This document shows, one piece after another, positions 1 through 64,000 of a DNA stretch of 64,000 bases. Origin of the DNA: an uncultured virus (IMG/VR IMGVR_UViG_3300023109_001853). Its lineage: Duplodnaviria; Heunggongvirae; Uroviricota; Caudoviricetes. Both the position numbers and the translations under genes were made by a program. Positions within the stretch are counted from its first letter, which is position 1. Every line of letters begins with the position of its first letter. Location: the IMG/VR virus record IMGVR_UViG_3300023109_001853. The stretch is one strand, 5' to 3'. The notes below the pieces were generated by a model. It did not search any database. It was not told the origin of the DNA and saw nothing but the letters and a program-made list of their open reading frames with translations.

Positions 1-90
1 GATCACGTTGAACTCTGCGTAACGGAACTCTTTTACTTTGGTGTAGTATGTATTAAACATTGAATGCCCTCTCTTTGTTAACTTATATAC

Positions 91-119
91 AGTATAGCAC
101 CACAATGCTATACTGTCAA
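91..119 (-). promoter_or_regulatory. sigma70-type early promoter
   Basis: Minus strand TTGACA-N17-TATACT with extended TG; drives an ORF starting at 60 that runs off the window. Confidence 0.85.
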
Positions 120-122
120 CCC

Positions 123-260
123 CTAATTTACTTTGTATGCATAGTAATCCTCTATAAACTCTGCACAGTCATCTGCGTTCTCTAGCTCACCAATCGCCTC
201 TAGCTGCGTGTAAGCACGATTAAGAAAGTAGTACGTAATACGATTGAGAATGTTTTGCAT
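123..260 (-). CDS. small early hypothetical protein
   Basis: ATG at 260 after AGAGGGC RBS and its own promoter (294-322). Confidence 0.7.
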   Translation of the reverse strand: MQNILNRITYYFLNRAYTQLEAIGELENADDCAEFIEDYYAYKVN

Positions 261-293
261 TGTTTGCCCTCTATGCATTTTTATTGTGTGTAC

Positions 294-322
294 ACTATAG
301 CACAAGTGCGCTATAGTGTCAA
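294..322 (-). promoter_or_regulatory. sigma70-type early promoter
   Basis: TTGACA-N17-TATAGT. Confidence 0.85.
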
Positions 323-329
323 CCTTTTT

Positions 330-521
330 TTATGCTGCTGTTACACACTCCTGCAGCTCTTCTATTATTGCATCCGCATTTAAAAGCAAGTTATTGTAAT
401 CCATTACTTTTTTTCCGTTTGCGTGTGTAAGTGCTTCCACTTGTTCCAGTATAAAAAATAATGCGCTTGCTTGTTGCAGTGCAGCTATAATTGTGTGTTG
501 TGTGTTTGTTTGTGTTTGCAT
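330..521 (-). CDS. small early hypothetical protein
   Basis: 63 aa ORF, GGAGGGC RBS, own promoter at 558-586. Confidence 0.7.
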   Translation of the reverse strand: MQTQTNTQHTIIAALQQASALFFILEQVEALTHANGKKVMDYNNLLLNADAIIEELQECVTAA

Positions 522-557
522 TTAAAGCCCTCCAAATGCGTGTTTAAGTTATAATTT

Positions 558-586
558 AATATAGCACAAGCAGCGCACTTTGTCAA
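558..586 (-). promoter_or_regulatory. sigma70-type early promoter
   Basis: TTGACA-N17-TATATT. Confidence 0.8.
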
Positions 587-614
587 GTACTAAATGCGCT
601 GCTGTGCAAGTTTT

Positions 615-863
615 TTATAGTGCGTCTAGCGCAGCGTCTATAATATTATGCGCACTTGCGTCACTAGCAAAGCCCTCTTCTTCTGCAAAGTCTATGCTGC
701 TGCTACACATAATAGTGTCTGTAAGCACATTAACGTTGTGTGTTAAAAACACTTCTACAAGTGCGTCTGCAGTTTGCACGTCTGTTGCGACAACTGTGTT
801 GTTAACAGTTACAACAATTGCAGCGTCTGCTGCTGCTAAAAATACGTAGTTTGTGTTTTGCAT
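615..863 (-). CDS. small acidic early hypothetical protein
   Basis: 82 aa ORF, GAGGAG RBS, own promoter at 901-929. Confidence 0.75.
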   Translation of the reverse strand: MQNTNYVFLAAADAAIVVTVNNTVVATDVQTADALVEVFLTHNVNVLTDTIMCSSSIDFAEEEGFASDASAHNIIDAALDAL

Positions 864-900
864 AATGTGCTCCTCATATGCTTGTTTAACTTATACATAC

Positions 901-929
901 AATATAGCACAAGTATGCACAGTTGTAAA
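901..929 (-). promoter_or_regulatory. sigma70-type early promoter
   Basis: TTTACA-N17-TATATT. Confidence 0.7.
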
Positions 930-1016
930 GAGAAAAATGCACTGCTAACCTATTGAAAACATTGACAAATCAATCTTTTATTTGTGTTTAAAAACAATGA
1001 CTTAGCCGAAAGAACT

Positions 1017-1214
1017 CTAACGAGCAGAGAAAGTCACACGCTGCTCTCTGTACATTTCTTTTAGCATGCTGAGATGCTGCTTTACGTATTCGTCAAACGT
1101 GTAGGGCTGCTGCTGACCAACAGCAAAGTACTCGTCACGGTTAGCATAGTACTGATTGGTGACAAATGCTCTAAACCGTCGGGGCCTATTGGTGAATGTG
1201 TGTGAATGGCTCAT
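1017..1214 (-). CDS. hypothetical protein
   Basis: ATG at 1214 preceded by GGTGGAG. Confidence 0.6.
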   Translation of the reverse strand: MSHSHTFTNRPRRFRAFVTNQYYANRDEYFAVGQQQPYTFDEYVKQHLSMLKEMYREQRVTFSAR

Positions 1215-1289
1215 TTGTTCTCCACCTTGTTCTCTTTTACACAGGCGTAACGCATGGTCACGCATCCATAGCACGTACACTGTTCCATT

Positions 1290-1631
1290 CTACATACTCC
1301 AATAAGATTCGCTTGCGGGGCTTAGGTAGCCAGGTGTGTTTACAGTTTCTGTGATCGGACGTTCTTTTGCCTCGTCCATGATGCTGTATACTGTACGCTT
1401 CTTTTCGATAAACGTATGAAACATTTCCGCTTCTGCAATACCATAACGGTATAGCGGATCATTCACGCTGTCCAACATGTCTGCTCTGTGTCGTTTGCTC
1501 ATACGTGTCAGCGCCGCCTTAGCTGCACCCATTGTCTTGTAGAATTTGTTATGGTCTGGACGAACGGTACCGTCCCACTTGTTGATCCCACCCATAATGT
1601 ATGTTGATGAACGTTCGTAGATATAAAACAT
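1290..1631 (-). CDS. early hypothetical protein
   Basis: ATG at 1631 with AGAGGGC RBS; promoter at 1662-1689. Confidence 0.75.
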   Translation of the reverse strand: MFYIYERSSTYIMGGINKWDGTVRPDHNKFYKTMGAAKAALTRMSKRHRADMLDSVNDPLYRYGIAEAEMFHTFIEKKRTVYSIMDEAKERPITETVNTPGYLSPASESYWSM

Positions 1632-1661
1632 TGTATGCCCTCTTTGTTTAACTATACATAC

Positions 1662-1689
1662 AGTATAGCATCTATTGCACACTTGTCAA
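1662..1689 (-). promoter_or_regulatory. sigma70-type early promoter
   Basis: TTGACA-N16-TATACT, same leader as the 91-119 promoter. Confidence 0.75.
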
Positions 1690-1699
1690 CCATTTTTTT

Positions 1700-2750
1700 G
1701 CAGCACCAGCTTCTCCGCCAGACCGAGCAGCGGGGCCTATTAGTGTGTCGAATGAACCTGCCCCTCTAACCTCTTGATAGTATAGAGGTTCTCTACCAAA
1801 GGCACCAAATGACGAACAACTTCCCTCAGAGGGATACACTATACACAAACTCCTTGTTCTAAGCCATTGATGTATATACACTATACAAAAACTCAATACT
1901 ATCAAAAGGTTACACTGTATACTATACACTATAACTCTATAGTAGCGCAGCGTAAGACTATACACTATACACTATAATAGAAAAGGCTAAGTCATTGATA
2001 TCATTGGACATTCACTGTTGTATAGTGTATAGTCGAGTGTACACATGGAGTACAGTCTAAGAACCGGTTCAGAACCGTACACAGACAATGATCCACCACT
2101 GGTGTGTGCGTATAGTGTATACACACACGTATATACATGACCAAGCAGCGGGGCCTATTGTGATCTACACTGTGAGAGACCGTGAATCTACTGTGAAAAC
2201 CACAATAGGAATGGTGAATATGGTGGACTATGGTCTAGAATAGTGCGAAATATTGGTGATTCGGTGTGAATAAACCATTGATTTCTTTACACTTTGGTGT
2301 ACAATAATAGCAGGTTTTTATACACCATCTCGCGGTGACGAGAGGCATAGTTCAAATACTTTTCGTACATTTATCTACCCTTTGTGTACGTGCAAAAACC
2401 CAGCATAATCCTACACCACAGCAGCGGGGCCTATACTATACACTATACTATACACTGTGCTCTACACTTGCTGCTACTCTCTTTATAGTGTGTAGTGTGC
2501 GCTCATCGAGCGTGTTCTTGTATAGTGTATTCTCTATAGTGTCTATAGTGCGTAGTTCGAGTATGGTTATTATAGTGTATAGTTCTAGTTTACACACGCA
2601 CGTATGTGTATGATCAAGCAGCGGGGCCTTTCTGCTTTAACAGTTGTTCGTAATAGTGTAAGTGTTGATCTATACGTATACGTTCATGATAGTCGTGTGT
2701 AGTACGTAATCTTTTTGTATAGTATTGTATACGACTGAGTATAGTTTTTT
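1700..2750. repeat. non-coding repeat-rich tract (candidate origin or genome end)
   Basis: Four AGCAGCGGGGCCT copies (1726, 2144, 2420, 2617), arrays of CACTATA/TATAGTG, IHF-consensus sites, no credible ORF. Confidence 0.75.
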
Positions 2751-2753
2751 TAG

Positions 2754-3854
2754 TCATAGGTTTGCTAGTATAGTGTATAGTTCAGGGAATGTACTAGCAA
2801 ATGTTTCGTTGCGTATACTGTCTAACTGTTGTGTTAGTTCTACGAAGCGTTTATAGCTGCGTGTGTTAGCTGTAGAGCCTAGCATATAGTTGCGTATACT
2901 GTCATCTATTATGTGTGTGCCTATTTCGTCTTTGCAGTGCTCAGGAATGTTTTTTATGCTGTAGTGTTCAGGTCCATGCAGTAGATTCCAGTAGGGTTTT
3001 ATGTTGTACTTGCATGCCCAGTCCGCAAACTCTTGCATGTATAGTACATTAAACTTGTTTACAGTATAGCACAGTGTGGTGTGTGTGACGTTCTCGTTGT
3101 ATATAGTTTCAAATGTTTGCTGTGCAGTAGCCCATTTCGCGGGGTGACGTTGGTATTCAAACTTTGAATCTATGCCGTCGAATGAGAACATAGTTTCTAC
3201 CCATTTAAACTCACGCCATAGGTTGCGTTGTGCTGTGGTGGGCAACACAGTTCCGTTGGTGTTGTAGTGTACGCTTATATTTTTGCTGTAGTTGTTGTCC
3301 ACAAGGTATTTGAGCAGTTGCCAGTGAGGTTTAACTAGGAATGGTTCGCCGCCTGTGAAGTCTATGAACTCTATACTAGGTGCTATATCTTTTAGATTGT
3401 CCCAAAATTCACTGTCATCATCTAGCCAGTTCAGCTTGGTGGGGAAGCGAGGTGCACCGTATATCTGTGTTTCGTCTTGTGCCCACTTTTGGCTGTATTC
3501 TGTTGAGCAGATTCTACACTTGATGTTGCAGATGCTGCCCAGTTTGAGATCCAAGTACACGGGTGCATCCAGTGTGGTCAAGGGTTCATGGTGTGCAAAA
3601 CGACGATTGTCGTTGATGCGCTTTGATGTGTAGCCGGCTGCTTCAGCACGCCAACAGTTTTCACAGCCCTGAGGTTGTACACCCGCACGGAAACTGTTGC
3701 GCAACTGCTGCATGCTATCTCCGTGCCATATTTCATCTAGACTTTGTGTGTTGAAGTTGCCCACTGCAGGCCCTTCCCACATACAACAAGGACGAGCTTC
3801 GCCCACAGTTGTTGTTTCTAGATGTATAAACGGTAGTATACAGGGTGTGCTCAT
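2754..3854 (-). CDS. radical SAM protein with N-terminal SPASM/twitch-like Cys domain
   Basis: CNIKCRIC motif, FTGGEP, YNTNGT; N-terminal C..PCC..CENC. Confidence 0.9.
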   Translation of the reverse strand: MSTPCILPFIHLETTTVGEARPCCMWEGPAVGNFNTQSLDEIWHGDSMQQLRNSFRAGVQPQGCENCWRAEAAGYTSKRINDNRRFAHHEPLTTLDAPVYLDLKLGSICNIKCRICSTEYSQKWAQDETQIYGAPRFPTKLNWLDDDSEFWDNLKDIAPSIEFIDFTGGEPFLVKPHWQLLKYLVDNNYSKNISVHYNTNGTVLPTTAQRNLWREFKWVETMFSFDGIDSKFEYQRHPAKWATAQQTFETIYNENVTHTTLCYTVNKFNVLYMQEFADWACKYNIKPYWNLLHGPEHYSIKNIPEHCKDEIGTHIIDDSIRNYMLGSTANTRSYKRFVELTQQLDSIRNETFASTFPELYTILANL

Positions 3855-4450
3855 TTAAAATACTCCTCGGCTATTCGTTGATGTGCAGTTGCGTTTACAT
3901 GATAGTAACTGTCTGCATAGTATCCTTCTCCCAGCCAATCCAACACGCTAGCACTGGGCAGTAGGGGTTCTAGGCTAGGATGTATAGGTATAGTATAGCG
4001 TGGCAACCAATCGTAAAACTCAATTGCACATGCATGCGAGTGTGCGTATGCTCTAAGTTCAACTATGCGTTGTGCTAGATTTTCTGTGCGCCAGTTGCTC
4101 ATAACATGATGCTCGTATATCCATTTGATATGATTGCTGTCTTGAACATAGTCTGCTATAGTGTAGTGATCAAAGTCATTTTTGTCAGTCCAAGGTCTAT
4201 TTTGTGCAAAGTTGTGGGTGTTACTGGTATTAAGAGTTATCCTGTCCCATGATGTTATTTGGAAAAGAATGTGTGTAGCGCCTTGATCCACAGCACGGTG
4301 CGCACACCATAGACTGTATTCAATGTCTGTGCCAGGCTTAGCCCAGTTAGCATATCCCATAAGTTCAGGGTATGCTTGTTCAGGTTCTACTCCTACTGCT
4401 GATGTATAAGAACACCCTACAGCTACTTGTTTACAGTTTGTTTGCATCAC
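3851..4450 (-). CDS. SGNH/GDSL-like hydrolase family protein
   Basis: AVGCSYT block I, NWAKPG block II, DSYYH near C-terminus. Confidence 0.6.
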   Translation of the reverse strand: MMQTNCKQVAVGCSYTSAVGVEPEQAYPELMGYANWAKPGTDIEYSLWCAHRAVDQGATHILFQITSWDRITLNTSNTHNFAQNRPWTDKNDFDHYTIADYVQDSNHIKWIYEHHVMSNWRTENLAQRIVELRAYAHSHACAIEFYDWLPRYTIPIHPSLEPLLPSASVLDWLGEGYYADSYYHVNATAHQRIAEEYFK

Positions 4451-4580
4451 ATATTTACATGTGATCTAGAGGCGACCGAGCCAATGTGAACAGTCGTCAC
4501 ACGGATCGTCACACCATTGAAATTTAAAATATTCTTCGTCGAACAAAGTCATAGTGTACTTATCTAAGAAGTGTTGATTT

Positions 4581-4856
4581 TTACTCTAAAACTTCCTGCC
4601 ATTCAACATCGTCGATGTCCCAACAGTCATCCCAACTTACTATAAAACTTAGTCTACTATCGGTATCTTCTAGCTCTACTAAACGTTGTTCTAGATCACG
4701 TTTTTTAATTACACCTAGTCCTTCGTATTTGCCTGCACGATTAGGATCGGCGCCTGTTATTGGACTTGCAGGACTTCCACTCTCATCGAGAACAGTTGTT
4801 ACACGAAAGCGACATGCATAACTTTTGCCTGTTTCTATTTCGGTCATTTCGTACAT
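4581..4856 (-). CDS. hypothetical protein
   Basis: 91 aa ORF with GGAG RBS. Confidence 0.65.
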   Translation of the reverse strand: MYEMTEIETGKSYACRFRVTTVLDESGSPASPITGADPNRAGKYEGLGVIKKRDLEQRLVELEDTDSRLSFIVSWDDCWDIDDVEWQEVLE

Positions 4857-4859
4857 TTA

Positions 4860-5501
4860 TTATTTCTCCATTTTAGTATCTAGTTTTTCAAATAATTTGC
4901 GACAGGCACTCATTAATCCTGTTTGTTTACTTACATTTACTTTCACAAACTTCTTTGCTTTTCTGTTTACATAGTGACGGGTTCCATTATGTAGTATTAA
5001 GATTCCGCCCCAGTTTTTTAAATTCTCGTGTGCCCACTGTTCGGGCATGTCTAACCAATGGTTCCCAGTAGGAGCATAACCTCCGTGACTCCATTCGAAA
5101 AGTTCTTGGTTAATGTAAAAATCATCTTTTCCGTTATAGTCGAACTGTTTTTGATCAAGATATGTTACATTGCGGATACCTTCTAGTCTATGATTCCATT
5201 CAATGCCAATACTTAATATACGAGAAGGTAACCAAGGATTATCACCTCTAATACTTCTACCAATCCATCTATTAGTGCCAGGATGCAATTCAACATCGCC
5301 GTCTTGATATTGTGTTATTGTTAGAGGATCGTTGATCTCATTCTTATAAAAGTAAAACCACATAGGTAAACAATCAATGTAGCCTCGGCGAGGAACTCTA
5401 CGGGTTAACATTTTTTCCATATGTAACTCGTTTGATTGCCTAAATGCTAGGTGTGGTATGCTAACTTGTAATTCGCAAGAGTATTGATATATAGTCTTCA
5501 T
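4860..5501 (-). CDS. hypothetical protein
   Basis: 213 aa ORF just downstream of a TTGACA promoter (5532-5537). Confidence 0.7.
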   Translation of the reverse strand: MKTIYQYSCELQVSIPHLAFRQSNELHMEKMLTRRVPRRGYIDCLPMWFYFYKNEINDPLTITQYQDGDVELHPGTNRWIGRSIRGDNPWLPSRILSIGIEWNHRLEGIRNVTYLDQKQFDYNGKDDFYINQELFEWSHGGYAPTGNHWLDMPEQWAHENLKNWGGILILHNGTRHYVNRKAKKFVKVNVSKQTGLMSACRKLFEKLDTKMEK

Positions 5502-5584
5502 TTATACAGTATATAGCCTTTTAGTTTTATTGTCAACTGTAAAATTAGTCATAAATATCTGTATCAAAAAGAGGAGTTTCCCTA

Positions 5585-5809
5585 ATGAGCAAGAGTACAC
5601 TAAAACATATTAGCCTAAATTTAGAACTAGGTCAAACTATATTAGTCGGACCTAACAAGAAGCCTGCAGAAATTACTAAAATTGAATTCCATGAAAAAAG
5701 TGGGGAAATAACTCTAAACACTACAGAAGGTCCTAGAAAAGCACTTACATTTGCATTATGCGAGCAGGATGACGAAGACTACGAAAATCCTGCTGACCGT
5801 TATCGATAA
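5585..5809 (+). CDS. hypothetical late protein
   Basis: TAAATA promoter at 5552 and GAGGAG RBS. Confidence 0.75.
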   Translation: MSKSTLKHISLNLELGQTILVGPNKKPAEITKIEFHEKSGEITLNTTEGPRKALTFALCEQDDEDYENPADRYR

Positions 5810-5822
5810 GATAAATATTATC

Positions 5823-6068
5823 ATGAGAGTAGATGAAGTATTAACAGATGACGAACAACTAGACGATTGGCGTGCTAGTAAGGAATTGTGCTTAGGCGAT
5901 AAGCCTGACAGTGCTATTGGTGCCAGTGCTCTTTCCAGTTGTAAAAGCCAAGGTTATCGAAACCGTAAAGGAAACAAGAGTCACAAAATCGGTAAGCGTC
6001 GAGTTAAAGTTGGCGGCAAAAAGATTCGTGGCAAAAAATACGGCGGCCCATTGCCGGATTGGAGTTAA
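5823..6068 (+). CDS. small basic late protein
   Basis: ATG 5 nt after TAAATA; K/R/G-rich C-terminus. Confidence 0.7.
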   Translation: MRVDEVLTDDEQLDDWRASKELCLGDKPDSAIGASALSSCKSQGYRNRKGNKSHKIGKRRVKVGGKKIRGKKYGGPLPDWS

Positions 6069-6069
6069 T

Positions 6070-7818
6070 GTGAGATATACAGACTTTAAAATTGTAGAAA
6101 CTAGAGTAAAAGAACAGAATGCAGGTGATCTAGCAACACTTCGTGATCAGCCACTAGATGGCAGAGGTAGAGATTTACCTATACCTGTAGCGATTGCAGA
6201 TCCTGTGCTACGCCTAGCACCAAGCCTAAGACAGTTTGTTATATATGACTCTAAATACGGAATTGTAGGTATAAAAACAGTTAATGGCAATACTATTAGA
6301 GATTTACAGACAAAGTTAAACCAAACAGGAAATTATAATTTATCAGTTGACGGTAACGTAGGAAATAATACACAAGCCGCAATAATAGATATCTTTTACA
6401 CAATAGCGGCCACAAATGGCATTGGTGAAAGTTCAATAAAAGAGAATCAATTTAATGATATTGTAGCCGCGACAGGCAAAGTGTATGTTATAGGTGACAG
6501 CCATGCTAAAGCAATGGGTGGAACAAACAACCTAGCATCTGATGGAGCAAACCTTGATGCCATTGCTACACAAGCAAGTAGAGTTCCACGCGGTGCTACT
6601 GTTTATATGACAGGCGGACATAACGATGTTGCTGCCGGCGAGAATCCAGGCGGGATTGCTGGACTTGTGAAAAGTATTATTACAAGTTTAGAAAACAAAG
6701 GATGCACAGTTAACTACATTCTATTCCCAGAAGGAACTGACAACACTAATCAAAATCAAATGGGTCCTACTAGACAGGCTATAACAACAGCCGTTACAGT
6801 AGGTAAAGACCTAGAAGGTTGTAGTCTGAGTGATGGGAAACATTGCCAAATGTCGTCATATAGAGGTATTGTAACCGGAAGCGCCCCAACCAACACTCCA
6901 ACCAACACTCCAACCAACACTCCAGCTGTCGACAGAGACAAGCAGGATAGAGATAATACTATGAATGATATGGAAGGCGGCTTAGAAGCAGGCCCTCCTT
7001 ATCCACAAGAGCAAGTAGACGCAGTTAAAGCGTTGCAAACAGAACTACAAAGATTAGGTTACTCAGTAGGCTCAACAGGTATTGACGGTAAGTATGGTCC
7101 AAGAACAAGTAGAGCAGTAAGAGCCTACCAGAGAGACTTTGGCCAAGCAACACCTGCTAATGCAAACTATGATGGCGGCGCAATCACAGCTGATGCTATT
7201 GAAGCACTAAAAGCAGCAAGCCCAGTTGATGAACCAACTCCAACAGGTAACGAGCGCGGCGGCTCATCTTTTAATATTGATCCTGCATCGTTAGCAGCAT
7301 TAGACTTTGGCGGACCTGAGAATGAACAAGCCCGCGAAATAGCATCAGAGTATTTAGGTAGAGAAATAAACGATCAAGATTGGGATCAGCTCATTAGAGC
7401 AACCTGGGCAGAAAGCACTGACAATCCACGCGAGCTTGCCGCAGTTATGGGTGTTATTCTAAACAGAGTTAGAACTAATTACAGCAACTATGGTTCTAGT
7501 ATTAGAGCACAACTAGAGGCGGATTTTCAATTCCAGGCAGTAACAGGAACAAAAACAGGCCCAAGAGACCCACAAACTGGTGAAAGAACTTGGACAGGCC
7601 CTGCTCCTAGATATAAAAATCCAAACGAAGGTAATGGTGTGCAACGCACAGCACAAGCAGTTATAAACCACCTAGCAAATGCTAACAGAAGTTGGATGAA
7701 CTTCACAGCAAACGATCTTGCAGCTTATGGCGCTGGAACTAATCCAGATTTTAGGAATGATGTTACAGACGCACCCGGTTCGCAAGTTATAGGTGGAACA
7801 GTATTTGGAACAGTGTAA
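6070..7818 (+). CDS. multidomain peptidoglycan hydrolase: PG-binding, SGNH esterase, PG-binding, SleB-type hydrolase
   Basis: GTG at 6070 after GGAG; VDGNVGNNT and IDGKYGPRT PG-binding motifs; GDSH..GGHND..DGKH; WAES..VILNRV..QFQAV. Confidence 0.8.
   Translation: MRYTDFKIVETRVKEQNAGDLATLRDQPLDGRGRDLPIPVAIADPVLRLAPSLRQFVIYDSKYGIVGIKTVNGNTIRDLQTKLNQTGNYNLSVDGNVGNNTQAAIIDIFYTIAATNGIGESSIKENQFNDIVAATGKVYVIGDSHAKAMGGTNNLASDGANLDAIATQASRVPRGATVYMTGGHNDVAAGENPGGIAGLVKSIITSLENKGCTVNYILFPEGTDNTNQNQMGPTRQAITTAVTVGKDLEGCSLSDGKHCQMSSYRGIVTGSAPTNTPTNTPTNTPAVDRDKQDRDNTMNDMEGGLEAGPPYPQEQVDAVKALQTELQRLGYSVGSTGIDGKYGPRTSRAVRAYQRDFGQATPANANYDGGAITADAIEALKAASPVDEPTPTGNERGGSSFNIDPASLAALDFGGPENEQAREIASEYLGREINDQDWDQLIRATWAESTDNPRELAAVMGVILNRVRTNYSNYGSSIRAQLEADFQFQAVTGTKTGPRDPQTGERTWTGPAPRYKNPNEGNGVQRTAQAVINHLANANRSWMNFTANDLAAYGAGTNPDFRNDVTDAPGSQVIGGTVFGTV
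6886..6924 (+). repeat. 12-bp tandem repeat x3 encoding a PTNT linker
   Basis: CCAACCAACACT x3. Confidence 0.95.
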
Positions 7819-8369
7819 TGAGCAGAGTTGGAAAACTTTTAATTGCACATCCTAACTTACATGTTGATAATCCTTTCTACAAAAGTGTAGTTTATGTTTT
7901 AGAAGACGGAGCTTCTGGAACTCGAGGTTTAATCCTTAATAAACCTAGTGAGTTTAGTGTACAGCAATTCTTTGTATCTAAGGGCTTAGATTTTCCATAT
8001 ACAAAAGAAACATTGCGTTTTGGAGGACCCGTTAAGAGTAATCTTATCGTAATGTTGCATTCTGACAACTGGTATTCTAGTTCTACTGATTATATTCGAA
8101 ACAACACGGCAGTAAGTTGTGACGATCTTATGATGGAAAAAATGGCAATGGGAGATTTACCTAACGACTTTAGAATGTTTATGGGCGTAAGCGCCTGGGG
8201 CCCAGGACAACTAGACATGGAACTAGAAGGAAAATATCCATACACTTCAGAAAATAGCTGGCTCATTGCTCAAGCAGATAGTGATATTATATTCAACAGT
8301 GATTCACAAAGACAGTGGGAAAAGTCATTGGAACGCAGTAGCCAAGAATTAATTAATTTTTATTTTTAA
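7818..8369 (+). CDS. YqgE/AlgH (DUF179) family protein
   Basis: GKLLIAHP..F..SVVY..GLILNKP..GGPV..G.SAWGPGQL..E..NSW. Confidence 0.9.
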   Translation: MSRVGKLLIAHPNLHVDNPFYKSVVYVLEDGASGTRGLILNKPSEFSVQQFFVSKGLDFPYTKETLRFGGPVKSNLIVMLHSDNWYSSSTDYIRNNTAVSCDDLMMEKMAMGDLPNDFRMFMGVSAWGPGQLDMELEGKYPYTSENSWLIAQADSDIIFNSDSQRQWEKSLERSSQELINFYF

Positions 8370-8400
8370 GTGTAAATATAGTTAAAGAGAGGAATACATA

Positions 8401-8721
8401 ATGAAATGGTTAGTAACAGCCGTTTTGTGCGTACTAACCATTCCAGCATATGCACAAGATTCTAGGAAGATTTTCGTAGTCAGTCAACCATGTGGACCTG
8501 CGGCTGGGATGGCAAATACAATAATAAACAACCACAACGAACAGCCTTTGTTTATAGCAAAAGGCAACCAGTTGAGCTCAACTGACTCAAAGTGGTATTC
8601 TAGTAGTATGATGTATTTCGTAAATCAAGACAGTGGCACTTGGACTTTAGTGAGTTTGTATGCAGATGGCGTAAGTTGCATAGTTGCATCTGGCACTGGC
8701 TTCGAACCATATATAGATTGA
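8401..8721 (+). CDS. secreted hypothetical protein
   Basis: Signal peptide (AYA), TAAATA promoter and GAGGA RBS. Confidence 0.75.
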   Translation: MKWLVTAVLCVLTIPAYAQDSRKIFVVSQPCGPAAGMANTIINNHNEQPLFIAKGNQLSSTDSKWYSSSMMYFVNQDSGTWTLVSLYADGVSCIVASGTGFEPYID

Positions 8722-8725
8722 CAAC

Positions 8726-8920
8726 ATGTGGATTTTAGTATATATTGTAATAGAAGCTGGTGAAGTGTTTAGCACTCATGTAGACTTGCCATTTTTAGAC
8801 ATGACTGAATGCTTTGAAGCAAGAGGTATGTTAAGCCAGCAAGTGGGCAAAGGAAACGGTTATTTTTTACCTGGAAGCCAGGCAATTTGTGTTTACACTG
8901 GTGACGACGAAGCTACATAA
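8726..8920 (+). CDS. hypothetical protein
   Basis: 64 aa ORF in operon, two Cys. Confidence 0.6.
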   Translation: MWILVYIVIEAGEVFSTHVDLPFLDMTECFEARGMLSQQVGKGNGYFLPGSQAICVYTGDDEAT

Positions 8921-8949
8921 ATATTAATACAACAAAAGGAACGACACTA

Positions 8950-9462
8950 GTGGGTCAAGTTTTATTGCTTAACGCAGATGCGCAGCCTGTTTCATACTTA
9001 CCATTATCCGCTATACAGTGGAAAGAAGCCATTATATATCTTTGGCTTGATAAGGTTACAGTATTAGAATGGTATGATGATTGGATGGTGCGCAGCGAGA
9101 GTTGGGAAACACGAGTACCCGCGGTAATGATGTTGAAACAAATGCAGCGTCGACGGCAAAAGCCTCGCTTCTCTAAAAACAATCTTTATGTACGAGACTT
9201 GTACACTTGCCAATACTGTAACACACCCTATACAAAATCAAACCTAACACTAGATCATGTTGTGCCTATCTCACATGGTGGCAAAACTAAATGGACAAAC
9301 ATCGTTGCAGCGTGTGGACCTTGTAATACACGCAAAGCAAACAAAACGCATATGAAGCCTATTAAAACTCCATATGCGCCTGATTATTATGAACTTGTGA
9401 ATAAACGCAAGAAGTTAGAAATGTCAATTGCTCACCCTAGTTGGAAAGCATACTTAACATAA
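8950..9462 (+). CDS. HNH endonuclease (McrA-like)
   Basis: RDLYTCQYC..LTLDHVVP..GG..W.NIVAACGPCNTRK. Confidence 0.92.
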   Translation: MGQVLLLNADAQPVSYLPLSAIQWKEAIIYLWLDKVTVLEWYDDWMVRSESWETRVPAVMMLKQMQRRRQKPRFSKNNLYVRDLYTCQYCNTPYTKSNLTLDHVVPISHGGKTKWTNIVAACGPCNTRKANKTHMKPIKTPYAPDYYELVNKRKKLEMSIAHPSWKAYLT

Positions 9463-9469
9463 CAGTCTA

Positions 9470-10375
9470 TTAAATAGACTTAACTGGTATAACTGGATTA
9501 AGATGTGTTTCGTTAGCAAAAAGCATATCTTTACTTACATCGCCATATAACACACCTTTGATGTTACACTTGTTACAAGGATGACATCCGCGACCATTAG
9601 CAAGTTCTTGTCTAAACTTCCACAGCTTTTGACTCTTGAGCCAAATATCTTGTACACTAGTGTCCATGACATTTCCCATGACTTGTTTCTTTTCCCAATC
9701 ATGTGAACAAAGCAGTACATCGCCATCCCAGTGTAAGCTCATTGCATAAAACGGAATATTACATCCTAGTTCTGGTAACTTTTCGTTGAAAAGATATCCT
9801 GCTCTGTTACTTAGATATAAAAACCCGTAGTTTTCTTCTGGTGGCTTGTAATAATGTTGTAGAATAAATTGTTCTTCAGTTAATCCTACTTTAGCAAAAA
9901 GTTCTCTAAAATGATCTTCTTGTTCAGGACCTGAATACATCGATACGAAAAGTTTATTCAAACCTGCGTCAAGTAATTCTACAGTTTTGTCATACGTAAG
10001 TCTGTCACCGTTAGTGACCATATGAATATTATCATTCCACGGCAAATGTTTTTTAAACAATTTTATACTTTCGGTAAGATCCTTGTATAATAAACTTTCG
10101 CCAAACCCGCAATACAGTAATCTATTTTGATAATGACTATTAGCTAAGTCTCTGCCTACCTTGTCAACTATCTTTAGATCCATATGCAAGTTTAAATTTG
10201 GATAGCCGTGTGCTCTTGGACAAAACTCGCAAGTTAAATTACATAGTTCTGTAGCCATTACGTCTATTAACATCAGCGAACTAAACGGATCATCTTTGCT
10301 CATCCTATCTTCCATAGGATCGTACATTGATTCTCTGTCTTTAGCAATATAATTTGTACTTTTCATCTCTGGCAT
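9470..10375 (-). CDS. radical SAM/SPASM domain protein
   Basis: CNLTCEFC, GFGE, VTNG; C-terminal CNIPF..GDVLLC..GN..CNKC. Confidence 0.9.
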   Translation of the reverse strand: MPEMKSTNYIAKDRESMYDPMEDRMSKDDPFSSLMLIDVMATELCNLTCEFCPRAHGYPNLNLHMDLKIVDKVGRDLANSHYQNRLLYCGFGESLLYKDLTESIKLFKKHLPWNDNIHMVTNGDRLTYDKTVELLDAGLNKLFVSMYSGPEQEDHFRELFAKVGLTEEQFILQHYYKPPEENYGFLYLSNRAGYLFNEKLPELGCNIPFYAMSLHWDGDVLLCSHDWEKKQVMGNVMDTSVQDIWLKSQKLWKFRQELANGRGCHPCNKCNIKGVLYGDVSKDMLFANETHLNPVIPVKSI

Positions 10376-10379
10376 ACTA

Positions 10380-10796
10380 CTATTTAATCCAAGCTACTCG
10401 TTTACCTAGTTTAACTCGTTTAGCGTGTTCTGCTTCTGAACCTGGATATCTCCAAGCCCATATAGCAACTAGTGCCATAAAGCCTCCGCTCCATAGTACA
10501 GCTTTAGGATTACCTGTAGTAAACCAAAGTACCGCTACACTTGAACTCATAGTTACCAACATAAAGTATTTGAATTTAGTTGGGAAGACACGCTTCTCCG
10601 ACCAGCCACGTAGAAACGGGCCAAATAATTTATGATTCATTATGTAGTTGTGCATACGATCACTTGACTTTGCGAAACAATATGCTGCACCGACCGCCGG
10701 TGTACTCCAAGGTAGCCCCGGAAGATAGATACCGACAAACGCTACTCCTAGTAGTATACAGCCTAAGCTGAACCACAATGCTTTTTTAATATTCAT
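10380..10796 (-). CDS. YbaN/DUF454 family inner-membrane protein
   Basis: GIYLPGLP.STP..AAYCFAKSS.R.H..HKLFGP. Confidence 0.85.
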   Translation of the reverse strand: MNIKKALWFSLGCILLGVAFVGIYLPGLPWSTPAVGAAYCFAKSSDRMHNYIMNHKLFGPFLRGWSEKRVFPTKFKYFMLVTMSSSVAVLWFTTGNPKAVLWSGGFMALVAIWAWRYPGSEAEHAKRVKLGKRVAWIK

Positions 10797-11464
10797 TTAT
10801 TTTCCTTTATGTTTTTGTAGATTAAGTTTGCAATATGTTGATGTGCTTTTTCACCTGGATGAGATCCGTCTAATGCTTTCGGATAGCTATCCATAATTGG
10901 ATTTAAATCTTGCAAGATATTCATACTGTATCTATTTTGAAATGCTTTATTAAGTAAAACTCCGCCGTTAGAAGAGTAATTATATATGTTTTTTGTAAAT
11001 CTTTCTGCATACTTGTTAGCCATGCTTGCCCACACCATATTTTCGTTAATTAAGTTGTAGTCGTTGCTAAATTTTAAATTCCATTTAACCCAATTCATTG
11101 CAGGTTTTTTTGATTCAGCTTTTATAGATTGTCTATGCATATATATAACTCTTTCGTCCAACTGTTCAGAAGGATCTATCTCTGCAAGTATGCATGATCT
11201 TAGCAAATAAGTCCATTGAAATATAACAATATCGTCTTTGTCTATTTTTTGATCTGTTGCTCTATATGCAATTAATTTATTTGATGATGCAGGCATAGAT
11301 ATATTAACGCATTCGTATCCTAACATGTCTGCTAGTATTTGCGGATACGCTAACTTACTTGGACCTCTAAGAGGCATGTCTAACCTTCCGGTTTTTTCGT
11401 CGGTAATATCACGTAAGCCGTGACCGAATGTATTACTGCATCCAAATGTAAAAAGTTTATTCAT
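10793..11464 (-). CDS. SGNH/GDSL-like hydrolase family protein
   Basis: [27 protein letters not shown]. Confidence 0.7.
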
Positions 11465-12656
11465 TTTCTTTAAGTACCTTTACTAGTGCAGTTATTAGTT
11501 CTTCAATCATTGCATCTGTATGATGGGGAGTAGGAACTAGCCTTAATCTTTCAGTGCCAACTGGTACTGTAGGATAGTTAATAGGTTGACAATATATGCC
11601 ATGATCCATTAGTAGTACGTCGCTGATTACTTTACACCTTTTAGCATCACCTATAAACAATGGAACAATGTGCGTAGTACTACACTCCATAGGAGTTAAT
11701 CCTGCTTTTAACAATCGGTGTTTTAGTTTTCGAGAACGTTCTTGATGATGTTCTCGCAATTCGTTATGTACTTTTAAATACTTTACACTTGCTAATGCTC
11801 CTGCACAAGTAACAGGACTCATACTAGTAGTAAAAATAAACCCGGAAGCAACAGAGCGGACAGCGTCTATGACGTCAGCATCCGCTGCTATGTATCCGCC
11901 CTGTACTCCAAAAGCCTTGCCTAATGTGCCGTTGACTATATCAACTCTATGCTCCCCAATGTGTTCGCAGTATCCTGCACCTGTTTGTCCATAAAGTCCA
12001 ACAGCGTGGACTTCATCGATGTAGGTAATAGCATTATAACGCTCGGCAAGGTCGCAAATCTCTTTGATAGGACCGACATCACCATCCATACTATATACAG
12101 ATTCAAATATGATGCATGGCGTACCACCATCCTTGGCTACTTCGGTTAGTCTATTCTCAAGATCGCTCAAGTCATTGTGCTGCCATATCTTTTTGTCAGC
12201 ACCACTGTGTCTTATACCCTGAATAAGACTGGCGTGATTCATTGAATCACTTAAAAACACAATGTCGGGAATGATTTGTTTAAGAGCGATAAGTGTCCAC
12301 TCATTTGCAACATACGCTGACGAGTATAAAAGCGCACTATCTTTGCTATGCAAAGACGCTAGTTCTCCTTCCAGCGCAACGTGATAGTGTGAAGTGCCTC
12401 CAATATTGCGAGTGCCTCCACTACCAGCACCTGTTTGATCCAATGCAGTATGCATTGCATCTATGACAACTTTATTCTGTCCCATTCCAAGGTAATCGTT
12501 TGAGCACCAATTAGTAATTTCTTTAATTGAATAAGGACCGTACCAAATTGCTTTAGGAAACTTTCCGCGTTCTCTGAGAATATCATTGAATACACGGTAC
12601 TTGCCTTCCTGTTTCAGCTTGTCAATTGTTTGTTGGAATAGTTTTTTGTCTATCAT
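11457..12656 (-). CDS. hemA: 5-aminolevulinate synthase (Shemin C4 pathway)
   Basis: [56 protein letters not shown]. Confidence 0.96.
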
Positions 12657-12693
12657 GACTATATTTAACTAAATATTGTATAGGAGTTTACAG

Positions 12694-13008
12694 ATGCGAG
12701 CAACAGATATAGTTAGACAGGTTTTAGATTTATTAGATCAAGTAGAAGGACAGCACGATATCAAAGATGGTGCTATTGATGCCGAAGTTCATGTGCATCA
12801 AAACGATGAGCCTGAAAATCGTTTCAAACAGATTCTAGCAATGCTAGACGCTAACAGCTTTGGTCCTCTTGCTAATAGCCCAAATGAAGTAGTTGCTCCA
12901 GTTAGTGCAGTAACAACAGACGCAGGAGGCGGACTAAACGGTCCTAAGCATCCACACGATATTAGAGTAAAAGATCCAAGTGCTTATCCGGATCAGCAGG
13001 AGTATTAA
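12694..13008 (+). CDS. hypothetical late protein
   Basis: TAAATA at 12670, AGGAG RBS, ATG 12694. Confidence 0.75.
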   Translation: MRATDIVRQVLDLLDQVEGQHDIKDGAIDAEVHVHQNDEPENRFKQILAMLDANSFGPLANSPNEVVAPVSAVTTDAGGGLNGPKHPHDIRVKDPSAYPDQQEY

Positions 13009-13009
13009 G

Positions 13010-13237
13010 ATGGCAGCAAACGGTATATCAACACTAGCAAACAAGAAACTTAGACAAGAAGCAAAACTTGCACTTGCTAACGCAGACAGAGCAGCTCGCA
13101 ATGTAGTTGAGCCAGGACGTTATGCAGATGTTACAGCAGACATCAGTCAACTACCTACCAAGTATGACACAGACAACAGTCTTATCAACAATGCTAACAC
13201 AGGCGGCCTCAAAGTAGGCAGACCTTGGGCTACATAA
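13010..13237 (+). CDS. hypothetical (putative virion) protein
   Basis: AGGAG RBS, in late operon. Confidence 0.7.
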   Translation: MAANGISTLANKKLRQEAKLALANADRAARNVVEPGRYADVTADISQLPTKYDTDNSLINNANTGGLKVGRPWAT

Positions 13238-13966
13238 ATGGCTAATCGTAAATACTATGATTTTGATATGATGGTAAGCGGGGGCTATATCTCCGACCAC
13301 ACATTCAATCACAAGTTCGGTGCTGTTGATGGCATTGGCAACAATACCACAGGCACAGTATGGGACATACCAAACCAACTTTATCCTTGGACAGCATTAG
13401 ACACTCCAGCAATAGTAAATGTAGAACGCAACAATGTAGGCGACAACGGCATTACTGTAACTGTTGAAGGACTGGACGGCGACTATCTTGAAGTTTCAGA
13501 AGACATAGTTATCTCAGGTGCTGACCAAGTCGGAACTCAACTATTTAAACGAGTAAACAGAGCATTCATTAACGGAGCAACAACTAACGCAGGCGACATT
13601 GATATTGAAGTAGGCGCCGCAGGTGGCACAACTGTAGCAAGGATACAGGAAGGCTACGGCCAAACGCTAATGTCTGTGTTTACAGTACCGGCACACTGTA
13701 CAGCGTATATTCATAGAATAACGGCAACAGCAGAAGATGGCAAAGATGCCACAGGCTGGATGTATGTGCGTGAAGTGAATGGAGTAACATCATTTCGTAT
13801 CAAACATACTTGGGAGTTCAACGGAGACGGCGGACAATATCATTATGACTTTGCATTTCCACTGCCAGTAAGCGAAAAGTCAGATATTGATATGCGTGTG
13901 ACTACTCGTGATAAGAATGGTAGATACACAATAGCGTTTGATGTTTTACTTGTGGGCAACGATTAA
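13238..13966 (+). CDS. hypothetical beta-rich (putative virion) protein
   Basis: 242 aa ORF in late operon, G/T/V rich. Confidence 0.7.
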   Translation: MANRKYYDFDMMVSGGYISDHTFNHKFGAVDGIGNNTTGTVWDIPNQLYPWTALDTPAIVNVERNNVGDNGITVTVEGLDGDYLEVSEDIVISGADQVGTQLFKRVNRAFINGATTNAGDIDIEVGAAGGTTVARIQEGYGQTLMSVFTVPAHCTAYIHRITATAEDGKDATGWMYVREVNGVTSFRIKHTWEFNGDGGQYHYDFAFPLPVSEKSDIDMRVTTRDKNGRYTIAFDVLLVGND

Positions 13967-14044
13967 GCCCCACGCTATTTCTAACGCAGGGCTTGCTACT
14001 TCTCTAATGTATCACCGGACTATGTCCTGAATTACTCTTTATTA

Positions 14045-14359
14045 TTATTTACTAGGCTTGCCGTTTACGAACTCGTAAAACTTTTCAGCCGCTTCTAGTA
14101 CAGCATCCGCTCCAGGAACAGTAGGCATCTCTACCTTAGTAACAACTTCGTCACCTTCTTTGGTAACTGATGTTTCGTATCCTGCAAACTTGGCGTGGTA
14201 ATCCTGCCATGCTTGATTCTGTGCCATCTCTAGCACTTTGGTGCGGATCTCATATCCATTTTTATTTGTTGTAATTTTTGGCATCGCCGCTTTGAACATT
14301 TCAGCAACTTCCTGAGTTTGCTTAAAGATAGCTTCGCCGTATTTTGTATCTACTGACAT
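14045..14359 (-). CDS. hypothetical phage protein
   Basis: AAGGAG RBS; TAAATA promoter at 14408-14413. Confidence 0.8.
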   Translation of the reverse strand: MSVDTKYGEAIFKQTQEVAEMFKAAMPKITTNKNGYEIRTKVLEMAQNQAWQDYHAKFAGYETSVTKEGDEVVTKVEMPTVPGADAVLEAAEKFYEFVNGKPSK

Positions 14360-14420
14360 AATATTTCTCCTTGTGTGTATGTGTGTAGTGTTACTAATGT
14401 AACAGAGTATTTAGTGTTTG

Positions 14421-14636
14421 TCAACCGCCTGGAACAAATTCTTTTGGAGTATACCATACTTTTTGATGATGTATACGTCCTAGCAGTTCTTGTATCTCGT
14501 GCATTTCTTCTTTTAGCTTTTCAGATACATCGCCTTGAGCAATGGCCATTCCTCTACGGCCAGCCTTTGCTCTTAGTGCTGATTCAATAACTTCAATGTC
14601 TCTTACAGTCAATTCAAAGTTTTTGTTAGGTTTCAT
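14421..14636 (-). CDS. hypothetical protein
   Basis: Start overlaps the stop of the pseudoazurin gene. Confidence 0.65.
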   Translation of the reverse strand: MKPNKNFELTVRDIEVIESALRAKAGRRGMAIAQGDVSEKLKEEMHEIQELLGRIHHQKVWYTPKEFVPGG

Positions 14637-15064
14637 AGTTCGCCTAGCAATGCTTTCAATTTTTTCTTTGACTTGCCTTTTACTTTAGCGTCTTTGATAG
14701 CGTCAACACCTTCTTGTGTTAGCTCGCCTACAACTACAATAGCAATCATGCCCGTGCTCTTGTGTGGTGTACATTGGTACAAGTATACGCCTGGCTCGTC
14801 AAATGTATATGTGTATTCTTTTGATAGTTTTGATTTCTTAGGTGCGTCCCAACCATCTGGTCCTGCAATGAATTCTACATTGTGACCCTTCTGTGTTGGT
14901 TCCCAAGTAATTGTATCGCCTACGTCAATACGTGCAATGTCTTGACTGTAAACCATTTTGGCTCCGTCATCACGTTTGTTTAACATTTCGATAGTTGTGT
15001 CTGCGGCAAACGCAGGAGTAGATAGTGCAACCATGACGGCTACTGTAGATAGTAAATTCTTCAT
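14633..15064 (-). CDS. pseudoazurin-like blue copper protein
   Basis: Signal peptide; IEMLNK..GAKMVY..VGDTITW..GHNV; YQCTPH..GM copper ligands. Confidence 0.92.
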   Translation of the reverse strand: MKNLLSTVAVMVALSTPAFAADTTIEMLNKRDDGAKMVYSQDIARIDVGDTITWEPTQKGHNVEFIAGPDGWDAPKKSKLSKEYTYTFDEPGVYLYQCTPHKSTGMIAIVVVGELTQEGVDAIKDAKVKGKSKKKLKALLGEL

Positions 15065-15338
15065 GTGTTTTCCTTTAATGTGTATATGTGTAGTGTACTA
15101 TAAGAATTTATAGCGTGTATTATATATAGCAGGATTCACAGGCGATGTCAACCCTGCTCTATATAGATGTGCTGTTATGTAGCAAGTATGTTACACTTAG
15201 ATTTGACTAAGTGAAATGTACATAACACTAATGCAAAAAAATGCAATTATGCCGAATCCTATGTTTTCGCATAGGTCTCCATCACATCTTGCCATCAGGT
15301 TTTGTATAAAGTTTTTCATAAGTCCTCTGTGTGTGAGT

Positions 15339-15365
15339 AAGGGCGACTACTTGCCGCCCTTTTTC
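15339..15365. terminator. intrinsic terminator-like hairpin
   Basis: AAGGGCG..CGCCCTT stem with adjacent T tract. Confidence 0.5.
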
Positions 15366-15408
15366 TTTTCTATTGGTTTGTTAAAATAACTGTGGTTTGG
15401 GTCTAACA

Positions 15409-15543
15409 TTAGCTAGTCTTATACATATTATGTTTGAACTCAGAGATTTCATTGGCTTTGTCGTACATACCCATTTCTCTAAGTTGTTTGATACTCATAC
15501 AGTAGCTTCTGTATTCCATTAGTTTCATAAACTTCTTAAACAT
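15409..15543 (-). CDS. small protein (44 aa), not in ORF track
   Basis: MFKKFMKLMEYRSYCMSIKQLREMG...; start overlaps the stop of the upstream gene. Confidence 0.6.
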   Translation of the reverse strand: MFKKFMKLMEYRSYCMSIKQLREMGMYDKANEISEFKHNMYKTS

Positions 15544-15728
15544 CAGCGTTTGTCCAACATTAAACGTTTTGCTTCCTCGTGGAAGCCTTGACGTGATAGT
15601 TCAGCAGCAGCTCTTGCTCTGCCTGCTGACTCACCAAATGCTATAAAGCCAATCCACATTGCAAGAAGTGTTTTACCTATTGCTTTGCCCAAGCCTGTTG
15701 TTGCGTCTGTCATTGTTGTTACAGTCAT
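15543..15728 (-). CDS. small hypothetical protein
   Basis: GAGAGGA RBS, translationally coupled; RARAAAELSRQG motif. Confidence 0.75.
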   Translation of the reverse strand: MTVTTMTDATTGLGKAIGKTLLAMWIGFIAFGESAGRARAAAELSRQGFHEEAKRLMLDKR

Positions 15729-15985
15729 TATACAGATCCTCTCAAGTTGTCGTTAACTTCGATACCACGTTTGATTGTTCTATCACCACGTGCAATGTTT
15801 CTAATGTCGCCACGGCAAATGCCGATGTCGTTTAGTTCATAGTCGTTTAACTTGCTAAGTTCTTTATAAGTTTGTTTGTATGATGCTTTACGTTCTGCAC
15901 GTAGTTTCATTGATCTACGTAAGTCGCTAAATCCTTCAATTGCATCTTGAATCCAACTTGATGTTTCTAGTACATAGTGTGACAT
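15728..15985 (-). CDS. DUF1127 (YjiS-like) small RNA-binding protein
   Basis: TYKELSKLNDYELNDIGICRGDI signature; ATG 15985 after AGGAG. Confidence 0.85.
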   Translation of the reverse strand: MSHYVLETSSWIQDAIEGFSDLRRSMKLRAERKASYKQTYKELSKLNDYELNDIGICRGDIRNIARGDRTIKRGIEVNDNLRGSV

Positions 15986-16164
15986 TAGTTGAATACTCCT
16001 GCTCTTGGTGCTGCACCTTTGTGGTCCAGCATATATTGATAGGCAAAGCGCCAATCTTTTCCGTACTCTGTTTGTGCGTAAGTAAGCATCTCTCTTTCAA
16101 ACTTCCTTGTTGGAAGTGGGTTTCCAAGTATACTCACAAGTCCGCTAAATGTTTCTTTAAACAT
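15985..16164 (-). CDS. small protein (59 aa), not in ORF track
   Basis: TAAGGAG RBS; MFKETFSG...YAQTEYGKDWRFAYQYM...VFN; TAATG overlap with the DUF1127 gene. Confidence 0.8.
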   Translation of the reverse strand: MFKETFSGLVSILGNPLPTRKFEREMLTYAQTEYGKDWRFAYQYMLDHKGAAPRAGVFN

Positions 16165-16353
16165 TTCGTTCTCCTTATTAAGTTTTTAGGATGCTTGAGG
16201 AAAGCAATACCCCGGAACTTCCCCGGCGGTGCAAGCACCTTTGGTGCTCGTCAATCACTTGTAACGGATGGATGATCCGCATTGTCTATCCAATGTGTCT
16301 ATGTGTGTCGTCAAAACCGTCATTGCAACGCTTTTAACACTGTTATTTATATA

Positions 16354-16420
16354 ATAGTACAGCCATACTTACTGAAAATCAAATGCTTTATGCAAATAGC
16401 CGTTATGCATACAATGCATA
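16354..16420 (-). promoter_or_regulatory. promoter TTGATT-N17-TACTAT with upstream LysR-type palindrome
   Basis: TATGCAT-ACA-ATGCATA at 16404-16420, about 65 bp upstream of the predicted start site. Confidence 0.65.
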
Positions 16421-16537
16421 CCGTAATCATCATTTGACACGCTTGTAATAGATGCTACAATAAATAATCAGTAGGCAACGTCGAGCCTACCTTTAACGTG
16501 AGCGCCGTGGTAAAAACGGCAAGCAGAGGAGAAACTA

Positions 16538-17497
16538 ATGGACGCACTCACCTTATGGAGCCTAGTCGGGTTCCTATTCGCAGCATACGCTGTGATAGCA
16601 AATGATTCAGTACAAACTCTCGGTACATGGATGGCATCAAACAATGAGAGATTTACTTATAAGACGTTATGGATTGCGGCATCCGCTGTCCTATTAGCCA
16701 CACTATGGTATGGCTGGAGTGTAAATGGTGGAGACATCAGTTACGGCAGACTAAACAAGATTCCATGGCAAGAGGTACAATGGTATCATGCTATGGCACC
16801 GGGCGTACTTGTTATACTAACACGTATGGGAGTTCCGGTATCTACATCCTTTTTAGTGTTAAGTGCTTTCGCAAGTACGTTTGTGCTAGAAAAGATGTTG
16901 ATGAAATCCATAATGGGTTACGGCATTGCAGCAATGTTTGCATACTTTGCTTGGTACTTTATTAGTAGAGTAATGGACGAAACAGCACCAGTCAAAGAAC
17001 AACACAAGGACTATTGGCGCATAGCACAATGGGTAGCAACAGGAGGCTTGTGGTGGACTTGGTTGTCACATGATATGGCTAACATCGCTGTATTCCTTCC
17101 ACGTGAAGTTCCACTGGACTTGATGTTCTTAGTCAGTGTAGTATTTGTAGTTGGCTTGTTCTTTATGTTTAGAGAACGAGGCGGCAAGATACAAAACATT
17201 GTACTAGAAAAGCACAACACAAGATATGTGCGTAGTGCGACACTAATTGATTTATTCTATTGGTTGTGTTTGTACTTCTTCAAAGAGCTGAACGATATAC
17301 CTATGTCAACTACTTGGGTGTTCGTTGGTATGCTTGCAGGACGTGAACTTGCTATTGCAAGCTTCACAGGTAAGATGAAGTTTAAGAGCGTGTTTCCTTT
17401 GGTAGCACGAGACTTCCAAAAGATGATGATAGGCTTAGGTGCATCAGTAGCTATTGTGCTAATGATTCATTATGTATTAGTACCAAACGGTTATTAA
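16538..17497 (+). CDS. multi-pass membrane protein, PiT/PHO4-like permease
   Basis: About 10 TM helices; ANDSVQT / HDMANIA and PVSTS / PMSTT internal-repeat motifs. Confidence 0.65.
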   Translation: MDALTLWSLVGFLFAAYAVIANDSVQTLGTWMASNNERFTYKTLWIAASAVLLATLWYGWSVNGGDISYGRLNKIPWQEVQWYHAMAPGVLVILTRMGVPVSTSFLVLSAFASTFVLEKMLMKSIMGYGIAAMFAYFAWYFISRVMDETAPVKEQHKDYWRIAQWVATGGLWWTWLSHDMANIAVFLPREVPLDLMFLVSVVFVVGLFFMFRERGGKIQNIVLEKHNTRYVRSATLIDLFYWLCLYFFKELNDIPMSTTWVFVGMLAGRELAIASFTGKMKFKSVFPLVARDFQKMMIGLGASVAIVLMIHYVLVPNGY

Positions 17498-17501
17498 TTT
17501 G

Positions 17502-17533
17502 GAAAGGTTGTGTTCGACGGCACAACCTTTTCT
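17502..17533 (+). terminator. intrinsic terminator
   Basis: AAAGGTTGTG..CACAACCTTT stem followed by T residues. Confidence 0.75.
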
Positions 17534-17589
17534 CTTGACATACAGCTCGATGAATGTATAATTACAAGTATAGCAGCACAGGACCACTC

Positions 17590-18327
17590 ATGAAAATATT
17601 AATTGCAGGATACGGGTTTGTTGGTAAAGCTCACTACGAAGTTTTAAAATTTAAACATGAAGTTTTTATTAACGATCCTCAGTTAGGATACACTAACTCC
17701 TACGATGATGCTGACGCAGTTATTGTTTGTGTAGCAACTCCGCCTAGACAAGATGGCAGTTGTCATATGGACAATGTGTTTAATGTTATCGAAGCAGCAC
17801 CGGATGTACCTATTCTAATTAAAAGTACAATTAGTGTAGAAGGCTGGGATATGTTAGTAGATGCATTTCCTAATAGACAGATAGCGTTTTCGCCAGAGTT
17901 CCTACGTGCAGCAACAGCAGTAGAAGACTTGCAGAACATGGATTTAATGTTGATAGGAGGCAACTCCTGCGGCTTCTGGCGTGATGTGTTTGGTGTTAAT
18001 GTAGAAGTTGCAGAGCCAGAAGAACTTATTCTAGCCAAATATGCTCGCAACAGTTTCCTTGCACTTAAAGTTGCGTTCTTTAATCAGATGTATGATTTGT
18101 GCGATGCATTGGATGTTGAGTATTCAGCCGTTGCACACTATACAACAATGGACGAACGCATCGGCGACAGTCATAGTTTTATATCGGACGAGCGTGGCTT
18201 TGGCGGACACTGTTTTCCTAAAGATACATCGGCATTAGTTAAAACTGCACAAAGAAATAACGTTGAATTATCAATACTAGAACAAGCAATTAACTATAAC
18301 AGTAACATAAGAAAGGGAACTAATTGA
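17590..18327 (+). CDS. ugd: UDP-glucose/GDP-mannose dehydrogenase family (short phage form)
   Basis: [44 protein letters not shown]. Confidence 0.88.
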
Positions 18328-19259
18328 AAATGAAAATCATCGCAGGTAACGCTAACCCAGTGTTAGCACAGGAGATTGCAGACAACACCTTTGCAACTCT
18401 AGTACCATCTAAAGTAGCAACATTTGCAGACGGAGAAATAAGTGTAGAGTTTTTAGATAACATTCGCGGAGAAGATGTATTCATTATTCAATCAACTGCT
18501 ACTCCAGTTAACGATAGTTTAATGGAATTGTTGATTATGATTGATGCTGCCAAACGTTCAAGTGCTAGTAGAATCACAGCAGTCATTCCTTACTTTGGGT
18601 ATGCTAGGCAGGACCGTAAGAGCGCCAGTAGGACACCTATTACAGCAAAACTAATTGCAGACTTGCTTACTACAGCAGGCGCAGATAGAGTGCTTACAAT
18701 GGACTTACACGCAGGACAGATACAAGGGTTCTTTAATATTCCAGTTGATGACTTAACAAGCCGTTTGGTGTTTGCCAAAGACATTAAACGCAATATAGGT
18801 GCAGAAGACACAGTATTTGTAAGCCCAGACGCAGGCGGCGTTGTTCGTGCTAGGAAGTTTGCAGACATGTTCCATGCAGACATTGCTATAGTAGATAAGA
18901 TGCGTCCAGAAGCGGGCAAGTCAGAAGTCATGAACTTGATCGGCGATGTTAAAGGCAAACACGCCATTCTAGTTGATGATATTATTGACAGCGGCGGTAC
19001 ACTATGCAACGCAGCCAAAGCTATTATGGATGCAGGTGCTCTAAGTGTTCGTGCATATATCACACATGGTGTACTGAGTGGCGAAGCATGTCAGAAAGTT
19101 GAGAAGAGTGTACTCACAGAACTGGTAATCACTGACAGCATTGCAGACCGTTGTCCTAAGAACTGCAAAAAGACACGACAGGTTAGTGTCGCGACTTTGT
19201 TTGGTGAAGCAATTCGTCGAGTAACTAATGAAGAGTCAGTTAGTAGTTTATTCTTTTAG
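18324..19259 (+). CDS. prs: ribose-phosphate pyrophosphokinase
   Basis: [44 protein letters not shown]. Confidence 0.97.
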
Positions 19260-20017
19260 TTTAGTTTACTGATGTGCTTAATGTATTCAACCATTGAATG
19301 ATCTGAGAAGTTATCAATCTTACCTTGCTTGATACCCATCCACATGCCACGCATTTTATCTTTAAACATCTGCCAGCCAGTAGGCTTACGAAGGTTACCA
19401 TATGCATTTAAGTAATGCTGATTACCGCAGTGTCTAAAGCCCATAAGTGCTAGAGGAACAGTTGTAACTATATCGTTGTTGTTCTTCCATCTGTGATGTA
19501 CAGTGCCAAAGCTCTTGACATATGTTGGCCAACCTACTCTCGGTGAACCATATGTGTATAGTTCCTCTGGATTGTTTAGTGCTGTATCGCACTCGCAACG
19601 ATTGGCCATTATAGTTGCCATTGCTGCACCTAAACTATGTCCGCATATCCATAGCTTCTTGCCTACATTAGCTGTACGTGCAATATCTTCGCACACCATA
19701 GGCCAAAGTTCGTCTACTTCGTCTTTGAATCCTTTGTGTACTCTACTAATTGTTTCAGCAATAACAGGCAAAGCATTTAGATCTGCTTTGATATCATTAA
19801 ACTCTGTTGGTTGTGTTCCACGACACGCAATTACCAAGTCTTCTTTGTTCATAAAGCGGTATGCTTGTGCGCCGTCTCTGTTATAGAACTCAACAGTTGT
19901 GAATCCTAATTTTTTTACTTGACTTTTAACCTCTTTGACATTATCATTATACGCAATACTAGACAGTTTAGCAAATAATAATGAACGCTCAGGAAAAGAC
20001 ATTTTTGTTATAGACAT
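19256..20017 (-). CDS. class 3 lipase (alpha/beta hydrolase)
   Basis: [30 protein letters not shown]. Confidence 0.92.
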
Positions 20018-20096
20018 GTTTGCCCCCTAGTGTGTTGCCTCATTGTACACGTATTTATAGTTTACATAAACTAAATACATTAACGGAGTTGGTTAA

Positions 20097-20357
20097 ATGA
20101 AAAAACGTACTAGAAGTATACTAGAAGAGCTTAACAATTTAGATAGATCCAGAAATAATGACCTTTTAATCGAGTCAACTGGTAGTACTATTATAGAAAG
20201 TGCAATTAATTTACTTAATAAGATATCTAATACCTATGATGCTGAAACTGCTGGAGAACTTGAAAGACGCTTTATTAACTCAATTAGAACTGGCGATCCT
20301 AGAAAATTTAAAAGAAGTATAAACAAAGTGATTGGGAATAAAAATAATGACGAATAA
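20097..20357 (+). CDS. hypothetical late protein
   Basis: TAAATA at 20072 and GGAG RBS. Confidence 0.75.
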   Translation: MKKRTRSILEELNNLDRSRNNDLLIESTGSTIIESAINLLNKISNTYDAETAGELERRFINSIRTGDPRKFKRSINKVIGNKNNDE

Positions 20358-21270
20358 ACTATTTGAAGGCGGAAGCATGCCAGGAGTAGGACCTATTCAT
20401 ATTGATGAGATTAATCCTACGCTTGATGCACTAGAAAAAGCATTAGGCATTGACCTAAAGAATAATGTACTTGGGTCAGTTGGCAAAAAAGAGTTTAGTG
20501 GCGACATTGATGTTGCTATACAAGTAGCGCCTGATGCAATACCAGAACTAGTTAAGAAGATTGAAGCAACACCTTTGGTACTTGACATTGCTAAGTCAAG
20601 TGTTATTATGACAAAGGTAAAGATTGTTAATTACGATCAAAACAAACAAGCAACTAAACCTCGTACAGGATTTGTACAAGTAGACTTTATGCCAGGCGAT
20701 CCGGGCTGGATGAAAACTTATTATCATTCACCTAGTGATACAGAATCACAATACAAAGGTGTGTTTCGTAACTTGATGCTTGCAACTATGTGTGCTGTAT
20801 ATCAGCGTCAAGATAGTGAAGAACAAATTGAAGACGGCCGCCCAGTTGAAAGCGAACGCTGGATGTGGAGCCCTACAGATGGCCTAGTACGTGTCAAACG
20901 TACACCTGTAGCAAAGAAGAACGGCGAAGGTTATACAAAGAAAAACAATAACGAAATAATTGGCACACCAATCAAAGATGCTAACGGCATTGCAAAAGGA
21001 CTAGGACTAGACAGTGCCGCAGACTTAAACAGTTATGAAAGTTTAAAAGCTGCAATGGAAAAGAATTACACACCTGAAGATGTAAACAGAATACTAGATA
21101 GTTTTGTTAAAAACAGACAAGTACAGGATATTGGAATACCAAAAGACATTGCTGACAGAGCTCCTGCTCAAACAGAGAGTTTAGCAGACAAGCAATTGGA
21201 TAGAATTAGACAATTGTCTGGATCATTGTTAAATAGTTCTGTAATGATTTCCGGAGCGTTTAATAAATGA
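20347..21270 (+). CDS. Pol beta-like nucleotidyltransferase fold protein (putative virion internal)
   Basis: LGSVGKKEFSGDIDV and VQVDFM acidic triad. Confidence 0.65.
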   Translation: MTNKLFEGGSMPGVGPIHIDEINPTLDALEKALGIDLKNNVLGSVGKKEFSGDIDVAIQVAPDAIPELVKKIEATPLVLDIAKSSVIMTKVKIVNYDQNKQATKPRTGFVQVDFMPGDPGWMKTYYHSPSDTESQYKGVFRNLMLATMCAVYQRQDSEEQIEDGRPVESERWMWSPTDGLVRVKRTPVAKKNGEGYTKKNNNEIIGTPIKDANGIAKGLGLDSAADLNSYESLKAAMEKNYTPEDVNRILDSFVKNRQVQDIGIPKDIADRAPAQTESLADKQLDRIRQLSGSLLNSSVMISGAFNK

Positions 21271-22526
21271 AATTTAATGAATTTAAAATAGTAGAAACTA
21301 GGCGTAAGCAAAAGAATGCCGATAAAGTACGTGGTAAAGAACCTATGCCTAAGGCACAGCCTGGCCGTACTGAACACCCATTCCGTGGTAGATTAGTAGG
21401 CGAAAGTCAATTAAACGAAGCTGAAGCACGTATCCAACATGCAGAAGATATTATCTTTTGGGAAGGATCAAAGGGTGCTGTCCGTGCTATTGAAAGTTTA
21501 AAGAGTTTAGAGCAAGGCAAACATACAGATGTAACAATTAAATGGGACGGAAGTCCTGCTGTTATATTTGGACGTGACGAGCAGGGTAACTTTGTACTAA
21601 CAGACAAGTCAGGGTTTGGCGCTAAAGGTTATAACGGTAAATCAACAAGTGCTAACGACTTAGAACAGATGTTAATGAATCGTCCTGGATATAAAAAGAA
21701 TCCAGAAGGATATGGACCGTTCATTAATAATATGAAAAACATCTTTGACGAGTATGAAAGAGCAACACCAAAAGACTACAGAGGATTCTTTAAAGGAGAT
21801 TTGCTTTATTTTAATACGCCTGAGATAGAAGACGGTCGATATCATTTTACTCCAAACATAGTAACATATGATGTAAAGGTTGACAGCGAAATAGGTAAGA
21901 AAATCGCAGCAAGTAAAACAGGTATTGTTATACATAGAGAAGTAGATGCTAATGGTACCGAAGGTACGCTACAAAATGGAGATATATTTTTAGGTAATGA
22001 AGTATTAGTTCTTCCGCCAGTAGTGGCACAGCAAGCCCCGCAAGTCAACGACAATGATATTAAAACGCTGCAAGCTATGGTAGCAAAGCATGCTGCACAA
22101 ATAGACGACATACTTACAAGACGTCCAGGATTGTCTGACTTACCAACTATTTTTTATACATATTTGAATAGTAAAGTTGACACAGGTATAAAAGACTTAG
22201 CACAAGGTTTTAGCATCTGGCTTGCACAATCAAAAGTAAGTAAACCAAAGCAACAAAAAATTATTGAAATTATAAACAATAATGTTGATGGTTTTAATGC
22301 GTTATGGAATGTTGTACACGGCATTATGAAAGTAAAAGATAACATTATTAATCAATTTGAATCACAAGAAGCTGATATTACAGCAAGTATAGGATCTAAA
22401 GGACCGGCTGCACAAGGCACACACGGTACTGGCGGTGAAGGATATGTACTAGCACATCCAGAAGGTGATATAAAATTAGTACCGAGAGAATTTTTTACAA
22501 AAGCAAACAGATCAGTGGAGAGATAA
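21267..22526 (+). CDS. ATP-dependent ligase-like protein (putative virion internal)
   Basis: TIKWDGSPA (KxDG), FKGDLL, GEGYV, IKLV motifs. Confidence 0.6.
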   Translation: MKFNEFKIVETRRKQKNADKVRGKEPMPKAQPGRTEHPFRGRLVGESQLNEAEARIQHAEDIIFWEGSKGAVRAIESLKSLEQGKHTDVTIKWDGSPAVIFGRDEQGNFVLTDKSGFGAKGYNGKSTSANDLEQMLMNRPGYKKNPEGYGPFINNMKNIFDEYERATPKDYRGFFKGDLLYFNTPEIEDGRYHFTPNIVTYDVKVDSEIGKKIAASKTGIVIHREVDANGTEGTLQNGDIFLGNEVLVLPPVVAQQAPQVNDNDIKTLQAMVAKHAAQIDDILTRRPGLSDLPTIFYTYLNSKVDTGIKDLAQGFSIWLAQSKVSKPKQQKIIEIINNNVDGFNALWNVVHGIMKVKDNIINQFESQEADITASIGSKGPAAQGTHGTGGEGYVLAHPEGDIKLVPREFFTKANRSVER

Positions 22527-22527
22527 A

Positions 22528-22959
22528 ATGGAAAAGTATTTAAAAGAGTTTGAAGATCATCTAAATAATATTACAAAAGATGTTTTAGATGAAGGAATGG
22601 AATCAACGCCGATTCAAAAAAAATTAGCTGCGTATGGTAGAATCTTAATGGATCAAGCAGTTACTACAAAAGATGACGAGTTATCAAATGTTATGGCTAA
22701 AGTAGGTGACGCACTTACACGCTTTGGTACAACATTTGGTCCTGGTAGTCTTGAAGAGCTAGTGAAGACAACAGGAACAACTCCTAATGTTATTAAAAAG
22801 TTATTAGCATATGCAGAAAAGATTTTCCAAACACATGGAGATTTAAAAACTGACAACCGTGATGGTGGACTAGACGACGAAGGCGACGATGATTTTACCC
22901 AAGCATCTGATGATGAAATGGCAGCAATAGCAGACAAAGCAGCAAGAGCAAGAAGATAA
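22528..22959 (+). CDS. hypothetical late protein
   Basis: GGAG RBS, in operon. Confidence 0.75.
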   Translation: MEKYLKEFEDHLNNITKDVLDEGMESTPIQKKLAAYGRILMDQAVTTKDDELSNVMAKVGDALTRFGTTFGPGSLEELVKTTGTTPNVIKKLLAYAEKIFQTHGDLKTDNRDGGLDDEGDDDFTQASDDEMAAIADKAARARR

Positions 22960-22962
22960 TTA

Positions 22963-23316
22963 ATGGACTTTATTAAAGCTATTGTTAACGATCAAGATAT
23001 TTTAACAGATCGAGAATTTGATGAACTTATTGAAAGTTTAGATCTAGAAAAAATTGACGAAGATGCTCTTGATCGCGTAACTAAATTAGTTTCGCAGAGA
23101 GAAATAGCACTTTATAGTTATCTTGTCGGTAAGCAAAATGCATTAAAAGCAAAGATATTTGTAGACAAAGTACAAGACGGAAGAACAGTGCCTGTTAACA
23201 TAGCAAATGGATACAAGCCGGCAGTTGATATGATACATGATATTGTAAAAGCTGGCCCTGCTTATGTCAATTTACTGAAAAATTTGCATCAGAGAGCCAA
23301 AAAAGCCTCTAAATAG
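22963..23316 (+). CDS. hypothetical late protein
   Basis: 117 aa ORF in operon. Confidence 0.7.
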   Translation: MDFIKAIVNDQDILTDREFDELIESLDLEKIDEDALDRVTKLVSQREIALYSYLVGKQNALKAKIFVDKVQDGRTVPVNIANGYKPAVDMIHDIVKAGPAYVNLLKNLHQRAKKASK

Positions 23317-23401
23317 CAGTTTTTTTGTCTAAGAGGTAAATACAAATGTAGAACTTTGCAGAGTGCAAAGTGTCCATTTAGAGATCATAGGAGAATATAA
23401 A

Positions 23402-23653
23402 ATGGCAGTAGTATCAAACCCAAACGCAGCAGTAGTTGCAAAGAGTGGCCTAGGCCCAACAACATACATCTATGCAGTAGCAACTGGAACAATTACAGTA
23501 GCAGCAGCATGTGAATCAATCACAACAACATACGGCGGAACAATCGCAGCAGTTGAAGGTGTAGCAAACGGCAACCACGTTGCAGTACAAGGTGGACCAG
23601 GCGGCGCAGAAGCAGTATCTGGTATTTCACTAGTAGCAACATTTGCAGCTTAA
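23402..23653 (+). CDS. small, probably highly expressed structural protein
   Basis: TAAATA promoter, AGGAG RBS, strong GCA/GTA/ACA codon bias, A/G/T/V rich. Confidence 0.8.
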   Translation: MAVVSNPNAAVVAKSGLGPTTYIYAVATGTITVAAACESITTTYGGTIAAVEGVANGNHVAVQGGPGGAEAVSGISLVATFAA

Positions 23654-23711
23654 ATAATTCCTTACTACCTTAGGAACCGTGATTATGGCCGTAATGGCAG
23701 GCGTCACACTA

Positions 23712-23741
23712 AAGAGTCACTTTTTAAGTGGCTCTTTTTTT
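23712..23741 (+). terminator. intrinsic terminator
   Basis: AAGAGTCACTT..AAGTGGCTCTT then T run. Confidence 0.85.
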
Positions 23742-23757
23742 ATGACTTAAATACTGT

Positions 23758-24150
23758 ATGATATTTAAAGCACATACACTAGTAGATATAACACAAACAG
23801 AAGCCCGTCGACATGAAGCTCCGAGGCTAGTAAATCAACAGGCAAACTTTAATACCTTTTATAATACAATAGGTCTTAGAACTAACGCTGTAGATTTTAA
23901 AATTACAGTTGAGAACGTTTTGATTGCTGATTTAGGGTTTGGCAGTAATTATAAAGGCAAACAAAACGTATGGACCACAGAATTTTATGTAGAAGCAGAA
24001 GGGTCAACTTCTGTAGAATTACTAGACGCTGACTTTGATTTAGTACCTATTATAACTAACTTAGACGAAACAGCAAAGCTTGACAAAGGGTTGTTTATCA
24101 CTCTTTCGAATCATGGCCGTAGGAATATATTTTTTGAAAGAGTTAGATAA
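23758..24150 (+). CDS. hypothetical late protein
   Basis: ATG 4 nt after TAAATA. Confidence 0.75.
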   Translation: MIFKAHTLVDITQTEARRHEAPRLVNQQANFNTFYNTIGLRTNAVDFKITVENVLIADLGFGSNYKGKQNVWTTEFYVEAEGSTSVELLDADFDLVPIITNLDETAKLDKGLFITLSNHGRRNIFFERVR

Positions 24151-24229
24151 ATACACTGAAGGCAATTAATAATAGGCATATAAACCACACCAAAAGGCTA
24201 ACGAACGAGTTTACTTACGGAGAAATTAT

Positions 24230-24469
24230 ATGGCTACTACGCCAACATCAAACTTAGAAAAAGAAAATCTAGAAGCACACGTAGATTTGTGCGCTCTTCG
24301 TTACGAACAACTAGATCAGCGTCTTACTAATGTTGAAGAAAAAATTGACAATATCCACAGCGATATTGTAGAAGGTCAAAAATCGATGACCAAAGTACTA
24401 ATTGGTACCGCAGGAACAGTAATCGCAGGATTACTTTCTACAGTAATCGTAATTGTATTACAAATGTAA
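24230..24469 (+). CDS. coiled-coil protein with C-terminal TM helix (holin/XhlA-like)
   Basis: Heptad repeat followed by one hydrophobic helix. Confidence 0.55.
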   Translation: MATTPTSNLEKENLEAHVDLCALRYEQLDQRLTNVEEKIDNIHSDIVEGQKSMTKVLIGTAGTVIAGLLSTVIVIVLQM

Positions 24470-24490
24470 CTTTTCTCGATAAATAACTAT

Positions 24491-24775
24491 ATGTTATTAC
24501 GAGAATTTTTTAAAACCGATAAAATAGAAGAAAAACAAGTTTGGGCACGTTCTGGAAAGAAGGTTGTGCGCAAGTATCGTTGTACCTCTGGTAAACGAAA
24601 AGGCAGAGTAGTTGCTAAGATGCAACAATGCTTTGCTGCTCCTAATCTAAAGAAAAGCAAAACACTAAAAGTAACTAAAGCTAGATTAGGTCCGCGCCTT
24701 GCAAGAAAAGCTAAGAGAACTAAGCGTATTAATCCAGCTAGTAAAAGAATCCAGCAACTGAACAAAAGAGGATAA
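24491..24775 (+). CDS. very basic late protein (putative DNA-binding core protein)
   Basis: MLLREFF..IEE N-terminus then K/R-rich sequence. Confidence 0.7.
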   Translation: MLLREFFKTDKIEEKQVWARSGKKVVRKYRCTSGKRKGRVVAKMQQCFAAPNLKKSKTLKVTKARLGPRLARKAKRTKRINPASKRIQQLNKRG

Positions 24776-24777
24776 TT

Positions 24778-25017
24778 ATGAAAGTTAATGAAGTAACCAC
24801 TGCAAAAGTAAAACGCAACTCAGGTAACGAAATTGAGATTGATAATGGCGACGGTACAGCTACTACAATTGATACTCGAAAAAATCCTAATGCAGTTTCG
24901 CGAGACGAACAAGGCAAACTAAAAATTAATAAAAACAACAACAACAGTTCTATGAACAGGAATAAGTCGACCGCGCCTAGAGCCGGTGAAACAGTTGCTA
25001 TAGCAGATGAAGATTAA
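24778..25017 (+). CDS. hypothetical late protein
   Basis: GAGGA RBS. Confidence 0.7.
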   Translation: MKVNEVTTAKVKRNSGNEIEIDNGDGTATTIDTRKNPNAVSRDEQGKLKINKNNNNSSMNRNKSTAPRAGETVAIADED

Positions 25018-25210
25018 CGAGCTAATAAAATCGTTTGAAATTTATATTACAAACGAAGAACGTGTTATCTATGAAACAATAGACAAGCATACAGCTTTCA
25101 GCAGTTTCAATGAAAGAGAACAATTCATAATTACTAATTTGATACGTAAGAGTTTGGTAAGTAAAGTTATTAGTAATGGACAAGTACTGGTTGTAAAAAA
25201 TGATCAATAA
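25007..25210 (+). CDS. hypothetical late protein
   Basis: Overlapping neighbours, MKINEL N-terminus. Confidence 0.65.
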   Translation: MKINELIKSFEIYITNEERVIYETIDKHTAFSSFNEREQFIITNLIRKSLVSKVISNGQVLVVKNDQ

Positions 25211-25628
25211 AGAAAAAATTCTTAGAGAGTTAGAAGAAATTCTAAATGCTAACATCGATCCTGTATTGTTTCCGTATAAAAAAGGAAACAGTATTCGCAT
25301 TGGAAAATTTGTAGTAAGATCAAGCAAAGGCTTACATAAATTATTTGACTGCGAAGAAAATGCTATGGTTGCTGAAACGTTTTCAAAGACAGCGGCACTT
25401 GCATTAGCAAAGACTTTATCTAGAGGTGCGTTTAAAACAGACTCAATTTTAGATCTTGACAAAAATATACAGAAGTGGTATAATGATTGTGTATTTTATA
25501 ATCATACGCTTAAAAAAACAACCGATTGCATGAAACAAGACGTTATATCTGTTAGATACGACATAGCAAGACAAAATGTTGACAATGCAAAACGCGAGTT
25601 AGATAAATACATTTATAGAAATAGCTAA
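25200..25628 (+). CDS. hypothetical protein
   Basis: 142 aa ORF in operon. Confidence 0.7.
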   Translation: MINKEKILRELEEILNANIDPVLFPYKKGNSIRIGKFVVRSSKGLHKLFDCEENAMVAETFSKTAALALAKTLSRGAFKTDSILDLDKNIQKWYNDCVFYNHTLKKTTDCMKQDVISVRYDIARQNVDNAKRELDKYIYRNS

Positions 25629-25667
25629 ATAATAGCATAAAACACAAATACATCAGGAAGAGTTGTA

Positions 25668-26621
25668 ATGAACATTAATGAAATTTCAAAACCAGTAACA
25701 GCAGCAAGCTTAAACGAGAGTCTTGCTAAAAAATTCGGGCAGCGTATTGCACTAGAAAGATTCACACTTGAGCAATTACAAGATAGTCGTAATAAAATGA
25801 GAACCAAGTTAAGTCAAGTTGAAACAAATGAAAGTTTCAATAACGTACAGGGCGAAGCATATCAAAAATCAAAACTCTTCCTTGATGTTTTAAATGCTGA
25901 GATTACTGAGCGCGAACTTATTGGTGAATCAACAGATGATTGTGATGATACTTGTCCTAAGAGTTGCCCAGACTGTGGCGGCACAGGAAAAGCAAAGACT
26001 GATGAAGCTGCTAAGCCAGACTTCCTTGACGTTGACAAAGATGGCGACAAAGAAGAGCCAATGAAAAAAGCTATCAAAGATAAAAAGAAAAAGCCAGTTG
26101 GTGAAACTGTTATTCGTGAAGGCGAAGAAGATAAAGCAGAACTTGTTATGGCTTCTAAAGACATGGTTGATAAAGTTACAGGTTGGATGGAAGACACAGC
26201 AGAAATGCAAACTGAATCCATGCTAGAACTAGCTGATGCTATCCGCGATGAACATGGTTCACAAGTGTCAGAGCAATTTACTGCAACAGTTAAGCCAGCA
26301 CTGGAAGCAATGTATGCAGCAATGGAAACAACACGAGGCGCACTAACACAAGGTGTACAAATGTTAACAGGCGAAGGTGACGCTCCAATGATGGGAGCAG
26401 ACGAACCAATGCCAGACATGGACATGGAACCGTCAATGGACATGGACATGGAAGCAGGCGCAACTGATTTAGATTCAGTAGACGAATTTGGCGCCGCTGA
26501 TGCAGCAGCTGGAGGCAGCGATGAAGCAGGCCGTGCAAAGCGTGAATCAAAAAAATATAACAAACAAGTTATTGCTGAAAAAAGCCGCAAAGTAGCGTCT
26601 ATACTTTCAAAAAAAAAGTAA
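25668..26621 (+). CDS. acidic head core/scaffold-like protein
   Basis: TAAATA promoter; repeated LNE/IGE/VGE/IRE motifs, DVDKDGD, acidic Met-rich linker. Confidence 0.6.
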   Translation: MNINEISKPVTAASLNESLAKKFGQRIALERFTLEQLQDSRNKMRTKLSQVETNESFNNVQGEAYQKSKLFLDVLNAEITERELIGESTDDCDDTCPKSCPDCGGTGKAKTDEAAKPDFLDVDKDGDKEEPMKKAIKDKKKKPVGETVIREGEEDKAELVMASKDMVDKVTGWMEDTAEMQTESMLELADAIRDEHGSQVSEQFTATVKPALEAMYAAMETTRGALTQGVQMLTGEGDAPMMGADEPMPDMDMEPSMDMDMEAGATDLDSVDEFGAADAAAGGSDEAGRAKRESKKYNKQVIAEKSRKVASILSKKK

Positions 26622-26998
26622 TAGAAAGCGTTGATAGCGTAAAACTTGTCCAAGTTTTAAGAACAGTAATAGGCAGCGCCGACTCAAAAGGGGACGCTGT
26701 CTTTTTACATTTTGACACTCCTACTACACCAAAACCTGGTGTAAAAAATATAGATTTAAATAAAATTATGCAAAACGTAGGAGCAGAACAATTTACATAT
26801 GATACGTTTAAGGCGGCATATGATACTGATCCATCCGTTAAACCATTAATTAAAAACTTTGATAAAGACGGCATTGAGCCAAACACTAAGAAACAAGCAC
26901 CTAATAACGACAATGATAGCACAGAAGTTGGCGACAAAGGTACCGACGATGTTAGTACAATGGCAAAACGTGCAACTGATGTAGGCGCAAAACTATAA
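26618..26998 (+). CDS. -1 frame extension of the 25668 gene (or separate ORF from ATG 26768)
   Basis: Frame open from A_AAA_AAG (26612-26618) to 26998 with no start codon before 26768. Confidence 0.6.
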   Translation, partial: VIESVDSVKLVQVLRTVIGSADSKGDAVFLHFDTPTTPKPGVKNIDLNKIMQNVGAEQFTYDTFKAAYDTDPSVKPLIKNFDKDGIEPNTKKQAPNNDNDSTEVGDKGTDDVSTMAKRATDVGAKL

Positions 26999-27058
26999 TA
27001 TAACAGTTGACAAGGCTCCTATTTAATGTTATTATATACATTAATAGGAGCTTTTTTT

Positions 27059-27406
27059 ATGACTGAACGATCGCAAGAAGATGTAGTTAAAAACATTACA
27101 GAAGTAATGGAACAGTATGTAACCCCAGCAGTAGCACAACACGGCGGCGAAGTAAACTTTGTCAGCTTTGAAAACAGCGTTGTAACTGTGCAGTTAAGCG
27201 GTGCATGCTCAGGGTGTGCTGGCAGTACTATGACACTCAAACATGGCATTGAGCAAATGATGACAAGTTTAATTCCCGAAGTAAATGCAGTAGAAGGCAT
27301 TGATGATCCGTTTTCAAATGTAAGTCCTTATTACATGAACAATGATCCATTCGGGCAAGCTGGATGGGAAGCTGAGTATAATCTGCCAGAGGAGTCTAAA
27401 GATTGA
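27059..27406 (+). CDS. NifU/NfuA C-terminal domain Fe-S carrier
   Basis: VTPAVAQHGGEV..QLSGACSGC..STMTLKHGIE; TTGACA promoter at 27007. Confidence 0.93.
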   Translation: MTERSQEDVVKNITEVMEQYVTPAVAQHGGEVNFVSFENSVVTVQLSGACSGCAGSTMTLKHGIEQMMTSLIPEVNAVEGIDDPFSNVSPYYMNNDPFGQAGWEAEYNLPEESKD

Positions 27407-28107
27407 CGCTAATTCAAAAGAAGTACGACTACACACCAATTTCACGAAAGCAGATTGACGGCAAACGCAAGTACATGACACCCGATGGAGGTGCTGTGGC
27501 AAGTGTTACAACTATCCTTGATGCTACAAGTGATAAGTCAGGATTGATTGCTTGGCGCAAACGTGTAGGCGAAACCAAAGCACGAGAAATTACTACAGAA
27601 GCCGCAGGTGTTGGCACACGTATGCACAAGTATTTGGAAGACTATGTTGAGACAGGTGTAATGCCTACTCCGGGTAGCAATCCATTTGCTAAAAAAGCAC
27701 ACGCAATGGCACAGCAAGTCTTAGAACACGCAATGGGCGATGTAGATGAGATATGGGGTAGTGAAGTTGCTCTTTATGTTCCGCAGATGTATGCAGGCAC
27801 AACTGACCTAGTAGGACAGTACAAAGGACAGCCCTGCATAATGGATTTTAAGCAAACTAACAAGCCTAAGAAGCTAGAGTATGTACAGAACTACTTCTTA
27901 CAGCTAGTAGCATACGCAGAAGCACACAACGAAATCTACGGCACTAACATTCGTGAAGGACATATCTTTATGTGTAGCCGCGGAGATGACGGAATGGAAC
28001 TTGGTGGCGAAACATATCAGCAGTTTGATGTATGGCCGCACGAGTATGATGACTGGCGCAACGAATGGTATAATAGAGTGTATATGTATTACGAAAAGTT
28101 CGCATAA
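27403..28107 (+). CDS. PD-(D/E)XK exonuclease
   Basis: SVTTIL, GTRMHKYLE, YAGTTD, IMDFKQ, QLVAYA. Confidence 0.9.
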   Translation: MTLIQKKYDYTPISRKQIDGKRKYMTPDGGAVASVTTILDATSDKSGLIAWRKRVGETKAREITTEAAGVGTRMHKYLEDYVETGVMPTPGSNPFAKKAHAMAQQVLEHAMGDVDEIWGSEVALYVPQMYAGTTDLVGQYKGQPCIMDFKQTNKPKKLEYVQNYFLQLVAYAEAHNEIYGTNIREGHIFMCSRGDDGMELGGETYQQFDVWPHEYDDWRNEWYNRVYMYYEKFA

Positions 28108-28138
28108 ATACATGTAATAAAACTTAGGAGATTCCGCA

Positions 28139-30019
28139 GTGGCAGTCGTACAAATCAGTCGCATACAACTAAGACGAGGCAGAAAAAATACTGCATCTGG
28201 TCTACCTCAATTGGCTTCGGGTGAGCTTGGCTGGGCCATAGATTCACAAGAACTTTACATTGGGAACGGCTCAGTAGCAGAAGGTGCACCGCAAGTTGGC
28301 AATACAAAGATTTTAACTGATCGTGATGATTTATTTGAAATTGCAAAAGATTATATTTACAAAGAAGGTACAGGATCAGTTCAAACAGGTACTGATTCAT
28401 CTAACCCAGTTGTAAGAACACTGCAACAAAGACTTGACGACAATATAAGTATTCGTTCTTTTGGAGCAACAGGCAAAAATACACAAGACGCAACGGCATT
28501 ATTACAACGTGCTGTAGATCAATTATATCTTAATAATGGCAGCGAATCAAATGTAGGTGACAGAGTATTACTAAGAATTAACGCAGGCACATATAGAATT
28601 ACAGATACAATATATATTCCTCCTCATGCAACAATAATAGGCGACGGAGCAGGTAAAACTATTATCGTGCAAGAGACAGCCGAGAAGAGTGTGTTTACTA
28701 CAGTTAGTGACGAAAGTACACCTGGAAGCTATGTCCTTAATGGAGAGTATAATACGCAAGCAAGAAATATACGTTTAGAAGGCATGACATTACAAACAAC
28801 AAGTGTATCGTCAGGCCTTGTACTTCAAAGCTGTCGTGATAGCTACTTTGAAAATCTTACAATTGCAGGAATTTGGACAAGCACTGACGGAGTACCAGTA
28901 GATAGCAGTGACACTTTTGATATCGGACTAAGTTTAAACAGCAAAAATGGCGGTGTCGAAACAGTTCGAAATGAATTTTCTAATTGTCATGTAGACGGTT
29001 TTGCGTATGGCGTTGTTTCAAACTGGGATATCAACGACAATACAATTACAACATCTAACTTTAGTAATCTTGCATACGGTGTAGCATTTGGTAAAGATAT
29101 GCTTATTGACGGAAATGAAGCAAACGGTACTGCTACTGGTCCACACAATAACATTTTTGCAGAGTGTGTTTTTGAGAACTGTAACAGAGAAGCATTATTA
29201 ATTACTGAAGGAACATACAACGTAAGTAGAAACAACAGATTTATTACATGTGGTAACGACGGAGGATCAGACGCACAACCAGTTTATCCCGTAATTACCT
29301 TTGCTAAACTTGGCAATGAAAGTGTCAGCGACTTCTTTACTAGAACTAAAGTATTGTCCTATACACAGGGTACTATCATTACAGGCACTGCTACAATTAA
29401 TGCAGGCGAAGTTAGGCTTGTTACAGCTGACACTAGCAGTATTGTTCCTGGACAACTGGTAGTAGTTGACACAGGAACAGGCGAACTAGGTGCATCTACT
29501 GTAACAGTTGTAAGTGTAGATAGCTCTACGCAATTTTCAGTAAATATTCCTCACCTAACTAGCGGCACTATTGGTTACAGTATATTGTCATCTATTATTA
29601 CTCAAGTGCCATACATTCCGGAAGTTACCGGACCGTGTAATTTTGAGTGGGGATTTGAACATGCAATTACTATAAGAGACGGACAGTCTCAAACAATCTT
29701 TAGATTGCCTAACCTTGCAAATCAAAGTTTTGTAATAGATTATATTGCCCAAGGGTCAAGTGGCTATACTGCCGTAAGATCAGGAACATTAAAAATATCT
29801 ACAGATGCTAGCGGTTCTAACATTACTGTTTCCGACGACTACGATTACGCAGGAGACGAAATATATGTTGACAGTGTTAGTTTTGATGCTATAATAGATG
29901 ATATAGACGGAGACGGAGACAACGAAACTATTGTGGTAAAAAGCAATGTATCAGATTTGTCATCGACATCGGCTACAAGAATGAAGTTTAGAGTCAAAAC
30001 AAAACAAATAGTGATTTAA
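28139..30019 (+). CDS. tail fibre/spike with Mtd_N-like N-terminus and pectate-lyase-like beta-helix
   Basis: RIQLRRG..LASGELGW..ELYIGNG; ISIRSFGATG..DAT..LQRA..AGTYRI. Confidence 0.8.
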   Translation: MAVVQISRIQLRRGRKNTASGLPQLASGELGWAIDSQELYIGNGSVAEGAPQVGNTKILTDRDDLFEIAKDYIYKEGTGSVQTGTDSSNPVVRTLQQRLDDNISIRSFGATGKNTQDATALLQRAVDQLYLNNGSESNVGDRVLLRINAGTYRITDTIYIPPHATIIGDGAGKTIIVQETAEKSVFTTVSDESTPGSYVLNGEYNTQARNIRLEGMTLQTTSVSSGLVLQSCRDSYFENLTIAGIWTSTDGVPVDSSDTFDIGLSLNSKNGGVETVRNEFSNCHVDGFAYGVVSNWDINDNTITTSNFSNLAYGVAFGKDMLIDGNEANGTATGPHNNIFAECVFENCNREALLITEGTYNVSRNNRFITCGNDGGSDAQPVYPVITFAKLGNESVSDFFTRTKVLSYTQGTIITGTATINAGEVRLVTADTSSIVPGQLVVVDTGTGELGASTVTVVSVDSSTQFSVNIPHLTSGTIGYSILSSIITQVPYIPEVTGPCNFEWGFEHAITIRDGQSQTIFRLPNLANQSFVIDYIAQGSSGYTAVRSGTLKISTDASGSNITVSDDYDYAGDEIYVDSVSFDAIIDDIDGDGDNETIVVKSNVSDLSSTSATRMKFRVKTKQIVI

Positions 30020-30441
30020 TGTTTGATAAAAATTATGAAGAACAACTTATACTCTGGTCAGAGTTTAGAAATCATCTTGAACAATCTCAGACACCTTTAG
30101 AGGATACTGTTAGTTTTTACAGTACATCTCCTAATTCATCACTAAATACTGATCCATGGGACCAGGCATGTTGGCCTTCTCCGTGGGAACTATTACAAGA
30201 AAACCAATATTGCTCCTTTACTCGTGTACTAGGTTACTGCTTTTCTTTACAGTTAACAGAACGTTTTACAGGTTCAGAATTTGAGATACATATCAGTACA
30301 GATGATGAAAAAGGTTATCTGTACCATCTTGTTTTAGATAAGAATTGGGCACTAGGCAGCGAAAAAATAATACTAACGTATGAAAAATTTGCTAAAAAGT
30401 ATAAACCGCATCTAGTCTACGACATGACTAACTGCATATAA
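30019..30441 (+). CDS. hypothetical phage protein
   Basis: Coupled to the tail fibre gene; WPSPWELL motif. Confidence 0.7.
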   Translation: MFDKNYEEQLILWSEFRNHLEQSQTPLEDTVSFYSTSPNSSLNTDPWDQACWPSPWELLQENQYCSFTRVLGYCFSLQLTERFTGSEFEIHISTDDEKGYLYHLVLDKNWALGSEKIILTYEKFAKKYKPHLVYDMTNCI

Positions 30442-30473
30442 ATATTCAACTATTAAACAAAAAGGACGTAAGA

Positions 30474-32768
30474 ATGATTCAAGTCACTAAGCGAGACGGG
30501 CAGAAAGAGCCACTAGATATTGAAAAACTACATAAGGTTGTTTTTTATGCATGTGAAGATATTACTGGAGTAAGCCCAAGTGAAGTTGAACTTAAAAGTC
30601 AGATACAGTTTTATAACGGTGTAACTAGTAAAGAGATCCAAGAAACACTAATCAAAGCTGCCGCTGATCTTATCAGCGCAGAAACTCCTAACTATCAATA
30701 TGTTGGTGGCAGATTAGTTAACTATGCGTTGCGCAAAGAAGTTTTCGGCGGCTTTGAACCTTGGCATGTAAAAAAACTAGTTGACCGCAATACCGAAAGT
30801 GGGTTTTACGATTCAGAACTTGTTACAAAGTATAGTGACGAAGAGTGGGATAGTATTAATGCATTTATCAAACACGAGCGTGATGAAAACTTAACGTATG
30901 TTGCTATGGAGCAGCTACGTGGCAAGTATCTATGTCAGAATAGAGTAAGCGGCGAAATATTTGAAACACCGCAGATGTGCTATATTCTTATTGCAGCAAG
31001 TTTATTCCAAGACTATCCAGCTAGTTCCCGTTTGAAATGGGTAAAAGATTATTACGATGCTATTAGCTTACACGACATTAGTTTGCCTACACCTGTTATG
31101 GCAGGAGTGCGTACACCACAGCGTCAGTTCTCAAGTTGTGTGCTTATTGAAACAGACGATAGCTTAGACAGCATCAATGCTACAGCAGCCGCAGTTGTTA
31201 AGTATGTTTCACAAAAGGCAGGCATTGGGATTGGTGGAGGAAGTATCCGTGCTATCGGCTCCCCCATACGTAAAGGTGACGCTTATCACACAGGAATCAT
31301 TCCTTTCTACAAGCACTTCCAAAGTGCGGTAAAGTCATGTAGCCAAGGCGGTGTACGTGGCGGCGCAGCAACTATATATTACCCTGTATGGCACCTTGAA
31401 GTAGAAGACATGCTAGTGCTAAAGAACAACAAAGGCACCGAAGAGAACCGTGTACGACACATGGACTACGGTGTACAGTTCAACAAGCTGATGTATGAAA
31501 GACTAGTAACAGGCGGCGATATAACTTTGTTCTCGCCTGCAGATGTGCCTGGATTGTATGATGCGTTCTTTGCAGACCAAGACAAGTTCCGTGAACTATA
31601 CGAAACAGCAGAGCGCAACACACGACTACGCAAGAAGACTATTGCAGCAAGTGAATTGTTTAGTAGCTTTATGGAAGAGCGTAAGAACACAGGACGTATT
31701 TACTTGCAGAATGTAGACAATGCTAACGATCACGGTGCATTCCTTCCTGATGTTGCGCCTATTAAACAGAGCAACTTGTGTGCAGAGATTGATTTACCAA
31801 CCAAGCCGCTTAAAGATCTAAACGATCCAGAAGGCGAGATTAGCCTATGTACTCTTAGTGCAATCAACTGGGGCAACATTCGTACTCCAGCAGACTTTGA
31901 ACGTGTATGTCGTTTAGCAGTACGTGGACTTGATGCACTACTAAGCTACCAGAACTATCCAATCCTAGCAGCACAGTTATCTACAGAGAAGCGCCGTCCT
32001 TTAGGCGTTGGCATTATTAACTTTGCATATTGGTTAGCCAAGCATGACTTAAACTATCAGAATATTGATGCAGATGGACTTGCACTTGTAGACGAATGGG
32101 CAGAAGCTTGGAGTTACTACTTGATTAAAGCAAGTGCTGACCTTGCAACAGAGTTCGGCGCACCAAGTGGCAACATGGAAACAAAGTACGGACACGGTAT
32201 TACACCTAACCAAACATACAAGAAAGACTTAGATGAATTGGTTCCGCATGTTGAGCGCATGGATTGGGATACACTTAGAGCACAGCTAAAAGATACAGGC
32301 ATTCGTAACAGTACGCTAATGGCTCTAATGCCTGCAGAAACAAGCGCACAGATTGCTAACGCTACAAACGGTATTGAACCACCACGTAGTTTAATTAGTA
32401 TCAAGCAGAGCAAGCACGGTGTACTAAAGCAAGTTGTACCTGAGTATAAGCGTTTAAAAAACAAGTATGACTTGCTGTGGGATCAGAAGTCACCAGAAGG
32501 TTATATTAAGATTATGGCTGTGCTACAGAAATATATTGATCAAGGCGTTAGTGTAAATACTAGCTACAATCCAATCTTCTTTGAAGATGAAAAGATTCCA
32601 ATGAGCACAATGTTACAGCATCTTTTGATGTTCTACAAGCTAGGCGGCAAGCAGTTATATTACTTCAACACCAATGACGGACAAGGCGAAGTTGATGTTA
32701 ACAAGATGATGGGCGAACTTGAAGTCGTTGAAGTAGACGAGGAAGATTGCGAAGGTTGCACAATTTAA
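30474..32768 (+). CDS. nrdA: ribonucleotide reductase class Ia alpha subunit
   Basis: ATP cone VTKRDG, PTPVMAG, FSSCVL, QGGVRGG, SNLCAEI, QLYY, C-terminal CEGC. Confidence 0.98.
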   Translation: MIQVTKRDGQKEPLDIEKLHKVVFYACEDITGVSPSEVELKSQIQFYNGVTSKEIQETLIKAAADLISAETPNYQYVGGRLVNYALRKEVFGGFEPWHVKKLVDRNTESGFYDSELVTKYSDEEWDSINAFIKHERDENLTYVAMEQLRGKYLCQNRVSGEIFETPQMCYILIAASLFQDYPASSRLKWVKDYYDAISLHDISLPTPVMAGVRTPQRQFSSCVLIETDDSLDSINATAAAVVKYVSQKAGIGIGGGSIRAIGSPIRKGDAYHTGIIPFYKHFQSAVKSCSQGGVRGGAATIYYPVWHLEVEDMLVLKNNKGTEENRVRHMDYGVQFNKLMYERLVTGGDITLFSPADVPGLYDAFFADQDKFRELYETAERNTRLRKKTIAASELFSSFMEERKNTGRIYLQNVDNANDHGAFLPDVAPIKQSNLCAEIDLPTKPLKDLNDPEGEISLCTLSAINWGNIRTPADFERVCRLAVRGLDALLSYQNYPILAAQLSTEKRRPLGVGIINFAYWLAKHDLNYQNIDADGLALVDEWAEAWSYYLIKASADLATEFGAPSGNMETKYGHGITPNQTYKKDLDELVPHVERMDWDTLRAQLKDTGIRNSTLMALMPAETSAQIANATNGIEPPRSLISIKQSKHGVLKQVVPEYKRLKNKYDLLWDQKSPEGYIKIMAVLQKYIDQGVSVNTSYNPIFFEDEKIPMSTMLQHLLMFYKLGGKQLYYFNTNDGQGEVDVNKMMGELEVVEVDEEDCEGCTI

Positions 32769-32837
32769 TACTTGACACGCCCATCAGGGGCGTGTTATAG
32801 TAGTACTATAGATATACACACAAGGGTAACAGAATAG

Positions 32838-33968
32838 ATGAGCGTTTTTAACACTGAAAATAAAGCAGACCACACAAAAGTATTAGCATTTTTGGATCCA
32901 ACGGGCGGTCCTACAATCCAGCGTTATGACACGCTAAAGTACAAAAGTTTTGACGGACTTACAGACAAGCAACTAGGATTCTTTTGGCGTCCTGAAGAAG
33001 TTGATGTAACCAAAGACAGCAAAGATTTTAAATCTCTTAGCGAACACGAGCGTCACATCTTTACAAGTAACTTGAAGCGTCAGATTCTACTAGATAGTGT
33101 ACAAGGTCGTGCGCCAGTAGAAGCATTTGCTCCTATTGTTTCACTGCCAGAGATTGAGAACTGGATCCAAACATGGACGTTCTCCGAAACAATCCACTCA
33201 CGTTCGTACACACATATTATTCGTAACGTGTACAGCAACCCTAGTAAAATCTTTGACGAGATGATGGACATTGCAGAGATTGCAGACTGTGCTGGAGACA
33301 TCTCAAAGTACTACGATGACTTAATTGAAACTACACGCTGGTACAAGTTGCTAGGCGAAGGAACACATACAGTTAACGGCAAGAAGATTACAGTTAATCT
33401 TTATGAGCTAAAGAAATTGTTGTGGCTTACACTAATGAGTGTAAACATTCTAGAAGGTGTGCGTTTCTATGTAAGCTTTGCATGTAGTTGGGCGTTTGCA
33501 GAGATGAAGCAAATGGAAGGCAATGCTAAGATTATTAAACTTATTGCCCGTGATGAAAACTTGCACCTAGCAAGTACACAAATGTTGCTAAAGATTCTTA
33601 AGAAAGACGATCCAGACTATGTAAAGATTGCAGCTGAAACAGAAGAAGCATGCGTTCAAATGTTTGTTGATGCAGTTGATCAGGAGAAGGCTTGGGCAGA
33701 GTATTTGTTCAAAGATGGATCAATGATTGGACTTAACACAGAGTTGTTGAGTGGATACATTGAATGGATTTGCACACGTCGAATGACTAACGTAAATCTA
33801 AAAAGCCCATACACTACTTCACAAGCTAATCCTTTACCGTGGACACAGAAATGGATTTCAGGTGCAGATGTACAAGTTGCTCCGCAAGAAACTGAAATTA
33901 CAAGTTATGTAAGCGGCGGTACCAAGCAGGATGTAGGCGAAGACACATTTAAAGGATTTAGTTTATGA
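32838..33968 (+). CDS. nrdB: ribonucleotide reductase class Ia beta subunit
   Basis: FFWRPEE, ETIHSRSY, EGVRFYVSF, RDENLH, VAPQETE. Confidence 0.98.
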   Translation: MSVFNTENKADHTKVLAFLDPTGGPTIQRYDTLKYKSFDGLTDKQLGFFWRPEEVDVTKDSKDFKSLSEHERHIFTSNLKRQILLDSVQGRAPVEAFAPIVSLPEIENWIQTWTFSETIHSRSYTHIIRNVYSNPSKIFDEMMDIAEIADCAGDISKYYDDLIETTRWYKLLGEGTHTVNGKKITVNLYELKKLLWLTLMSVNILEGVRFYVSFACSWAFAEMKQMEGNAKIIKLIARDENLHLASTQMLLKILKKDDPDYVKIAAETEEACVQMFVDAVDQEKAWAEYLFKDGSMIGLNTELLSGYIEWICTRRMTNVNLKSPYTTSQANPLPWTQKWISGADVQVAPQETEITSYVSGGTKQDVGEDTFKGFSL

Positions 33969-34216
33969 TTGAAATTTATGGCAAGACACAGTGTCCCTTC
34001 TGTGATAGAGCAAAGGCACTTTGTGAGCAAAGACAATTAAAATACACATACAAGCAACTTGGTACAGACTTTACTCGTGAAGAAGTACTAGAGATGTTCC
34101 CTGGAGCACGTACCTTTCCACAGATAAAAATAAACGGTACAAGCATTGGCGGATACGACAAACTAGGTACGTACCTAGAAGAAACAGGTTACAACGGAAC
34201 AGGACTAACACTATAA
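33965..34216 (+). CDS. glutaredoxin
   Basis: CPFC, TFPQI, IGGY. Confidence 0.95.
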   Translation: MIEIYGKTQCPFCDRAKALCEQRQLKYTYKQLGTDFTREEVLEMFPGARTFPQIKINGTSIGGYDKLGTYLEETGYNGTGLTL

Positions 34217-34506
34217 TGTTAATTGAAGCACCATACAAAGTAGGAGACAACGTGTCTCTAAAATTAAGTTCAGGCGAAGAAATTGTTGCTCGCTTAGAAA
34301 AAGAAGATGATAAATCTTTTACACTAAAAAAGCCAATGGTATTAATTATGCAACAACAAGGACTAGGACTTGCTCCGTTTATGTTTAGTGTATCACCTGA
34401 GGCCAAATTTGTTTTACAAGCAACTTCAGTAAGTTGTGTTGCAAAAACTGAAGGTGAAATTAGTAAGCAATACACTTCGCAGACATCTGGAATTTCAGTA
34501 GTTTAG
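34216..34506 (+). CDS. Sm-like fold hypothetical protein
   Basis: LKLSSGEEIVAR..LKKP..GLAPF pattern. Confidence 0.6.
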   Translation: MLIEAPYKVGDNVSLKLSSGEEIVARLEKEDDKSFTLKKPMVLIMQQQGLGLAPFMFSVSPEAKFVLQATSVSCVAKTEGEISKQYTSQTSGISVV

Positions 34507-34572
34507 ACTTGACAAACTTCAAAACTGATGTTAGTATACATACATAACAAGGCAAATAGAAAAGGCAAAGAT

Positions 34573-35148
34573 ATGAAAGATAAATGTATTTTAACTGATT
34601 GTGATGGCGTATTGTTCGATTGGGAATATGCGTTCGATCAATGGATGAAGCGTCATGGTTATGTAAAAAATGAAACTCGTCAATATTCGATTGCAGCAAT
34701 GTATGATATGGAAAAGGACGAAGCTAACCGACTAGTGCGCATGTTTAACGAAAGTGCGTGGATTCGTAAACTTCCTCCACTACGTGATGCTATCCATTAT
34801 GTTAAGAAGCTACATGCAGAACATGGTTACGTGTTTCATGCTATTACTAGTTTGAGCAACGATGACTATTCACAGCACTTGCGTACTAAGAACTTGCGTG
34901 AGATGTTTGGAGACAGTGTGTTTGAAAAGTATGTTTATCTAGACACTGGTGCTGATAAAGATGAAGTACTTGAGCAATATCGTGACACAGGATGTTATTG
35001 GGTTGAAGACAAGCCAGAGAATGTAGACTGTGGTATTAACATGGGACTAGATGGTATTCTAATTGCTCATGAACATAATAAAGACTATACAGGAAGTGCA
35101 AAACATGTAACTAACTGGAAAGAACTTTATGAGATAGTAACCAAATAG
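34573..35148 (+). CDS. HAD family 5'(3')-deoxyribonucleotidase-like protein
   Basis: LTDCDGVL, ITS, WVEDK..N motifs. Confidence 0.85.
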   Translation: MKDKCILTDCDGVLFDWEYAFDQWMKRHGYVKNETRQYSIAAMYDMEKDEANRLVRMFNESAWIRKLPPLRDAIHYVKKLHAEHGYVFHAITSLSNDDYSQHLRTKNLREMFGDSVFEKYVYLDTGADKDEVLEQYRDTGCYWVEDKPENVDCGINMGLDGILIAHEHNKDYTGSAKHVTNWKELYEIVTK

Positions 35149-35161
35149 GAAAAACAAAAAA

Positions 35162-35497
35162 ATGATTACGTTAACACCTGCTGCAAATCAACAAGTTAGT
35201 ACACTTTGTAAAGAAAATGAGTGTCATGCTATTACTCTTAACATCAAAGGCGGCGGGTGTGCAGGTTTTGAATATGAATGGGGCACTTCTCAAGTAGATG
35301 AACTACAAGCAGACGATTTTACAATTGAGTGCGACACGGGTACATTTGCAATAAGCGCACATAGTTTAGTATTTCTAGCAGGATCAGAAATAGATTATGT
35401 TAAGTCTATCATCGGATCAACTTTTGAAATTAGAAATCCAAACGCTCAGAGCAGTTGCGGCTGCGGAGTTAGTATAAACTTTGACGGTATAGTCTAA
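35162..35497 (+). CDS. A-type Fe-S carrier (IscA/HesB family)
   Basis: ITLTPAA, GGGCAGFEY, IDY, NPNAQSSCGCG. Confidence 0.95.
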   Translation: MITLTPAANQQVSTLCKENECHAITLNIKGGGCAGFEYEWGTSQVDELQADDFTIECDTGTFAISAHSLVFLAGSEIDYVKSIIGSTFEIRNPNAQSSCGCGVSINFDGIV

Positions 35498-35667
35498 TGT
35501 GGGAATACTGGTGTAAAGCCATCGGCGAAAAAGCGTATAATGAAGACGACAAAGCAGACAAAGTAGCAATAGTACGTACCGCCTGGGTGCTACTGCACAT
35601 TGCTACCTGTCTTGCTATTATAACAAATGCTATTGCTAATCACGGCTGGGGACTAATAGGACTATGA
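35497..35667 (+). CDS. small membrane protein (56 aa), not in ORF track
   Basis: MWEYWCKAIGEKA..ADKVAIVRT plus TM helix; overlaps both neighbours. Confidence 0.65.
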   Translation: MWEYWCKAIGEKAYNEDDKADKVAIVRTAWVLLHIATCLAIITNAIANHGWGLIGL

Positions 35668-35969
35668 ATGTAGGGGAAGGCGATAAAGCAGTTATTGTGT
35701 TTAGTGTTAATCCTAGTAATGTAGGTAGAATTGTTAATGTATCAGAATACATTGGAAAATTTGAACAAGGTGAAGAGTTCACGGCATTTGGTATGCAGTG
35801 CTTCTGCGCAGTTCATGATCATTACTGGTGGATTGAAGCAGATGATCTAAACATACAATTAGGTCCATCACCTAAAGCATATATTGCCGATAGCTGGCTT
35901 CGCAAAATTGTAGATCCAGATAAAAAAGTATCTACTAAAGCGCAAAAAGAACTTGATACATTTACCTAA
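35664..35969 (+). CDS. hypothetical protein
   Basis: AGGA RBS, ATGA overlap. Confidence 0.7.
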   Translation: MNVGEGDKAVIVFSVNPSNVGRIVNVSEYIGKFEQGEEFTAFGMQCFCAVHDHYWWIEADDLNIQLGPSPKAYIADSWLRKIVDPDKKVSTKAQKELDTFT

Positions 35970-36300
35970 TCGACAGCTAATGCGCGAGAGCGACTTTCTC
36001 AAGTTGCCCAAGCATATTACCAAAGAGTATGATGTAAGTTTTAAGGCGTTTACTCGTGAGTATTTTAAGCGTAGGACCACTTGGTACTATCTTAAAGATA
36101 AAAAGTATATTTCAGATCAGTTTGCTCACTACGAGTATCCTAGAGAACTTCTAGTACGACTGACTGGTGTGGATTGGCACAATAAAAATCAGCGTGAATA
36201 CTTGTACAAGTATAACGCAGAAGGTGAGCTGGTTGTTAGAGCAGGCTTGCGCCAGCCCGAAAGTCGTTTTGGATTAGCAACATTCCGAAAAAAGACTTGA
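35953..36300 (+). CDS. hypothetical protein
   Basis: ORF fills gap in operon; start uncertain. Confidence 0.55.
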   Translation: MIHLPNRQLMRESDFLKLPKHITKEYDVSFKAFTREYFKRRTTWYYLKDKKYISDQFAHYEYPRELLVRLTGVDWHNKNQREYLYKYNAEGELVVRAGLRQPESRFGLATFRKKT

Positions 36301-36332
36301 CAAACACTAGAAACTAGTGTATAAATATATAT

Positions 36333-36636
36333 GTAACGTTGAAGCAATTCAAACGCTATACTGGACCCGGGGGCGGTACCCGGCGACTCCACCATAGATA
36401 CACTGTTTAAAAAGGAACATTGTTCTGGGCATGGCCAACGAAATCTCCTATTTGAGGTTGGCAGTGTATCTTTGATGGGGTCGAAATAGGATCGACAGGT
36501 AGTTAATAGAGTTAGTGGAGTTATCGGGATGTAAGCGCCGTTACCGCGAACGAACTTTATAATTGCAAACGCAAATATAGCATTAGCAGCCTAAGGGCAG
36601 CTACGGGGTAGTTAGACCTTGTTAACAAACATAGCA
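36333..36636 (+). ncRNA. ssrA: circularly permuted (two-piece) tmRNA
   Basis: 3' acceptor half GACCCGGGGGCGGTACCCGGCGACTCCACCA (to 36394) precedes 5' half GGGGTCGAAATAGGATCGAC (36477); G3-U pair; tag ANANIALAA* at 36565-36594; promoter TTGACA-N17-TATAAA at 36297-36325; ends approximate. Confidence 0.93.
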
Positions 36637-36639
36637 CTA

Positions 36640-36672
36640 AAGAGTGTTGCAGCAATGTAACACTCTTTTTTT
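36640..36672 (+). terminator. intrinsic terminator of tmRNA
   Basis: AGAGTGTTGCA..TGTAACACTCT then T run. Confidence 0.85.
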
Positions 36673-36797
36673 AAAATATACAAAACCACGCTAAATCCGC
36701 TCACGACTAGGTAAAAATCAGTATTATCTAGGTAATTACTATAGTGAATGCAATGTTCACAGAGTACTAAAAGAATCAAAAAGAAGGACTTTCTATA

Positions 36798-37613
36798 ATG
36801 CGTACAATCGTACTAGCAATTGTAGCCGCAATGGCTGCAACATCTGCACTAGCAGAAGACACAGTAACAAAAACACAGACTCCAGTAATGGGTCCTGTAC
36901 TATCGGGTGCAGTAAACTTAGACTTTGCTGAAACAGCAGCAGGCAAGACAGCAGGAACAATGGGCATCGAACTAGATGTTGATGCAGGTTCACTTGCAAC
37001 TGTAGACCTAGACTTTAAAGGTGCAGACGGTTCGTCTTTGACTTTAGACACATGGACAGTAGGAACAACAGTAGCAGGCGTAGGCGTAGCTCTTGGTGAT
37101 GACAATGGTCTATTACCAGAAACAAGTGCAAATGCATCAGCTGACGGAACACTAGCAAAACCAGCAATGACAGAATCAGTAGCATTGACGTTTGGTAGTG
37201 CAAGTGTAGTTGTAGGCTTAACTGACTGGACAACAGACGTAACTGAAGTAAGTAACCTACAAGGTGCATACACAGTAGACGCAGGTATTGTAGACGTAAC
37301 AGCAAGTGCTGACTACAACCGTACAAGCGAAAACACTGTACTAGGTGCAGAAGTTACTGGACTAGACTTAGGTTTAGCAACAGCAGGCGGTGCATTAACA
37401 TATGACACAGATGCAGAAGATTGGGCATTTGAAGGTTCAGTAGCAGTTGATGGCTTAACAGCATACGTTAACGGTACAGATGATAACAGACTACAGCACG
37501 TAGGTGGTGAGTATGTATTAAACTATGCAGGTGCAGAACTAAGTGCAGGTGTTGATTATGACACAGACGCAAAAGACTGGAAACCAACAGCAGGTATATC
37601 TTTTAACTTCTAA
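36798..37613 (+). CDS. outer-membrane porin-like beta-barrel
   Basis: Signal peptide (ALA), amphipathic beta strands, C-terminal AGISFNF. Confidence 0.8.
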   Translation: MRTIVLAIVAAMAATSALAEDTVTKTQTPVMGPVLSGAVNLDFAETAAGKTAGTMGIELDVDAGSLATVDLDFKGADGSSLTLDTWTVGTTVAGVGVALGDDNGLLPETSANASADGTLAKPAMTESVALTFGSASVVVGLTDWTTDVTEVSNLQGAYTVDAGIVDVTASADYNRTSENTVLGAEVTGLDLGLATAGGALTYDTDAEDWAFEGSVAVDGLTAYVNGTDDNRLQHVGGEYVLNYAGAELSAGVDYDTDAKDWKPTAGISFNF

Positions 37614-37635
37614 GTTAAAACACATAACCTAAATT

Positions 37636-37658
37636 AAGAGCCTTCGGGCTCTTTTTTT
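37636..37658 (+). terminator. intrinsic terminator
   Basis: AAGAGCC-TTCG-GGCTCTT plus T run. Confidence 0.92.
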
Positions 37659-37701
37659 ATGACTAAATAATATGGGCACATTATTTAGAGAGGGCACGAA
37701 A

Positions 37702-38181
37702 ATGCAAACACAAAATGAATATGATGTAGTACTACTTAAATGCGTTGATGGCGATACAGTAGACGTAGACATCGACTTAGGATTTAACGTATGGTTAAAA
37801 GACGAGCGTGTAAGAATTATGGGAATTGATACGCCTGAGTCACGCACCAGTGACAAGGTAGAAAAAGTTTTTGGACTAGCCGCAAAGAACAGACTAAAAG
37901 AATTACTTGAGGCTGGTGGTAAACTTATTACTACTGAAAACAAGCATGGCGAAGATATGAAAGGCAAGTTCGGACGTATCTTAGGAGACTTCCGAGCACC
38001 AAATGGCGACTTAGTAACTGATATTATGATAGCCGAAGGACATTGTGTTGCATACTTTGGCGGTAGCAAAGAAGAAATTGCTATGAAACACATGGCCAAT
38101 AGAGAGAAACTATTGCGTGAAGGTGTGGTATCTAAAGAAGACTATGACGCCGCAGTAAAACTAATGGAAGACAAAGGCTAA
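37702..38181 (+). CDS. thermonuclease (SNase-like)
   Basis: VDGDTVD..RVRIMGIDTPE..GKFGRILG. Confidence 0.92.
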   Translation: MQTQNEYDVVLLKCVDGDTVDVDIDLGFNVWLKDERVRIMGIDTPESRTSDKVEKVFGLAAKNRLKELLEAGGKLITTENKHGEDMKGKFGRILGDFRAPNGDLVTDIMIAEGHCVAYFGGSKEEIAMKHMANREKLLREGVVSKEDYDAAVKLMEDKG

Positions 38182-38368
38182 TGTCAGACAGCGAAATGGT
38201 TGTACTATTACATGATATGGCAAGAAAAGAAGAAACTACACAAAATTTGCGAGTAGCTCAAGCCATATATGAAATAGCAGATAGACTTGCTGAACTTACA
38301 AAAAAGGTTGACACCTAATTAAACTCCTGCTATACTGTATAGACAGTAACAAAAAGCAGGAGTTTTTT

Positions 38369-38806
38369 ATGAGCGGTATGCAATTGGTAGGTCCGTACCT
38401 AACAACAACTAACTATAAGAAGCGCAAGCAGAAGCAGCGTACTAAGGCACAACAAGTTAAATTTGAACAAGAACATCGTGAATACAATAAAAGTATGAAA
38501 CGCATGCATTGTCACTCACAGATGATGACACTTGAAGAATACGACTTATATGTGCGTGGGCAGTTTAAGCCTAAGACTAAAGCAGCACCTAAATCTCTTA
38601 CACAAGCTAGATCTTATCGTAGAGAAACAGAACAGCATCCAAGTGCAGGTACAGGAGTTGGCAATGGATTTAAGCGTGAAACAAATACCTATTCAGGCGA
38701 ACGGCAATTGTTAGGCATCGCAACGATGCACAAAAGCAATATGGTTCCTATCTTTGCAGATAACAAAGAAGAAGCCAAAGAAATTGCACAAATGCGCAGA
38801 AACTAA
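38369..38806 (+). CDS. conserved phage hypothetical protein
   Basis: TTGACA-N17-TATACT promoter, AGGAG RBS; GIATMHKSNMVP motif. Confidence 0.8.
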   Translation: MSGMQLVGPYLTTTNYKKRKQKQRTKAQQVKFEQEHREYNKSMKRMHCHSQMMTLEEYDLYVRGQFKPKTKAAPKSLTQARSYRRETEQHPSAGTGVGNGFKRETNTYSGERQLLGIATMHKSNMVPIFADNKEEAKEIAQMRRN

Positions 38807-38815
38807 GAGGCAGAA

Positions 38816-39307
38816 ATGAAACTTTATATTATGGCAGCAGCAATGCTGGTATTCGCGTCGGCAGCAAATGCAAAAGGATTGTTTACAGCAGAAGACAACC
38901 CTGAGATGTGGTGCCTGGCACAGAACATCTATTATGAAGCACGTGGTAGCAATCGAGCAGATCGAATTGCAGTTGCTGATGTTGTTCTCAATCGTGTAAA
39001 TGACAAACGTTATCCTAATACTATATGTAATGTAGTACAACAAGGTTTGAAACATGCTAACGGTTCAATGAAGCGTAACAGGTGTCAGTTCAGTTGGTAC
39101 TGTGATGGCAAGAGCGACTGGCCATCTGATATGGACGCTTGGATAGATGCACAACAAATTGCATATATGATGATTGTTTACAATGACGGCCGAGGCCTGT
39201 CAGAAGGATCAACACACTATCATGCAAGATACGTATCACCTGAATGGGCACGTGACTTACAACTTGTAGGACGCATTGGAGTACACATTTTCTACCGTTG
39301 GGAATAG
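38816..39307 (+). CDS. SleB-type cell wall hydrolase
   Basis: Signal peptide; CLAQNIYYEARG..VVLNRV..YPNTIC.VV..CQFSW..HYHA..IG.HIFY. Confidence 0.93.
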   Translation: MKLYIMAAAMLVFASAANAKGLFTAEDNPEMWCLAQNIYYEARGSNRADRIAVADVVLNRVNDKRYPNTICNVVQQGLKHANGSMKRNRCQFSWYCDGKSDWPSDMDAWIDAQQIAYMMIVYNDGRGLSEGSTHYHARYVSPEWARDLQLVGRIGVHIFYRWE

Positions 39308-39349
39308 TGTTAGCACTTAATTCTTCAATCAAATGGGGTTAAATAGTAT

Positions 39350-41326
39350 ATGAAGTTAGGTATTCTCACATTAATAACAGCATTGTGTATCAGTGCTGTT
39401 GCAATATATTACTCTGTCGCAGGATTGGTTGCAATCTTTGCGGCAGCAGCCGTACCCATTATGATTATGGGCGGCACATTAGAAATAGCAAAACTTGTAA
39501 CCGCGGTGTGGTTACATAAGTATTGGAAGCAAGCAACTTGGTGGCTTAAAAGTTATCTCAGCATTGCCGTTGTTGTACTCATGTTTATTACAAGCATGGG
39601 CATCTTTGGCTTCCTATCAAAAGCACACATTGAACAAACAAGTGCAAGTGAAGAAAGTGTCGCTAGAGTCGAAACAATACAAAGTGAAATTGATAGACAA
39701 CTAGGCATTGTAGGTAGAGCCGAAAATAGAATACGTCAATTAGAATCTAGTGAAACTGGTGCTGACGCAAATATACAAGCACAAATTGACAAAGAACAAG
39801 TGCGTATTGATAAAGCATTTGATCGTATTCAGCCTGCTATTACACAACAGAACACAATTATTACAGACGCTAGAGCAAATGATTCTACACGTACAAAGCC
39901 ATACGAAGATCAGCTTACAAGTATTACAGCAGAGATCCTACGTTTAGAAACTAGTGCTAAAGAATACGAAACTAAGATTGCAGGACTAAATGCAGACTCA
40001 AGTGGAGTTGAACCTTTACTAGCACAAATAGATGCAATTGAAAAAGAAATCATTCGTGTTACTAATCAACTACAAAGTAGCGAGCGTGATCAAATACGTG
40101 CGGGACAAGCCATCATAGGTGTTACTAGTGACGGAGCATTTGGCGGAAACACACGTAGAGCATTAGTAGCTTGGGTTGCGGCACAACGTGAACGTATAAC
40201 ACAGATACAAGGCGAAGTAGCAACAGTACGCAAAAACGCTACAGACACAGTAGACAACGAGCGTGTAAGACTAGCAGACGTAGTTAAGGATATACGTACA
40301 GTACAAATTCCTGCGCTCAAAGAACGTGAGCTTACAATGCTAGGCAAGATTGACGAAGTGCGTCAAACTGAATCACCTAGTATCGCTACAGCACGTAATG
40401 AAATACAAAGACTACGTGAAAGTGCTGAAGCACAAGTTGCACAGTCACAAGAACTTATTCAACGACTACAATTACAAATTGGTGATGAAGATACACAAGT
40501 TGAAGTCCAAAAGAGTATAGACGAACAGAACGAACGTGTTCGAACCGCATCTTCCGAGATAGAAACACTTACAGAAGAACGCATTGTACTAGAAGCAGAG
40601 TACCGCAAACTAGAAGCAGAAGTAGGACCTATCAAGTACATTGCTGAATTTGTTTATGGTGAGAACGCAGACAACAACATGCTTGAAGAAGCTGTACGTT
40701 GGGTAATTGTAATTATTATCTTTGTGTTTGATCCACTAGCAGTTCTACTATTAATTGCCGCACAATATACCTTCGAGTTTAATCGCAAGCCTGAAGATGA
40801 CGACGGTGAACGTCTTCGGCTCGAGAGACAAGAATTTGAACGAGCAAGAGCACAAGCAATAGTTGACAATCCTGGATTTACACTTGATGATCCTGTACCT
40901 CCAACTGATGAAGATCCAGTTGAGCCTACGCTTGAGGAACCGAAGTACGAAGACATCGATCAAGAAACAATAGACAACGAGTTTAACGATGAGTTTGGTG
41001 ATATAGAAGAACTCCGAAAAGAAGCTTCTCTGCATGATGACGAAATACCGATTGACGAAACTGCTGAACAAAAAGAACGCAGGCAAATATACGAGAAACT
41101 AGAATCTACAGACGAGTTTAAAAATTCAAAGCAAGCGTGGAAAGATACTCATCCTCACGAAACACTTAAACTTCAAAAAAAATTATTTATTGACGGCGTG
41201 ATAGAAACATTGCCTTGGGAAAGTTCAGAATTCGATAGCTCACTATCTGAAAGTGGATATATACAGAACGAAGAACAAAACAATTCTAATAAACTTTGGA
41301 ATAAAATCAATAAAGGTGATGAATGA
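39350..41326 (+). CDS. membrane-anchored long coiled-coil protein with internal PG-binding motif
   Basis: 3 N-terminal TM, coiled coil, GVTSDGAFGGNTRRAL, TM near FDPLAV, acidic tail. Confidence 0.75.
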   Translation: MKLGILTLITALCISAVAIYYSVAGLVAIFAAAAVPIMIMGGTLEIAKLVTAVWLHKYWKQATWWLKSYLSIAVVVLMFITSMGIFGFLSKAHIEQTSASEESVARVETIQSEIDRQLGIVGRAENRIRQLESSETGADANIQAQIDKEQVRIDKAFDRIQPAITQQNTIITDARANDSTRTKPYEDQLTSITAEILRLETSAKEYETKIAGLNADSSGVEPLLAQIDAIEKEIIRVTNQLQSSERDQIRAGQAIIGVTSDGAFGGNTRRALVAWVAAQRERITQIQGEVATVRKNATDTVDNERVRLADVVKDIRTVQIPALKERELTMLGKIDEVRQTESPSIATARNEIQRLRESAEAQVAQSQELIQRLQLQIGDEDTQVEVQKSIDEQNERVRTASSEIETLTEERIVLEAEYRKLEAEVGPIKYIAEFVYGENADNNMLEEAVRWVIVIIIFVFDPLAVLLLIAAQYTFEFNRKPEDDDGERLRLERQEFERARAQAIVDNPGFTLDDPVPPTDEDPVEPTLEEPKYEDIDQETIDNEFNDEFGDIEELRKEASLHDDEIPIDETAEQKERRQIYEKLESTDEFKNSKQAWKDTHPHETLKLQKKLFIDGVIETLPWESSEFDSSLSESGYIQNEEQNNSNKLWNKINKGDE

Positions 41327-41727
41327 GTGGTATAAAATTAATTACACCTCCAGATAGAATATACACTACAGAATATAGTTTTTTACTAATATACCCTAGT
41401 AAAATTGTTAAAGAACAACTTCAAACATTGTTAATAGATACAAGCGAATCGATCAATGTATATCTGTATGAACCAGAAAAAGAACACGAAATAGAATGGT
41501 TACTTGATGTATTTTATCAAGTTGATACTGTTATATTGGATATTGACAATTGTGACACTAGAATAAGAGAATTAGCATCTTACTTTTTGTCAAAAGATAA
41601 AACTTATTGGTTGACAAACGGCCAAGACTCGTTTTATAATGTTATTAGTAAAAATAGAGTCTTTGACTTAGACTTTTTAAAACACAAAATAGGAGAAAAT
41701 TTTGAAGCACCGACAGCAAAGAAATAA
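41323..41727 (+). CDS. hypothetical protein
   Basis: ATGA overlap, LITPPD motif. Confidence 0.7.
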   Translation: MSGIKLITPPDRIYTTEYSFLLIYPSKIVKEQLQTLLIDTSESINVYLYEPEKEHEIEWLLDVFYQVDTVILDIDNCDTRIRELASYFLSKDKTYWLTNGQDSFYNVISKNRVFDLDFLKHKIGENFEAPTAKK

Positions 41728-41959
41728 CGATAAGTTTGAGAAACGTGGGTTAAGCGTTGAAGTACGAAACAATGATGTTAACCAAGCACTACGCAAATTT
41801 AAAAAGAAAGTTCAAGAAGACGGTATTCTTCAAGAACTACGTGAAAGAGAACACTTTGTAAAACCAAGTTTGAAGCGTAAGAAAGCAAAAGCAGCTGGTA
41901 GAGCTCGCTGGCTTAAACAACAAGCAAAAGATAATATACATTCTAAAAGACTTTATTAA
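41702..41959 (+). CDS. rpsU: 30S ribosomal protein S21
   Basis: [37 protein letters not shown]. Confidence 0.93.
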
Positions 41960-41970
41960 AAGAGATAAAA

Positions 41971-43113
41971 ATGCGTATTGATAATGAACTCCGCTTAGAC
42001 TACAAAGACGTATTAATCCGTCCAAAACGTAGCACACTTAAAAGTCGCAAACAAGTGCAATTAGAGCGCAGGTTTATGTTTCGTAACTACGACCCAGACT
42101 TCCCAGATAACATCGAAGACCATCACTATCGTGGCATTCCTATTATGGCAAGTAATATGGATGGTGTCGGCACATTTGCAATGGCAGATAAACTTGCCGA
42201 AGGCAGAATCTTTACTTGCTTAGTAAAGACATATAGTGCAGATGAACTAATAGAGTACTTCGACAGTGACATGCCAGAGCGTACAGCTAATGTTGCTATG
42301 AGTATTGGCACAAGTGATGATGACTGGTGCAAACTTGAAATAGTTTATGCAATAGTTAAAGACAAATTAAAATACGTATGTATGGACATTGCAAATGGTT
42401 ACTCAGATCACTTTGCACAACACGTTAGGAAAGTGCGTAAAGCATTTCCACATTTAGTAATCATCGCTGGTAATGTAGTAACAGGCGAAATGACGGAGGA
42501 ACTTATTCTTGCTGGCGCTGATATTGTTAAAGTTGGCATTGGACCTGGGAGTGTTTGTACTACTCGTATCCAAACTGGAGTTGGATATCCCCAACTTTCC
42601 GCAGTCATCGAGTGCGCAGATGCTGCTCACGGTTTGGGCGGTCACATCATTGCTGACGGTGGCTGCACTTGTCCAGGCGATGTAGCTAAAGCATTTGCTG
42701 CTGGGGCAGACTTCGTAATGCTGGGCGGCATGCTTGCTGGACACGATGAAGGTGGTGGCGAAGTAATCACTAAGATTTATGAAACAGACGAAGTTATTAA
42801 AACAGATGATAACTTCTACGAATCAGTATACAAAGAAAAACAGTTTGTGCAATTCTACGGTATGAGTAGTACTAGTGCAAACGACAAACATTTTGGTGGA
42901 TTGAAAAACTATCGTTCATCAGAAGGACGCACAGTGTTAGTGCCTTACAGAGGAGAAGTAGCTAGAACGGTACAAGAGATCCTCGGAGGTGTGCGTAGTA
43001 CATGTACCTATGCAGGTGCATTGAAACTCAAACAACTGGCAAAGTGTACAACATTTATTCGTTGCACACAAACACATAATTCTATTTACGAAAAAAATAC
43101 TATAGGAAATTAA
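41971..43113 (+). CDS. guaC: GMP reductase
   Basis: [55 protein letters not shown]. Confidence 0.95.
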
Positions 43114-43116
43114 GAT

Positions 43117-43404
43117 ATGAATCTAAGACCAATTTTAGATAAAATTATTATCAAACCACAAGAACCTGAACAAAAAACAACAGGCGGCATTATTATTGCT
43201 AATGTTAAAAATGAAGGTATTATTAAAGCTGAAGTATTATCAGTTGGCCCTGGCGCTCATGATAGTAAGGAAGACTTTGTAGTACCAGATGTTAATGTAG
43301 GAGACATTGTCTTAGTTAATAATATGTCAGGACAACAAATTAATTACGATGACAACGAATATATTGTTATAACCAATAATGAAATAGTTGCTATTCTTGA
43401 TTAA
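43117..43404 (+). CDS. groES: co-chaperonin GroES
   Basis: LRPILDKIII..KTTGGIII..VGPG..VGDIV. Confidence 0.93.
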   Translation: MNLRPILDKIIIKPQEPEQKTTGGIIIANVKNEGIIKAEVLSVGPGAHDSKEDFVVPDVNVGDIVLVNNMSGQQINYDDNEYIVITNNEIVAILD

Positions 43405-43411
43405 CTAATTA

Positions 43412-45093
<1,682 letters not shown>

Positions 45094-45109
45094 TGTGATA
45101 AATAAATAT

Positions 45110-45191
45110 GTACAGCAAAAAGATCTTTTGCTGTGCATAGGACGCCGAAAGGGTCCTATATTAAATCTTGCTTTTTTAAAGGAGAAACAAA
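45110..45191 (+). promoter_or_regulatory. ROSE-like RNA thermometer in hsp20 5' UTR
   Basis: Three hairpins; ATAGGAC-GCCGAAAGG-GTCCTAT then AATCTTGCT pairing with AGGAGA. Confidence 0.8.
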
Positions 45192-45665
45192 ATGACAAGA
45201 CTAACAACTCTAGACCTACCACAACTACACAGAGCTACTATCGGCTTTGACAGACTATTTAATGAACTGGACAGACAGTTTGCAAATAGTCCAAACGGAA
45301 ATGGTTACCCTCCATACAACATTGCACAAATCAACGAAGACGAGTATATGATCTCTCTTGCGGTTGCGGGCTTTGGTATGGATAATTTGGATATTACCAA
45401 AGACGGTAAAATTCTGCGTATTGAAGGTACATCTCCGAAAGGTGATGAAAATGTAAACTACCTACACAAAGGTATCGGCGGACGTAACTTCCGCAGAGAG
45501 TTTACACTTGCCGACCATGTAGACGTAATAAATGCTGGGCTTGAACTAGGTATGCTTAATGTACACTTAAAGCGTGAGCTTCCAGAAGAACTACAACCAA
45601 AGACAATTAAAATCACAGACTGGAATGGTCATGTGACAGAAACAATCGACACAGACAGCAAGTAA
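45192..45665 (+). CDS. ibpA: small heat shock protein Hsp20 (IbpA-like)
   Basis: IGFDRLF, YPPYNI, LAVAGF, YLHKGI..R.F.REFTLA, GML.V.L. Confidence 0.95.
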   Translation: MTRLTTLDLPQLHRATIGFDRLFNELDRQFANSPNGNGYPPYNIAQINEDEYMISLAVAGFGMDNLDITKDGKILRIEGTSPKGDENVNYLHKGIGGRNFRREFTLADHVDVINAGLELGMLNVHLKRELPEELQPKTIKITDWNGHVTETIDTDSK

Positions 45666-45671
45666 GCAGTC

Positions 45672-45697
45672 TAGGGGGAGTGAAATATCTCCCCCTA
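45672..45697 (+). terminator. terminator-like hairpin
   Basis: TAGGGGGAG..CTCCCCCTA. Confidence 0.7.
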
Positions 45698-45716
45698 TTA
45701 TTAATAGGAGAAACAA

Positions 45717-46022
45717 ATGAGTAATGATACAGACATCATTATTGACGAAAAAGTTGAAATTAATATTTCTGAACCTACAAAATATAAAATCGTCATGTTA
45801 AATGATGAAAAAACTCCGATGGAATGGGTAATTCATGTACTAACAGTAATATTTGGACATTCCCAAGAAACTGCCGAAAAGCTAACACTTCAAATTCATA
45901 ACGAAGGAAGTGCAATTGTTGGTATATACAGTTACGAAATAGCCGAACAGAAAACTGTCGAAACAATAAATTCAAGTAGAGACAAGGGCTTCCCGTTACA
46001 AGTAAGGATGGATAGTGAGTAA
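45717..46022 (+). CDS. clpS: ATP-dependent Clp protease adaptor ClpS
   Basis: YKIVMLNDEKTPMEWVI.VL..IF..IHNEG.AIVG.YSYEIAE.K..FPL. Confidence 0.93.
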   Translation: MSNDTDIIIDEKVEINISEPTKYKIVMLNDEKTPMEWVIHVLTVIFGHSQETAEKLTLQIHNEGSAIVGIYSYEIAEQKTVETINSSRDKGFPLQVRMDSE

Positions 46023-46578
46023 TTTAAAAGAATTAACAAAAGAACAACACACAAATGCAGAACGACAAAGTTTTGTAAAAGTGCTAATGAGTGGCAAAAT
46101 TAATCCAAAATTTTATGCTGCATATTTATGGAATCAACATAAGAAATACGATCTACTAGAAGCTATGGCAGCAGTAAACGGTATTTGGATTGATATTCCT
46201 TTTCCAATACATCGTAAGATGGCTATTGAGCAAGACTTCTTAGAGCTATGGGATGACAAAGAAAACCCACCGCCAATTGTTCCTAGTACACACGAATACA
46301 TTGAACACATGCGTGACATAATGACAGACCGTGATGCTATCATGGCACATATCTATACATTACATATGGGAGATTTGAGCGGCGGACAAATGATTGGGCG
46401 TAAAGTTCCTGGTGAAGGGCGCATGTATCAGTTTGAAGGCGACATTAACGAGATTAAAGAAGCAATTCGATCACAGACGTCAGATGACATGGCTGAAGAA
46501 GCAAAATACGTTTTTGATTCAGCAGCTAATTTATTTAAAGAGCTTATGGAGTTAGACATTGAGCATTATCTGGAATAG
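46015..46578 (+). CDS. hemO: heme oxygenase
   Basis: LKELTKEQHTNAE proximal His; AHIYTLHMGDLSGGQ; EEAKYVF. Confidence 0.92.
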   Translation: MSNLKELTKEQHTNAERQSFVKVLMSGKINPKFYAAYLWNQHKKYDLLEAMAAVNGIWIDIPFPIHRKMAIEQDFLELWDDKENPPPIVPSTHEYIEHMRDIMTDRDAIMAHIYTLHMGDLSGGQMIGRKVPGEGRMYQFEGDINEIKEAIRSQTSDDMAEEAKYVFDSAANLFKELMELDIEHYLE

Positions 46579-47245
46579 ACTAATAGAGTGTAAAGATGAA
46601 ATTATCAACATTTTTGAAGAACGTGCAACAGAGTTTGACGAACCGGGTCTTGCCCATTTTAATAACGATTTGTGGATTAATCGCGTTTGGTGCAATGATA
46701 ATGTTAGGCGGGCTCACATTGATGTTGTAGATGCTCGTGACTCTAAAGGGTTATGGATGATGCACGTATGCGTGTTTCCTGTGCTTAACAATGATGGTCC
46801 TATTTACGGCTTTGATGTTATTGCAGGTAAAAACAAAATGACAGGCGCATTCCACGACTTCTCAGCAAGTAGCGACCCTAATCATCCTATGATTGAAGGA
46901 TACAAAGAAGCAGTTGCAGACTTTATTCCTAAAAAACAACGACAGCTACCAGAGTGGGCAACTAACATCTTTACAGATAAAATGCTTGCCGCAGGTAATG
47001 TAAGTACAGAAGAAGAAGCTGTAGCAATTATTGAACTTGCTCTCAATAACTTACGTGCTTACTTTGACGAGATTGGAGAATTTACTGGATTCGGCGATCG
47101 TGACTTAGTAGCAGCATCGCAAAACTATTACTGTCATAATCAGCAACAGAATCCGCACACTCCTCGCACAATGAAGTCGTTAGGACTTGACGAAGCAGAC
47201 GTAGATAGGTTCTGCACAGATATGCTGTTTCCTAAAATAGTATAA
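46559..47245 (+). CDS. pcyX: ferredoxin-dependent bilin reductase, PcyX/PcyA-like
   Basis: RRAHIDVVD..GLWMMH.C.FP..PIYGFDVIAG..GAFHDFS; LPEWA..IF; YC..QQQNPHT; adjacent to heme oxygenase. Confidence 0.85.
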   Translation: MSIIWNRLIECKDEIINIFEERATEFDEPGLAHFNNDLWINRVWCNDNVRRAHIDVVDARDSKGLWMMHVCVFPVLNNDGPIYGFDVIAGKNKMTGAFHDFSASSDPNHPMIEGYKEAVADFIPKKQRQLPEWATNIFTDKMLAAGNVSTEEEAVAIIELALNNLRAYFDEIGEFTGFGDRDLVAASQNYYCHNQQQNPHTPRTMKSLGLDEADVDRFCTDMLFPKIV

Positions 47246-47272
47246 ATACTAAAAAGAAATAGGAACACTTAG

Positions 47273-48661
47273 ATGCGCTATAATGATTTTAAATTAGTAG
47301 AAACAAAAGTACTAGCAGAAGCCAAAGGTGTATTTGGTCGCAACGCAGGCGATAGATTTGTACACGGTGATGGTAGAGAATATAGTATCGTTGAAGTAGT
47401 AGCATACCCAGATGCACAAGTACAACGTTTTGAAGATGCCGCAGCAAGAGATGCCGCAATTAAACAAATTGAAGCAGAAAATAAAATTACTATTGAATGG
47501 GTAAACAAGCCTGCATCTAACATGCTTGCATTTGGACTTGCAATTTTAGATGATGCAGATAGCGGACATGTTTACTGGGGCAAATACTTACAATTTGCTA
47601 AACACGATATGTTAGGCACCTGGGGAAATAATCAAGTTCCGCCAGGTTGGCAACTAGCTACCAAAGGTGCGCAGAAGATACAAGCTGGATATGATCCACA
47701 ACATCTAATTGCTACTGAACAACAGTTTAGTGGTGTTGAATCTATTATTAAACAAGTAGAATCTAAAGCACCAGAAGGCATACAAGATATATTTGTTGGT
47801 GCTCTAAAAGACCTATCACAAGGTAACGGAAATGTTGTATTCCCAGGAATGAATGAGCAGGCACCTGCTATCCGTGATTACTTTGGTGAAATTATGCAAC
47901 CAGTTGCAATGATGGGCGGAGTTATTGGCGGACAAGCAGAAGCAGCTCGCGAAGTATTAGCAGAAGGAGCTCGCTGGAGTGACTGTAAAGTTTATTGGCC
48001 AATGGCAATGAACGCAGCATTATGCGATAGTTTCTTAATTGCTCCTAATGGACAAGAAATTGGTATTAGTTCAAAAGGCGGTTCAGGTGCAAAAGCTAGT
48101 GCTAAAAATTTATTTGATGCCGCTGAAAAAGCTAGAAAAGAAGGCAACACAGAGTTGCTTGAAAACAATGCATACACTGTTGATATTGTAACAAGGTTCC
48201 ATGAACTAAGTGCAAAAGAAGGTCCTTGTTCAGTTGGTGAATATCTAAACATTCCCGGCATTACGCAAAAACTACAAGAAGAAATTAACGGATATATGCA
48301 AACTGGTAAGTCAGATTTAGAAGGCATATCAGAAGCAGCAACAGACGTACTTGCTCCTTATAATGTAGTTCAAAGTACAAAAGGATTTAATGCCGGATAT
48401 GCAATCCTTTCAGGTGTTGCTAAAACAGTTGCTAAAGAAATTAATAAGAATCCTAATTTTACCAAAGGCGCTCTTGCATTGCTTAATCAATCAAGTGTTA
48501 TCCAAGTTTACACTAAGATGGGCAAGCGTGGCGATGACGCAGTACTAGGTGCATTTACAGCAGTGTATCCTCCCAACTTCGAAGGCAAAATTCTATTAGA
48601 CGGTGGCAAGAACTATTATAGTTCAAGAGTCGGCGGCAAGATGGCCTTTGGTTTTGATTAA
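47273..48661 (+). CDS. late protein (putative virion internal), possible nuclease-like motif
   Basis: TATAAATA promoter; MRYNDFKLVE N-terminus; LCDSF..IGISSKGG. Confidence 0.6.
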   Translation: MRYNDFKLVETKVLAEAKGVFGRNAGDRFVHGDGREYSIVEVVAYPDAQVQRFEDAAARDAAIKQIEAENKITIEWVNKPASNMLAFGLAILDDADSGHVYWGKYLQFAKHDMLGTWGNNQVPPGWQLATKGAQKIQAGYDPQHLIATEQQFSGVESIIKQVESKAPEGIQDIFVGALKDLSQGNGNVVFPGMNEQAPAIRDYFGEIMQPVAMMGGVIGGQAEAAREVLAEGARWSDCKVYWPMAMNAALCDSFLIAPNGQEIGISSKGGSGAKASAKNLFDAAEKARKEGNTELLENNAYTVDIVTRFHELSAKEGPCSVGEYLNIPGITQKLQEEINGYMQTGKSDLEGISEAATDVLAPYNVVQSTKGFNAGYAILSGVAKTVAKEINKNPNFTKGALALLNQSSVIQVYTKMGKRGDDAVLGAFTAVYPPNFEGKILLDGGKNYYSSRVGGKMAFGFD

Positions 48662-48713
48662 GTTAAATTTATTGTTACTTCGATAAATACTATAGTAGAG
48701 CGTGAGGGCGCCA

Positions 48714-48989
48714 CTACAAGCGATATTTTTTCATCTTAGCAATTAATGCAGTGCGGCCTATGTCTAACGATATAGCCGCTTTTGTTTGATTACCAGATGC
48801 TAATTTAAGTGCATTTGTAATACGTTCACGTTCTAATGCTTCTAATTCTGCACACAAGCTATATTGGACCTCATCTGATAGTATTTCACCATGTGATCCC
48901 CACATCTCTTCAAACATATCAAAGAAATATTCTTGCTCATTTATACGTTGTTGTTTCTCATTTGATGTTTCCTGTTGTATTTTTAACAT
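48714..48989 (-). CDS. Fis-type helix-turn-helix protein
   Basis: LEALERERITNALKLASGNQTKAAISLDIGRTALIAKMKKY. Confidence 0.88.
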   Translation of the reverse strand: MLKIQQETSNEKQQRINEQEYFFDMFEEMWGSHGEILSDEVQYSLCAELEALERERITNALKLASGNQTKAAISLDIGRTALIAKMKKYRL

Positions 48990-49039
48990 GAGTAAGTGAT
49001 TTCCTATATTACAGATAAATACTGATGGAGAGTATTTTT

Positions 49040-49615
49040 ATGAGATTTTTAATTACTATAGTTTTATTTATGACAGCAACAACCGCTGGTGCTAATGAGT
49101 TGACGTTTGGATTTAAAAGTCCAGCGTTTAGTGGCATCGGATACAGTAGCCATGTGCTTACACTAGAGCAACTAGAAACAAACCGTAAGCAAAAGATCAA
49201 AGACGATGAACAAGCAGCAATTGAAAAAGCAGAGCGTGATTATAAGTCTACTAATGCATATAAGTTTAAGAACAATTTAGAATCACGTGTTTACGCTACA
49301 CTAAGTAAACAGATTGCAGATAGCATGTTTGATCAAACAGATGCTTGGCTAGAATTAACTGAGTACGGATATGGCGCAGTTATTACATACAACGGTAAGG
49401 AGTATAAGTCAACTACTAATCTTAATACAACAACACCTGGCACAGACGGCGCCAATTGGGAGTTAAGAGATAGTGAATGGGCAACTTCAGAAACACCGTT
49501 TGGTGACGTAGTAAGCTGGAAGCGCGAAGATGACAGAATTTATGTAGAAGTTAAAGATTCAAACGGCGATACTGTTGCTGAGTTTGATGTACCAGTTGGG
49601 GAGTTTGCATTTTAA
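49040..49615 (+). CDS. csgF: curli assembly protein CsgF-like with inserted CBM5/12-like module
   Basis: Signal peptide then ELTFGFKSPAFSG; F.NNLESRVY..LS.QI..MF; directly upstream of csgG. Confidence 0.8.
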   Translation: MRFLITIVLFMTATTAGANELTFGFKSPAFSGIGYSSHVLTLEQLETNRKQKIKDDEQAAIEKAERDYKSTNAYKFKNNLESRVYATLSKQIADSMFDQTDAWLELTEYGYGAVITYNGKEYKSTTNLNTTTPGTDGANWELRDSEWATSETPFGDVVSWKREDDRIYVEVKDSNGDTVAEFDVPVGEFAF

Positions 49616-50457
49616 TGAAACTTTTAGTGTCTACTTTAGCATTAGTATTTTTAAGTGGATGTTCAAGCTTGGTTCATATACCAGAGCCTGAGATGCCTGT
49701 GCTATTAAAAAATGAAAACACAGAATTTCATAACATATCTGCTCCGTCAACAGGCAAGTTGGTAGCAGCAGTATACGGATTTACGGATAAGACAGGGCAA
49801 CGTAAACCTAGTGAAAAGATGGCTAACATTAGTACAGCCGTTACACAAGGTGCAGAAGTATGGTTAATCAAGGCACTGCAAGAAGTAGGCGGCGGTAAAT
49901 GGTTTCAAGTAGTAGAGCGTGTGGGCTTAGATAATCTAACAAAAGAACGTCAGATTATCCGCCAAGCAAGACAAAGCGTAGGTGACGAACGTCAGTTAAA
50001 GCCTATGATGTTTGCTGGTGTAATAATAGAGGGCGGGATCATAGGGTATGATTCTAATGTACTAACTGGTGGCGCAGGTGCCAGATACTTAGGTGTTGGA
50101 CCAAGTACACAATACCGCAAGGATGTAGTTACAGTAACAATGCGTATGACTAGCACACAAACAGGCGAAGTATTATTGAGTGTAAGTACTACTAAAACTA
50201 TAATTAGTACAGGATCAAGTATGACATTCTTCCGTTTCTTTGATATGGGTACAACTAGTGTAGAAGTAGAAGCAGGACATACTATTAACGAGCCAGTAAA
50301 CTATGCAGTAAGAGTAGCAATTGAACAGGCAGTAGTAGAATTAATTAAAGCAGGCGAAAAGCGCAAACTTTGGAAATTTGATGTGCCGGAGAGTATTGAA
50401 CTATCCGAAGAACAACAGCAACAAGTTATAGAAGAAATAGAATCACTAGCAGAATAA
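49615..50457 (+). CDS. csgG: curli secretion channel CsgG-like lipoprotein
   Basis: Lipobox LSGC; AVYGFTDKTGQRKP, STAVTQGA, WFQVVER.GL.NL.KERQIIR, EGGIIGYDSN..TGGAGARYLG, NEPV. Confidence 0.95.
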   Translation: MKLLVSTLALVFLSGCSSLVHIPEPEMPVLLKNENTEFHNISAPSTGKLVAAVYGFTDKTGQRKPSEKMANISTAVTQGAEVWLIKALQEVGGGKWFQVVERVGLDNLTKERQIIRQARQSVGDERQLKPMMFAGVIIEGGIIGYDSNVLTGGAGARYLGVGPSTQYRKDVVTVTMRMTSTQTGEVLLSVSTTKTIISTGSSMTFFRFFDMGTTSVEVEAGHTINEPVNYAVRVAIEQAVVELIKAGEKRKLWKFDVPESIELSEEQQQQVIEEIESLAE

Positions 50458-50463
50458 TTAAGT

Positions 50464-50497
50464 AGGTGTAAAATTATTTACACCTTGGGGTTAAATA
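50464..50497 (+). promoter_or_regulatory. palindrome AGGTGTAAA-N4-TTTACACCT abutting a TAAATA late promoter
   Basis: Contains TGTAA-N6-TTACA, the CRP/FNR-family spacing. Confidence 0.55.
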
Positions 50498-50542
50498 CTA
50501 AAGTATAGGAATAAGGGTTATATCTATACGAAGGGGGCAATC

Positions 50543-51196
50543 ATGTCAAACAGAATAAACAAAATTAGTCTAGCATTGCTAGTCTCACTGCTCGGGACAA
50601 CAGCAGCATGGGCCAGTGATGTTTATATAGATCAGGCTGGTTCGACCAGTACTATTGATATCACCCAGACAGGTGACGGCAACACTGTTGGTAGTGCAGG
50701 CACAGCCAGTACAATCACAGGTGACAACTCAGATGTTGATATTACGCAAACAGGTGCAACAAACATAGCCGATGTGTCATCGTCAGTAGGTACTAGCGGT
50801 ACTACATTAGATTATACTGCAACAGGTAGTAGTAACATATTAGCAGCCGAAATTGACGGTGCAGCAGATACTAAACTTACTGCTACTATTACAGGCGACA
50901 GTAACGAGCTAACACTATGTGGAACACTTGCAACTGATGCGGCATCAGCCGCAAGCGCAACTTGTGCAACTGGTGTACAAGCAGATACAACAGACAGTAC
51001 AGTTGCAATTACAGGTAGCAGTAATAAGGTAGCAATAGCAGCCGGTGCAGCAAGTGCAGTAAATAACATCACAATTGGCGGGAATGTTGCAAGTGGCTTT
51101 AACATAGTTAACCTAAAGCAATCTGGTTCAGACACTCCAAATGTTACACTCAACATGGACGGTGATAGCAATGCCGTTAATATCATACAAAACTAA
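50543..51196 (+). CDS. secreted curlin-repeat (CsgA/B-like) protein
   Basis: Signal peptide; repeats such as YIDQAG, IDITQTGDGN, VDITQTGATN, ITGDSN, ITGSSN, MDGDSN. Confidence 0.8.
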   Translation: MSNRINKISLALLVSLLGTTAAWASDVYIDQAGSTSTIDITQTGDGNTVGSAGTASTITGDNSDVDITQTGATNIADVSSSVGTSGTTLDYTATGSSNILAAEIDGAADTKLTATITGDSNELTLCGTLATDAASAASATCATGVQADTTDSTVAITGSSNKVAIAAGAASAVNNITIGGNVASGFNIVNLKQSGSDTPNVTLNMDGDSNAVNIIQN

Positions 51197-52283
51197 AATA
51201 CTCGCAATCGGGTTAATGGCGCTTTTATTAGCGCCTAATTCAATGTCTGCGAATGTAGGTAAAGTTACAAAACAAATTGGAGAAGATGCAAGCATTTCAA
51301 GAGATGCTGATACAATCATAACCGGTGAAGGCACAGGCATTAATATGAATGATGCTATCACTACTTCTAAAGCCAAACTAGAACTTACATTTGATGACAA
51401 TACCAAAGTATCAATAACACGACAAAGTAAACTAGTGATTGATGACTTTGTATATGATGCAAACAGTGGTGCAGGTAAACTAGCAATGAATGTAGCAATG
51501 GGCACAGTGCGTTATGCATCAGGTGCTATTGCTAGAAACAGTAGAGAAAACGTTAGACTACGAACACCTACAGCAACTATCGCAGTACGTGGAACAGACT
51601 TTACTATGACAGTAGATGAAATAGGACGCAGTCTTGTTATCCTACTACCTACTTGTCCTGAGCCCGATGAACCTGCAACATGTTTTACAGGCGTAATTGA
51701 AGTTAGTACTGATGTGGGCATGGTTGTTCTAAATCAAGCGTTCCAAGCAACTGTTGTTGCTAGTGCTACATCTGCTCCTACTAAGCCAAAGATTATCGAT
51801 ATACTAGAACAAAATATTGACAATATGCTTATTATTAGTCCACCGCCTGAGTTGCCAGGTGGCATGGCATATATTGACCAAGCAGCAGAAAGTAGTTTTT
51901 TAGAAGACGATGCATTTATCTTTGAAGAATTAATTGCAGAATACTTAACAGCCGACGAATTAAGATATAGTGAACTTGACATTGACTACTTAGGTGGAGA
52001 GTTTCTAGATAATATACTTGACTTAACCAATATGTTATCCAACGACGAATTAAGTTCAGACCCTGTACTACCAAACATACACAACTTTAAAGGATATATA
52101 CAATATAGTTATAACGAAGAAGTTATATATTTAAGGGCAGAACGTCCGCCGCACGTTGCACAAGTTAATGTAGATCGGTGGACATACGGATTTGTAAATA
52201 TAGCACAGGATGGTATTATTGCGCCATTACAAATCAACGATGGAGGTACAGATGTTATCATCAATATTACGCAGTCTGAGTAG
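51171..52283 (+). CDS. FecR-domain periplasmic protein
   Basis: Signal peptide; D.I.T..LTFDDNT.V..SKLVIDDFVYD..GTVRYASG..RTPTATIAVRGTDF. Confidence 0.88.
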   Translation: MPLISYKTKILAIGLMALLLAPNSMSANVGKVTKQIGEDASISRDADTIITGEGTGINMNDAITTSKAKLELTFDDNTKVSITRQSKLVIDDFVYDANSGAGKLAMNVAMGTVRYASGAIARNSRENVRLRTPTATIAVRGTDFTMTVDEIGRSLVILLPTCPEPDEPATCFTGVIEVSTDVGMVVLNQAFQATVVASATSAPTKPKIIDILEQNIDNMLIISPPPELPGGMAYIDQAAESSFLEDDAFIFEELIAEYLTADELRYSELDIDYLGGEFLDNILDLTNMLSNDELSSDPVLPNIHNFKGYIQYSYNEEVIYLRAERPPHVAQVNVDRWTYGFVNIAQDGIIAPLQINDGGTDVIINITQSE

Positions 52284-53583
52284 TGCCTTGTTGGTACTAT
52301 GCTTTGCTACAAGTGCAATGGCTAATGATGTATTCATATATTATAAAAATAGTGGCACTGATGCTACTACAAGCCAGTACAATAATTTAAAAAGTATATT
52401 AGAAAATTTAGGCTTTACTGTATCAAGTAGCACAAGTGGTACAGTTAGTTCAACAGATGTATCAGGCCAAGATTTAGTTATTGATATGACAGGCACTTCT
52501 AATTGTGGTAGTAATTGTAAATCAGTGTATGATAGCTATGTAAGTGGCGGCGGTAAATTAGTTATAGCAGGAGTCAACGGCGCAAGCAACAGAAATACTA
52601 GTATAGAAGCACTGATCGAAACTAAGATGAGTGTGGGCAGTTTTACTCTAGGTGGTGGATGTAATGCCTGTTACTATTCAGTTGCAAAAGGTGACTATGC
52701 AAGTAGCACAGCAAGCGAAAATACTTTGCCAGGTCCAGACAAATACATGACAGGTGTGACTGGTGGTACAACAGTAGCCGCTATGTCGGTCACTAATAAT
52801 AATATTTCAAATTGGCACAAATGGGACTATGGTACAAATGGTGGTGCAGTGTACGTGACATTTGGTTATGGACAATTTCTTTCAAGTCACACATATGCAA
52901 ATAATATGGTTATATTCGTTACAGCTATAATGGTAGAGGAAGGGTTGTATACTACTAATACTTCTTCCTCTCCCCCCACACCAGTATACGGATCAAGCGC
53001 ACCAACAACAGCACAGCAATCTAGGATGGATTCAAAACTTGCACTAGCTGCTCAAGGACAGGACAATACTGTTGAAGCATCAATATTCGGCGATGATAAT
53101 GATATAAACATTACACAAGCAGGCGGACCGAGCTACATACTTCTTTCTATTCTCGGCAATCAAAACCAATTCGAAGCTACACAGAATATGAGCGGTGGTG
53201 CTATGGCATATAATGAAACGACTATAATCGGCGATACCAACGATGTTGATATAATACAACAAGGTACCGGCGACAAAGCAGCATTTGTTAATATAATCGG
53301 CGACAGCAACACAGCAAATATTAATCAAAAAGACAGTGGCACTCACTTTGTTGATCTTTCTATTGAAGGCGACAATCATCTAGTAGATATACTACAAGAA
53401 GGCGCTGGCGACCATGCTGCTACAGTAGAGCTTGATGGCACACAACCTTGGAACTTTGATCTAACACAAAGTGGCAACACTAGCCAAACTTATACACTAC
53501 CACACGCAATGAGTGACGGCAGCAGTGTAAGCGGAACTTGTATGGCTATCGGCGGATGTAATATAACTGTAATACAAGAATAA
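52252..53583 (+). CDS. secreted protein: alpha/beta N-terminal domain plus C-terminal curlin repeats
   Basis: GGAGG RBS, signal peptide; IFGDDNDINITQ, IIGDTNDVDIIQQG, IIGDSNTANINQ, IEGDNHLVDILQEG. Confidence 0.8.
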   Translation: MLSSILRSLSSALLVLCFATSAMANDVFIYYKNSGTDATTSQYNNLKSILENLGFTVSSSTSGTVSSTDVSGQDLVIDMTGTSNCGSNCKSVYDSYVSGGGKLVIAGVNGASNRNTSIEALIETKMSVGSFTLGGGCNACYYSVAKGDYASSTASENTLPGPDKYMTGVTGGTTVAAMSVTNNNISNWHKWDYGTNGGAVYVTFGYGQFLSSHTYANNMVIFVTAIMVEEGLYTTNTSSSPPTPVYGSSAPTTAQQSRMDSKLALAAQGQDNTVEASIFGDDNDINITQAGGPSYILLSILGNQNQFEATQNMSGGAMAYNETTIIGDTNDVDIIQQGTGDKAAFVNIIGDSNTANINQKDSGTHFVDLSIEGDNHLVDILQEGAGDHAATVELDGTQPWNFDLTQSGNTSQTYTLPHAMSDGSSVSGTCMAIGGCNITVIQE

Positions 53584-53625
53584 ATACTGTTAGCAAAAGG
53601 GCATATTGCTAGAAAGTAGGGCGTA

Positions 53626-54108
53626 TTGATAGATCCATTTACAGCCGTAGCTGCGGCAACTACAGCGTTTAATACTGTAAAAAAATTCGTACACGCAGGA
53701 CAAGATTTTGAAAACTGTATGGGACAAATGGGCAAGTGGTACACTAATGTATCTGATTTCCGTAAAGGCCAGCAGATGCAAAAGAATCAACCAGTATTTA
53801 GAAAACTACTAGCCTCAGGCTCAGTCGAAGAAGAAGCACTCAATTTACTAATCCACGATAAGAAGGTTAGAGAAATGGAGAAAGAGTTACAGGCAATGCT
53901 TAACGCTCGATTTGGTTATAAAACCTGGGATGAACTTAAACAACTTCAGCGTAAGATCCGCGCAGACAGACAGAAGCAAATATACGATGCTGCTGAACGT
54001 AGGCAATCGTTTATAAACACTGTTGCGCTTTTTCTATTAATAGGAGCAATGATTTGCACAGTAGCTGGAATATTTTATTTTGTAGCATTAGCAAAAGGAA
54101 TGCTTTAA
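53626..54108 (+). CDS. hypothetical protein with C-terminal TM helix
   Basis: MIDPFTA N-terminus, coiled coil, TM; TAAATA at 53581. Confidence 0.75.
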   Translation: MIDPFTAVAAATTAFNTVKKFVHAGQDFENCMGQMGKWYTNVSDFRKGQQMQKNQPVFRKLLASGSVEEEALNLLIHDKKVREMEKELQAMLNARFGYKTWDELKQLQRKIRADRQKQIYDAAERRQSFINTVALFLLIGAMICTVAGIFYFVALAKGML

Positions 54109-54330
54109 ATGATACATGCTTTTATACTAATTGTTCTTATAGCTGATAAGCAAGAGCCATCGCCAATGTACTTTAGAAGTATTGATGTGTGTCAATATTA
54201 CGCGGCACGAATACCTAGACAGTATGGTAATTATGGAAACAAACATATGGTGCCTGCTGAACATAGAGTCACGGCATATTGTAAACCTAAGAAAGTCAAC
54301 CCACAAACTACTGTAGTATATGATAGGTAA
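54109..54330 (+). CDS. hypothetical protein
   Basis: AAGGA RBS; YF.SI..C..YA..AYC.P. Confidence 0.7.
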   Translation: MIHAFILIVLIADKQEPSPMYFRSIDVCQYYAARIPRQYGNYGNKHMVPAEHRVTAYCKPKKVNPQTTVVYDR

Positions 54331-54519
54331 ATATTGCTATGAAGCAGAGCAAAGTTTTAGAGAAAGAATTACAAGATTCAAAAAAACTCTTAGTGCATCG
54401 TCATCAAAGAACTCGTAAAAAAGTTCCAGAGCAGTATTGCCCAGTAATAACTTACGACGGAGTAACAAAGAACCCCGAGTATAAACAACGCCCAATACAG
54501 GGTTTTTAAAGGATTAAAA

Positions 54520-56556
54520 ATGAAAAGATTACTAAGCCCTTGGTGGGCATTAATAACACTAGGGATATTAGTATACGCATTTGCAAATCCAAGCAACTTC
54601 TTACAAAGTATCAAACTAAACTATTTTGATCAATTAATTGTTAACCAAGAACCAGTAGAGAATAATATCTATGTTGCAGAGATAGACGAAGCAGCATTAG
54701 AACTGTACGGACAGTATCCGTTTCCACGTAACATATACTCAGACATTATCAAAGACTTGTACGCTCGAGGAGCCGGATTAGTTGTATGGAATGTAATGAT
54801 GCCTGAAGTAGACAGACTAGGCGGTGATGCAGAACTAGCAGAAACTATGTTAGCATTGCCTGTTATACTTGCTAGTCGGCCTAGTGACAAAACAAAGAAC
54901 GAACCTATCAATCCAGGTGCAGCAATAATCAATTCAGATTACTTGGACACTATATTACCTTATGGAGGTATTATTGCAAACATACCTATACTTGAAAACA
55001 ACTCAGTAGGTGCAGGTATTGTAAGTACAGAGCCAGAGATAGATGGAGTAGTACGCCGTATGCCTACTGTTGCAGTTGTAGACGGAGTATTGTATCCAAG
55101 TCTAGCACTAGAAACATTACGTGTTATAGCAGGCGATCCTAGTTTCCAAATAAAATTAAGCCCAATTGGTATAGACAAAATGCGCATACCACAGTTTGGT
55201 GTTATACCTACAGACGCAGAAGGCAGAGTATGGATAGACTGGAGTCAGCGCAGTAAGAGTGTAAGTATAACAAACTTGCCCGCAGACCTAGAAGGCGCAG
55301 TTGTTATTGTCGATGTTACAGCAGCAGGTATTGCTAACCCTGTACCAACAGCACTAGGAGCGCAGTACGCAGGCACAACGCAAGCCGCAGTACTAGGCAC
55401 TATGTTTGCTGGCACTAACATACAACGTCCTGTGTGGTCACCGCAAGCAGAGCTATTATTACTTGCAATAGGCGGCTTGTTGCTTATCTTATTAAGTCGT
55501 TGGATGTTTGTAGGACTTGCTACAACTGTTGTACTAATAGGCGGAACTATACCTTACAGCATATACGCATATGCACACGAAAAAGTGTTACTAGATGTAA
55601 CAGCGCCAGTCATAGTGTTTGTTATAGTCGCATTGCAAGTATATGGTATCAAATTTGTACGAGAGTTCTTAGAGAAGCAAGCAATTAAGAAACAGTTCGC
55701 AGGATACGCATCACCAACTGTTGTGCGTTTGTTGCAAGAGAATCCTGCACTTATAAAAGACGGTATGAAGAAAGAAGTTTCAATTTGCTTCTCAGACCTA
55801 AGAGGCTTTACTCCACTAGGTGAATCATTTGGTGATGATGTTAAAGGCCTAACTAAAATTATGAACAACTATATGGATGCTATTACACAGCCTGTACTAG
55901 ATGCAGACGGAATGATAATCAAATATATTGGTGATGCAAGTATGCACGTACACAATGCACCAATTGATGACAAACACCACCCTCGTACAGCAGTACAGTG
56001 TGGATTAGATATGTTAAAAGCGGTGGAGAAATTTAATGATAAGATCACTTCTGAAGGAAGACCTCCCGTTGGTATGGGGGCAGGGATCAATACTGGACTT
56101 GGATACTTGGGTGAAATGGGAAGCACAGCTAGACACAGCTATGACGTATTGGGCGACTCGGTTTCAACGGCAGCAAGAATTGAAAGCAAGTGTAAAGAAT
56201 ACGGATGTTTGTTGCTCGTTGGAGAATCTACATACGAAGCAACAAGAACAGATTTCTTCTACCTCAAAGTAGATGACTTACAAGTTAAAGGTAAGAGTGT
56301 AGGACTTAAAATTTACACAGTTCTAGATAAAACATATCCTGCCTGGCGTAGTGCGCAGAAGAAACACGAGCAGATGCACGAAGATTATCGTGCGCAGCGT
56401 TTTGATGATGCTATAGACAAGTGTAAGATGTTGTATACACACTTTGATCACAAGATGGAAGGTTACTACGACATGTGGATTGAACGCTGTGAGTATATGA
56501 AAACACAGGACTTACCCAAAGACTGGAACGGCGTGTTTATTGCTACTTCGAAGTAG
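54520..56556 (+). CDS. CHASE2-domain class III adenylate cyclase
   Basis: TM, IDEAAL..YGQYPFPR, DGVVRRMP (CHASE2), 3 TM, FSDLRGFT, IKYIGDA, GAGINTG, YDVLGDSVSTAARIES, VKGK. Confidence 0.95.
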   Translation: MKRLLSPWWALITLGILVYAFANPSNFLQSIKLNYFDQLIVNQEPVENNIYVAEIDEAALELYGQYPFPRNIYSDIIKDLYARGAGLVVWNVMMPEVDRLGGDAELAETMLALPVILASRPSDKTKNEPINPGAAIINSDYLDTILPYGGIIANIPILENNSVGAGIVSTEPEIDGVVRRMPTVAVVDGVLYPSLALETLRVIAGDPSFQIKLSPIGIDKMRIPQFGVIPTDAEGRVWIDWSQRSKSVSITNLPADLEGAVVIVDVTAAGIANPVPTALGAQYAGTTQAAVLGTMFAGTNIQRPVWSPQAELLLLAIGGLLLILLSRWMFVGLATTVVLIGGTIPYSIYAYAHEKVLLDVTAPVIVFVIVALQVYGIKFVREFLEKQAIKKQFAGYASPTVVRLLQENPALIKDGMKKEVSICFSDLRGFTPLGESFGDDVKGLTKIMNNYMDAITQPVLDADGMIIKYIGDASMHVHNAPIDDKHHPRTAVQCGLDMLKAVEKFNDKITSEGRPPVGMGAGINTGLGYLGEMGSTARHSYDVLGDSVSTAARIESKCKEYGCLLLVGESTYEATRTDFFYLKVDDLQVKGKSVGLKIYTVLDKTYPAWRSAQKKHEQMHEDYRAQRFDDAIDKCKMLYTHFDHKMEGYYDMWIERCEYMKTQDLPKDWNGVFIATSK

Positions 56557-56740
56557 CTTCGTGTTTTAACAGCAGAGCATTAACTTCATCTGTTTTAATT
56601 AACCAACCGCTTTCGTTTACAATGAAAACATCGCCTGGTTTGTACAACCCTTTGTCCATTACTTCAGTTGGTGTATCACCTACAACTTTAAAGCCTCTAC
56701 CTCCTGGTATGCTATCAATAGTATAATCCATCCACATCAT
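56543..56740 (-). CDS. hypothetical protein
   Basis: Coupled to the upstream minus-strand gene. Confidence 0.6.
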   Translation of the reverse strand: MMWMDYTIDSIPGGRGFKVVGDTPTEVMDKGLYKPGDVFIVNESGWLIKTDEVNALLLKHEATSK

Positions 56741-57006
56741 ACTAGTTCTACCTTTCTTACGTTTGAAAATTTAAGTGCAAACAATGTTGCTTGTTTACTA
56801 TCTGGAACTTCTACATAGATATCGCAACGGCAATATATATCCCCTGGCATGGTTTGACTGCTACTACGCAACAGATGCCATTCCCAGTTGTTAGATTCTA
56901 CAGTTTTGTAAAGTTCGTCACCTAGTTCACGCCTTATCCATATGTGTTCCATGCTTTTGTGAGCGTGTGACCATTTGTACTCGCATTGTCCTAAATAATA
57001 CTTCAT
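56737..57006 (-). CDS. hypothetical protein
   Basis: 89 aa ORF in minus-strand operon. Confidence 0.65.
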   Translation of the reverse strand: MKYYLGQCEYKWSHAHKSMEHIWIRRELGDELYKTVESNNWEWHLLRSSSQTMPGDIYCRCDIYVEVPDSKQATLFALKFSNVRKVELV

Positions 57007-57014
57007 AAAAATAT

Positions 57015-57350
57015 TTATTTTTTAGGTGCAGGCTTTCCTGTAGAATTGAATGTTTCGCCGCGGCTTTGATATTTTACAATAGCTTCATCTAAGAACGCTT
57101 GCTGTTCTGGATTAAGACTGGCTCTATGCTCTAACACCATACTAAGTTTGCTGTTAAGTCTAATCATGTCGTTGTCTAACATACGCACACGATCAACAAG
57201 ACGTATAAGTGTACCCATGCTTTGTCCAATAACAGGATCGATAGTTTCAGTCACCCACTTCCAGATAAAGAATATGAAATATCCCATGCCCATCGCAGCA
57301 ATAACTGGAAAGCCAAAGTCTTTGATTGCACCTGCGATATCAATTTCCAT
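57015..57350 (-). CDS. single-TM coiled-coil protein (paralog of 57353)
   Basis: FGFPVIAA..GYFIF TM; DRVRMLDNDMIRL. Confidence 0.75.
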   Translation of the reverse strand: MEIDIAGAIKDFGFPVIAAMGMGYFIFFIWKWVTETIDPVIGQSMGTLIRLVDRVRMLDNDMIRLNSKLSMVLEHRASLNPEQQAFLDEAIVKYQSRGETFNSTGKPAPKK

Positions 57351-57352
57351 TG

Positions 57353-57631
57353 TCAGTCCCTTCGAGCATCGTCTTTGCCTTCATTAGCAGCTATCCTGTC
57401 AATGTTAGGTTTAACTCCAAGTGCGTAACTTAGTAGTGCATCTATCTTAACTAAATCGTTGTTCATAGTTTGTACACGATTGTCCAGCGATCCGATAATA
57501 CCATTCAGTGTTTTTACACTGTCTTCAACTCCGCCTAAGATAAAACTAAGTGTTAAAAAAACAAAATATCCAGCCGCTAATGCCCCAGCGATTGGAAATC
57601 CTACTTCACTTGCTAGTGTTAGAAAATCCAT
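57353..57631 (-). CDS. single-TM coiled-coil protein (paralog of 57015)
   Basis: VGFPIAGA..GYFVF TM; NRVQTMNNDLVKI. Confidence 0.75.
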   Translation of the reverse strand: MDFLTLASEVGFPIAGALAAGYFVFLTLSFILGGVEDSVKTLNGIIGSLDNRVQTMNNDLVKIDALLSYALGVKPNIDRIAANEGKDDARRD

Positions 57632-57688
57632 ATGTTCCCTCTTTGCCCTATACTATTATTTATATAAATATTATCAAGGGAGAGGGCA

Positions 57689-58219
57689 ATGAAATATTTA
57701 CTAGGCGCAACAGTTTTGGCGCTATCAGCCGCTTGCACAACACCGGGCAACAGTATAGAAAACCCCATATCAGAACCTAGACAAAAAATACGTGTAGGAT
57801 TAGATAATCCGGCAATTCGAGCATTTAAGTACATAGACTATACAGAACGCACACACAGAGCAGAACTTAGAGAACTTACAGGCATTGACCCTGTACGTAC
57901 AGAATGGTGTGCAGCTTTTATAAATGCCGTACTAGAAGAAAGCGACATTGTAAGTAATAACGATCACAAATATCCATTAACAGCAAGAGCGTTCCTGCAA
58001 TGGGGTGTCGAAGTATCAGAACCAGAGCCGGGTGATGTTGTTGTATTTCCAAGAGGCAACTCAAGTTGGCAAGGGCATGTTGGATTTTATTTAAAAGCTG
58101 AAGTTCTAAATGGAGTAGAGTACTATTGGATACTAGGCGGAAACCAATCTAATAAAGTTAGCATAGTAAGATATCGTGCGAGCAATGCATTAGGCATTCG
58201 TCGAGAATCTTCTATATAA
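57689..58219 (+). CDS. TIGR02594-like NlpC/P60/CHAP peptidoglycan hydrolase lipoprotein
   Basis: Lipobox-like SAAC; WCAAFIN, AR.F..WG, PGDVVVF.RG, GHVGF, LGGNQ. Confidence 0.9.
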   Translation: MKYLLGATVLALSAACTTPGNSIENPISEPRQKIRVGLDNPAIRAFKYIDYTERTHRAELRELTGIDPVRTEWCAAFINAVLEESDIVSNNDHKYPLTARAFLQWGVEVSEPEPGDVVVFPRGNSSWQGHVGFYLKAEVLNGVEYYWILGGNQSNKVSIVRYRASNALGIRRESSI

Positions 58220-58280
58220 AACAGTTGACATCTGCTGTAAATCGTGTATACTAGTAAAGTACTACAAGGAGACACACAGT

Positions 58281-58832
58281 ATGATTGAAGGATTTAAGCC
58301 ACCATGCGTGGTATTTCAAACTCGTGTTCGCGATGAAAGTATTGGCGGACCAAACCCATTTCGTTGGGAACAAGTAAACAGTGACGCATTGCTTACAGGC
58401 AAGCGTGTAGCAATCTTTAGTTTGCCAGGAGCATTTACACCTACTTGCTCAACATATCAACTTCCAGGCTTTGAAGCTAACTATGCTCGTATCAAAGAAG
58501 CAGGCGTAGACGAAGTGTATTGTATTAGTGTAAACGATGCGTTTGTAATGAACGCTTGGGCTAAACAGCAAGAGATTAAAAACGTAAAAGTTATTCCAGA
58601 TGGCTCAGGCAACTTTACTCGCTTTATGGGTATGTTGATTGGTAAGAACCATGTAGGCTTTGGCAATCGCAGCTGGCGCTATATGACAGTGATTAACAAT
58701 GGTGTTGTAGAGAAGTGGTGGCAGGAACCTGGCATTAACAACGACGGTACTGACGAAGATCCGTATGGTGAAACTACACCTGAGAATATGGTCGACTATC
58801 TCGAAAGTAAACTAGAAATTAGCATCGATTAA
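58281..58832 (+). CDS. peroxiredoxin (Prx5-like)
   Basis: FSLPGAFTPTCS, SVNDAFVMNAW, PDGSG.F, RSWRY. Confidence 0.96.
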   Translation: MIEGFKPPCVVFQTRVRDESIGGPNPFRWEQVNSDALLTGKRVAIFSLPGAFTPTCSTYQLPGFEANYARIKEAGVDEVYCISVNDAFVMNAWAKQQEIKNVKVIPDGSGNFTRFMGMLIGKNHVGFGNRSWRYMTVINNGVVEKWWQEPGINNDGTDEDPYGETTPENMVDYLESKLEISID

Positions 58833-58870
58833 AGGTTGACAAATGAAGTCCAGTCTGTTAGTATAGTATT

Positions 58871-59410
58871 ATGATTGAATATGAATATTACGACTGGACT
58901 TCTCTTATCAACGCTGATAGTAAACAGCGTATGGTAAAAGACATTGACTATTTGATTTCAAATGGTAGTTATTGGAAAAATAGTCCGCCCTACCAAACGG
59001 ACGTTAATATATTTGGGTTACCTACAACTGATTGGGTAAACCTTAAAATGAGTTTTATTTGGAGTTGCTTTGCGTATATGCAACAAGAGCGCCAAATTAA
59101 AACAGTTAAAAGCTGGGGATATCAAACTTGTCTTAAAACACAAGAAGATCGTAATAGATACTGGCACCAGCATATTAGAGAAGACTCTACAGTATTAAGT
59201 GGAGTATACTATTTGCATTTACCCCAAGGTGTAGACTTAACTACGTCTGGGACAGAGTTTGCACCAGACGGTGTAGAAGGCAATGGCAAATTCTTTGCCG
59301 AAGCACGTTTAGGAAACTGGATAATCTTTCCAGGCAAGAGCTGGCATCGTCCAGGAATATTACAATCAAACGAAAACCGCTACATTGTAGCAGCAGACAT
59401 GGAGTTTTAA
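58871..59410 (+). CDS. 2OG-Fe(II) oxygenase-like protein
   Basis: WHQH, LSGVYYL, GTEF, IFP..WH, RY.VA. Confidence 0.75.
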   Translation: MIEYEYYDWTSLINADSKQRMVKDIDYLISNGSYWKNSPPYQTDVNIFGLPTTDWVNLKMSFIWSCFAYMQQERQIKTVKSWGYQTCLKTQEDRNRYWHQHIREDSTVLSGVYYLHLPQGVDLTTSGTEFAPDGVEGNGKFFAEARLGNWIIFPGKSWHRPGILQSNENRYIVAADMEF

Positions 59411-59411
59411 A

Positions 59412-60140
59412 ATGGCAACCTCAGAACAAAAAGAAGAATTAGTAGAAACACTCAAAGGCCCACGCTTCTATAATATTCAACTAAATGGATACGGCGGCGA
59501 AAGTGCGTACATGAGTATTCCAAAAGAAGCACACGACTTTTGGCAACCACTCTGTGAAAAACACGGTGATTATGATTTAACCACTTACATGAACAGTGAT
59601 GGCGAGGAAGAAGACGAGTACGAAAACATTGAAAGCGTTCCACCAGAAGCACAGTTCTTGCATGATCCAGATCACGACAACTACAAGCGTCCTTGGTATG
59701 AGTCGCACACAGAGTTTGAACACTCAATGGGAGTCGAATGGAGTAGTGCATACATAGTAGTGGATGAAGTTGATTCAATGAAATACGATGCAAGTCATGT
59801 TGATAGCGTTATCGACGGCGAGAACTTGCAAGACATGCTCAACGAACTTGATGAAGCAAGTGGTTATGAACTTGAACCGGTTGTCATGGGCTGTGAAGAT
59901 GAAGCACCAGAAGGCACAGAATATATTGCACAGTTATACTCAAGCGAAAAAGGACAGTTCTTTAATGGTGTTATTGAAACTATAGGTGAGTTTGATATTA
60001 AGAAACTAAAAGTTTATACAACAGAATATTTAAACGGTGAAGACACTGTAACGTCAATTGAGTATGACGGTGTTGAAATTGAAAACGATGGTGGGGATAC
60101 TAACGGAAAAGGTTACTCTGCGAGTGTTTGGAGGTATTAA
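59412..60140 (+). CDS. acidic hypothetical protein
   Basis: GGAG RBS; very D/E rich. Confidence 0.8.
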   Translation: MATSEQKEELVETLKGPRFYNIQLNGYGGESAYMSIPKEAHDFWQPLCEKHGDYDLTTYMNSDGEEEDEYENIESVPPEAQFLHDPDHDNYKRPWYESHTEFEHSMGVEWSSAYIVVDEVDSMKYDASHVDSVIDGENLQDMLNELDEASGYELEPVVMGCEDEAPEGTEYIAQLYSSEKGQFFNGVIETIGEFDIKKLKVYTTEYLNGEDTVTSIEYDGVEIENDGGDTNGKGYSASVWRY

Positions 60141-60525
60141 CTGTTAGTTCAATGAACTCGCTTAGAAAGTTGAAATGTGTAGCTAGTGTATTAAACAACT
60201 CAGGATGTTTTTCGCCTGCTACTATTTCATATGATGATGAACCTATGTCTTGATAGTATCTACGACTAAGTCCTTTACGTTCTCCTATACTAGGAAATAC
60301 TCCACTTACAAACAAACAAGTGTCGCCCAATGATTTTGCATCTCTACTATTTTTTATTGTTAAAAATGCAGTTGCAAAAGTGTCTGGGAGGAAATCTTTT
60401 TTGTCAACAAAGTTAGCAAGAAGCATAACAACATATGCTTCGATCGGTTCAGGTAAGTCATATCCGCGTGTTGCAGATGTTTCTTTTACAACGTCAAACA
60501 ACGCTGTCGTATAGGCATCATTCAT
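60100..60525 (-). CDS. conserved hypothetical protein
   Basis: ATG 5 nt after minus-strand TAAATA; LGD.CLFVSGVFP..YY..IG.S.Y. Confidence 0.7.
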   Translation of the reverse strand: MNDAYTTALFDVVKETSATRGYDLPEPIEAYVVMLLANFVDKKDFLPDTFATAFLTIKNSRDAKSLGDTCLFVSGVFPSIGERKGLSRRYYQDIGSSSYEIVAGEKHPELFNTLATHFNFLSEFIELTVNTSKHSQSNLFR

Positions 60526-60552
60526 ATAAGTATTTAGTACAGGAGAAAAATC

Positions 60553-60759
60553 ATGAGTGAACAAAAACAATGGTTATATAAGGTAGAAGACATTTTTGAA
60601 GACATACCCGATGATCCAAAAAATGTTAATATGAATATTCCAAAAGAAATTTCAGACGAAATTGGACTAGTCCCTGGAGATCCGATTAAAATAAGCTGGG
60701 GAGACCAAGGTAGTATTATTATAGAAAAAATAGAAAAGGATTCAAGTGGCGAAAAATAA
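60553..60759 (+). CDS. AbrB/MazE-like small DNA-binding protein
   Basis: NIPKEI..IGL.PGD.I.I..GSIIIEK. Confidence 0.75.
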
Positions 60760-60967
60760 CGAGTTATTTGAAATGGAGGGCACAGTAGTAGAAGTTCTCC
60801 GTAATCAGATGTTTAAAGTTGAATTAGATAATGGGCATATAGTTACTTGCTACACAGGCGGCAAAATGCGTAAATTTAAGATACGTATTGTAGTAGGTGA
60901 CAGTGTTACGGTAGAAATGACACCATATGACTTAGAAAAAGGCCGCATTATATATCGTGACAAATAG
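60746..60967 (+). CDS. infA: translation initiation factor IF-1
   Basis: [46 protein letters not shown]. Confidence 0.96.
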
Positions 60968-61000
60968 CTAAGTCATTGATTTTTAACGATATCATTTTGG

Positions 61001-61029
61001 TTGACATTATATGATATTAGTGTATAATA
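61001..61029 (+). promoter_or_regulatory. consensus sigma70 promoter with upstream IHF-like site (60969-60981)
   Basis: TTGACA-N17-TATAAT; TAAGTCATTGATT upstream. Confidence 0.85.
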
Positions 61030-61072
61030 GTATATGTAATAACAACTAAGGCAACTAAAGGCAACTATTACT

Positions 61073-61510
61073 ATGGCTATTAGAATTACTGGTGGTACTA
61101 AGAATCAAAAGAAGTACGCAAGAAGTATGGTTAAGTTTTGTATTAAAACACTCATGCCCCGTATGACAACACTTGATATTACTATTAAACTAAAGCGTCC
61201 TAATGGTGCATTGGGCTATTGCTTAGAGCTAGATGATAAACGCACTTTTGAAATCGAAGCCGATCGAACACAGCGTATGCGTAGATTGCTAGAAACTATT
61301 GCACACGAAATGGTACACGTTAAGCAATATGCTCGCAGAGAGTTGCACCCGGCAACTGACACATGGTGTGGCAAAACATACAATCCTGAGAAAGTGAGCT
61401 ACTGGGATCTTCCTTGGGAGATTGAAGCACACGGGCGTGAATTAGGATTGTTTGTACGTTGGGCAGAAGAAAACAACCTCGGTGATAAGAAGTGGACACA
61501 CTATGTCTAA
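61073..61510 (+). CDS. HExxH metallopeptidase-like protein
   Basis: TIAHEMVHVKQ..Y.DLPWEIEA. Confidence 0.85.
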   Translation: MAIRITGGTKNQKKYARSMVKFCIKTLMPRMTTLDITIKLKRPNGALGYCLELDDKRTFEIEADRTQRMRRLLETIAHEMVHVKQYARRELHPATDTWCGKTYNPEKVSYWDLPWEIEAHGRELGLFVRWAEENNLGDKKWTHYV

Positions 61511-61760
61511 ATACAAAGAAAAATTCTTTAAGCCTACTGATGTATTTGATTTTAAAACGCATTGGGCAGTAGGACTTGAATATCCTATCAAAGGTAGCAA
61601 AGACAATACCTATCTTGTTGCTATCACAGCTAAAGGCTTTACGTGTGACTGTCCTGGATTTACATTTCGTGGCAAGTGCAAACACACAGAAGCAGTAGCA
61701 CAACGATGGCGTGATGTATTGTCAGATGACTTTGAAGAAAAGTTCTTGACAATTAAGTAA
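61503..61760 (+). CDS. SWIM zinc finger protein
   Basis: GS..Y.V..FTCDCPGF..RGKCKH. Confidence 0.85.
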   Translation: MSKYKEKFFKPTDVFDFKTHWAVGLEYPIKGSKDNTYLVAITAKGFTCDCPGFTFRGKCKHTEAVAQRWRDVLSDDFEEKFLTIK

Positions 61761-61804
61761 ACGGTGCTATACTTAATTTAACAACAAAATATGGAAGAAA
61801 AATC

Positions 61805-62350
61805 ATGGCAAAAGTAATTAGATCTAAGTGGTATAAATTTATAGGCGATGCCTACGAATATCACGGTCAAGATCGAGACTCCAAAGAACGCACACACAGT
61901 GATGTAGGTTGGCGCCTTCGTAGTAAAAAATACGGCGGAGTTGCTACATTTGCTAAAATTCCTTTAATCGAGTCTGTACAAGATAGACCGTGTCCTCTAA
62001 AAGAAAAACAAAGCGGAATTTATATCTTGCGAGATAGTATTTTTCCTGAAGGGTTTTATATTGGCAAAGGAAAGTGTATACATGATCGAGTATGGAAACA
62101 CGGTGTTAAACTTGAAGGTACTAGTAAGTGGAACAAAGGCGTTGAAACTACAAAAGAATTTGAAAAATATCGCCAATTGCGTAATGCAAAGGGTTTAACA
62201 ACACTAGATGATGTTGAAATTGCTTTTTGGTTTACTGATAAAATTGATGAGCTAGAAGATCAGTTGTTAGGTGCTTATACTGCAAAATATAATAAAACTC
62301 CAAGTTGTAATGACACTGACGAAGCAATGTTCGACGAATGGGACATTTAA
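61805..62350 (+). CDS. GIY-YIG nuclease family protein
   Basis: SGIYIL..FYIGKG..RV.KH..LE..N. Confidence 0.75.
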   Translation: MAKVIRSKWYKFIGDAYEYHGQDRDSKERTHSDVGWRLRSKKYGGVATFAKIPLIESVQDRPCPLKEKQSGIYILRDSIFPEGFYIGKGKCIHDRVWKHGVKLEGTSKWNKGVETTKEFEKYRQLRNAKGLTTLDDVEIAFWFTDKIDELEDQLLGAYTAKYNKTPSCNDTDEAMFDEWDI

Positions 62351-62414
62351 GGCCAGTTTTATCTCTGTTAAAAATATGAGATCATAAATAAATGTACCAA
62401 TAGGAGATAACTAA

Positions 62415-63311
62415 ATGACAGTACAGGCACAAACTAATAAAATATTAATTGAAAATAAAATCGGTCGCAAGATGTGGGTATGGGACTCGGATAGTTTTTA
62501 TACACAAAGGTTGCAAGCAGGTCCGTATCAAAAACAAAATCTATTGCATTTACGCAATCTTTGTCCTAATCCAAGAACTATTTTAGATATTGGAATGAAC
62601 ATCGGAATGAATACTTGGGAATATGCTACATTTGCTAAAACAGTACATGGGTTCGAGCCTGTTCCTGAAACTTACAAGGTTGCATTAGATAATATTGCAA
62701 TGAATGTAAAAGATTATAAAACAGACACTGGCTGGCTACGCCGCAAAGATGGAACTTTTGAATCATTAGAAATTACAGGTGACATCCATACACATAATAT
62801 TGCACTAGGCCCAGTAGGAGGTCCTAGTAAAGTAGAAATGCATATTAAGAAAAATGATGGACACAATCGTGTAGCAAATGACAATGGCGAGTTTAAAACT
62901 GTAACAGGAAAAGATATTAAACGAAACACAGGATACGAACGTGTAGAAATTGATCAACGTACTCTTGACAGTTACGGATTTGAAGATGTTGATGTTATTA
63001 AAATTGACACAGAAGGTTACGAACTTTTAGTACTAGAAGGTGCTGATCAAACTATTACAAACAACCGTCCGATTGTACAAGTTGAATGTGTAGATATTCA
63101 GCCACGAGCATTTGGTAGAACTATACAAGAATTGTTTGATTATTTTAATGATAGAGATTATATAATAACCACAGCGGACGGTGTAGTTCGTGGTCCAGAA
63201 TGGTGTTATGTTAAGAAGATGATGGACAGGTTTATGATTCCAAAAGAACGGACTGACTTATATACACTTCCTGAAGAACAACCGTTTAATCAATTATTTG
63301 AAGAAATTTAA
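62415..63311 (+). CDS. FkbM family methyltransferase
   Basis: LDIGMNIG, FEP, TLD, IKIDTEGYE..VLEGA..P...E. Confidence 0.92.
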   Translation: MTVQAQTNKILIENKIGRKMWVWDSDSFYTQRLQAGPYQKQNLLHLRNLCPNPRTILDIGMNIGMNTWEYATFAKTVHGFEPVPETYKVALDNIAMNVKDYKTDTGWLRRKDGTFESLEITGDIHTHNIALGPVGGPSKVEMHIKKNDGHNRVANDNGEFKTVTGKDIKRNTGYERVEIDQRTLDSYGFEDVDVIKIDTEGYELLVLEGADQTITNNRPIVQVECVDIQPRAFGRTIQELFDYFNDRDYIITTADGVVRGPEWCYVKKMMDRFMIPKERTDLYTLPEEQPFNQLFEEI

Positions 63312-63390
63312 ATAAAAAACTTGACTTTATTGTGTTTTGGTTATATAATATACATATAGTAAGAAATTAGGCAACCACATAGAGGCTATT

Positions 63391-63912
63391 ATGAATTATA
63401 AACTTTTACTTCCTGCTGTAGTAATATCAGCAGTTACACTATCAGGATGTTCGTCGTTCGGACCCAATCGAATGGTAGAACTTGATGCTATTAAAGCAGA
63501 CGAAGCAGATAAAGTTCCTGCATTTTACATCGAATCACAGCCTGAAAACAGAGCTGCTGGGCGAGGTGTAGCAGATGGACCGGACGCAATTAACATTGCT
63601 ATGACACTAGCTCGTCATAACGCTATGATGCGACTGTGTCGAAATTTAGAAAGTACTACTGAAGGTAGAGTAACTACTAAATCTACACAAACCGCTCGCG
63701 GAACATCAAGCGGTACTGCTTCACAGGCTAGTATCTTTTCTCAGTCACAGTGCCGAGCTGAAGTTGGCAACATTGAACCTTTAGAAATTAAAGTACTTCA
63801 AGATGGCAACAATCGAGTAGCATACGTTTTGATCGAATCTAATAGTGTGCGCCCTGTGGTTGAAAATACATTTAGTGCCCAGGATCAGGCTGCGTTAAAC
63901 GAAGTACAATAA
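63391..63912 (+). CDS. lipoprotein (LPP20-like)
   Basis: Lipobox LSGC; own TTGACT promoter. Confidence 0.65.
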   Translation: MNYKLLLPAVVISAVTLSGCSSFGPNRMVELDAIKADEADKVPAFYIESQPENRAAGRGVADGPDAINIAMTLARHNAMMRLCRNLESTTEGRVTTKSTQTARGTSSGTASQASIFSQSQCRAEVGNIEPLEIKVLQDGNNRVAYVLIESNSVRPVVENTFSAQDQAALNEVQ

Positions 63913-64000
63913 TATGGATCAGTTTCTAACAGGATTAGTAGTTGGTGCAATTGGTTTTGCTTTGATGTTTTCACAGCCGCCAAAGGTAGTAGAAGTACTT

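Follow-up and report, generated by a model that had tools for sequence, protein, structure and literature searches.

The window analysed here is a stretch of 64,000 nucleotides from an uncultured virus (IMG/VR IMGVR_UViG_3300023109_001853). Positions 62–929 hold a row of small genes transcribed from the minus strand, which is therefore the message strand. We write YC for a C preceded by a pyrimidine (TC or CC) and GR for the complementary GA or GG. Following transcription, a promoter at 901–929 (TTTACA, 17 nt, TATATT, with the TG of an extended −10) leads to the gene for an acidic protein of 82 aa (615–863; family A), whose Shine–Dalgarno (SD) sequence, GAGGAG, lies at 870–875. The next promoter (558–586; TTGACA, 17 nt, TATATT, with TG) leads to the gene for a 63-aa protein (330–521; SD GGAGGG at 527–533), and a third (294–322; TTGACA, 17 nt, TATAGT, with TG), situated inside a 10-bp inverted repeat (292–319), to that for a 45-aa protein (123–260). 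A fourth, at 91–119 (TTGACA, 17 nt, TATACT, with TG), belongs to the next gene, which starts at 60. On the other side of the block, 1017–1689 of the same strand contains two early genes (1290–1631 and 1017–1214) behind a promoter of the same type (1662–1689). All five promoters score 10–11 of 12 and carry the TG. The unit of the block is thus a self-contained early-gene cassette, in which a near-consensus sigma-70 promoter of the extended −10 type and a strong SD precede the gene for a small protein, in most cases a very acidic one.

What sets the block apart is a missing two-letter step. On the plus strand of 250–929 (A168, C134, G128, T250), only 1 of the 128 G is followed by a purine (one GA, at 789, and no GG, against 60 GC and 67 GT); over the entire 64 kb the figure is 46.6%. 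The message strand consequently has one YC among its 128 C, where base composition predicts 55.7 (binomial log10 P about −29.8). Within 1–1000, GA or GG on the plus strand occurs at 1, 10, 24, 25, 40, 62, 218, 224, 242, 246, 248, 789, 930, 932, 955, 964 and 999, and the three longest GA/GG-free gaps of the 64 kb are 541, 156 and 141 nt, the next being 129 nt. The preliminary description had counted by hand one purine-followed G among about 128, and the recount agrees with it; it was also right that 64–217 is clean (63–217 has no GA or GG), that TC and CC are missing from genes and spacers alike (the four spacers hold 45 C and 1 YC), and that the 82-aa and 63-aa proteins contain no Pro. The 82-aa gene has 1 YC among 51 C, in the GTC codon at 789–790, and the 63-aa gene none among 37.

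The extent of the block needs some qualification. The limits 250–929 hold, and the third gene, at 123–260, is only partly clean: it has five TC in its first 45 nt (218–248) and none afterwards, and looks like a mosaic edge of the island. These five are among the 6 YC (157 C) that the message strand carries over the whole of 62–929. At the upstream end the ban begins precisely at the −35 hexamer of the 901–929 promoter, with TCTC (930–933) immediately before it, and at the downstream end it stops at the start codon of the gene that starts at 60. The neighbouring early genes, in contrast, use YC normally (25 of 73 C in 1290–1631 and 19 of 50 C in 1017–1214).

Shuffled controls leave the depletion standing. 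Codon-order shuffles give 5.4 YC for the 82-aa gene (1 seen) and 4.0 for the 63-aa gene (0 seen), and the share of shuffles at or below the observed count is 0.0006 and 0.0042, respectively. When synonymous codons are redrawn from the phage's own usage, 9.8 and 6.9 are obtained. The depletion is therefore explained neither by base composition or amino acids nor by codon usage or codon order. GA on the message strand is also disfavoured wherever coding permits freedom: 13 of the 14 GA/GG of the family-A gene fall within Asp, Glu or Gly codons, as do 10–13 of 11–14 in family A across loci.

The proteins gave few clues to function. Searches of the island proteins against Pfam and PHROGs returned nothing at the usual thresholds (the single PHROG match had E 0.007), Rfam gave no family, ARAGORN gave no tRNA, and a search of viral contigs with the 63-aa protein found no relatives. 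The model of the 82-aa protein is confident (pLDDT 94.3) and had no Foldseek match in the PDB at E ≤ 0.001; its best VIA-align score is Z 6.6, to the TolR periplasmic domain, followed by RNase-H-like beta-beta-beta-alpha-beta-alpha cores. Such an arrangement is widespread and carries no functional assignment.

Contigs from RNA libraries (4 runs from 3 studies) cover 1–1000 and 1200–1700. As assembled contigs, they let neither transcript ends nor levels be read, and their gap at 1700–3000 carries no evidential weight. Two of their joints, 910>310 and 119>626, fit cassette shuffling. Among 20 variant letters in reads within 63–929, 2 create GA or GG where 4.5 would be expected, numbers too small to carry weight.

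Islands in related giant phages

Nucleotide searches of the phage collection with window positions 1–6000, 30000–42000 and 1–3000 gave no match, and one related contig (G001) overlaps the window at 16457–36456 only. Protein matches point to a marine T4-like myovirus: the CHASE2-cyclase shares 54% identity with its counterpart in Methylophilales phage Melnitz and 34% with the one in Pelagibacter phage HTVC008M, and the window also encodes an RNR, GroES/GroEL, curli genes, a heme oxygenase and a bilin reductase. Two related contigs, G002 (275 kb, rated 77% complete) and G003 (257 kb, 72%), indicate by their size and completeness that the genome is giant. Synteny links G002 to the window, and the T4-like functions encoded by G002 include a T4-type terminase, a gp15-like sheath stabiliser and a family-B polymerase. 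A T4-type large terminase suggests headful packaging and no fixed genome end. As for the host, Photo_RC had no match in the four related contigs, and the phage's PRPP synthetase is closest to Alphaproteobacteria (62% identity), with no cyanobacterium among its best 80 matches; together these sequence affinities are a weak hint that the host is not a cyanobacterium.

A search of viral contigs for family A recovered 11 loci. At the seven close ones (77–89% identity) the gene sits in YC-free message-strand blocks, often larger than that of the window, and the ban in these seven contigs spans 0.4–3.2 kb. One of them, L006 2925–4641, has 1,717 nt and 312 C with 3 YC in one cluster, and further blocks of L006 lie at 4869–5570 and 5644–6099. 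Others are found in L003 (381–1844 and 3404–4169), L008 (4728–5503 and 5649–6545), L005 (4054–5302) and L004 (356–1356 and 1462–2033). At least ten different families of small proteins are represented in the blocks; most begin MQ, with a promoter of their own and an SD of the GAGGG type, and gene order varies between relatives. The depletion noted in the window therefore recurs in relatives, and in more than one kind of gene. At the remaining four loci, a family-A homologue of 37% identity has 20 YC among 46 C, so the ban is not demanded by the protein family; indeed, the same protein families exist in YC-rich and YC-poor versions. We conclude that the block of the window is part of an island in a marine T4-like giant phage, made up of self-contained early-gene cassettes.

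Each genome has one ban locus. In G002 all YC-free gaps longer than 200 nt fall within 219,725–222,900 (the next longest is 195 nt), and in G003 they lie at 380–1844 and 3403–4169 (followed by one of 205 nt). In Melnitz (141.5 kb) and T4 (168.9 kb), no gap free of YC or of GA/GG exceeds 153 and 146 nt, respectively. Of the ORFs of these two contigs (336 in G002, 275 in G003), the 10 with YC/C below 0.10 all sit in the island. Five ORFs of G002 and G003 have GR/G below 0.15, namely three island genes, one antisense shadow inside the island and one marginal case elsewhere (3/21).

Onset at the −35 hexamer is precise in three of eight genomes (the window, L002 and L007), while in five further blocks the ban sets in 35–110 nt ahead of the first promoter. 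TCTC is recurrently tolerated just 5′ of the family-A −35, and in L005 it is preceded by a 14-bp hairpin (4876–4909). Family A comprises 617 clusters in public metagenomes; of 60 homologues fetched from these, 8 have one Pro, always at the same site. Three of the eight family-A genes contain one YC. A single YC is thus tolerated at times, in some lineages.

Evidence for selection on the nucleotide sequence

We pooled 26 island genes (2,347 codons, 7,119 nt) and 25 flanking genes from 8 genomes, bearing in mind that the genes are homologous and not independent. The island genes contain 11 YC and the flanking genes 525. The loss affects all codon positions: with C at position 1 (the codon boundary), 2 and 3, the counts are 2, 3 and 6 in the island and 184, 156 and 185 in the flanks. 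It shows in the coding as well. Pro occurs 3 times in island proteins and 84 times in flanking ones, all 106 island Ser codons are AGY (flanks: 72 TCN and 56 AGY), and Ile is never encoded by ATC in the island (0 of 117, against 48 of 101). A codon starting with C follows one ending in a pyrimidine in 2 of 309 cases, compared with 184 of 412 in the flanks. The median pI of the proteins is 4.05, against 5.23.

Could the ban be a by-product of base, amino-acid or codon composition? The proteins are certainly unusual, being acidic and rich in Ala, Thr and Gln. However, shuffling codon order in the island genes yields 145.9 YC at codon boundaries where 2 are seen (z = −17), and such a by-product is also contradicted by the synonymous shuffles, by the YC-free spacers and by the YC-rich and YC-free versions of the same families. 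We give this explanation practically no credence.

Sites are also removed one by one. At least 139 changes separate the eight family-A genes; since 19–24% of random changes create YC, 26–33 would be expected, and 3 are seen. It is therefore very likely that we are dealing with a selected dinucleotide ban that operates at the nucleotide level.

A second possibility, raised in the preliminary description, is scarring by a DNA modifier, in which repeated C-to-U deamination at TC and CC on one strand erased the sites. TC and CC are indeed the dinucleotide set of APOBEC/DddA-type deaminases. Yet C is largely retained, at 17.5% in the blocks (11,474 nt) and 20.8% in the flanks, and AC plus GC is raised, at 17.2 per 100 nt against 13.2. 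TT plus CT is 13.05 per 100 nt in the blocks and 12.02 in the flanks; had the 7.5 YC per 100 nt been deaminated, a rise of roughly that size would be expected. When YC-rich homologues are aligned with YC-poor ones, their YC stands opposite AG, GC, CA, TA, AA, TT or CT, and the replacement of Ser TCN by AGY requires two or three changes. Such scarring is extremely improbable: because C is kept, T is not gained and Ser shifts from TCN to AGY, the avoidance is maintained by selection and is no deaminase scar.

Some other ideas can be set aside. Unstructured mRNA, or avoidance of anti-SD pairing, is rejected, as island RNA is more folded and not less; avoidance of SD-like words is rejected as well, with GGAG seen 30 times and expected 18.8 times. 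RNAalifold of family A finds 3 compensatory pairs among 56, and no sign that the surviving YC occupy stems.

Mirror-image cassettes and the proposed reader of the ban

In the window, selection keeps the message strand essentially without C after a pyrimidine, and every feature of the window alone would fit an agent that reads this strand. The relatives show that the matter is less simple. Their islands also contain five genes, of two families, that are nearly without GA and GG on the message strand, so that here the template strand is the clean one, with GA/GG at 2–4 of 37–66 G where the genome median is 0.54. These mirror-image genes are L003_4140 (GA/GG at 2 of 41 G, and 17 YC), L006_4595 (3 of 43, 17 YC), L007_5337 (4 of 37, 6 YC), L006_5352 (2 of 66, 5 YC) and L008_5357 (2 of 62, 8 YC). 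At their codon boundaries 3 GA/GG are seen and 44.7 are expected from shuffles (the minimum of 3,000 shuffles was 31). Their proteins have no Gly, no Trp, 0–2 Glu and 1–2 Asp, and encode Arg solely by CGY. YC-free and GA/GG-free cassettes adjoin one another in the islands of relatives; the window has the YC-free kind only.

In both kinds of cassette, the opposite strand is depleted as well, two- to four-fold, where coding leaves freedom. In the YC-free genes G|A at codon boundaries is seen 25 times, compared with 101.4 in shuffles and 87.4 in shuffles constrained to be YC-free. On their message strand TGA occurs 69 times (157 expected) and CGA 51 times (101 expected); AGA, GGA and SD-like words such as GGAG are not depleted in these genes. 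The mirror-image genes have 16 boundary YC against 54.9 in shuffles. The rule is one clean DNA strand per cassette, and it can be either strand.

This rule bears on the idea of Rho-blind transcripts. An mRNA without UC or CC cannot load Rho, so that the array and its untranslated spacers would be transcribed full-length without coupled translation. PMC5314796 describes a Rho primary site of six clefts that each take one YC, with single YC mutations reducing termination. In PMC13323073 the E. coli protein is said to recognise as many as six CC/UC, and coding-strand composition alone to spare Bacillus genes from Rho. According to PMC2988021, Rho separates immediate-early from delayed-early RNA in T4, immediate-early RNA being that made with Rho present. 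This specificity matches the message-strand depletion exactly (1 YC among 128 C in 250–929; 11 YC in the 7,119 nt of island genes). In addition, C is retained in AC and GC contexts at 17.2 per 100 nt against 13.2, and island RNA folds more stably than GC-matched flanks, by 3.5 kcal per 120 nt. The identity of the host matters too because Rho is said, in PMC11347177, to be missing from Cyanobacteriota, and our host is probably not a cyanobacterium. Rho does not predict the mirror-image cassettes, two of which combine normal mRNA YC (17 of 61–62 C) with almost no GA/GG. Nor is the depletion common to all island transcripts, five island genes carrying 5–17 YC, and Rho would not lead one to expect the scarcity of message-strand YGA (TGA and CGA, above). 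Furthermore, even a lone YC is purged where its surroundings have none, which sits badly with the cooperative binding of Rho, and the adjoining early genes with the same promoter type are unprotected. Taken together, we regard Rho evasion as unlikely.

The purging of individual sites (3 YC against 26–33 expected in family A) would be easier to understand if a single hit were harmful. This could be the case for a YC endoribonuclease acting on the message, or for a C-directed deaminase, a DarT-like transferase or a dC-specific nuclease acting on the non-template strand that intense early transcription would expose. Polynucleotide cytosine deaminases typically prefer TC or CC, and T4 endonuclease IV prefers TCA in single-stranded DNA. 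Onset of the ban at the −35 hexamer in three of the eight genomes agrees with such an enzyme, as does the word depleted on the opposite strand, TCR. On the other hand, it is precisely on the message (non-template) strand that the mirror-image cassettes bear YC, G002 yielded no RNase or toxin family, and we know of no bacterial enzyme with a combined UC and CC specificity. For the DarT-like modifier considered in the preliminary description, the motif of the DarT2 type given in PMC11543638 is TNTC, which would not require the loss of CC. An enzyme of this one-hit kind is quite improbable in our estimate.

Phage self-modification is a further candidate. If the phage modified its DNA at these steps, for example at the G of GA and GG, immediate-early cassettes might be left unmodified on one strand for an unmodified host RNA polymerase. 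The 7-deazaguanine transglycosylases of phages CAjan and 9g modify G in this way, and G002 encodes a GTP cyclohydrolase I, a PTPS, at least 15 radical-SAM enzymes and sugar-nucleotide enzymes. However, TGT/DpdA (PF01702) and QueC (PF06508) matched in none of the four related contigs, although these are incomplete (two are 72–77% complete) and a distant DpdA could escape. The modified strand would, moreover, be the template in one cassette class and the non-template strand in the other, and known modified phage DNAs are transcribed by host polymerase. We consider self-modification very unlikely.

A Pfam scan of G002, covering 250 of its 261 ORFs of at least 100 aa (11 were missed at piece boundaries), found no known RNase toxin, DNA deaminase toxin or DpdA among those 250. 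It did find two dCMP_cyt_deam_1 proteins (one beside thymidylate synthase, the other of 105 aa), an SNase homologue, an HNH endonuclease and an Eco57I-type methylase. Neither the window nor G002 yielded a nuclease, deaminase or modification enzyme of YC or GR specificity.

The mirror-image cassettes thus argue against readers confined to the message strand (Rho, an RNase or enzymes of the non-template strand), although these fit the window, and the same objection defeats a template-strand block to RNA polymerase. Because either strand may be the clean one, the reader is more readily sought at the DNA level, as one that needs both strands. Our tentative preference, held with somewhat less than even confidence, is for such a both-strands DNA logic as the reason for the ban. 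The reader would act on DNA and do harm only where TC/GA or CC/GG steps sit close on both strands, either because its recognition sites are dyad-symmetric or because two hits or nicks must pair up on opposite strands. With one strand clean, a cassette would then never be cut through, would stay transcribed and would supply its first-responder proteins. Partial clearing of the other strand would follow because the cost would be multiplicative across strands. Candidate agents include restriction-type endonucleases whose palindromes contain these steps, and a YC-directed nickase or a cytosine deaminase whose lesions would be lethal only on both strands.

The preliminary description had proposed the first of these, arguing that clearing one strand removes every palindrome that contains the steps. 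Part of this stands: one-strand clearing does remove every symmetric site that needs these steps, and this symmetric-site logic is the sole one we found that also covers the mirror-image cassettes. As general restriction avoidance the proposal finds no support. Palindromes without these steps are not avoided (TGCA is at 5.0, GCGC at 2.6, ACGT at 2.1 and GTAC at 1.6 times expectation), and window positions 62–929 contain 18 six-bp palindromic sites of 13 kinds. Among four-bp palindromes with TC, GA, CC or GG steps, GATC, TCGA and CCGG are absent and GGCC occurs 3 times; in the flanks GATC is at expectation (81 seen, 76.2 expected). The ban eliminates only 4 of 16 four-bp palindromes and, on our own count, 28 of 64 six-bp ones. 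A total ban far exceeds the need of fixed palindromes. Close hits on opposite strands, whether from a YC nickase or from deamination and subsequent base excision, would instead demand a total ban, and we know of no enzyme that gives closely spaced YC-directed hits on both strands.

Outside the island the genome is unprotected, and neighbouring early genes with the same promoter type use YC normally, which speaks against the both-strands reading. Protection of the island only is unexplained under a DNA-destroying agent, unless the DNA enters in stages or the attack is confined to certain times or places.

It is tempting to speculate further that marine bacteria, or the phage itself, have an undescribed enzyme that attacks 5′-YC cytosines in DNA and is lethal only if both strands are hit, that giant phages respond with first-responder genes free of its sites on one strand, and that the acidic island proteins include its inhibitors. 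We hold this extension to be possible and rather doubtful. If it were true, the price of a clean strand would be proteins without Pro, or short of Asp, Glu and Gly.

Comparison with known systems

A near-absolute ban on a two-letter step is among the strongest signals of nucleotide-level selection in a phage known to us. It has persisted through hundreds of substitutions and deprives proteins of whole amino acids, and a literature search at the level of titles and abstracts found no published description of such a ban in phages. Its exact specificity points to a factor in the infected cell that reads this two-letter step. The ban also singles out a set of early proteins, abundant and so far unannotated, whose genes are likely to serve counter-defence (family A by itself accounts for 617 clusters), and offers a simple sequence signature for locating such islands in any phage genome.

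The closest precedents concern restriction. Avoidance of restriction sites (palindromes) by phages includes the site-poor first-entering DNA of T5 and T7. As there, selection strips short words from the DNA that must survive or be expressed first, and small acidic early proteins adjoin. Here, however, a whole dinucleotide class is removed, from one strand and locally, and other palindromes are enriched. The likeness to first-step transfer in T5 is limited in that a fixed entering genome end is not established here, the contigs being fragments and G002 having a T4-type terminase. A second precedent comes from T7, whose EcoP15I sites show a strand bias: a Type III enzyme requires sites in inverse orientation, so that confining sites to one strand confers immunity and either strand would serve. 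In our case the word has two letters, and neighbouring cassettes of opposite polarity still yield long-range inverted pairs.

Messages can also become immune through a missing nuclease word, as when ACA-less mRNAs escape MazF. The mirror-image cassettes argue against a reading based on mRNA alone, and to our knowledge no YC-specific RNase has been described. Avoidance of Rho by "purine bias" (PMC13323073; for the YC clefts of Rho, PMC5314796) resembles our case in that exactly Rho's ligands are depleted and composition serves as cis-encoded protection of the transcript. The known cases are genome-wide and graded, whereas the ban seen here is near-absolute, confined to a single island and accompanied by mirror-image cassettes.

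In architecture, the island most resembles the promoter-early stem-loop (PeSL) cassettes of T4-like phages, in which small ORFs, each with its own early promoter inside an inverted repeat, are shuffled among relatives. The same features are found here: five promoters scoring 10–11 of 12, one of them in the inverted repeat at 292–319, the L005 hairpin at 4876–4909, the joints 910>310 and 119>626 of the RNA-library contigs and a variable gene order. PeSL, however, concerns the architecture and mobility of cassettes and involves no dinucleotide ban, which is what distinguishes the islands described here.

Divergence of the acidic early protein

The 82-aa acidic early protein encoded on the minus strand at 615-863 of the window, together with its homologues in related viral contigs, is evolving rapidly at the protein level. 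Pairs within this family share 68-92% amino-acid identity, and just 14-45% of the codons at which both members encode an identical residue differ in sequence. Of the 90 columns in the alignment, the amino acid varies in 38, and a further 27 show synonymous variation only.

Repeats beside the early cluster

Adjoining the early cluster is a stretch of about 1 kb (window 1683-2750) without a convincing ORF. TATAGTGTATAGT / ACTATACACTATA repeats, running in either direction, crowd this stretch, with seven direct-repeat families and 24 inverted pairs. Exact 10-mer copies of GCAGCGGGGCCTAT occur at window 1180, 1731, 2149, and 2425, against a chance expectation of 0.02. This stretch may be an origin or regulatory region.

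Two loci in related viral contigs have long blocks free of YC (C preceded by a pyrimidine on the message strand). The sole YC clusters in these blocks, at L004 1155-1157 and L006 4093-4095, both lie within a GGCCCCGCTG motif that is also repeated in the non-coding region of the window.

Enzymes and auxiliary genes

In G002, a related 275-kb viral contig, at least 13 radical-SAM genes form a series spanning about 33 kb (L017 3064 to L018 16286), several of them with SPASM or B12-binding domains, and others lie elsewhere in G002; two radical-SAM genes of the window (2754-3854 and 9470-10375) are likewise of the SPASM type. G002 also encodes two cytidine/dCMP deaminase-fold proteins (L023 17808-18125 and L021 10183-10608), of which one adjoins thymidylate synthase and DHFR and the other is a short ORF of 105 aa. 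Proteins with the N-terminal domain of the major tropism determinant (Mtd_N) are found in G002 (L019 5289-6587) and in the window (28139-30019), where the domain is joined to a pectate-lyase-like beta-helix in one protein.

Auxiliary genes of the window encode a plastocyanin-like copper protein (14633-15064), heme oxygenase and a ferredoxin-dependent bilin reductase (46015-47245), curli CsgF/CsgG and curlin-repeat proteins (49025-53583), and a CHASE2 adenylate/guanylate cyclase (54520-56556), the last of which is shared with the Methylophilales phage Melnitz and the Pelagibacter phage HTVC008M.

Follow-up and report, generated by a model that had tools for sequence, protein, structure and literature searches.

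A further copy of the viral curli cassette in an uncultured Caudoviricetes genome, with a proposed link from curlin export to a CHASE2 cyclase

The plus-strand block at 49025-56556 of the window (the whole stretch of 64,000 nucleotides analysed here, from IMG/VR record IMGVR_UViG_3300023109_001853) is a further copy of the "viral curli" (T8SS) cassette already published for marine phages. Its genes encode, in order, CsgF, CsgG, a curlin-repeat protein (curlin-1), a FecR-domain protein with an export signal, another curlin-repeat protein, this one bearing a globular head (curlin-2), three small ORFs and a CHASE2 cyclase, all on one strand as a single co-oriented block (Table 1). The Pfam matches to HTH_8, CsgF, CsgG, Curlin_rpt (twice), FecR, CHASE2 and Guanylate_cyc each lie above the curated cut-off, and the gene calls of a preliminary description of this DNA (csgF-csgG, two curlin-repeat genes, a FecR gene and a CHASE2 class III cyclase) all hold; the overlaps that it reported, of curlin-1 with fecR and of fecR with curlin-2, are borne out by the ORF coordinates. 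Its remark that the full layout was not known as a characterised phage system is contradicted by the literature: Wittmers et al. 2022 (PMC9599517) print a T8SS cluster of CsgF, CsgG, CsgA/B, FecR, a second CsgA/B and adenylate cyclase from podo- and myo-pelagiphages, describe FecR and cyclase as absent from bacterial T8SS operons, and report metatranscriptome matches to the viral cassette. The annotated gene order of the cultured phages Melnitz and HTVC008M is identical to that in the window, and the cassette is held together across very divergent phages. One seawater metatranscriptome library contains near-identical contigs (0-3 differences) over csgF, csgG, curlin-1 and curlin-2, a match that does not amount to proof of transcription.

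What our analysis adds is a two-module make-up of the cassette, swappable heads on curlin-2, a common C-terminal motif, a coupling of Ser and Asp in the cyclase and a scarcity of cNMP-binding domains. Taken as a whole, we hold it somewhat probable that this known cassette would export curlins and an adhesin, and that FecR and CHASE2 would jointly sense the state of export, fibre or envelope and convert it into a cyclic nucleotide.

Table 1. Features of the cassette and its surroundings in the window
Feature	Position	Strand	Evidence and remarks
Fis-type HTH protein, 91 aa, divergent from csgF	48714..48989	-	Pfam HTH_8, E 5e-11
ATAAATA, T4-type late-promoter-like motif before csgF	49015..49021	+	10 nt 5' of csgF ORF
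CsgF-like protein	49025..49615	+	Pfam CsgF, E 1.7e-9; phrog_35372, E 5e-36
CsgG outer-membrane lipoprotein pore	49615..50457	+	Pfam CsgG, E 2.5e-53; lipobox LSGC
Curlin-repeat protein 1, 217 aa	50543..51196	+	Pfam Curlin_rpt, E 2.5e-5
Exported FecR-domain protein	51141..52283	+	Pfam FecR, E 3.6e-10; phrog_37870, E 3e-86
Curlin-repeat protein 2	52210..53583	+	Pfam Curlin_rpt, E 1.6e-6; likely start 52252
Second ATAAATA late-promoter-like motif, before small ORFs and cyclase	53580..53586	+	46 nt 5' of first small ORF
Small protein, 160 aa, C-terminal membrane anchor, no known family	53626..54108	+	phrog_32327, E 1e-9; hydrophobic 127-160
Two small ORFs, 73 aa and 56 aa	54109..54509	+	No Pfam or PHROG match
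CHASE2 receptor-type class III cyclase	54520..56556	+	Pfam CHASE2, E 1.6e-30; Guanylate_cyc, E 1.5e-17; phrog_35576, E 3e-179, full length
Terminator-like hairpin at cyclase stop codon	56542..56557	+	Consensus scan only
CHAP lipoprotein, candidate lysis gene, downstream of cassette	57689-58219		

Gene linkage and regulatory signals

A relative of the FecR protein is encoded by 137 viral contigs, and among the 80 contigs of uncultured viruses kept for locus counts homologues of CsgG (77), CsgF (76), curlin-1 (70), the cyclase (67) and curlin-2 (65) recur. The 13 loci without a cyclase all end less than 3.8 kb after fecR, and even where the cyclase has shifted upstream or points the other way (L025-L028, L034-L035, L038, L063, L069), it lies at most 7.5 kb away; fecR and cyclase are linked to csgFG in every viral locus with enough flanking sequence. 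At bacterial FecR loci, an adjacent full-length CHASE2-cyclase homologue (E <1e-100) is present in 19 of 68 cases, and none of these 19 has a match to CsgG, CsgF or curlin. Alphaproteobacterial CsgG genes were drawn from 401 genomes, and around the seven closest (42-50% identity) CsgF is found at 5/7 and curlin-like proteins at 6/7, FecR and cyclase at 0/7 each. Since the bacterial FecR-CHASE2 pair occurs without curli genes and the csgFG loci occur without the pair, the phage cassette combines two modules found apart from each other in the sampled bacteria: an alphaproteobacterial-type csgFG plus curlin and a FecR plus CHASE2-cyclase pair. FecR beside a CHASE2 sensor, the combination on which the preliminary description built, is a recurrent bacterial pairing, seen also in Burkholderia operons linked to biofilm control (PMC5192318) and in S. 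meliloti smc02177 (PMC5498481).

The separateness of the curli and FecR/cyclase parts in bacteria also speaks for an alternative that we consider unlikely, namely, that two independent functions travel together: a curli-based change of the cell surface, giving superinfection exclusion by receptor masking or aggregation, and a FecR/CHASE2 device for host takeover that raises cAMP or drains ATP on a periplasmic cue unrelated to curli. In some phages, the cyclase shifts its place and strand relative to the other genes, the ATAAATA at 53580 could give it a transcript of its own, and podophage versions less often carry the cyclase and the second curlin, according to Wittmers et al. (PMC9599517). 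On the other hand, fecR is embedded between the curlin genes by overlapping frames and not beside the cyclase, it shares a C-terminal motif with the curlins (see below), and no viral locus with enough flank is without a cyclase. One bacterial-type contig (L091) keeps curlin-FecR-curlin together with neither csgFG nor cyclase nearby, which links FecR to the curlins and not solely to the cyclase.

The regulatory signals proposed earlier stand in part. The divergent Fis-like HTH gene is real but, with a homologue in only 7 of the 80 related viral loci, an occasional neighbour rather than part of the cassette core. As for the claim that the genes lie behind phage late promoters, the 7-mer ATAAATA does precede csgF and the small ORFs, and 15 of its 25 copies in the whole window lie no more than 80 nt ahead of an ORF start on the same strand; the full TATAAATA, however, is at chance level (7 found vs 7.4 expected in the window), with none before the cassette genes, and no ATAAATA was found immediately in front of the cyclase gene. 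The terminator-like hairpin where the cyclase gene ends comes from a consensus scan that returned 11 sites in the region vs 7.9 expected.

Pore, curlin-repeat proteins and FecR

Signal-peptide-like N-termini are present in CsgF, FecR and both curlins, are conserved in alignments and mark the two curlins as Sec-exported. The csgF start is likelier the ATG at 49040, which has GGAG 8 nt upstream, and the protein consists of a signal peptide, the mature N-terminus NELTFGFKSPAFSG, a weakly CBM5/12-like insert (CBM_5_12, E 7.7e-4, under the Pfam cut-off) and the C-terminal end VPVGEFAF, the VPxGxFxF form of which is common to CsgF homologues. CsgG matches the E. coli CsgG structures over residues 5-255 (E 9e-49); the E. 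coli Y and F of the KPYPASNFSTAV stretch, which we take to be constriction residues, are S and I in the window protein. No CsgE-like gate was found among the window ORFs in Pfam scans.

Changes at these presumed constriction residues and the lack of a recognised gate would both suit a reading in which CsgG, with or without CsgF, serves as a channel and not for fibres, the cyclase and FecR only regulating the pore; variants make it a pinholin- or secretin-like lysis timer (Buchholz et al. 2022) or an open pore for taking up nutrients or cofactors (Zaragoza-Solas et al. 2020; Wittmers et al. 2022). Candidate lysis genes, the CHAP lipoprotein and two phrog_18771 membrane proteins, lie directly downstream of the cassette, and Buchholz et al. 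(PMC9004378) note no clumping in Melnitz-infected cultures, which counts against the mechanism that we propose as well. We nevertheless regard a mere pore as distinctly improbable. Curlin-repeat substrates with export signals accompany it (curlin-1 at 70/80 loci, curlin-2 at 65/80), and CsgF retains its TFxFxxPxFxG-type N-terminal segment; the lectin-type heads of curlin-2 homologues would be expected on an extracellular protein and do not suit a pore; and while the Melnitz paper says that csgA/B are missing, the phage record's own annotation contradicts it.

Behind its signal peptide, curlin-1 carries xIxQxGxxN repeats, the invariant Q, G and N columns of which recur periodically in the homologue alignment, and it is a candidate fibre or nucleator subunit. 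The 443-aa form of curlin-2 has a signal peptide, an alpha/beta head at about 26-229, a curlin-type beta-solenoid at 272-406, modelled by AF2 as a 12-strand solenoid-like run with pLDDT about 85-93, and the C-terminus CMAIGGCNITVIQE. The export signals on both repeat proteins make it unlikely that they belong to the virion, a possibility that the preliminary description had named as speaking against its reading. Of 33 curlin-2 homologues, 25 match Curlin_rpt, and the heads include F5/8 type C (three or four), PA14 (three), GLEYA (two) and ThuA (one); that of the window protein weakly matches IFT52-N/ThuA-like folds in Foldseek (best E 1.3e-3). Judged by these domain matches, curlin-2 carries predicted lectin-like heads that are swappable.

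Behind its signal peptide, the FecR protein has a beta-sandwich of the FecR type (38-206), which a disordered linker (242-304) separates from a small beta domain (320-378) at the C-terminus, ending GGTDVIINITQSE. In its AF2 model (pLDDT 79), the fold matches the cell-surface signalling domain of PupR (Z 15.2; Foldseek E 8e-5), and the C-terminal domain has no clear match to any solved fold (best Z 3.6). Bacterial FecR partners align only to the FecR-domain part of the phage profile; their C-terminal regions differ and are unannotated. The fold match to the periplasmic domain of PupR/FecR anti-sigma factors and the Pfam family name speak for the idea, which Wittmers et al. 2022 drew from that name, of a ferric-citrate or iron-dependent regulator of curli. 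The protein architecture disfavours it: AF2 model and hydropathy reveal signal peptide, beta-sandwich and C-terminal domain, with neither a cytoplasmic anti-sigma domain nor an internal membrane span. Moreover, among the window ORFs Pfam finds neither an ECF sigma factor nor a TonB-dependent transducer, and bacterial relatives adjoin CHASE2 cyclases, not fec-type genes, in those 19 of 68 loci, the Burkholderia operons being tied to biofilm control (PMC5192318). We consider regulation by iron highly improbable.

A possible tie between FecR and the curlins lies at their C-termini. The pattern G.{2,8}[IVLF].[IVL].Q.{0,3} at the very end, defined after inspection of the sequences, occurs in 3 of the 75 ORFs in the window that are 100 aa or longer: curlin-1, FecR and curlin-2, and no others. 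Among homologues, it is found in 44/57 for curlin-1, 44/55 for FecR and 35/51 for curlin-2, vs 0/60 for CsgF, 0/61 for CsgG and 1/50 for the cyclase. A profile-profile comparison of FecR with curlin-1 gave no homology (probability 3.9%).

Alignments of the FecR protein also contain two invariant Cys, and curlin-2 has several; these residues fit oddly with passage of an unfolded chain through CsgG and count against the proposed mechanism.

The cyclase and its nucleotide

The cyclase, an inner-membrane protein, has an N-terminal hydrophobic segment (4-22, TM1), a periplasmic CHASE2 domain, a hydrophobic block (305-384) and a cytoplasmic cyclase domain; by hydropathy, the block is long enough for three spans, in keeping with the CHASE2-3TM topology suggested earlier. 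The Melnitz cyclase is 53.8% identical to it. The adenine-specifying K and D of the preliminary description are present as K468 and D542, and D426 and D472 (the metal-binding residues), K468 and R553 are invariant in 49/49 aligned phage cyclases and 19/19 bacterial homologues. At position 549, the place of the transition-state Asn, the window protein and 22 of the 49 phage homologues have Ser, while the bacterial homologues have Asn in 19 cases out of 19; the preliminary description had overlooked this Ser. The pairs of residues at 542/549 are S/N (23), D/S (22) and T/N (4), none mixed, Ser549 being always coupled to Asp at the substrate-specifying position 542; on a FastTree tree, the D/S state involves at least four changes.

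Such a replacement could point to a degenerate enzyme, one that makes another nucleotide or acts mainly as a scaffold or receptor, and its repeated appearance on the tree would fit this. We think this very unlikely. Neither the metal-binding Asp pair nor Lys468 or Arg553 varies, the recurring coupled switch at two sites looks like a maintained working pocket and not like decay, and no internal stop interrupts any of the 47 distinct complete cyclase ORFs recovered from the viral loci. The loss of the transition-state Asn (Ser549) nevertheless counts against the mechanism proposed here, so that activity and product are given as sequence-based predictions, cAMP being the most likely product.

The small ORFs before the cyclase, absent from the preliminary description, belong to a subset of cassettes: a homologue of the 160-aa protein lies between curlin-2 and cyclase in 8/80 loci (an Atlas search with it returned viral hypothetical proteins only), homologues of the 73-aa ORF (72-78% identity) occur in 4/80, and one of the 56-aa ORF only in L003. 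Five phage genomes, Melnitz, HTVC008M and one 100%-complete contig among them, yielded no cNMP-binding domain (PF00027), and it was found in only 2 of 41 sampled Pelagibacteraceae genomes. A CRP-like read-out is therefore not evident for the SAR11-infecting carriers, and this lack of the obvious receptor counts against the proposed mechanism, at least in them.

Proposed role in infection

Late in infection, curlin-1 would be exported and anchored by CsgG/CsgF as a short amyloid-like fibre or nucleator, and curlin-2, likewise exported, would act as a curlin-anchored adhesin. Since the N-terminal head of curlin-2 varies from phage to phage (PA14/GLEYA, discoidin, ThuA-like), we propose that the infected cell would gain a surface that is sticky or masked. 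The FecR protein would remain periplasmic and sense jointly with the CHASE2 domain, in the manner of the bacterial pairs, and its phage-specific C-terminal domain may, through the motif common to the curlins, be tied to the secretion apparatus or its substrates; by this tie, the cyclase would signal the state of export, fibre or envelope through a cyclic nucleotide, with cAMP the likeliest. This nucleotide might act on lysis timing, late gene expression or host metabolism. The chain suggested earlier, from a surface event through FecR, CHASE2 and cAMP to aggregation or lysis timing, is likewise hypothetical. If the function that we infer for the cassette in infection is right, the infected cell should gain an outer-membrane pore of the curli type, proteins that form fibres or act as adhesins, and a cAMP-making sensor in its membrane.

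Layout and distribution of the cassette

The gene calls of the preliminary description were all confirmed by an ORF listing together with Pfam and PHROG scans, the former covering 105 window ORFs, and three small ORFs that it had not mentioned were found ahead of the cyclase gene (see table). According to the ORF coordinates, the reading frames of curlin-1 and fecR overlap, as do those of fecR and curlin-2, the csgF stop abuts the csgG start, and the fecR and cyclase genes lie 2.2 kb apart. E. coli CsgG structures match the window CsgG (E 9e-49); no E. coli CsgF chain was matched by the window CsgF in a phmmer search of PDB chains with E up to 1, and the Pfam families of CsgE, CsgC and CsgD are missing among the 105 scanned ORFs. 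Judged by eye and from hydropathy, CsgF, both curlins and the FecR protein have signal-peptide-like N-termini that are conserved across the alignments; because of these export signals, we rejected the reading of the curlin-repeat proteins as parts of the virion. PHROG families cover CsgF, CsgG, the FecR protein and the full-length cyclase, and these four proteins are thus known from deposited phage genomes. The window CsgF has 196 aa versus 146-189 for most homologues, and its residues ~107-146 form a weak CBM5/12-like, chitin-binding-type stretch that falls below the Pfam cut-off (E 7.7e-4) and matches the chitinase A1 ChBD with E 0.086.

Features of the cassette and its surroundings in the window
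Feature	Coordinates	Strand	Basis or remark
Radical SAM/SPASM proteins (two), plastocyanin-like copper protein, ribosomal protein S21, IF-1-like protein	2754-3854, 9470-10375, 14633-15064, 41702-41959, 60746-60967		Pfam
Host-like run: GroES, GroEL, Hsp20, ClpS, heme oxygenase, ferredoxin-dependent bilin reductase	43117-47245		Pfam; upstream
TATAAATA box, perfect	47241		before gene of 462-aa protein
462-aa protein	47273-48661		just upstream of cassette
Small HTH_8 protein	48714-48989	-	Pfam
ATAAATA	49015		before csgF
CsgF	49025-49615	+	Pfam PF10614, E 1.7e-9, above cut-off
CBM5/12-like stretch in CsgF	49340-49460		Pfam, below cut-off
CsgG	49615-50457	+	PF03783, E 2.5e-53; lipobox LSGC
Perfect palindrome, 9-bp stem (AGGTGTAAA...TTTACACCT)	50464-50485		85-nt csgG/curlin-1 gap
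Curlin-1, 217 aa	50543-51196	+	Pfam Curlin_rpt
FecR-domain protein, 380 aa	51141-52283	+	PF04773
Curlin-2, 457 aa, extra N-terminal domain	52210-53583	+	Pfam Curlin_rpt
ATAAATA	53580		before small ORFs
Three small ORFs	53626-54509	+
CHASE2 + class III cyclase, 678 aa	54520-56556	+	Pfam
Coupled two-residue pocket switch (residues 542, 549)	55143-56178		loci L001-L082
Paralogous small membrane proteins (two)	57015-57350, 57353-57631	-	phrog_18771
TATAAATA boxes, back to back	57657, 57663
CHAP-domain lipoprotein	57689-58219		faces the phrog_18771 proteins

The preliminary description had treated the cyclase and fecR as linked to csgFG, and this linkage is real; its interpretation is supported to that extent, the signalling chain itself being hypothetical. 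In IMG/VR, searching with the FecR protein turned up 137 viral contigs; on the 80 that were retained, tblastn with the window proteins detected CsgG at 77/80 loci, CsgF at 76/80, curlin-1 at 70/80, the cyclase at 67/80 and curlin-2 at 65/80; the 13 loci lacking the cyclase all end less than 3.8 kb after fecR and are limited by the contig end. In several lineages, the cyclase gene has moved upstream or been inverted, still within 7.5 kb. The HTH gene (7/80), a 160-aa ORF (8/80) and a 73-aa ORF (4/80) are variable add-ons; for the 160-aa ORF, the ESM Atlas gave viral hypothetical clusters only. A megablast of the region against the phage collection gave no match, and at the protein level the cyclase is 53.8% identical to that of Methylophilales phage Melnitz and 33.8% to that of Pelagibacter phage HTVC008M, two cultured carriers whose records (MZ577097 and KC465899) agree with the window in all six annotated genes and in their order.

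What did not hold was the claim that the layout was undescribed. The main text of Wittmers et al. 2022 (mSystems, PMC9599517) already gives the gene set and order: podo- and myophages are described as carrying a full viral T8SS cluster that includes FecR and adenylate cyclase, and the cluster was detected at 65/65 GOV2.0 stations and had hits in metatranscriptomes. The authors state that FecR and the adenylate cyclase do not occur in bacterial T8SS operons, infer an alphaproteobacterial origin and note that CsgC/D/E are also missing from alphaproteobacterial loci. Partial descriptions of the viral curli cluster had appeared before (Zaragoza-Solas et al. 2020, PMC7029224; Buchholz et al. 2022, PMC9004378), and the text of the latter proposes a pinholin or secretin role and calls csgA/B missing; contrary to this, two curlin-repeat proteins are annotated in the Melnitz record, along with a FecR-domain protein and a cyclase. 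In a full-text search of the literature from 2020 on, PMC9599517 was the only paper found to join curli, FecR, phage and adenylate cyclase, and the terms 'CHASE', 'PA14', 'lectin', 'discoidin' and 'signal peptide' are not found in its main text; among the matches listed for literature pairing CHASE2 with FecR, none concerned phages. The pelagiphage cluster as presented there, also marine, runs csgF, csgG, curlin, fecR, second curlin and adenylate cyclase, as does the window. Compared with it, the window adds the three small ORFs between curlin-2 and the cyclase, the first of them present in 8/80 relatives, as well as the divergent HTH_8 gene and the weak CBM5/12-like insert in CsgF; unlike the podophage versions in the same text, it lacks an upstream histidine kinase.

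That the genes lie behind phage late promoters, as also proposed, is plausible but weakly founded: the canonical T4 late box TATAAATA is not enriched (7 in the window versus 7.4 expected) and does not stand in front of any cassette gene, and it is only the shorter ATAAATA that precedes csgF and the small ORFs. Of the 25 window copies of the latter, 15 are found no more than 80 nt upstream of a start on the same strand; none directly precedes the cyclase. The sequence upstream of csgF points to the ATG at 49040, preceded by a GGAG, as the true start. Sigma-70-like sites are fewer in the sequence (25) than in shuffles (34), and a terminator-like hairpin lies on the cyclase stop codon. The perfect palindrome between csgG and curlin-1 may be a processing or attenuation site setting the ratio of pore to fibre subunit. 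One seawater metatranscriptome library contained near-identical contigs over csgF, csgG, curlin-1 and curlin-2, which may include DNA carry-over; runs X22-X24 yielded diverged relatives only, most pieces being 90-95% alike.

The surroundings of the cassette hold several further genes. In the host-like run upstream, heme oxygenase and bilin reductase are notable in that the nearest cultured relatives infect the non-cyanobacterial OM43 and SAR11. The 462-aa protein belongs to no Pfam or PHROG family and finds only viral hypothetical clusters in the ESM Atlas; among the loci around FecR relatives (L numbers), homologues occupy the same cassette side at L003 (60% identity) and L004 (34%), with weak matches at L025, L026 and L079. 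Past the cyclase, the stretch 57015-58219 is a possible lysis corner. The radical SAM/SPASM, copper, S21 and IF-1-like proteins are additional accessory genes of the window.

A junction of two bacterial modules

Among prokaryotes, sampled at one genome per species, a profile scan returned 210 FecR relatives, of which 78 loci were kept. Ten of these (L083-L092) match the phage FecR closely and lie on contigs binned into MAGs of assorted phyla; eight are phage-type cassettes, one is a fragment of 1.6 kb and the last is L091. At 19 of the other 68 bacterial loci, a full-length homologue of the CHASE2 cyclase (E < 1e-100) stands beside fecR, and at none of the 68 was a CsgG, CsgF or curlin match found near it. 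From the side of the curli genes, a search of 401 alphaproteobacterial genomes with the window CsgG gave seven close homologues of 42-50% identity; within ~10 kb of these, CsgF is found in 5/7 cases and curlin-like proteins in 6/7, FecR and the CHASE2 cyclase in 0/7 each. With csgFG and curlins missing from all 68 fecR loci and FecR and the cyclase missing from all seven CsgG loci, the phage cassette thus unites two modules that occur separately in the sampled bacteria.

Each module has recognizable counterparts in cells. The alphaproteobacterial curli loci resemble the window in their CsgG, in having CsgF and curlin-repeat neighbours and in lacking CsgC/D/E; they differ from it in having neither FecR nor CHASE2 cyclase within ~10 kb. 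The bacterial pairs of FecR (COG4254-type) and CHASE2 proteins show the same combination of an exported FecR-domain protein adjoining a membrane CHASE2 sensor. Related arrangements have been described: in Burkholderia, the 'BiofilmReg' operon combines a LysM-FecR protein with a CHASE2 histidine kinase (PMC5192318), and in S. meliloti the cAMP regulator Clr, acting downstream of the CHASE2 cyclases CyaD1, CyaD2 and CyaK, has the FecR-domain protein SMc02177 among its targets (PMC5498481). The pairs differ from the phage genes in having no csgFG or curlin nearby and in their FecR C-termini (LysM in Burkholderia, PMC5192318): the match of the bacterial FecR partners to the phage profile is confined to its FecR-domain part, and no Pfam domain was found in the C-terminal regions of the 26 proteins scanned. 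The phage fecR, unlike that of the bacterial pairs, is flanked by two curlin genes, and its product has a curlin-like motif at the C-terminal end.

L091 stands apart from the other close matches. Its positions 9021-11832 encode a curlin, a full-length phage-type FecR (E 6e-88) and another curlin, on a bacterial-type contig of an alphaproteobacterial MAG that has 49% GC and carries a catalase-like protein, RoxA-like cytochromes and an IS66 transposase. Neither csgFG nor a cyclase occurs within ~7-9 kb of the trio; the sole CsgG-family gene of the genome is distant, and three CHASE2 proteins are encoded elsewhere. The trio could be a remnant of a phage-derived transfer or a cellular form of the middle trio.

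Curlin-2, the FecR protein and a shared ending

Periodic Q/G/N columns run through both curlin alignments. In curlin-2, the C-terminal 190 residues are conserved curlin repeats, Curlin_rpt being found in 25/33 homologues, and the AF2 model shows a 12-strand solenoid-like run. The N-terminal heads of the 33 homologues vary, with F5/8 type C domains in 3-4, PA14 in 3, GLEYA in 2 and ThuA in 1. The head of the window protein is an alpha/beta domain with a weak likeness to IFT52-N/ThuA-like folds; Foldseek returned nothing for it at E 0.001 or better, and the best matches, to IFT52-N and ThuA-like structures at 1.3e-3 to 2e-3 with an rmsd of 9-11 Å, are a lead only. Carbohydrate-binding heads on a curlin stalk argue for curlin-2 being a surface adhesin.

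For the FecR protein, the AF2 model (52-row alignment, pLDDT 79) has a beta-sandwich at residues 38-206, followed by a disordered linker (242-304) and a small, confidently modelled beta domain (320-378). The sandwich has the periplasmic FecR-domain fold of the FecR/PupR anti-sigma regulators, aligning with the PupR cell-surface signalling domain (CCSSD; 6ovm_R) with Z 15.2 and rmsd 2.6 over 136 residues and with a Bacteroides anti-sigma factor with Z 13.8. The family name would imply an iron-citrate regulator. Unlike these regulators, the window protein passes directly from signal peptide to FecR domain, with no anti-sigma domain and no membrane span, and the Pfam scan found no ECF sigma factor or TonB-dependent receptor encoded in the window; the iron-citrate reading is therefore unsupported. 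The C-terminal domain, searched within the full model, has no clear fold match (best Z 3.6). A Foldseek hit of the FecR model to the 'cell surface anchoring domain' 5ix9 was rejected as a match to this domain, as VIA-align put 5ix9 on residues 36-132, which make up the N-half of the beta-sandwich FecR domain.

The last residues of the three middle proteins are alike: curlin-1 ends in DGDSNAVNIIQN, FecR in GGTDVIINITQSE and curlin-2 in GGCNITVIQE. A pattern of this ending, written after the sequences had been seen, matches 3 of the 75 window ORFs of at least 100 aa, exactly these three, and recurs in homologues of curlin-1 (44/57), FecR (44/55) and curlin-2 (35/51); elsewhere it is found in CsgF 0/60, CsgG 0/61 and cyclase 1/50. 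Alignment of FecR with the curlin-1 alignment by hhalign gave no wider homology (probability 3.9%), so that the shared ending amounts to no more than a short motif. It hints, at the level of sequence, that curlin-1, FecR and curlin-2 may share a docking or strand-pairing element.

The cyclase and its possible read-out

The cyclase fits the topology of a CHASE2 receptor, with an N-terminal span (hydrophobic segment 4-22), CHASE2 (PF05226, residues 17-323), a membrane block at 305-384 with room for three spans, and a cytoplasmic output domain. Its metal-binding D426 and D472, aligned to CyaB and Cya2, as well as K468 and R553 are invariant in 49/49 phage and 19/19 bacterial homologues. The adenine-specifying K and D reported earlier are indeed present as K468 and D542, positions which we take to be the substrate-choice residues of class III cyclases. 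Of the transition-state pair, the Arg is present (R553), and the Asn position is Ser549 in the window; across the 49 phage homologues, 22 have Ser there and 27 have Asn. The two pocket positions change together: residues 542/549 are S/N in 23 phage proteins, D/S in 22, including the window and Melnitz, and T/N in 4, the mixed pairs D/N and S/S being absent among the 49; the 19 bacterial homologues show S/N and T/N only. In a FastTree tree, at least four changes are needed to explain the D/S state. The window cyclase is probably active.

As to possible readers of its product, Pfam cNMP-binding domains are absent from the window ORFs and from Melnitz, HTVC008M and three large viral contigs (one with 100% completeness), and were found in 2/41 sampled Pelagibacteraceae genomes. 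With 0/5 phage genomes and 2/41 genomes of the SAR11 family having such a domain, a CRP-type read-out is not evident for SAR11 phages. On the input side, complex prediction from alignments for the periplasmic CHASE2 domain (28-330) and the FecR domain (38-245) scored 0.00 in two runs made without controls, which speaks neither for nor against binding.

We regard it as unlikely, though worth stating, that the whole cassette is a phage-built device for outside-in signalling. With its curlin-like terminal strand, FecR would dock either to the CsgG/CsgF apparatus or to curlin subunits, and the CHASE2 cyclase would thereby sense fibre assembly or the ligands of the swappable curlin-2 lectin heads, which might be neighbouring cells, particles or superinfecting phage; the cyclic nucleotide would then set lysis timing or late gene expression via a receptor other than a classical cNMP-binding domain, in view of the counts just given.

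The window is another carrier of a published layout, and the news is modest, consisting of structural and comparative detail. Beyond that layout, our analysis adds the two-module origin, in which the FecR/CHASE2 pair already existed in bacteria, the view of curlin-2 as a modular adhesin, the shared C-terminal motif, the coupled switch in the cyclase active site and the missing classical cAMP receptor. The cassette ranks with the most widespread accessory gene blocks that ocean phages carry; Wittmers et al. (PMC9599517) detected it at every GOV2.0 station. For hosts without curli genes, infection would bring a new structure on the cell surface and a new source of second messenger; the fibres or adhesins, if real, would bear on particle formation, phage-host encounter rates and superinfection in the open ocean, and if the FecR/CHASE2 pair reads the envelope, it would offer a first handle on what CHASE2 sensors detect.
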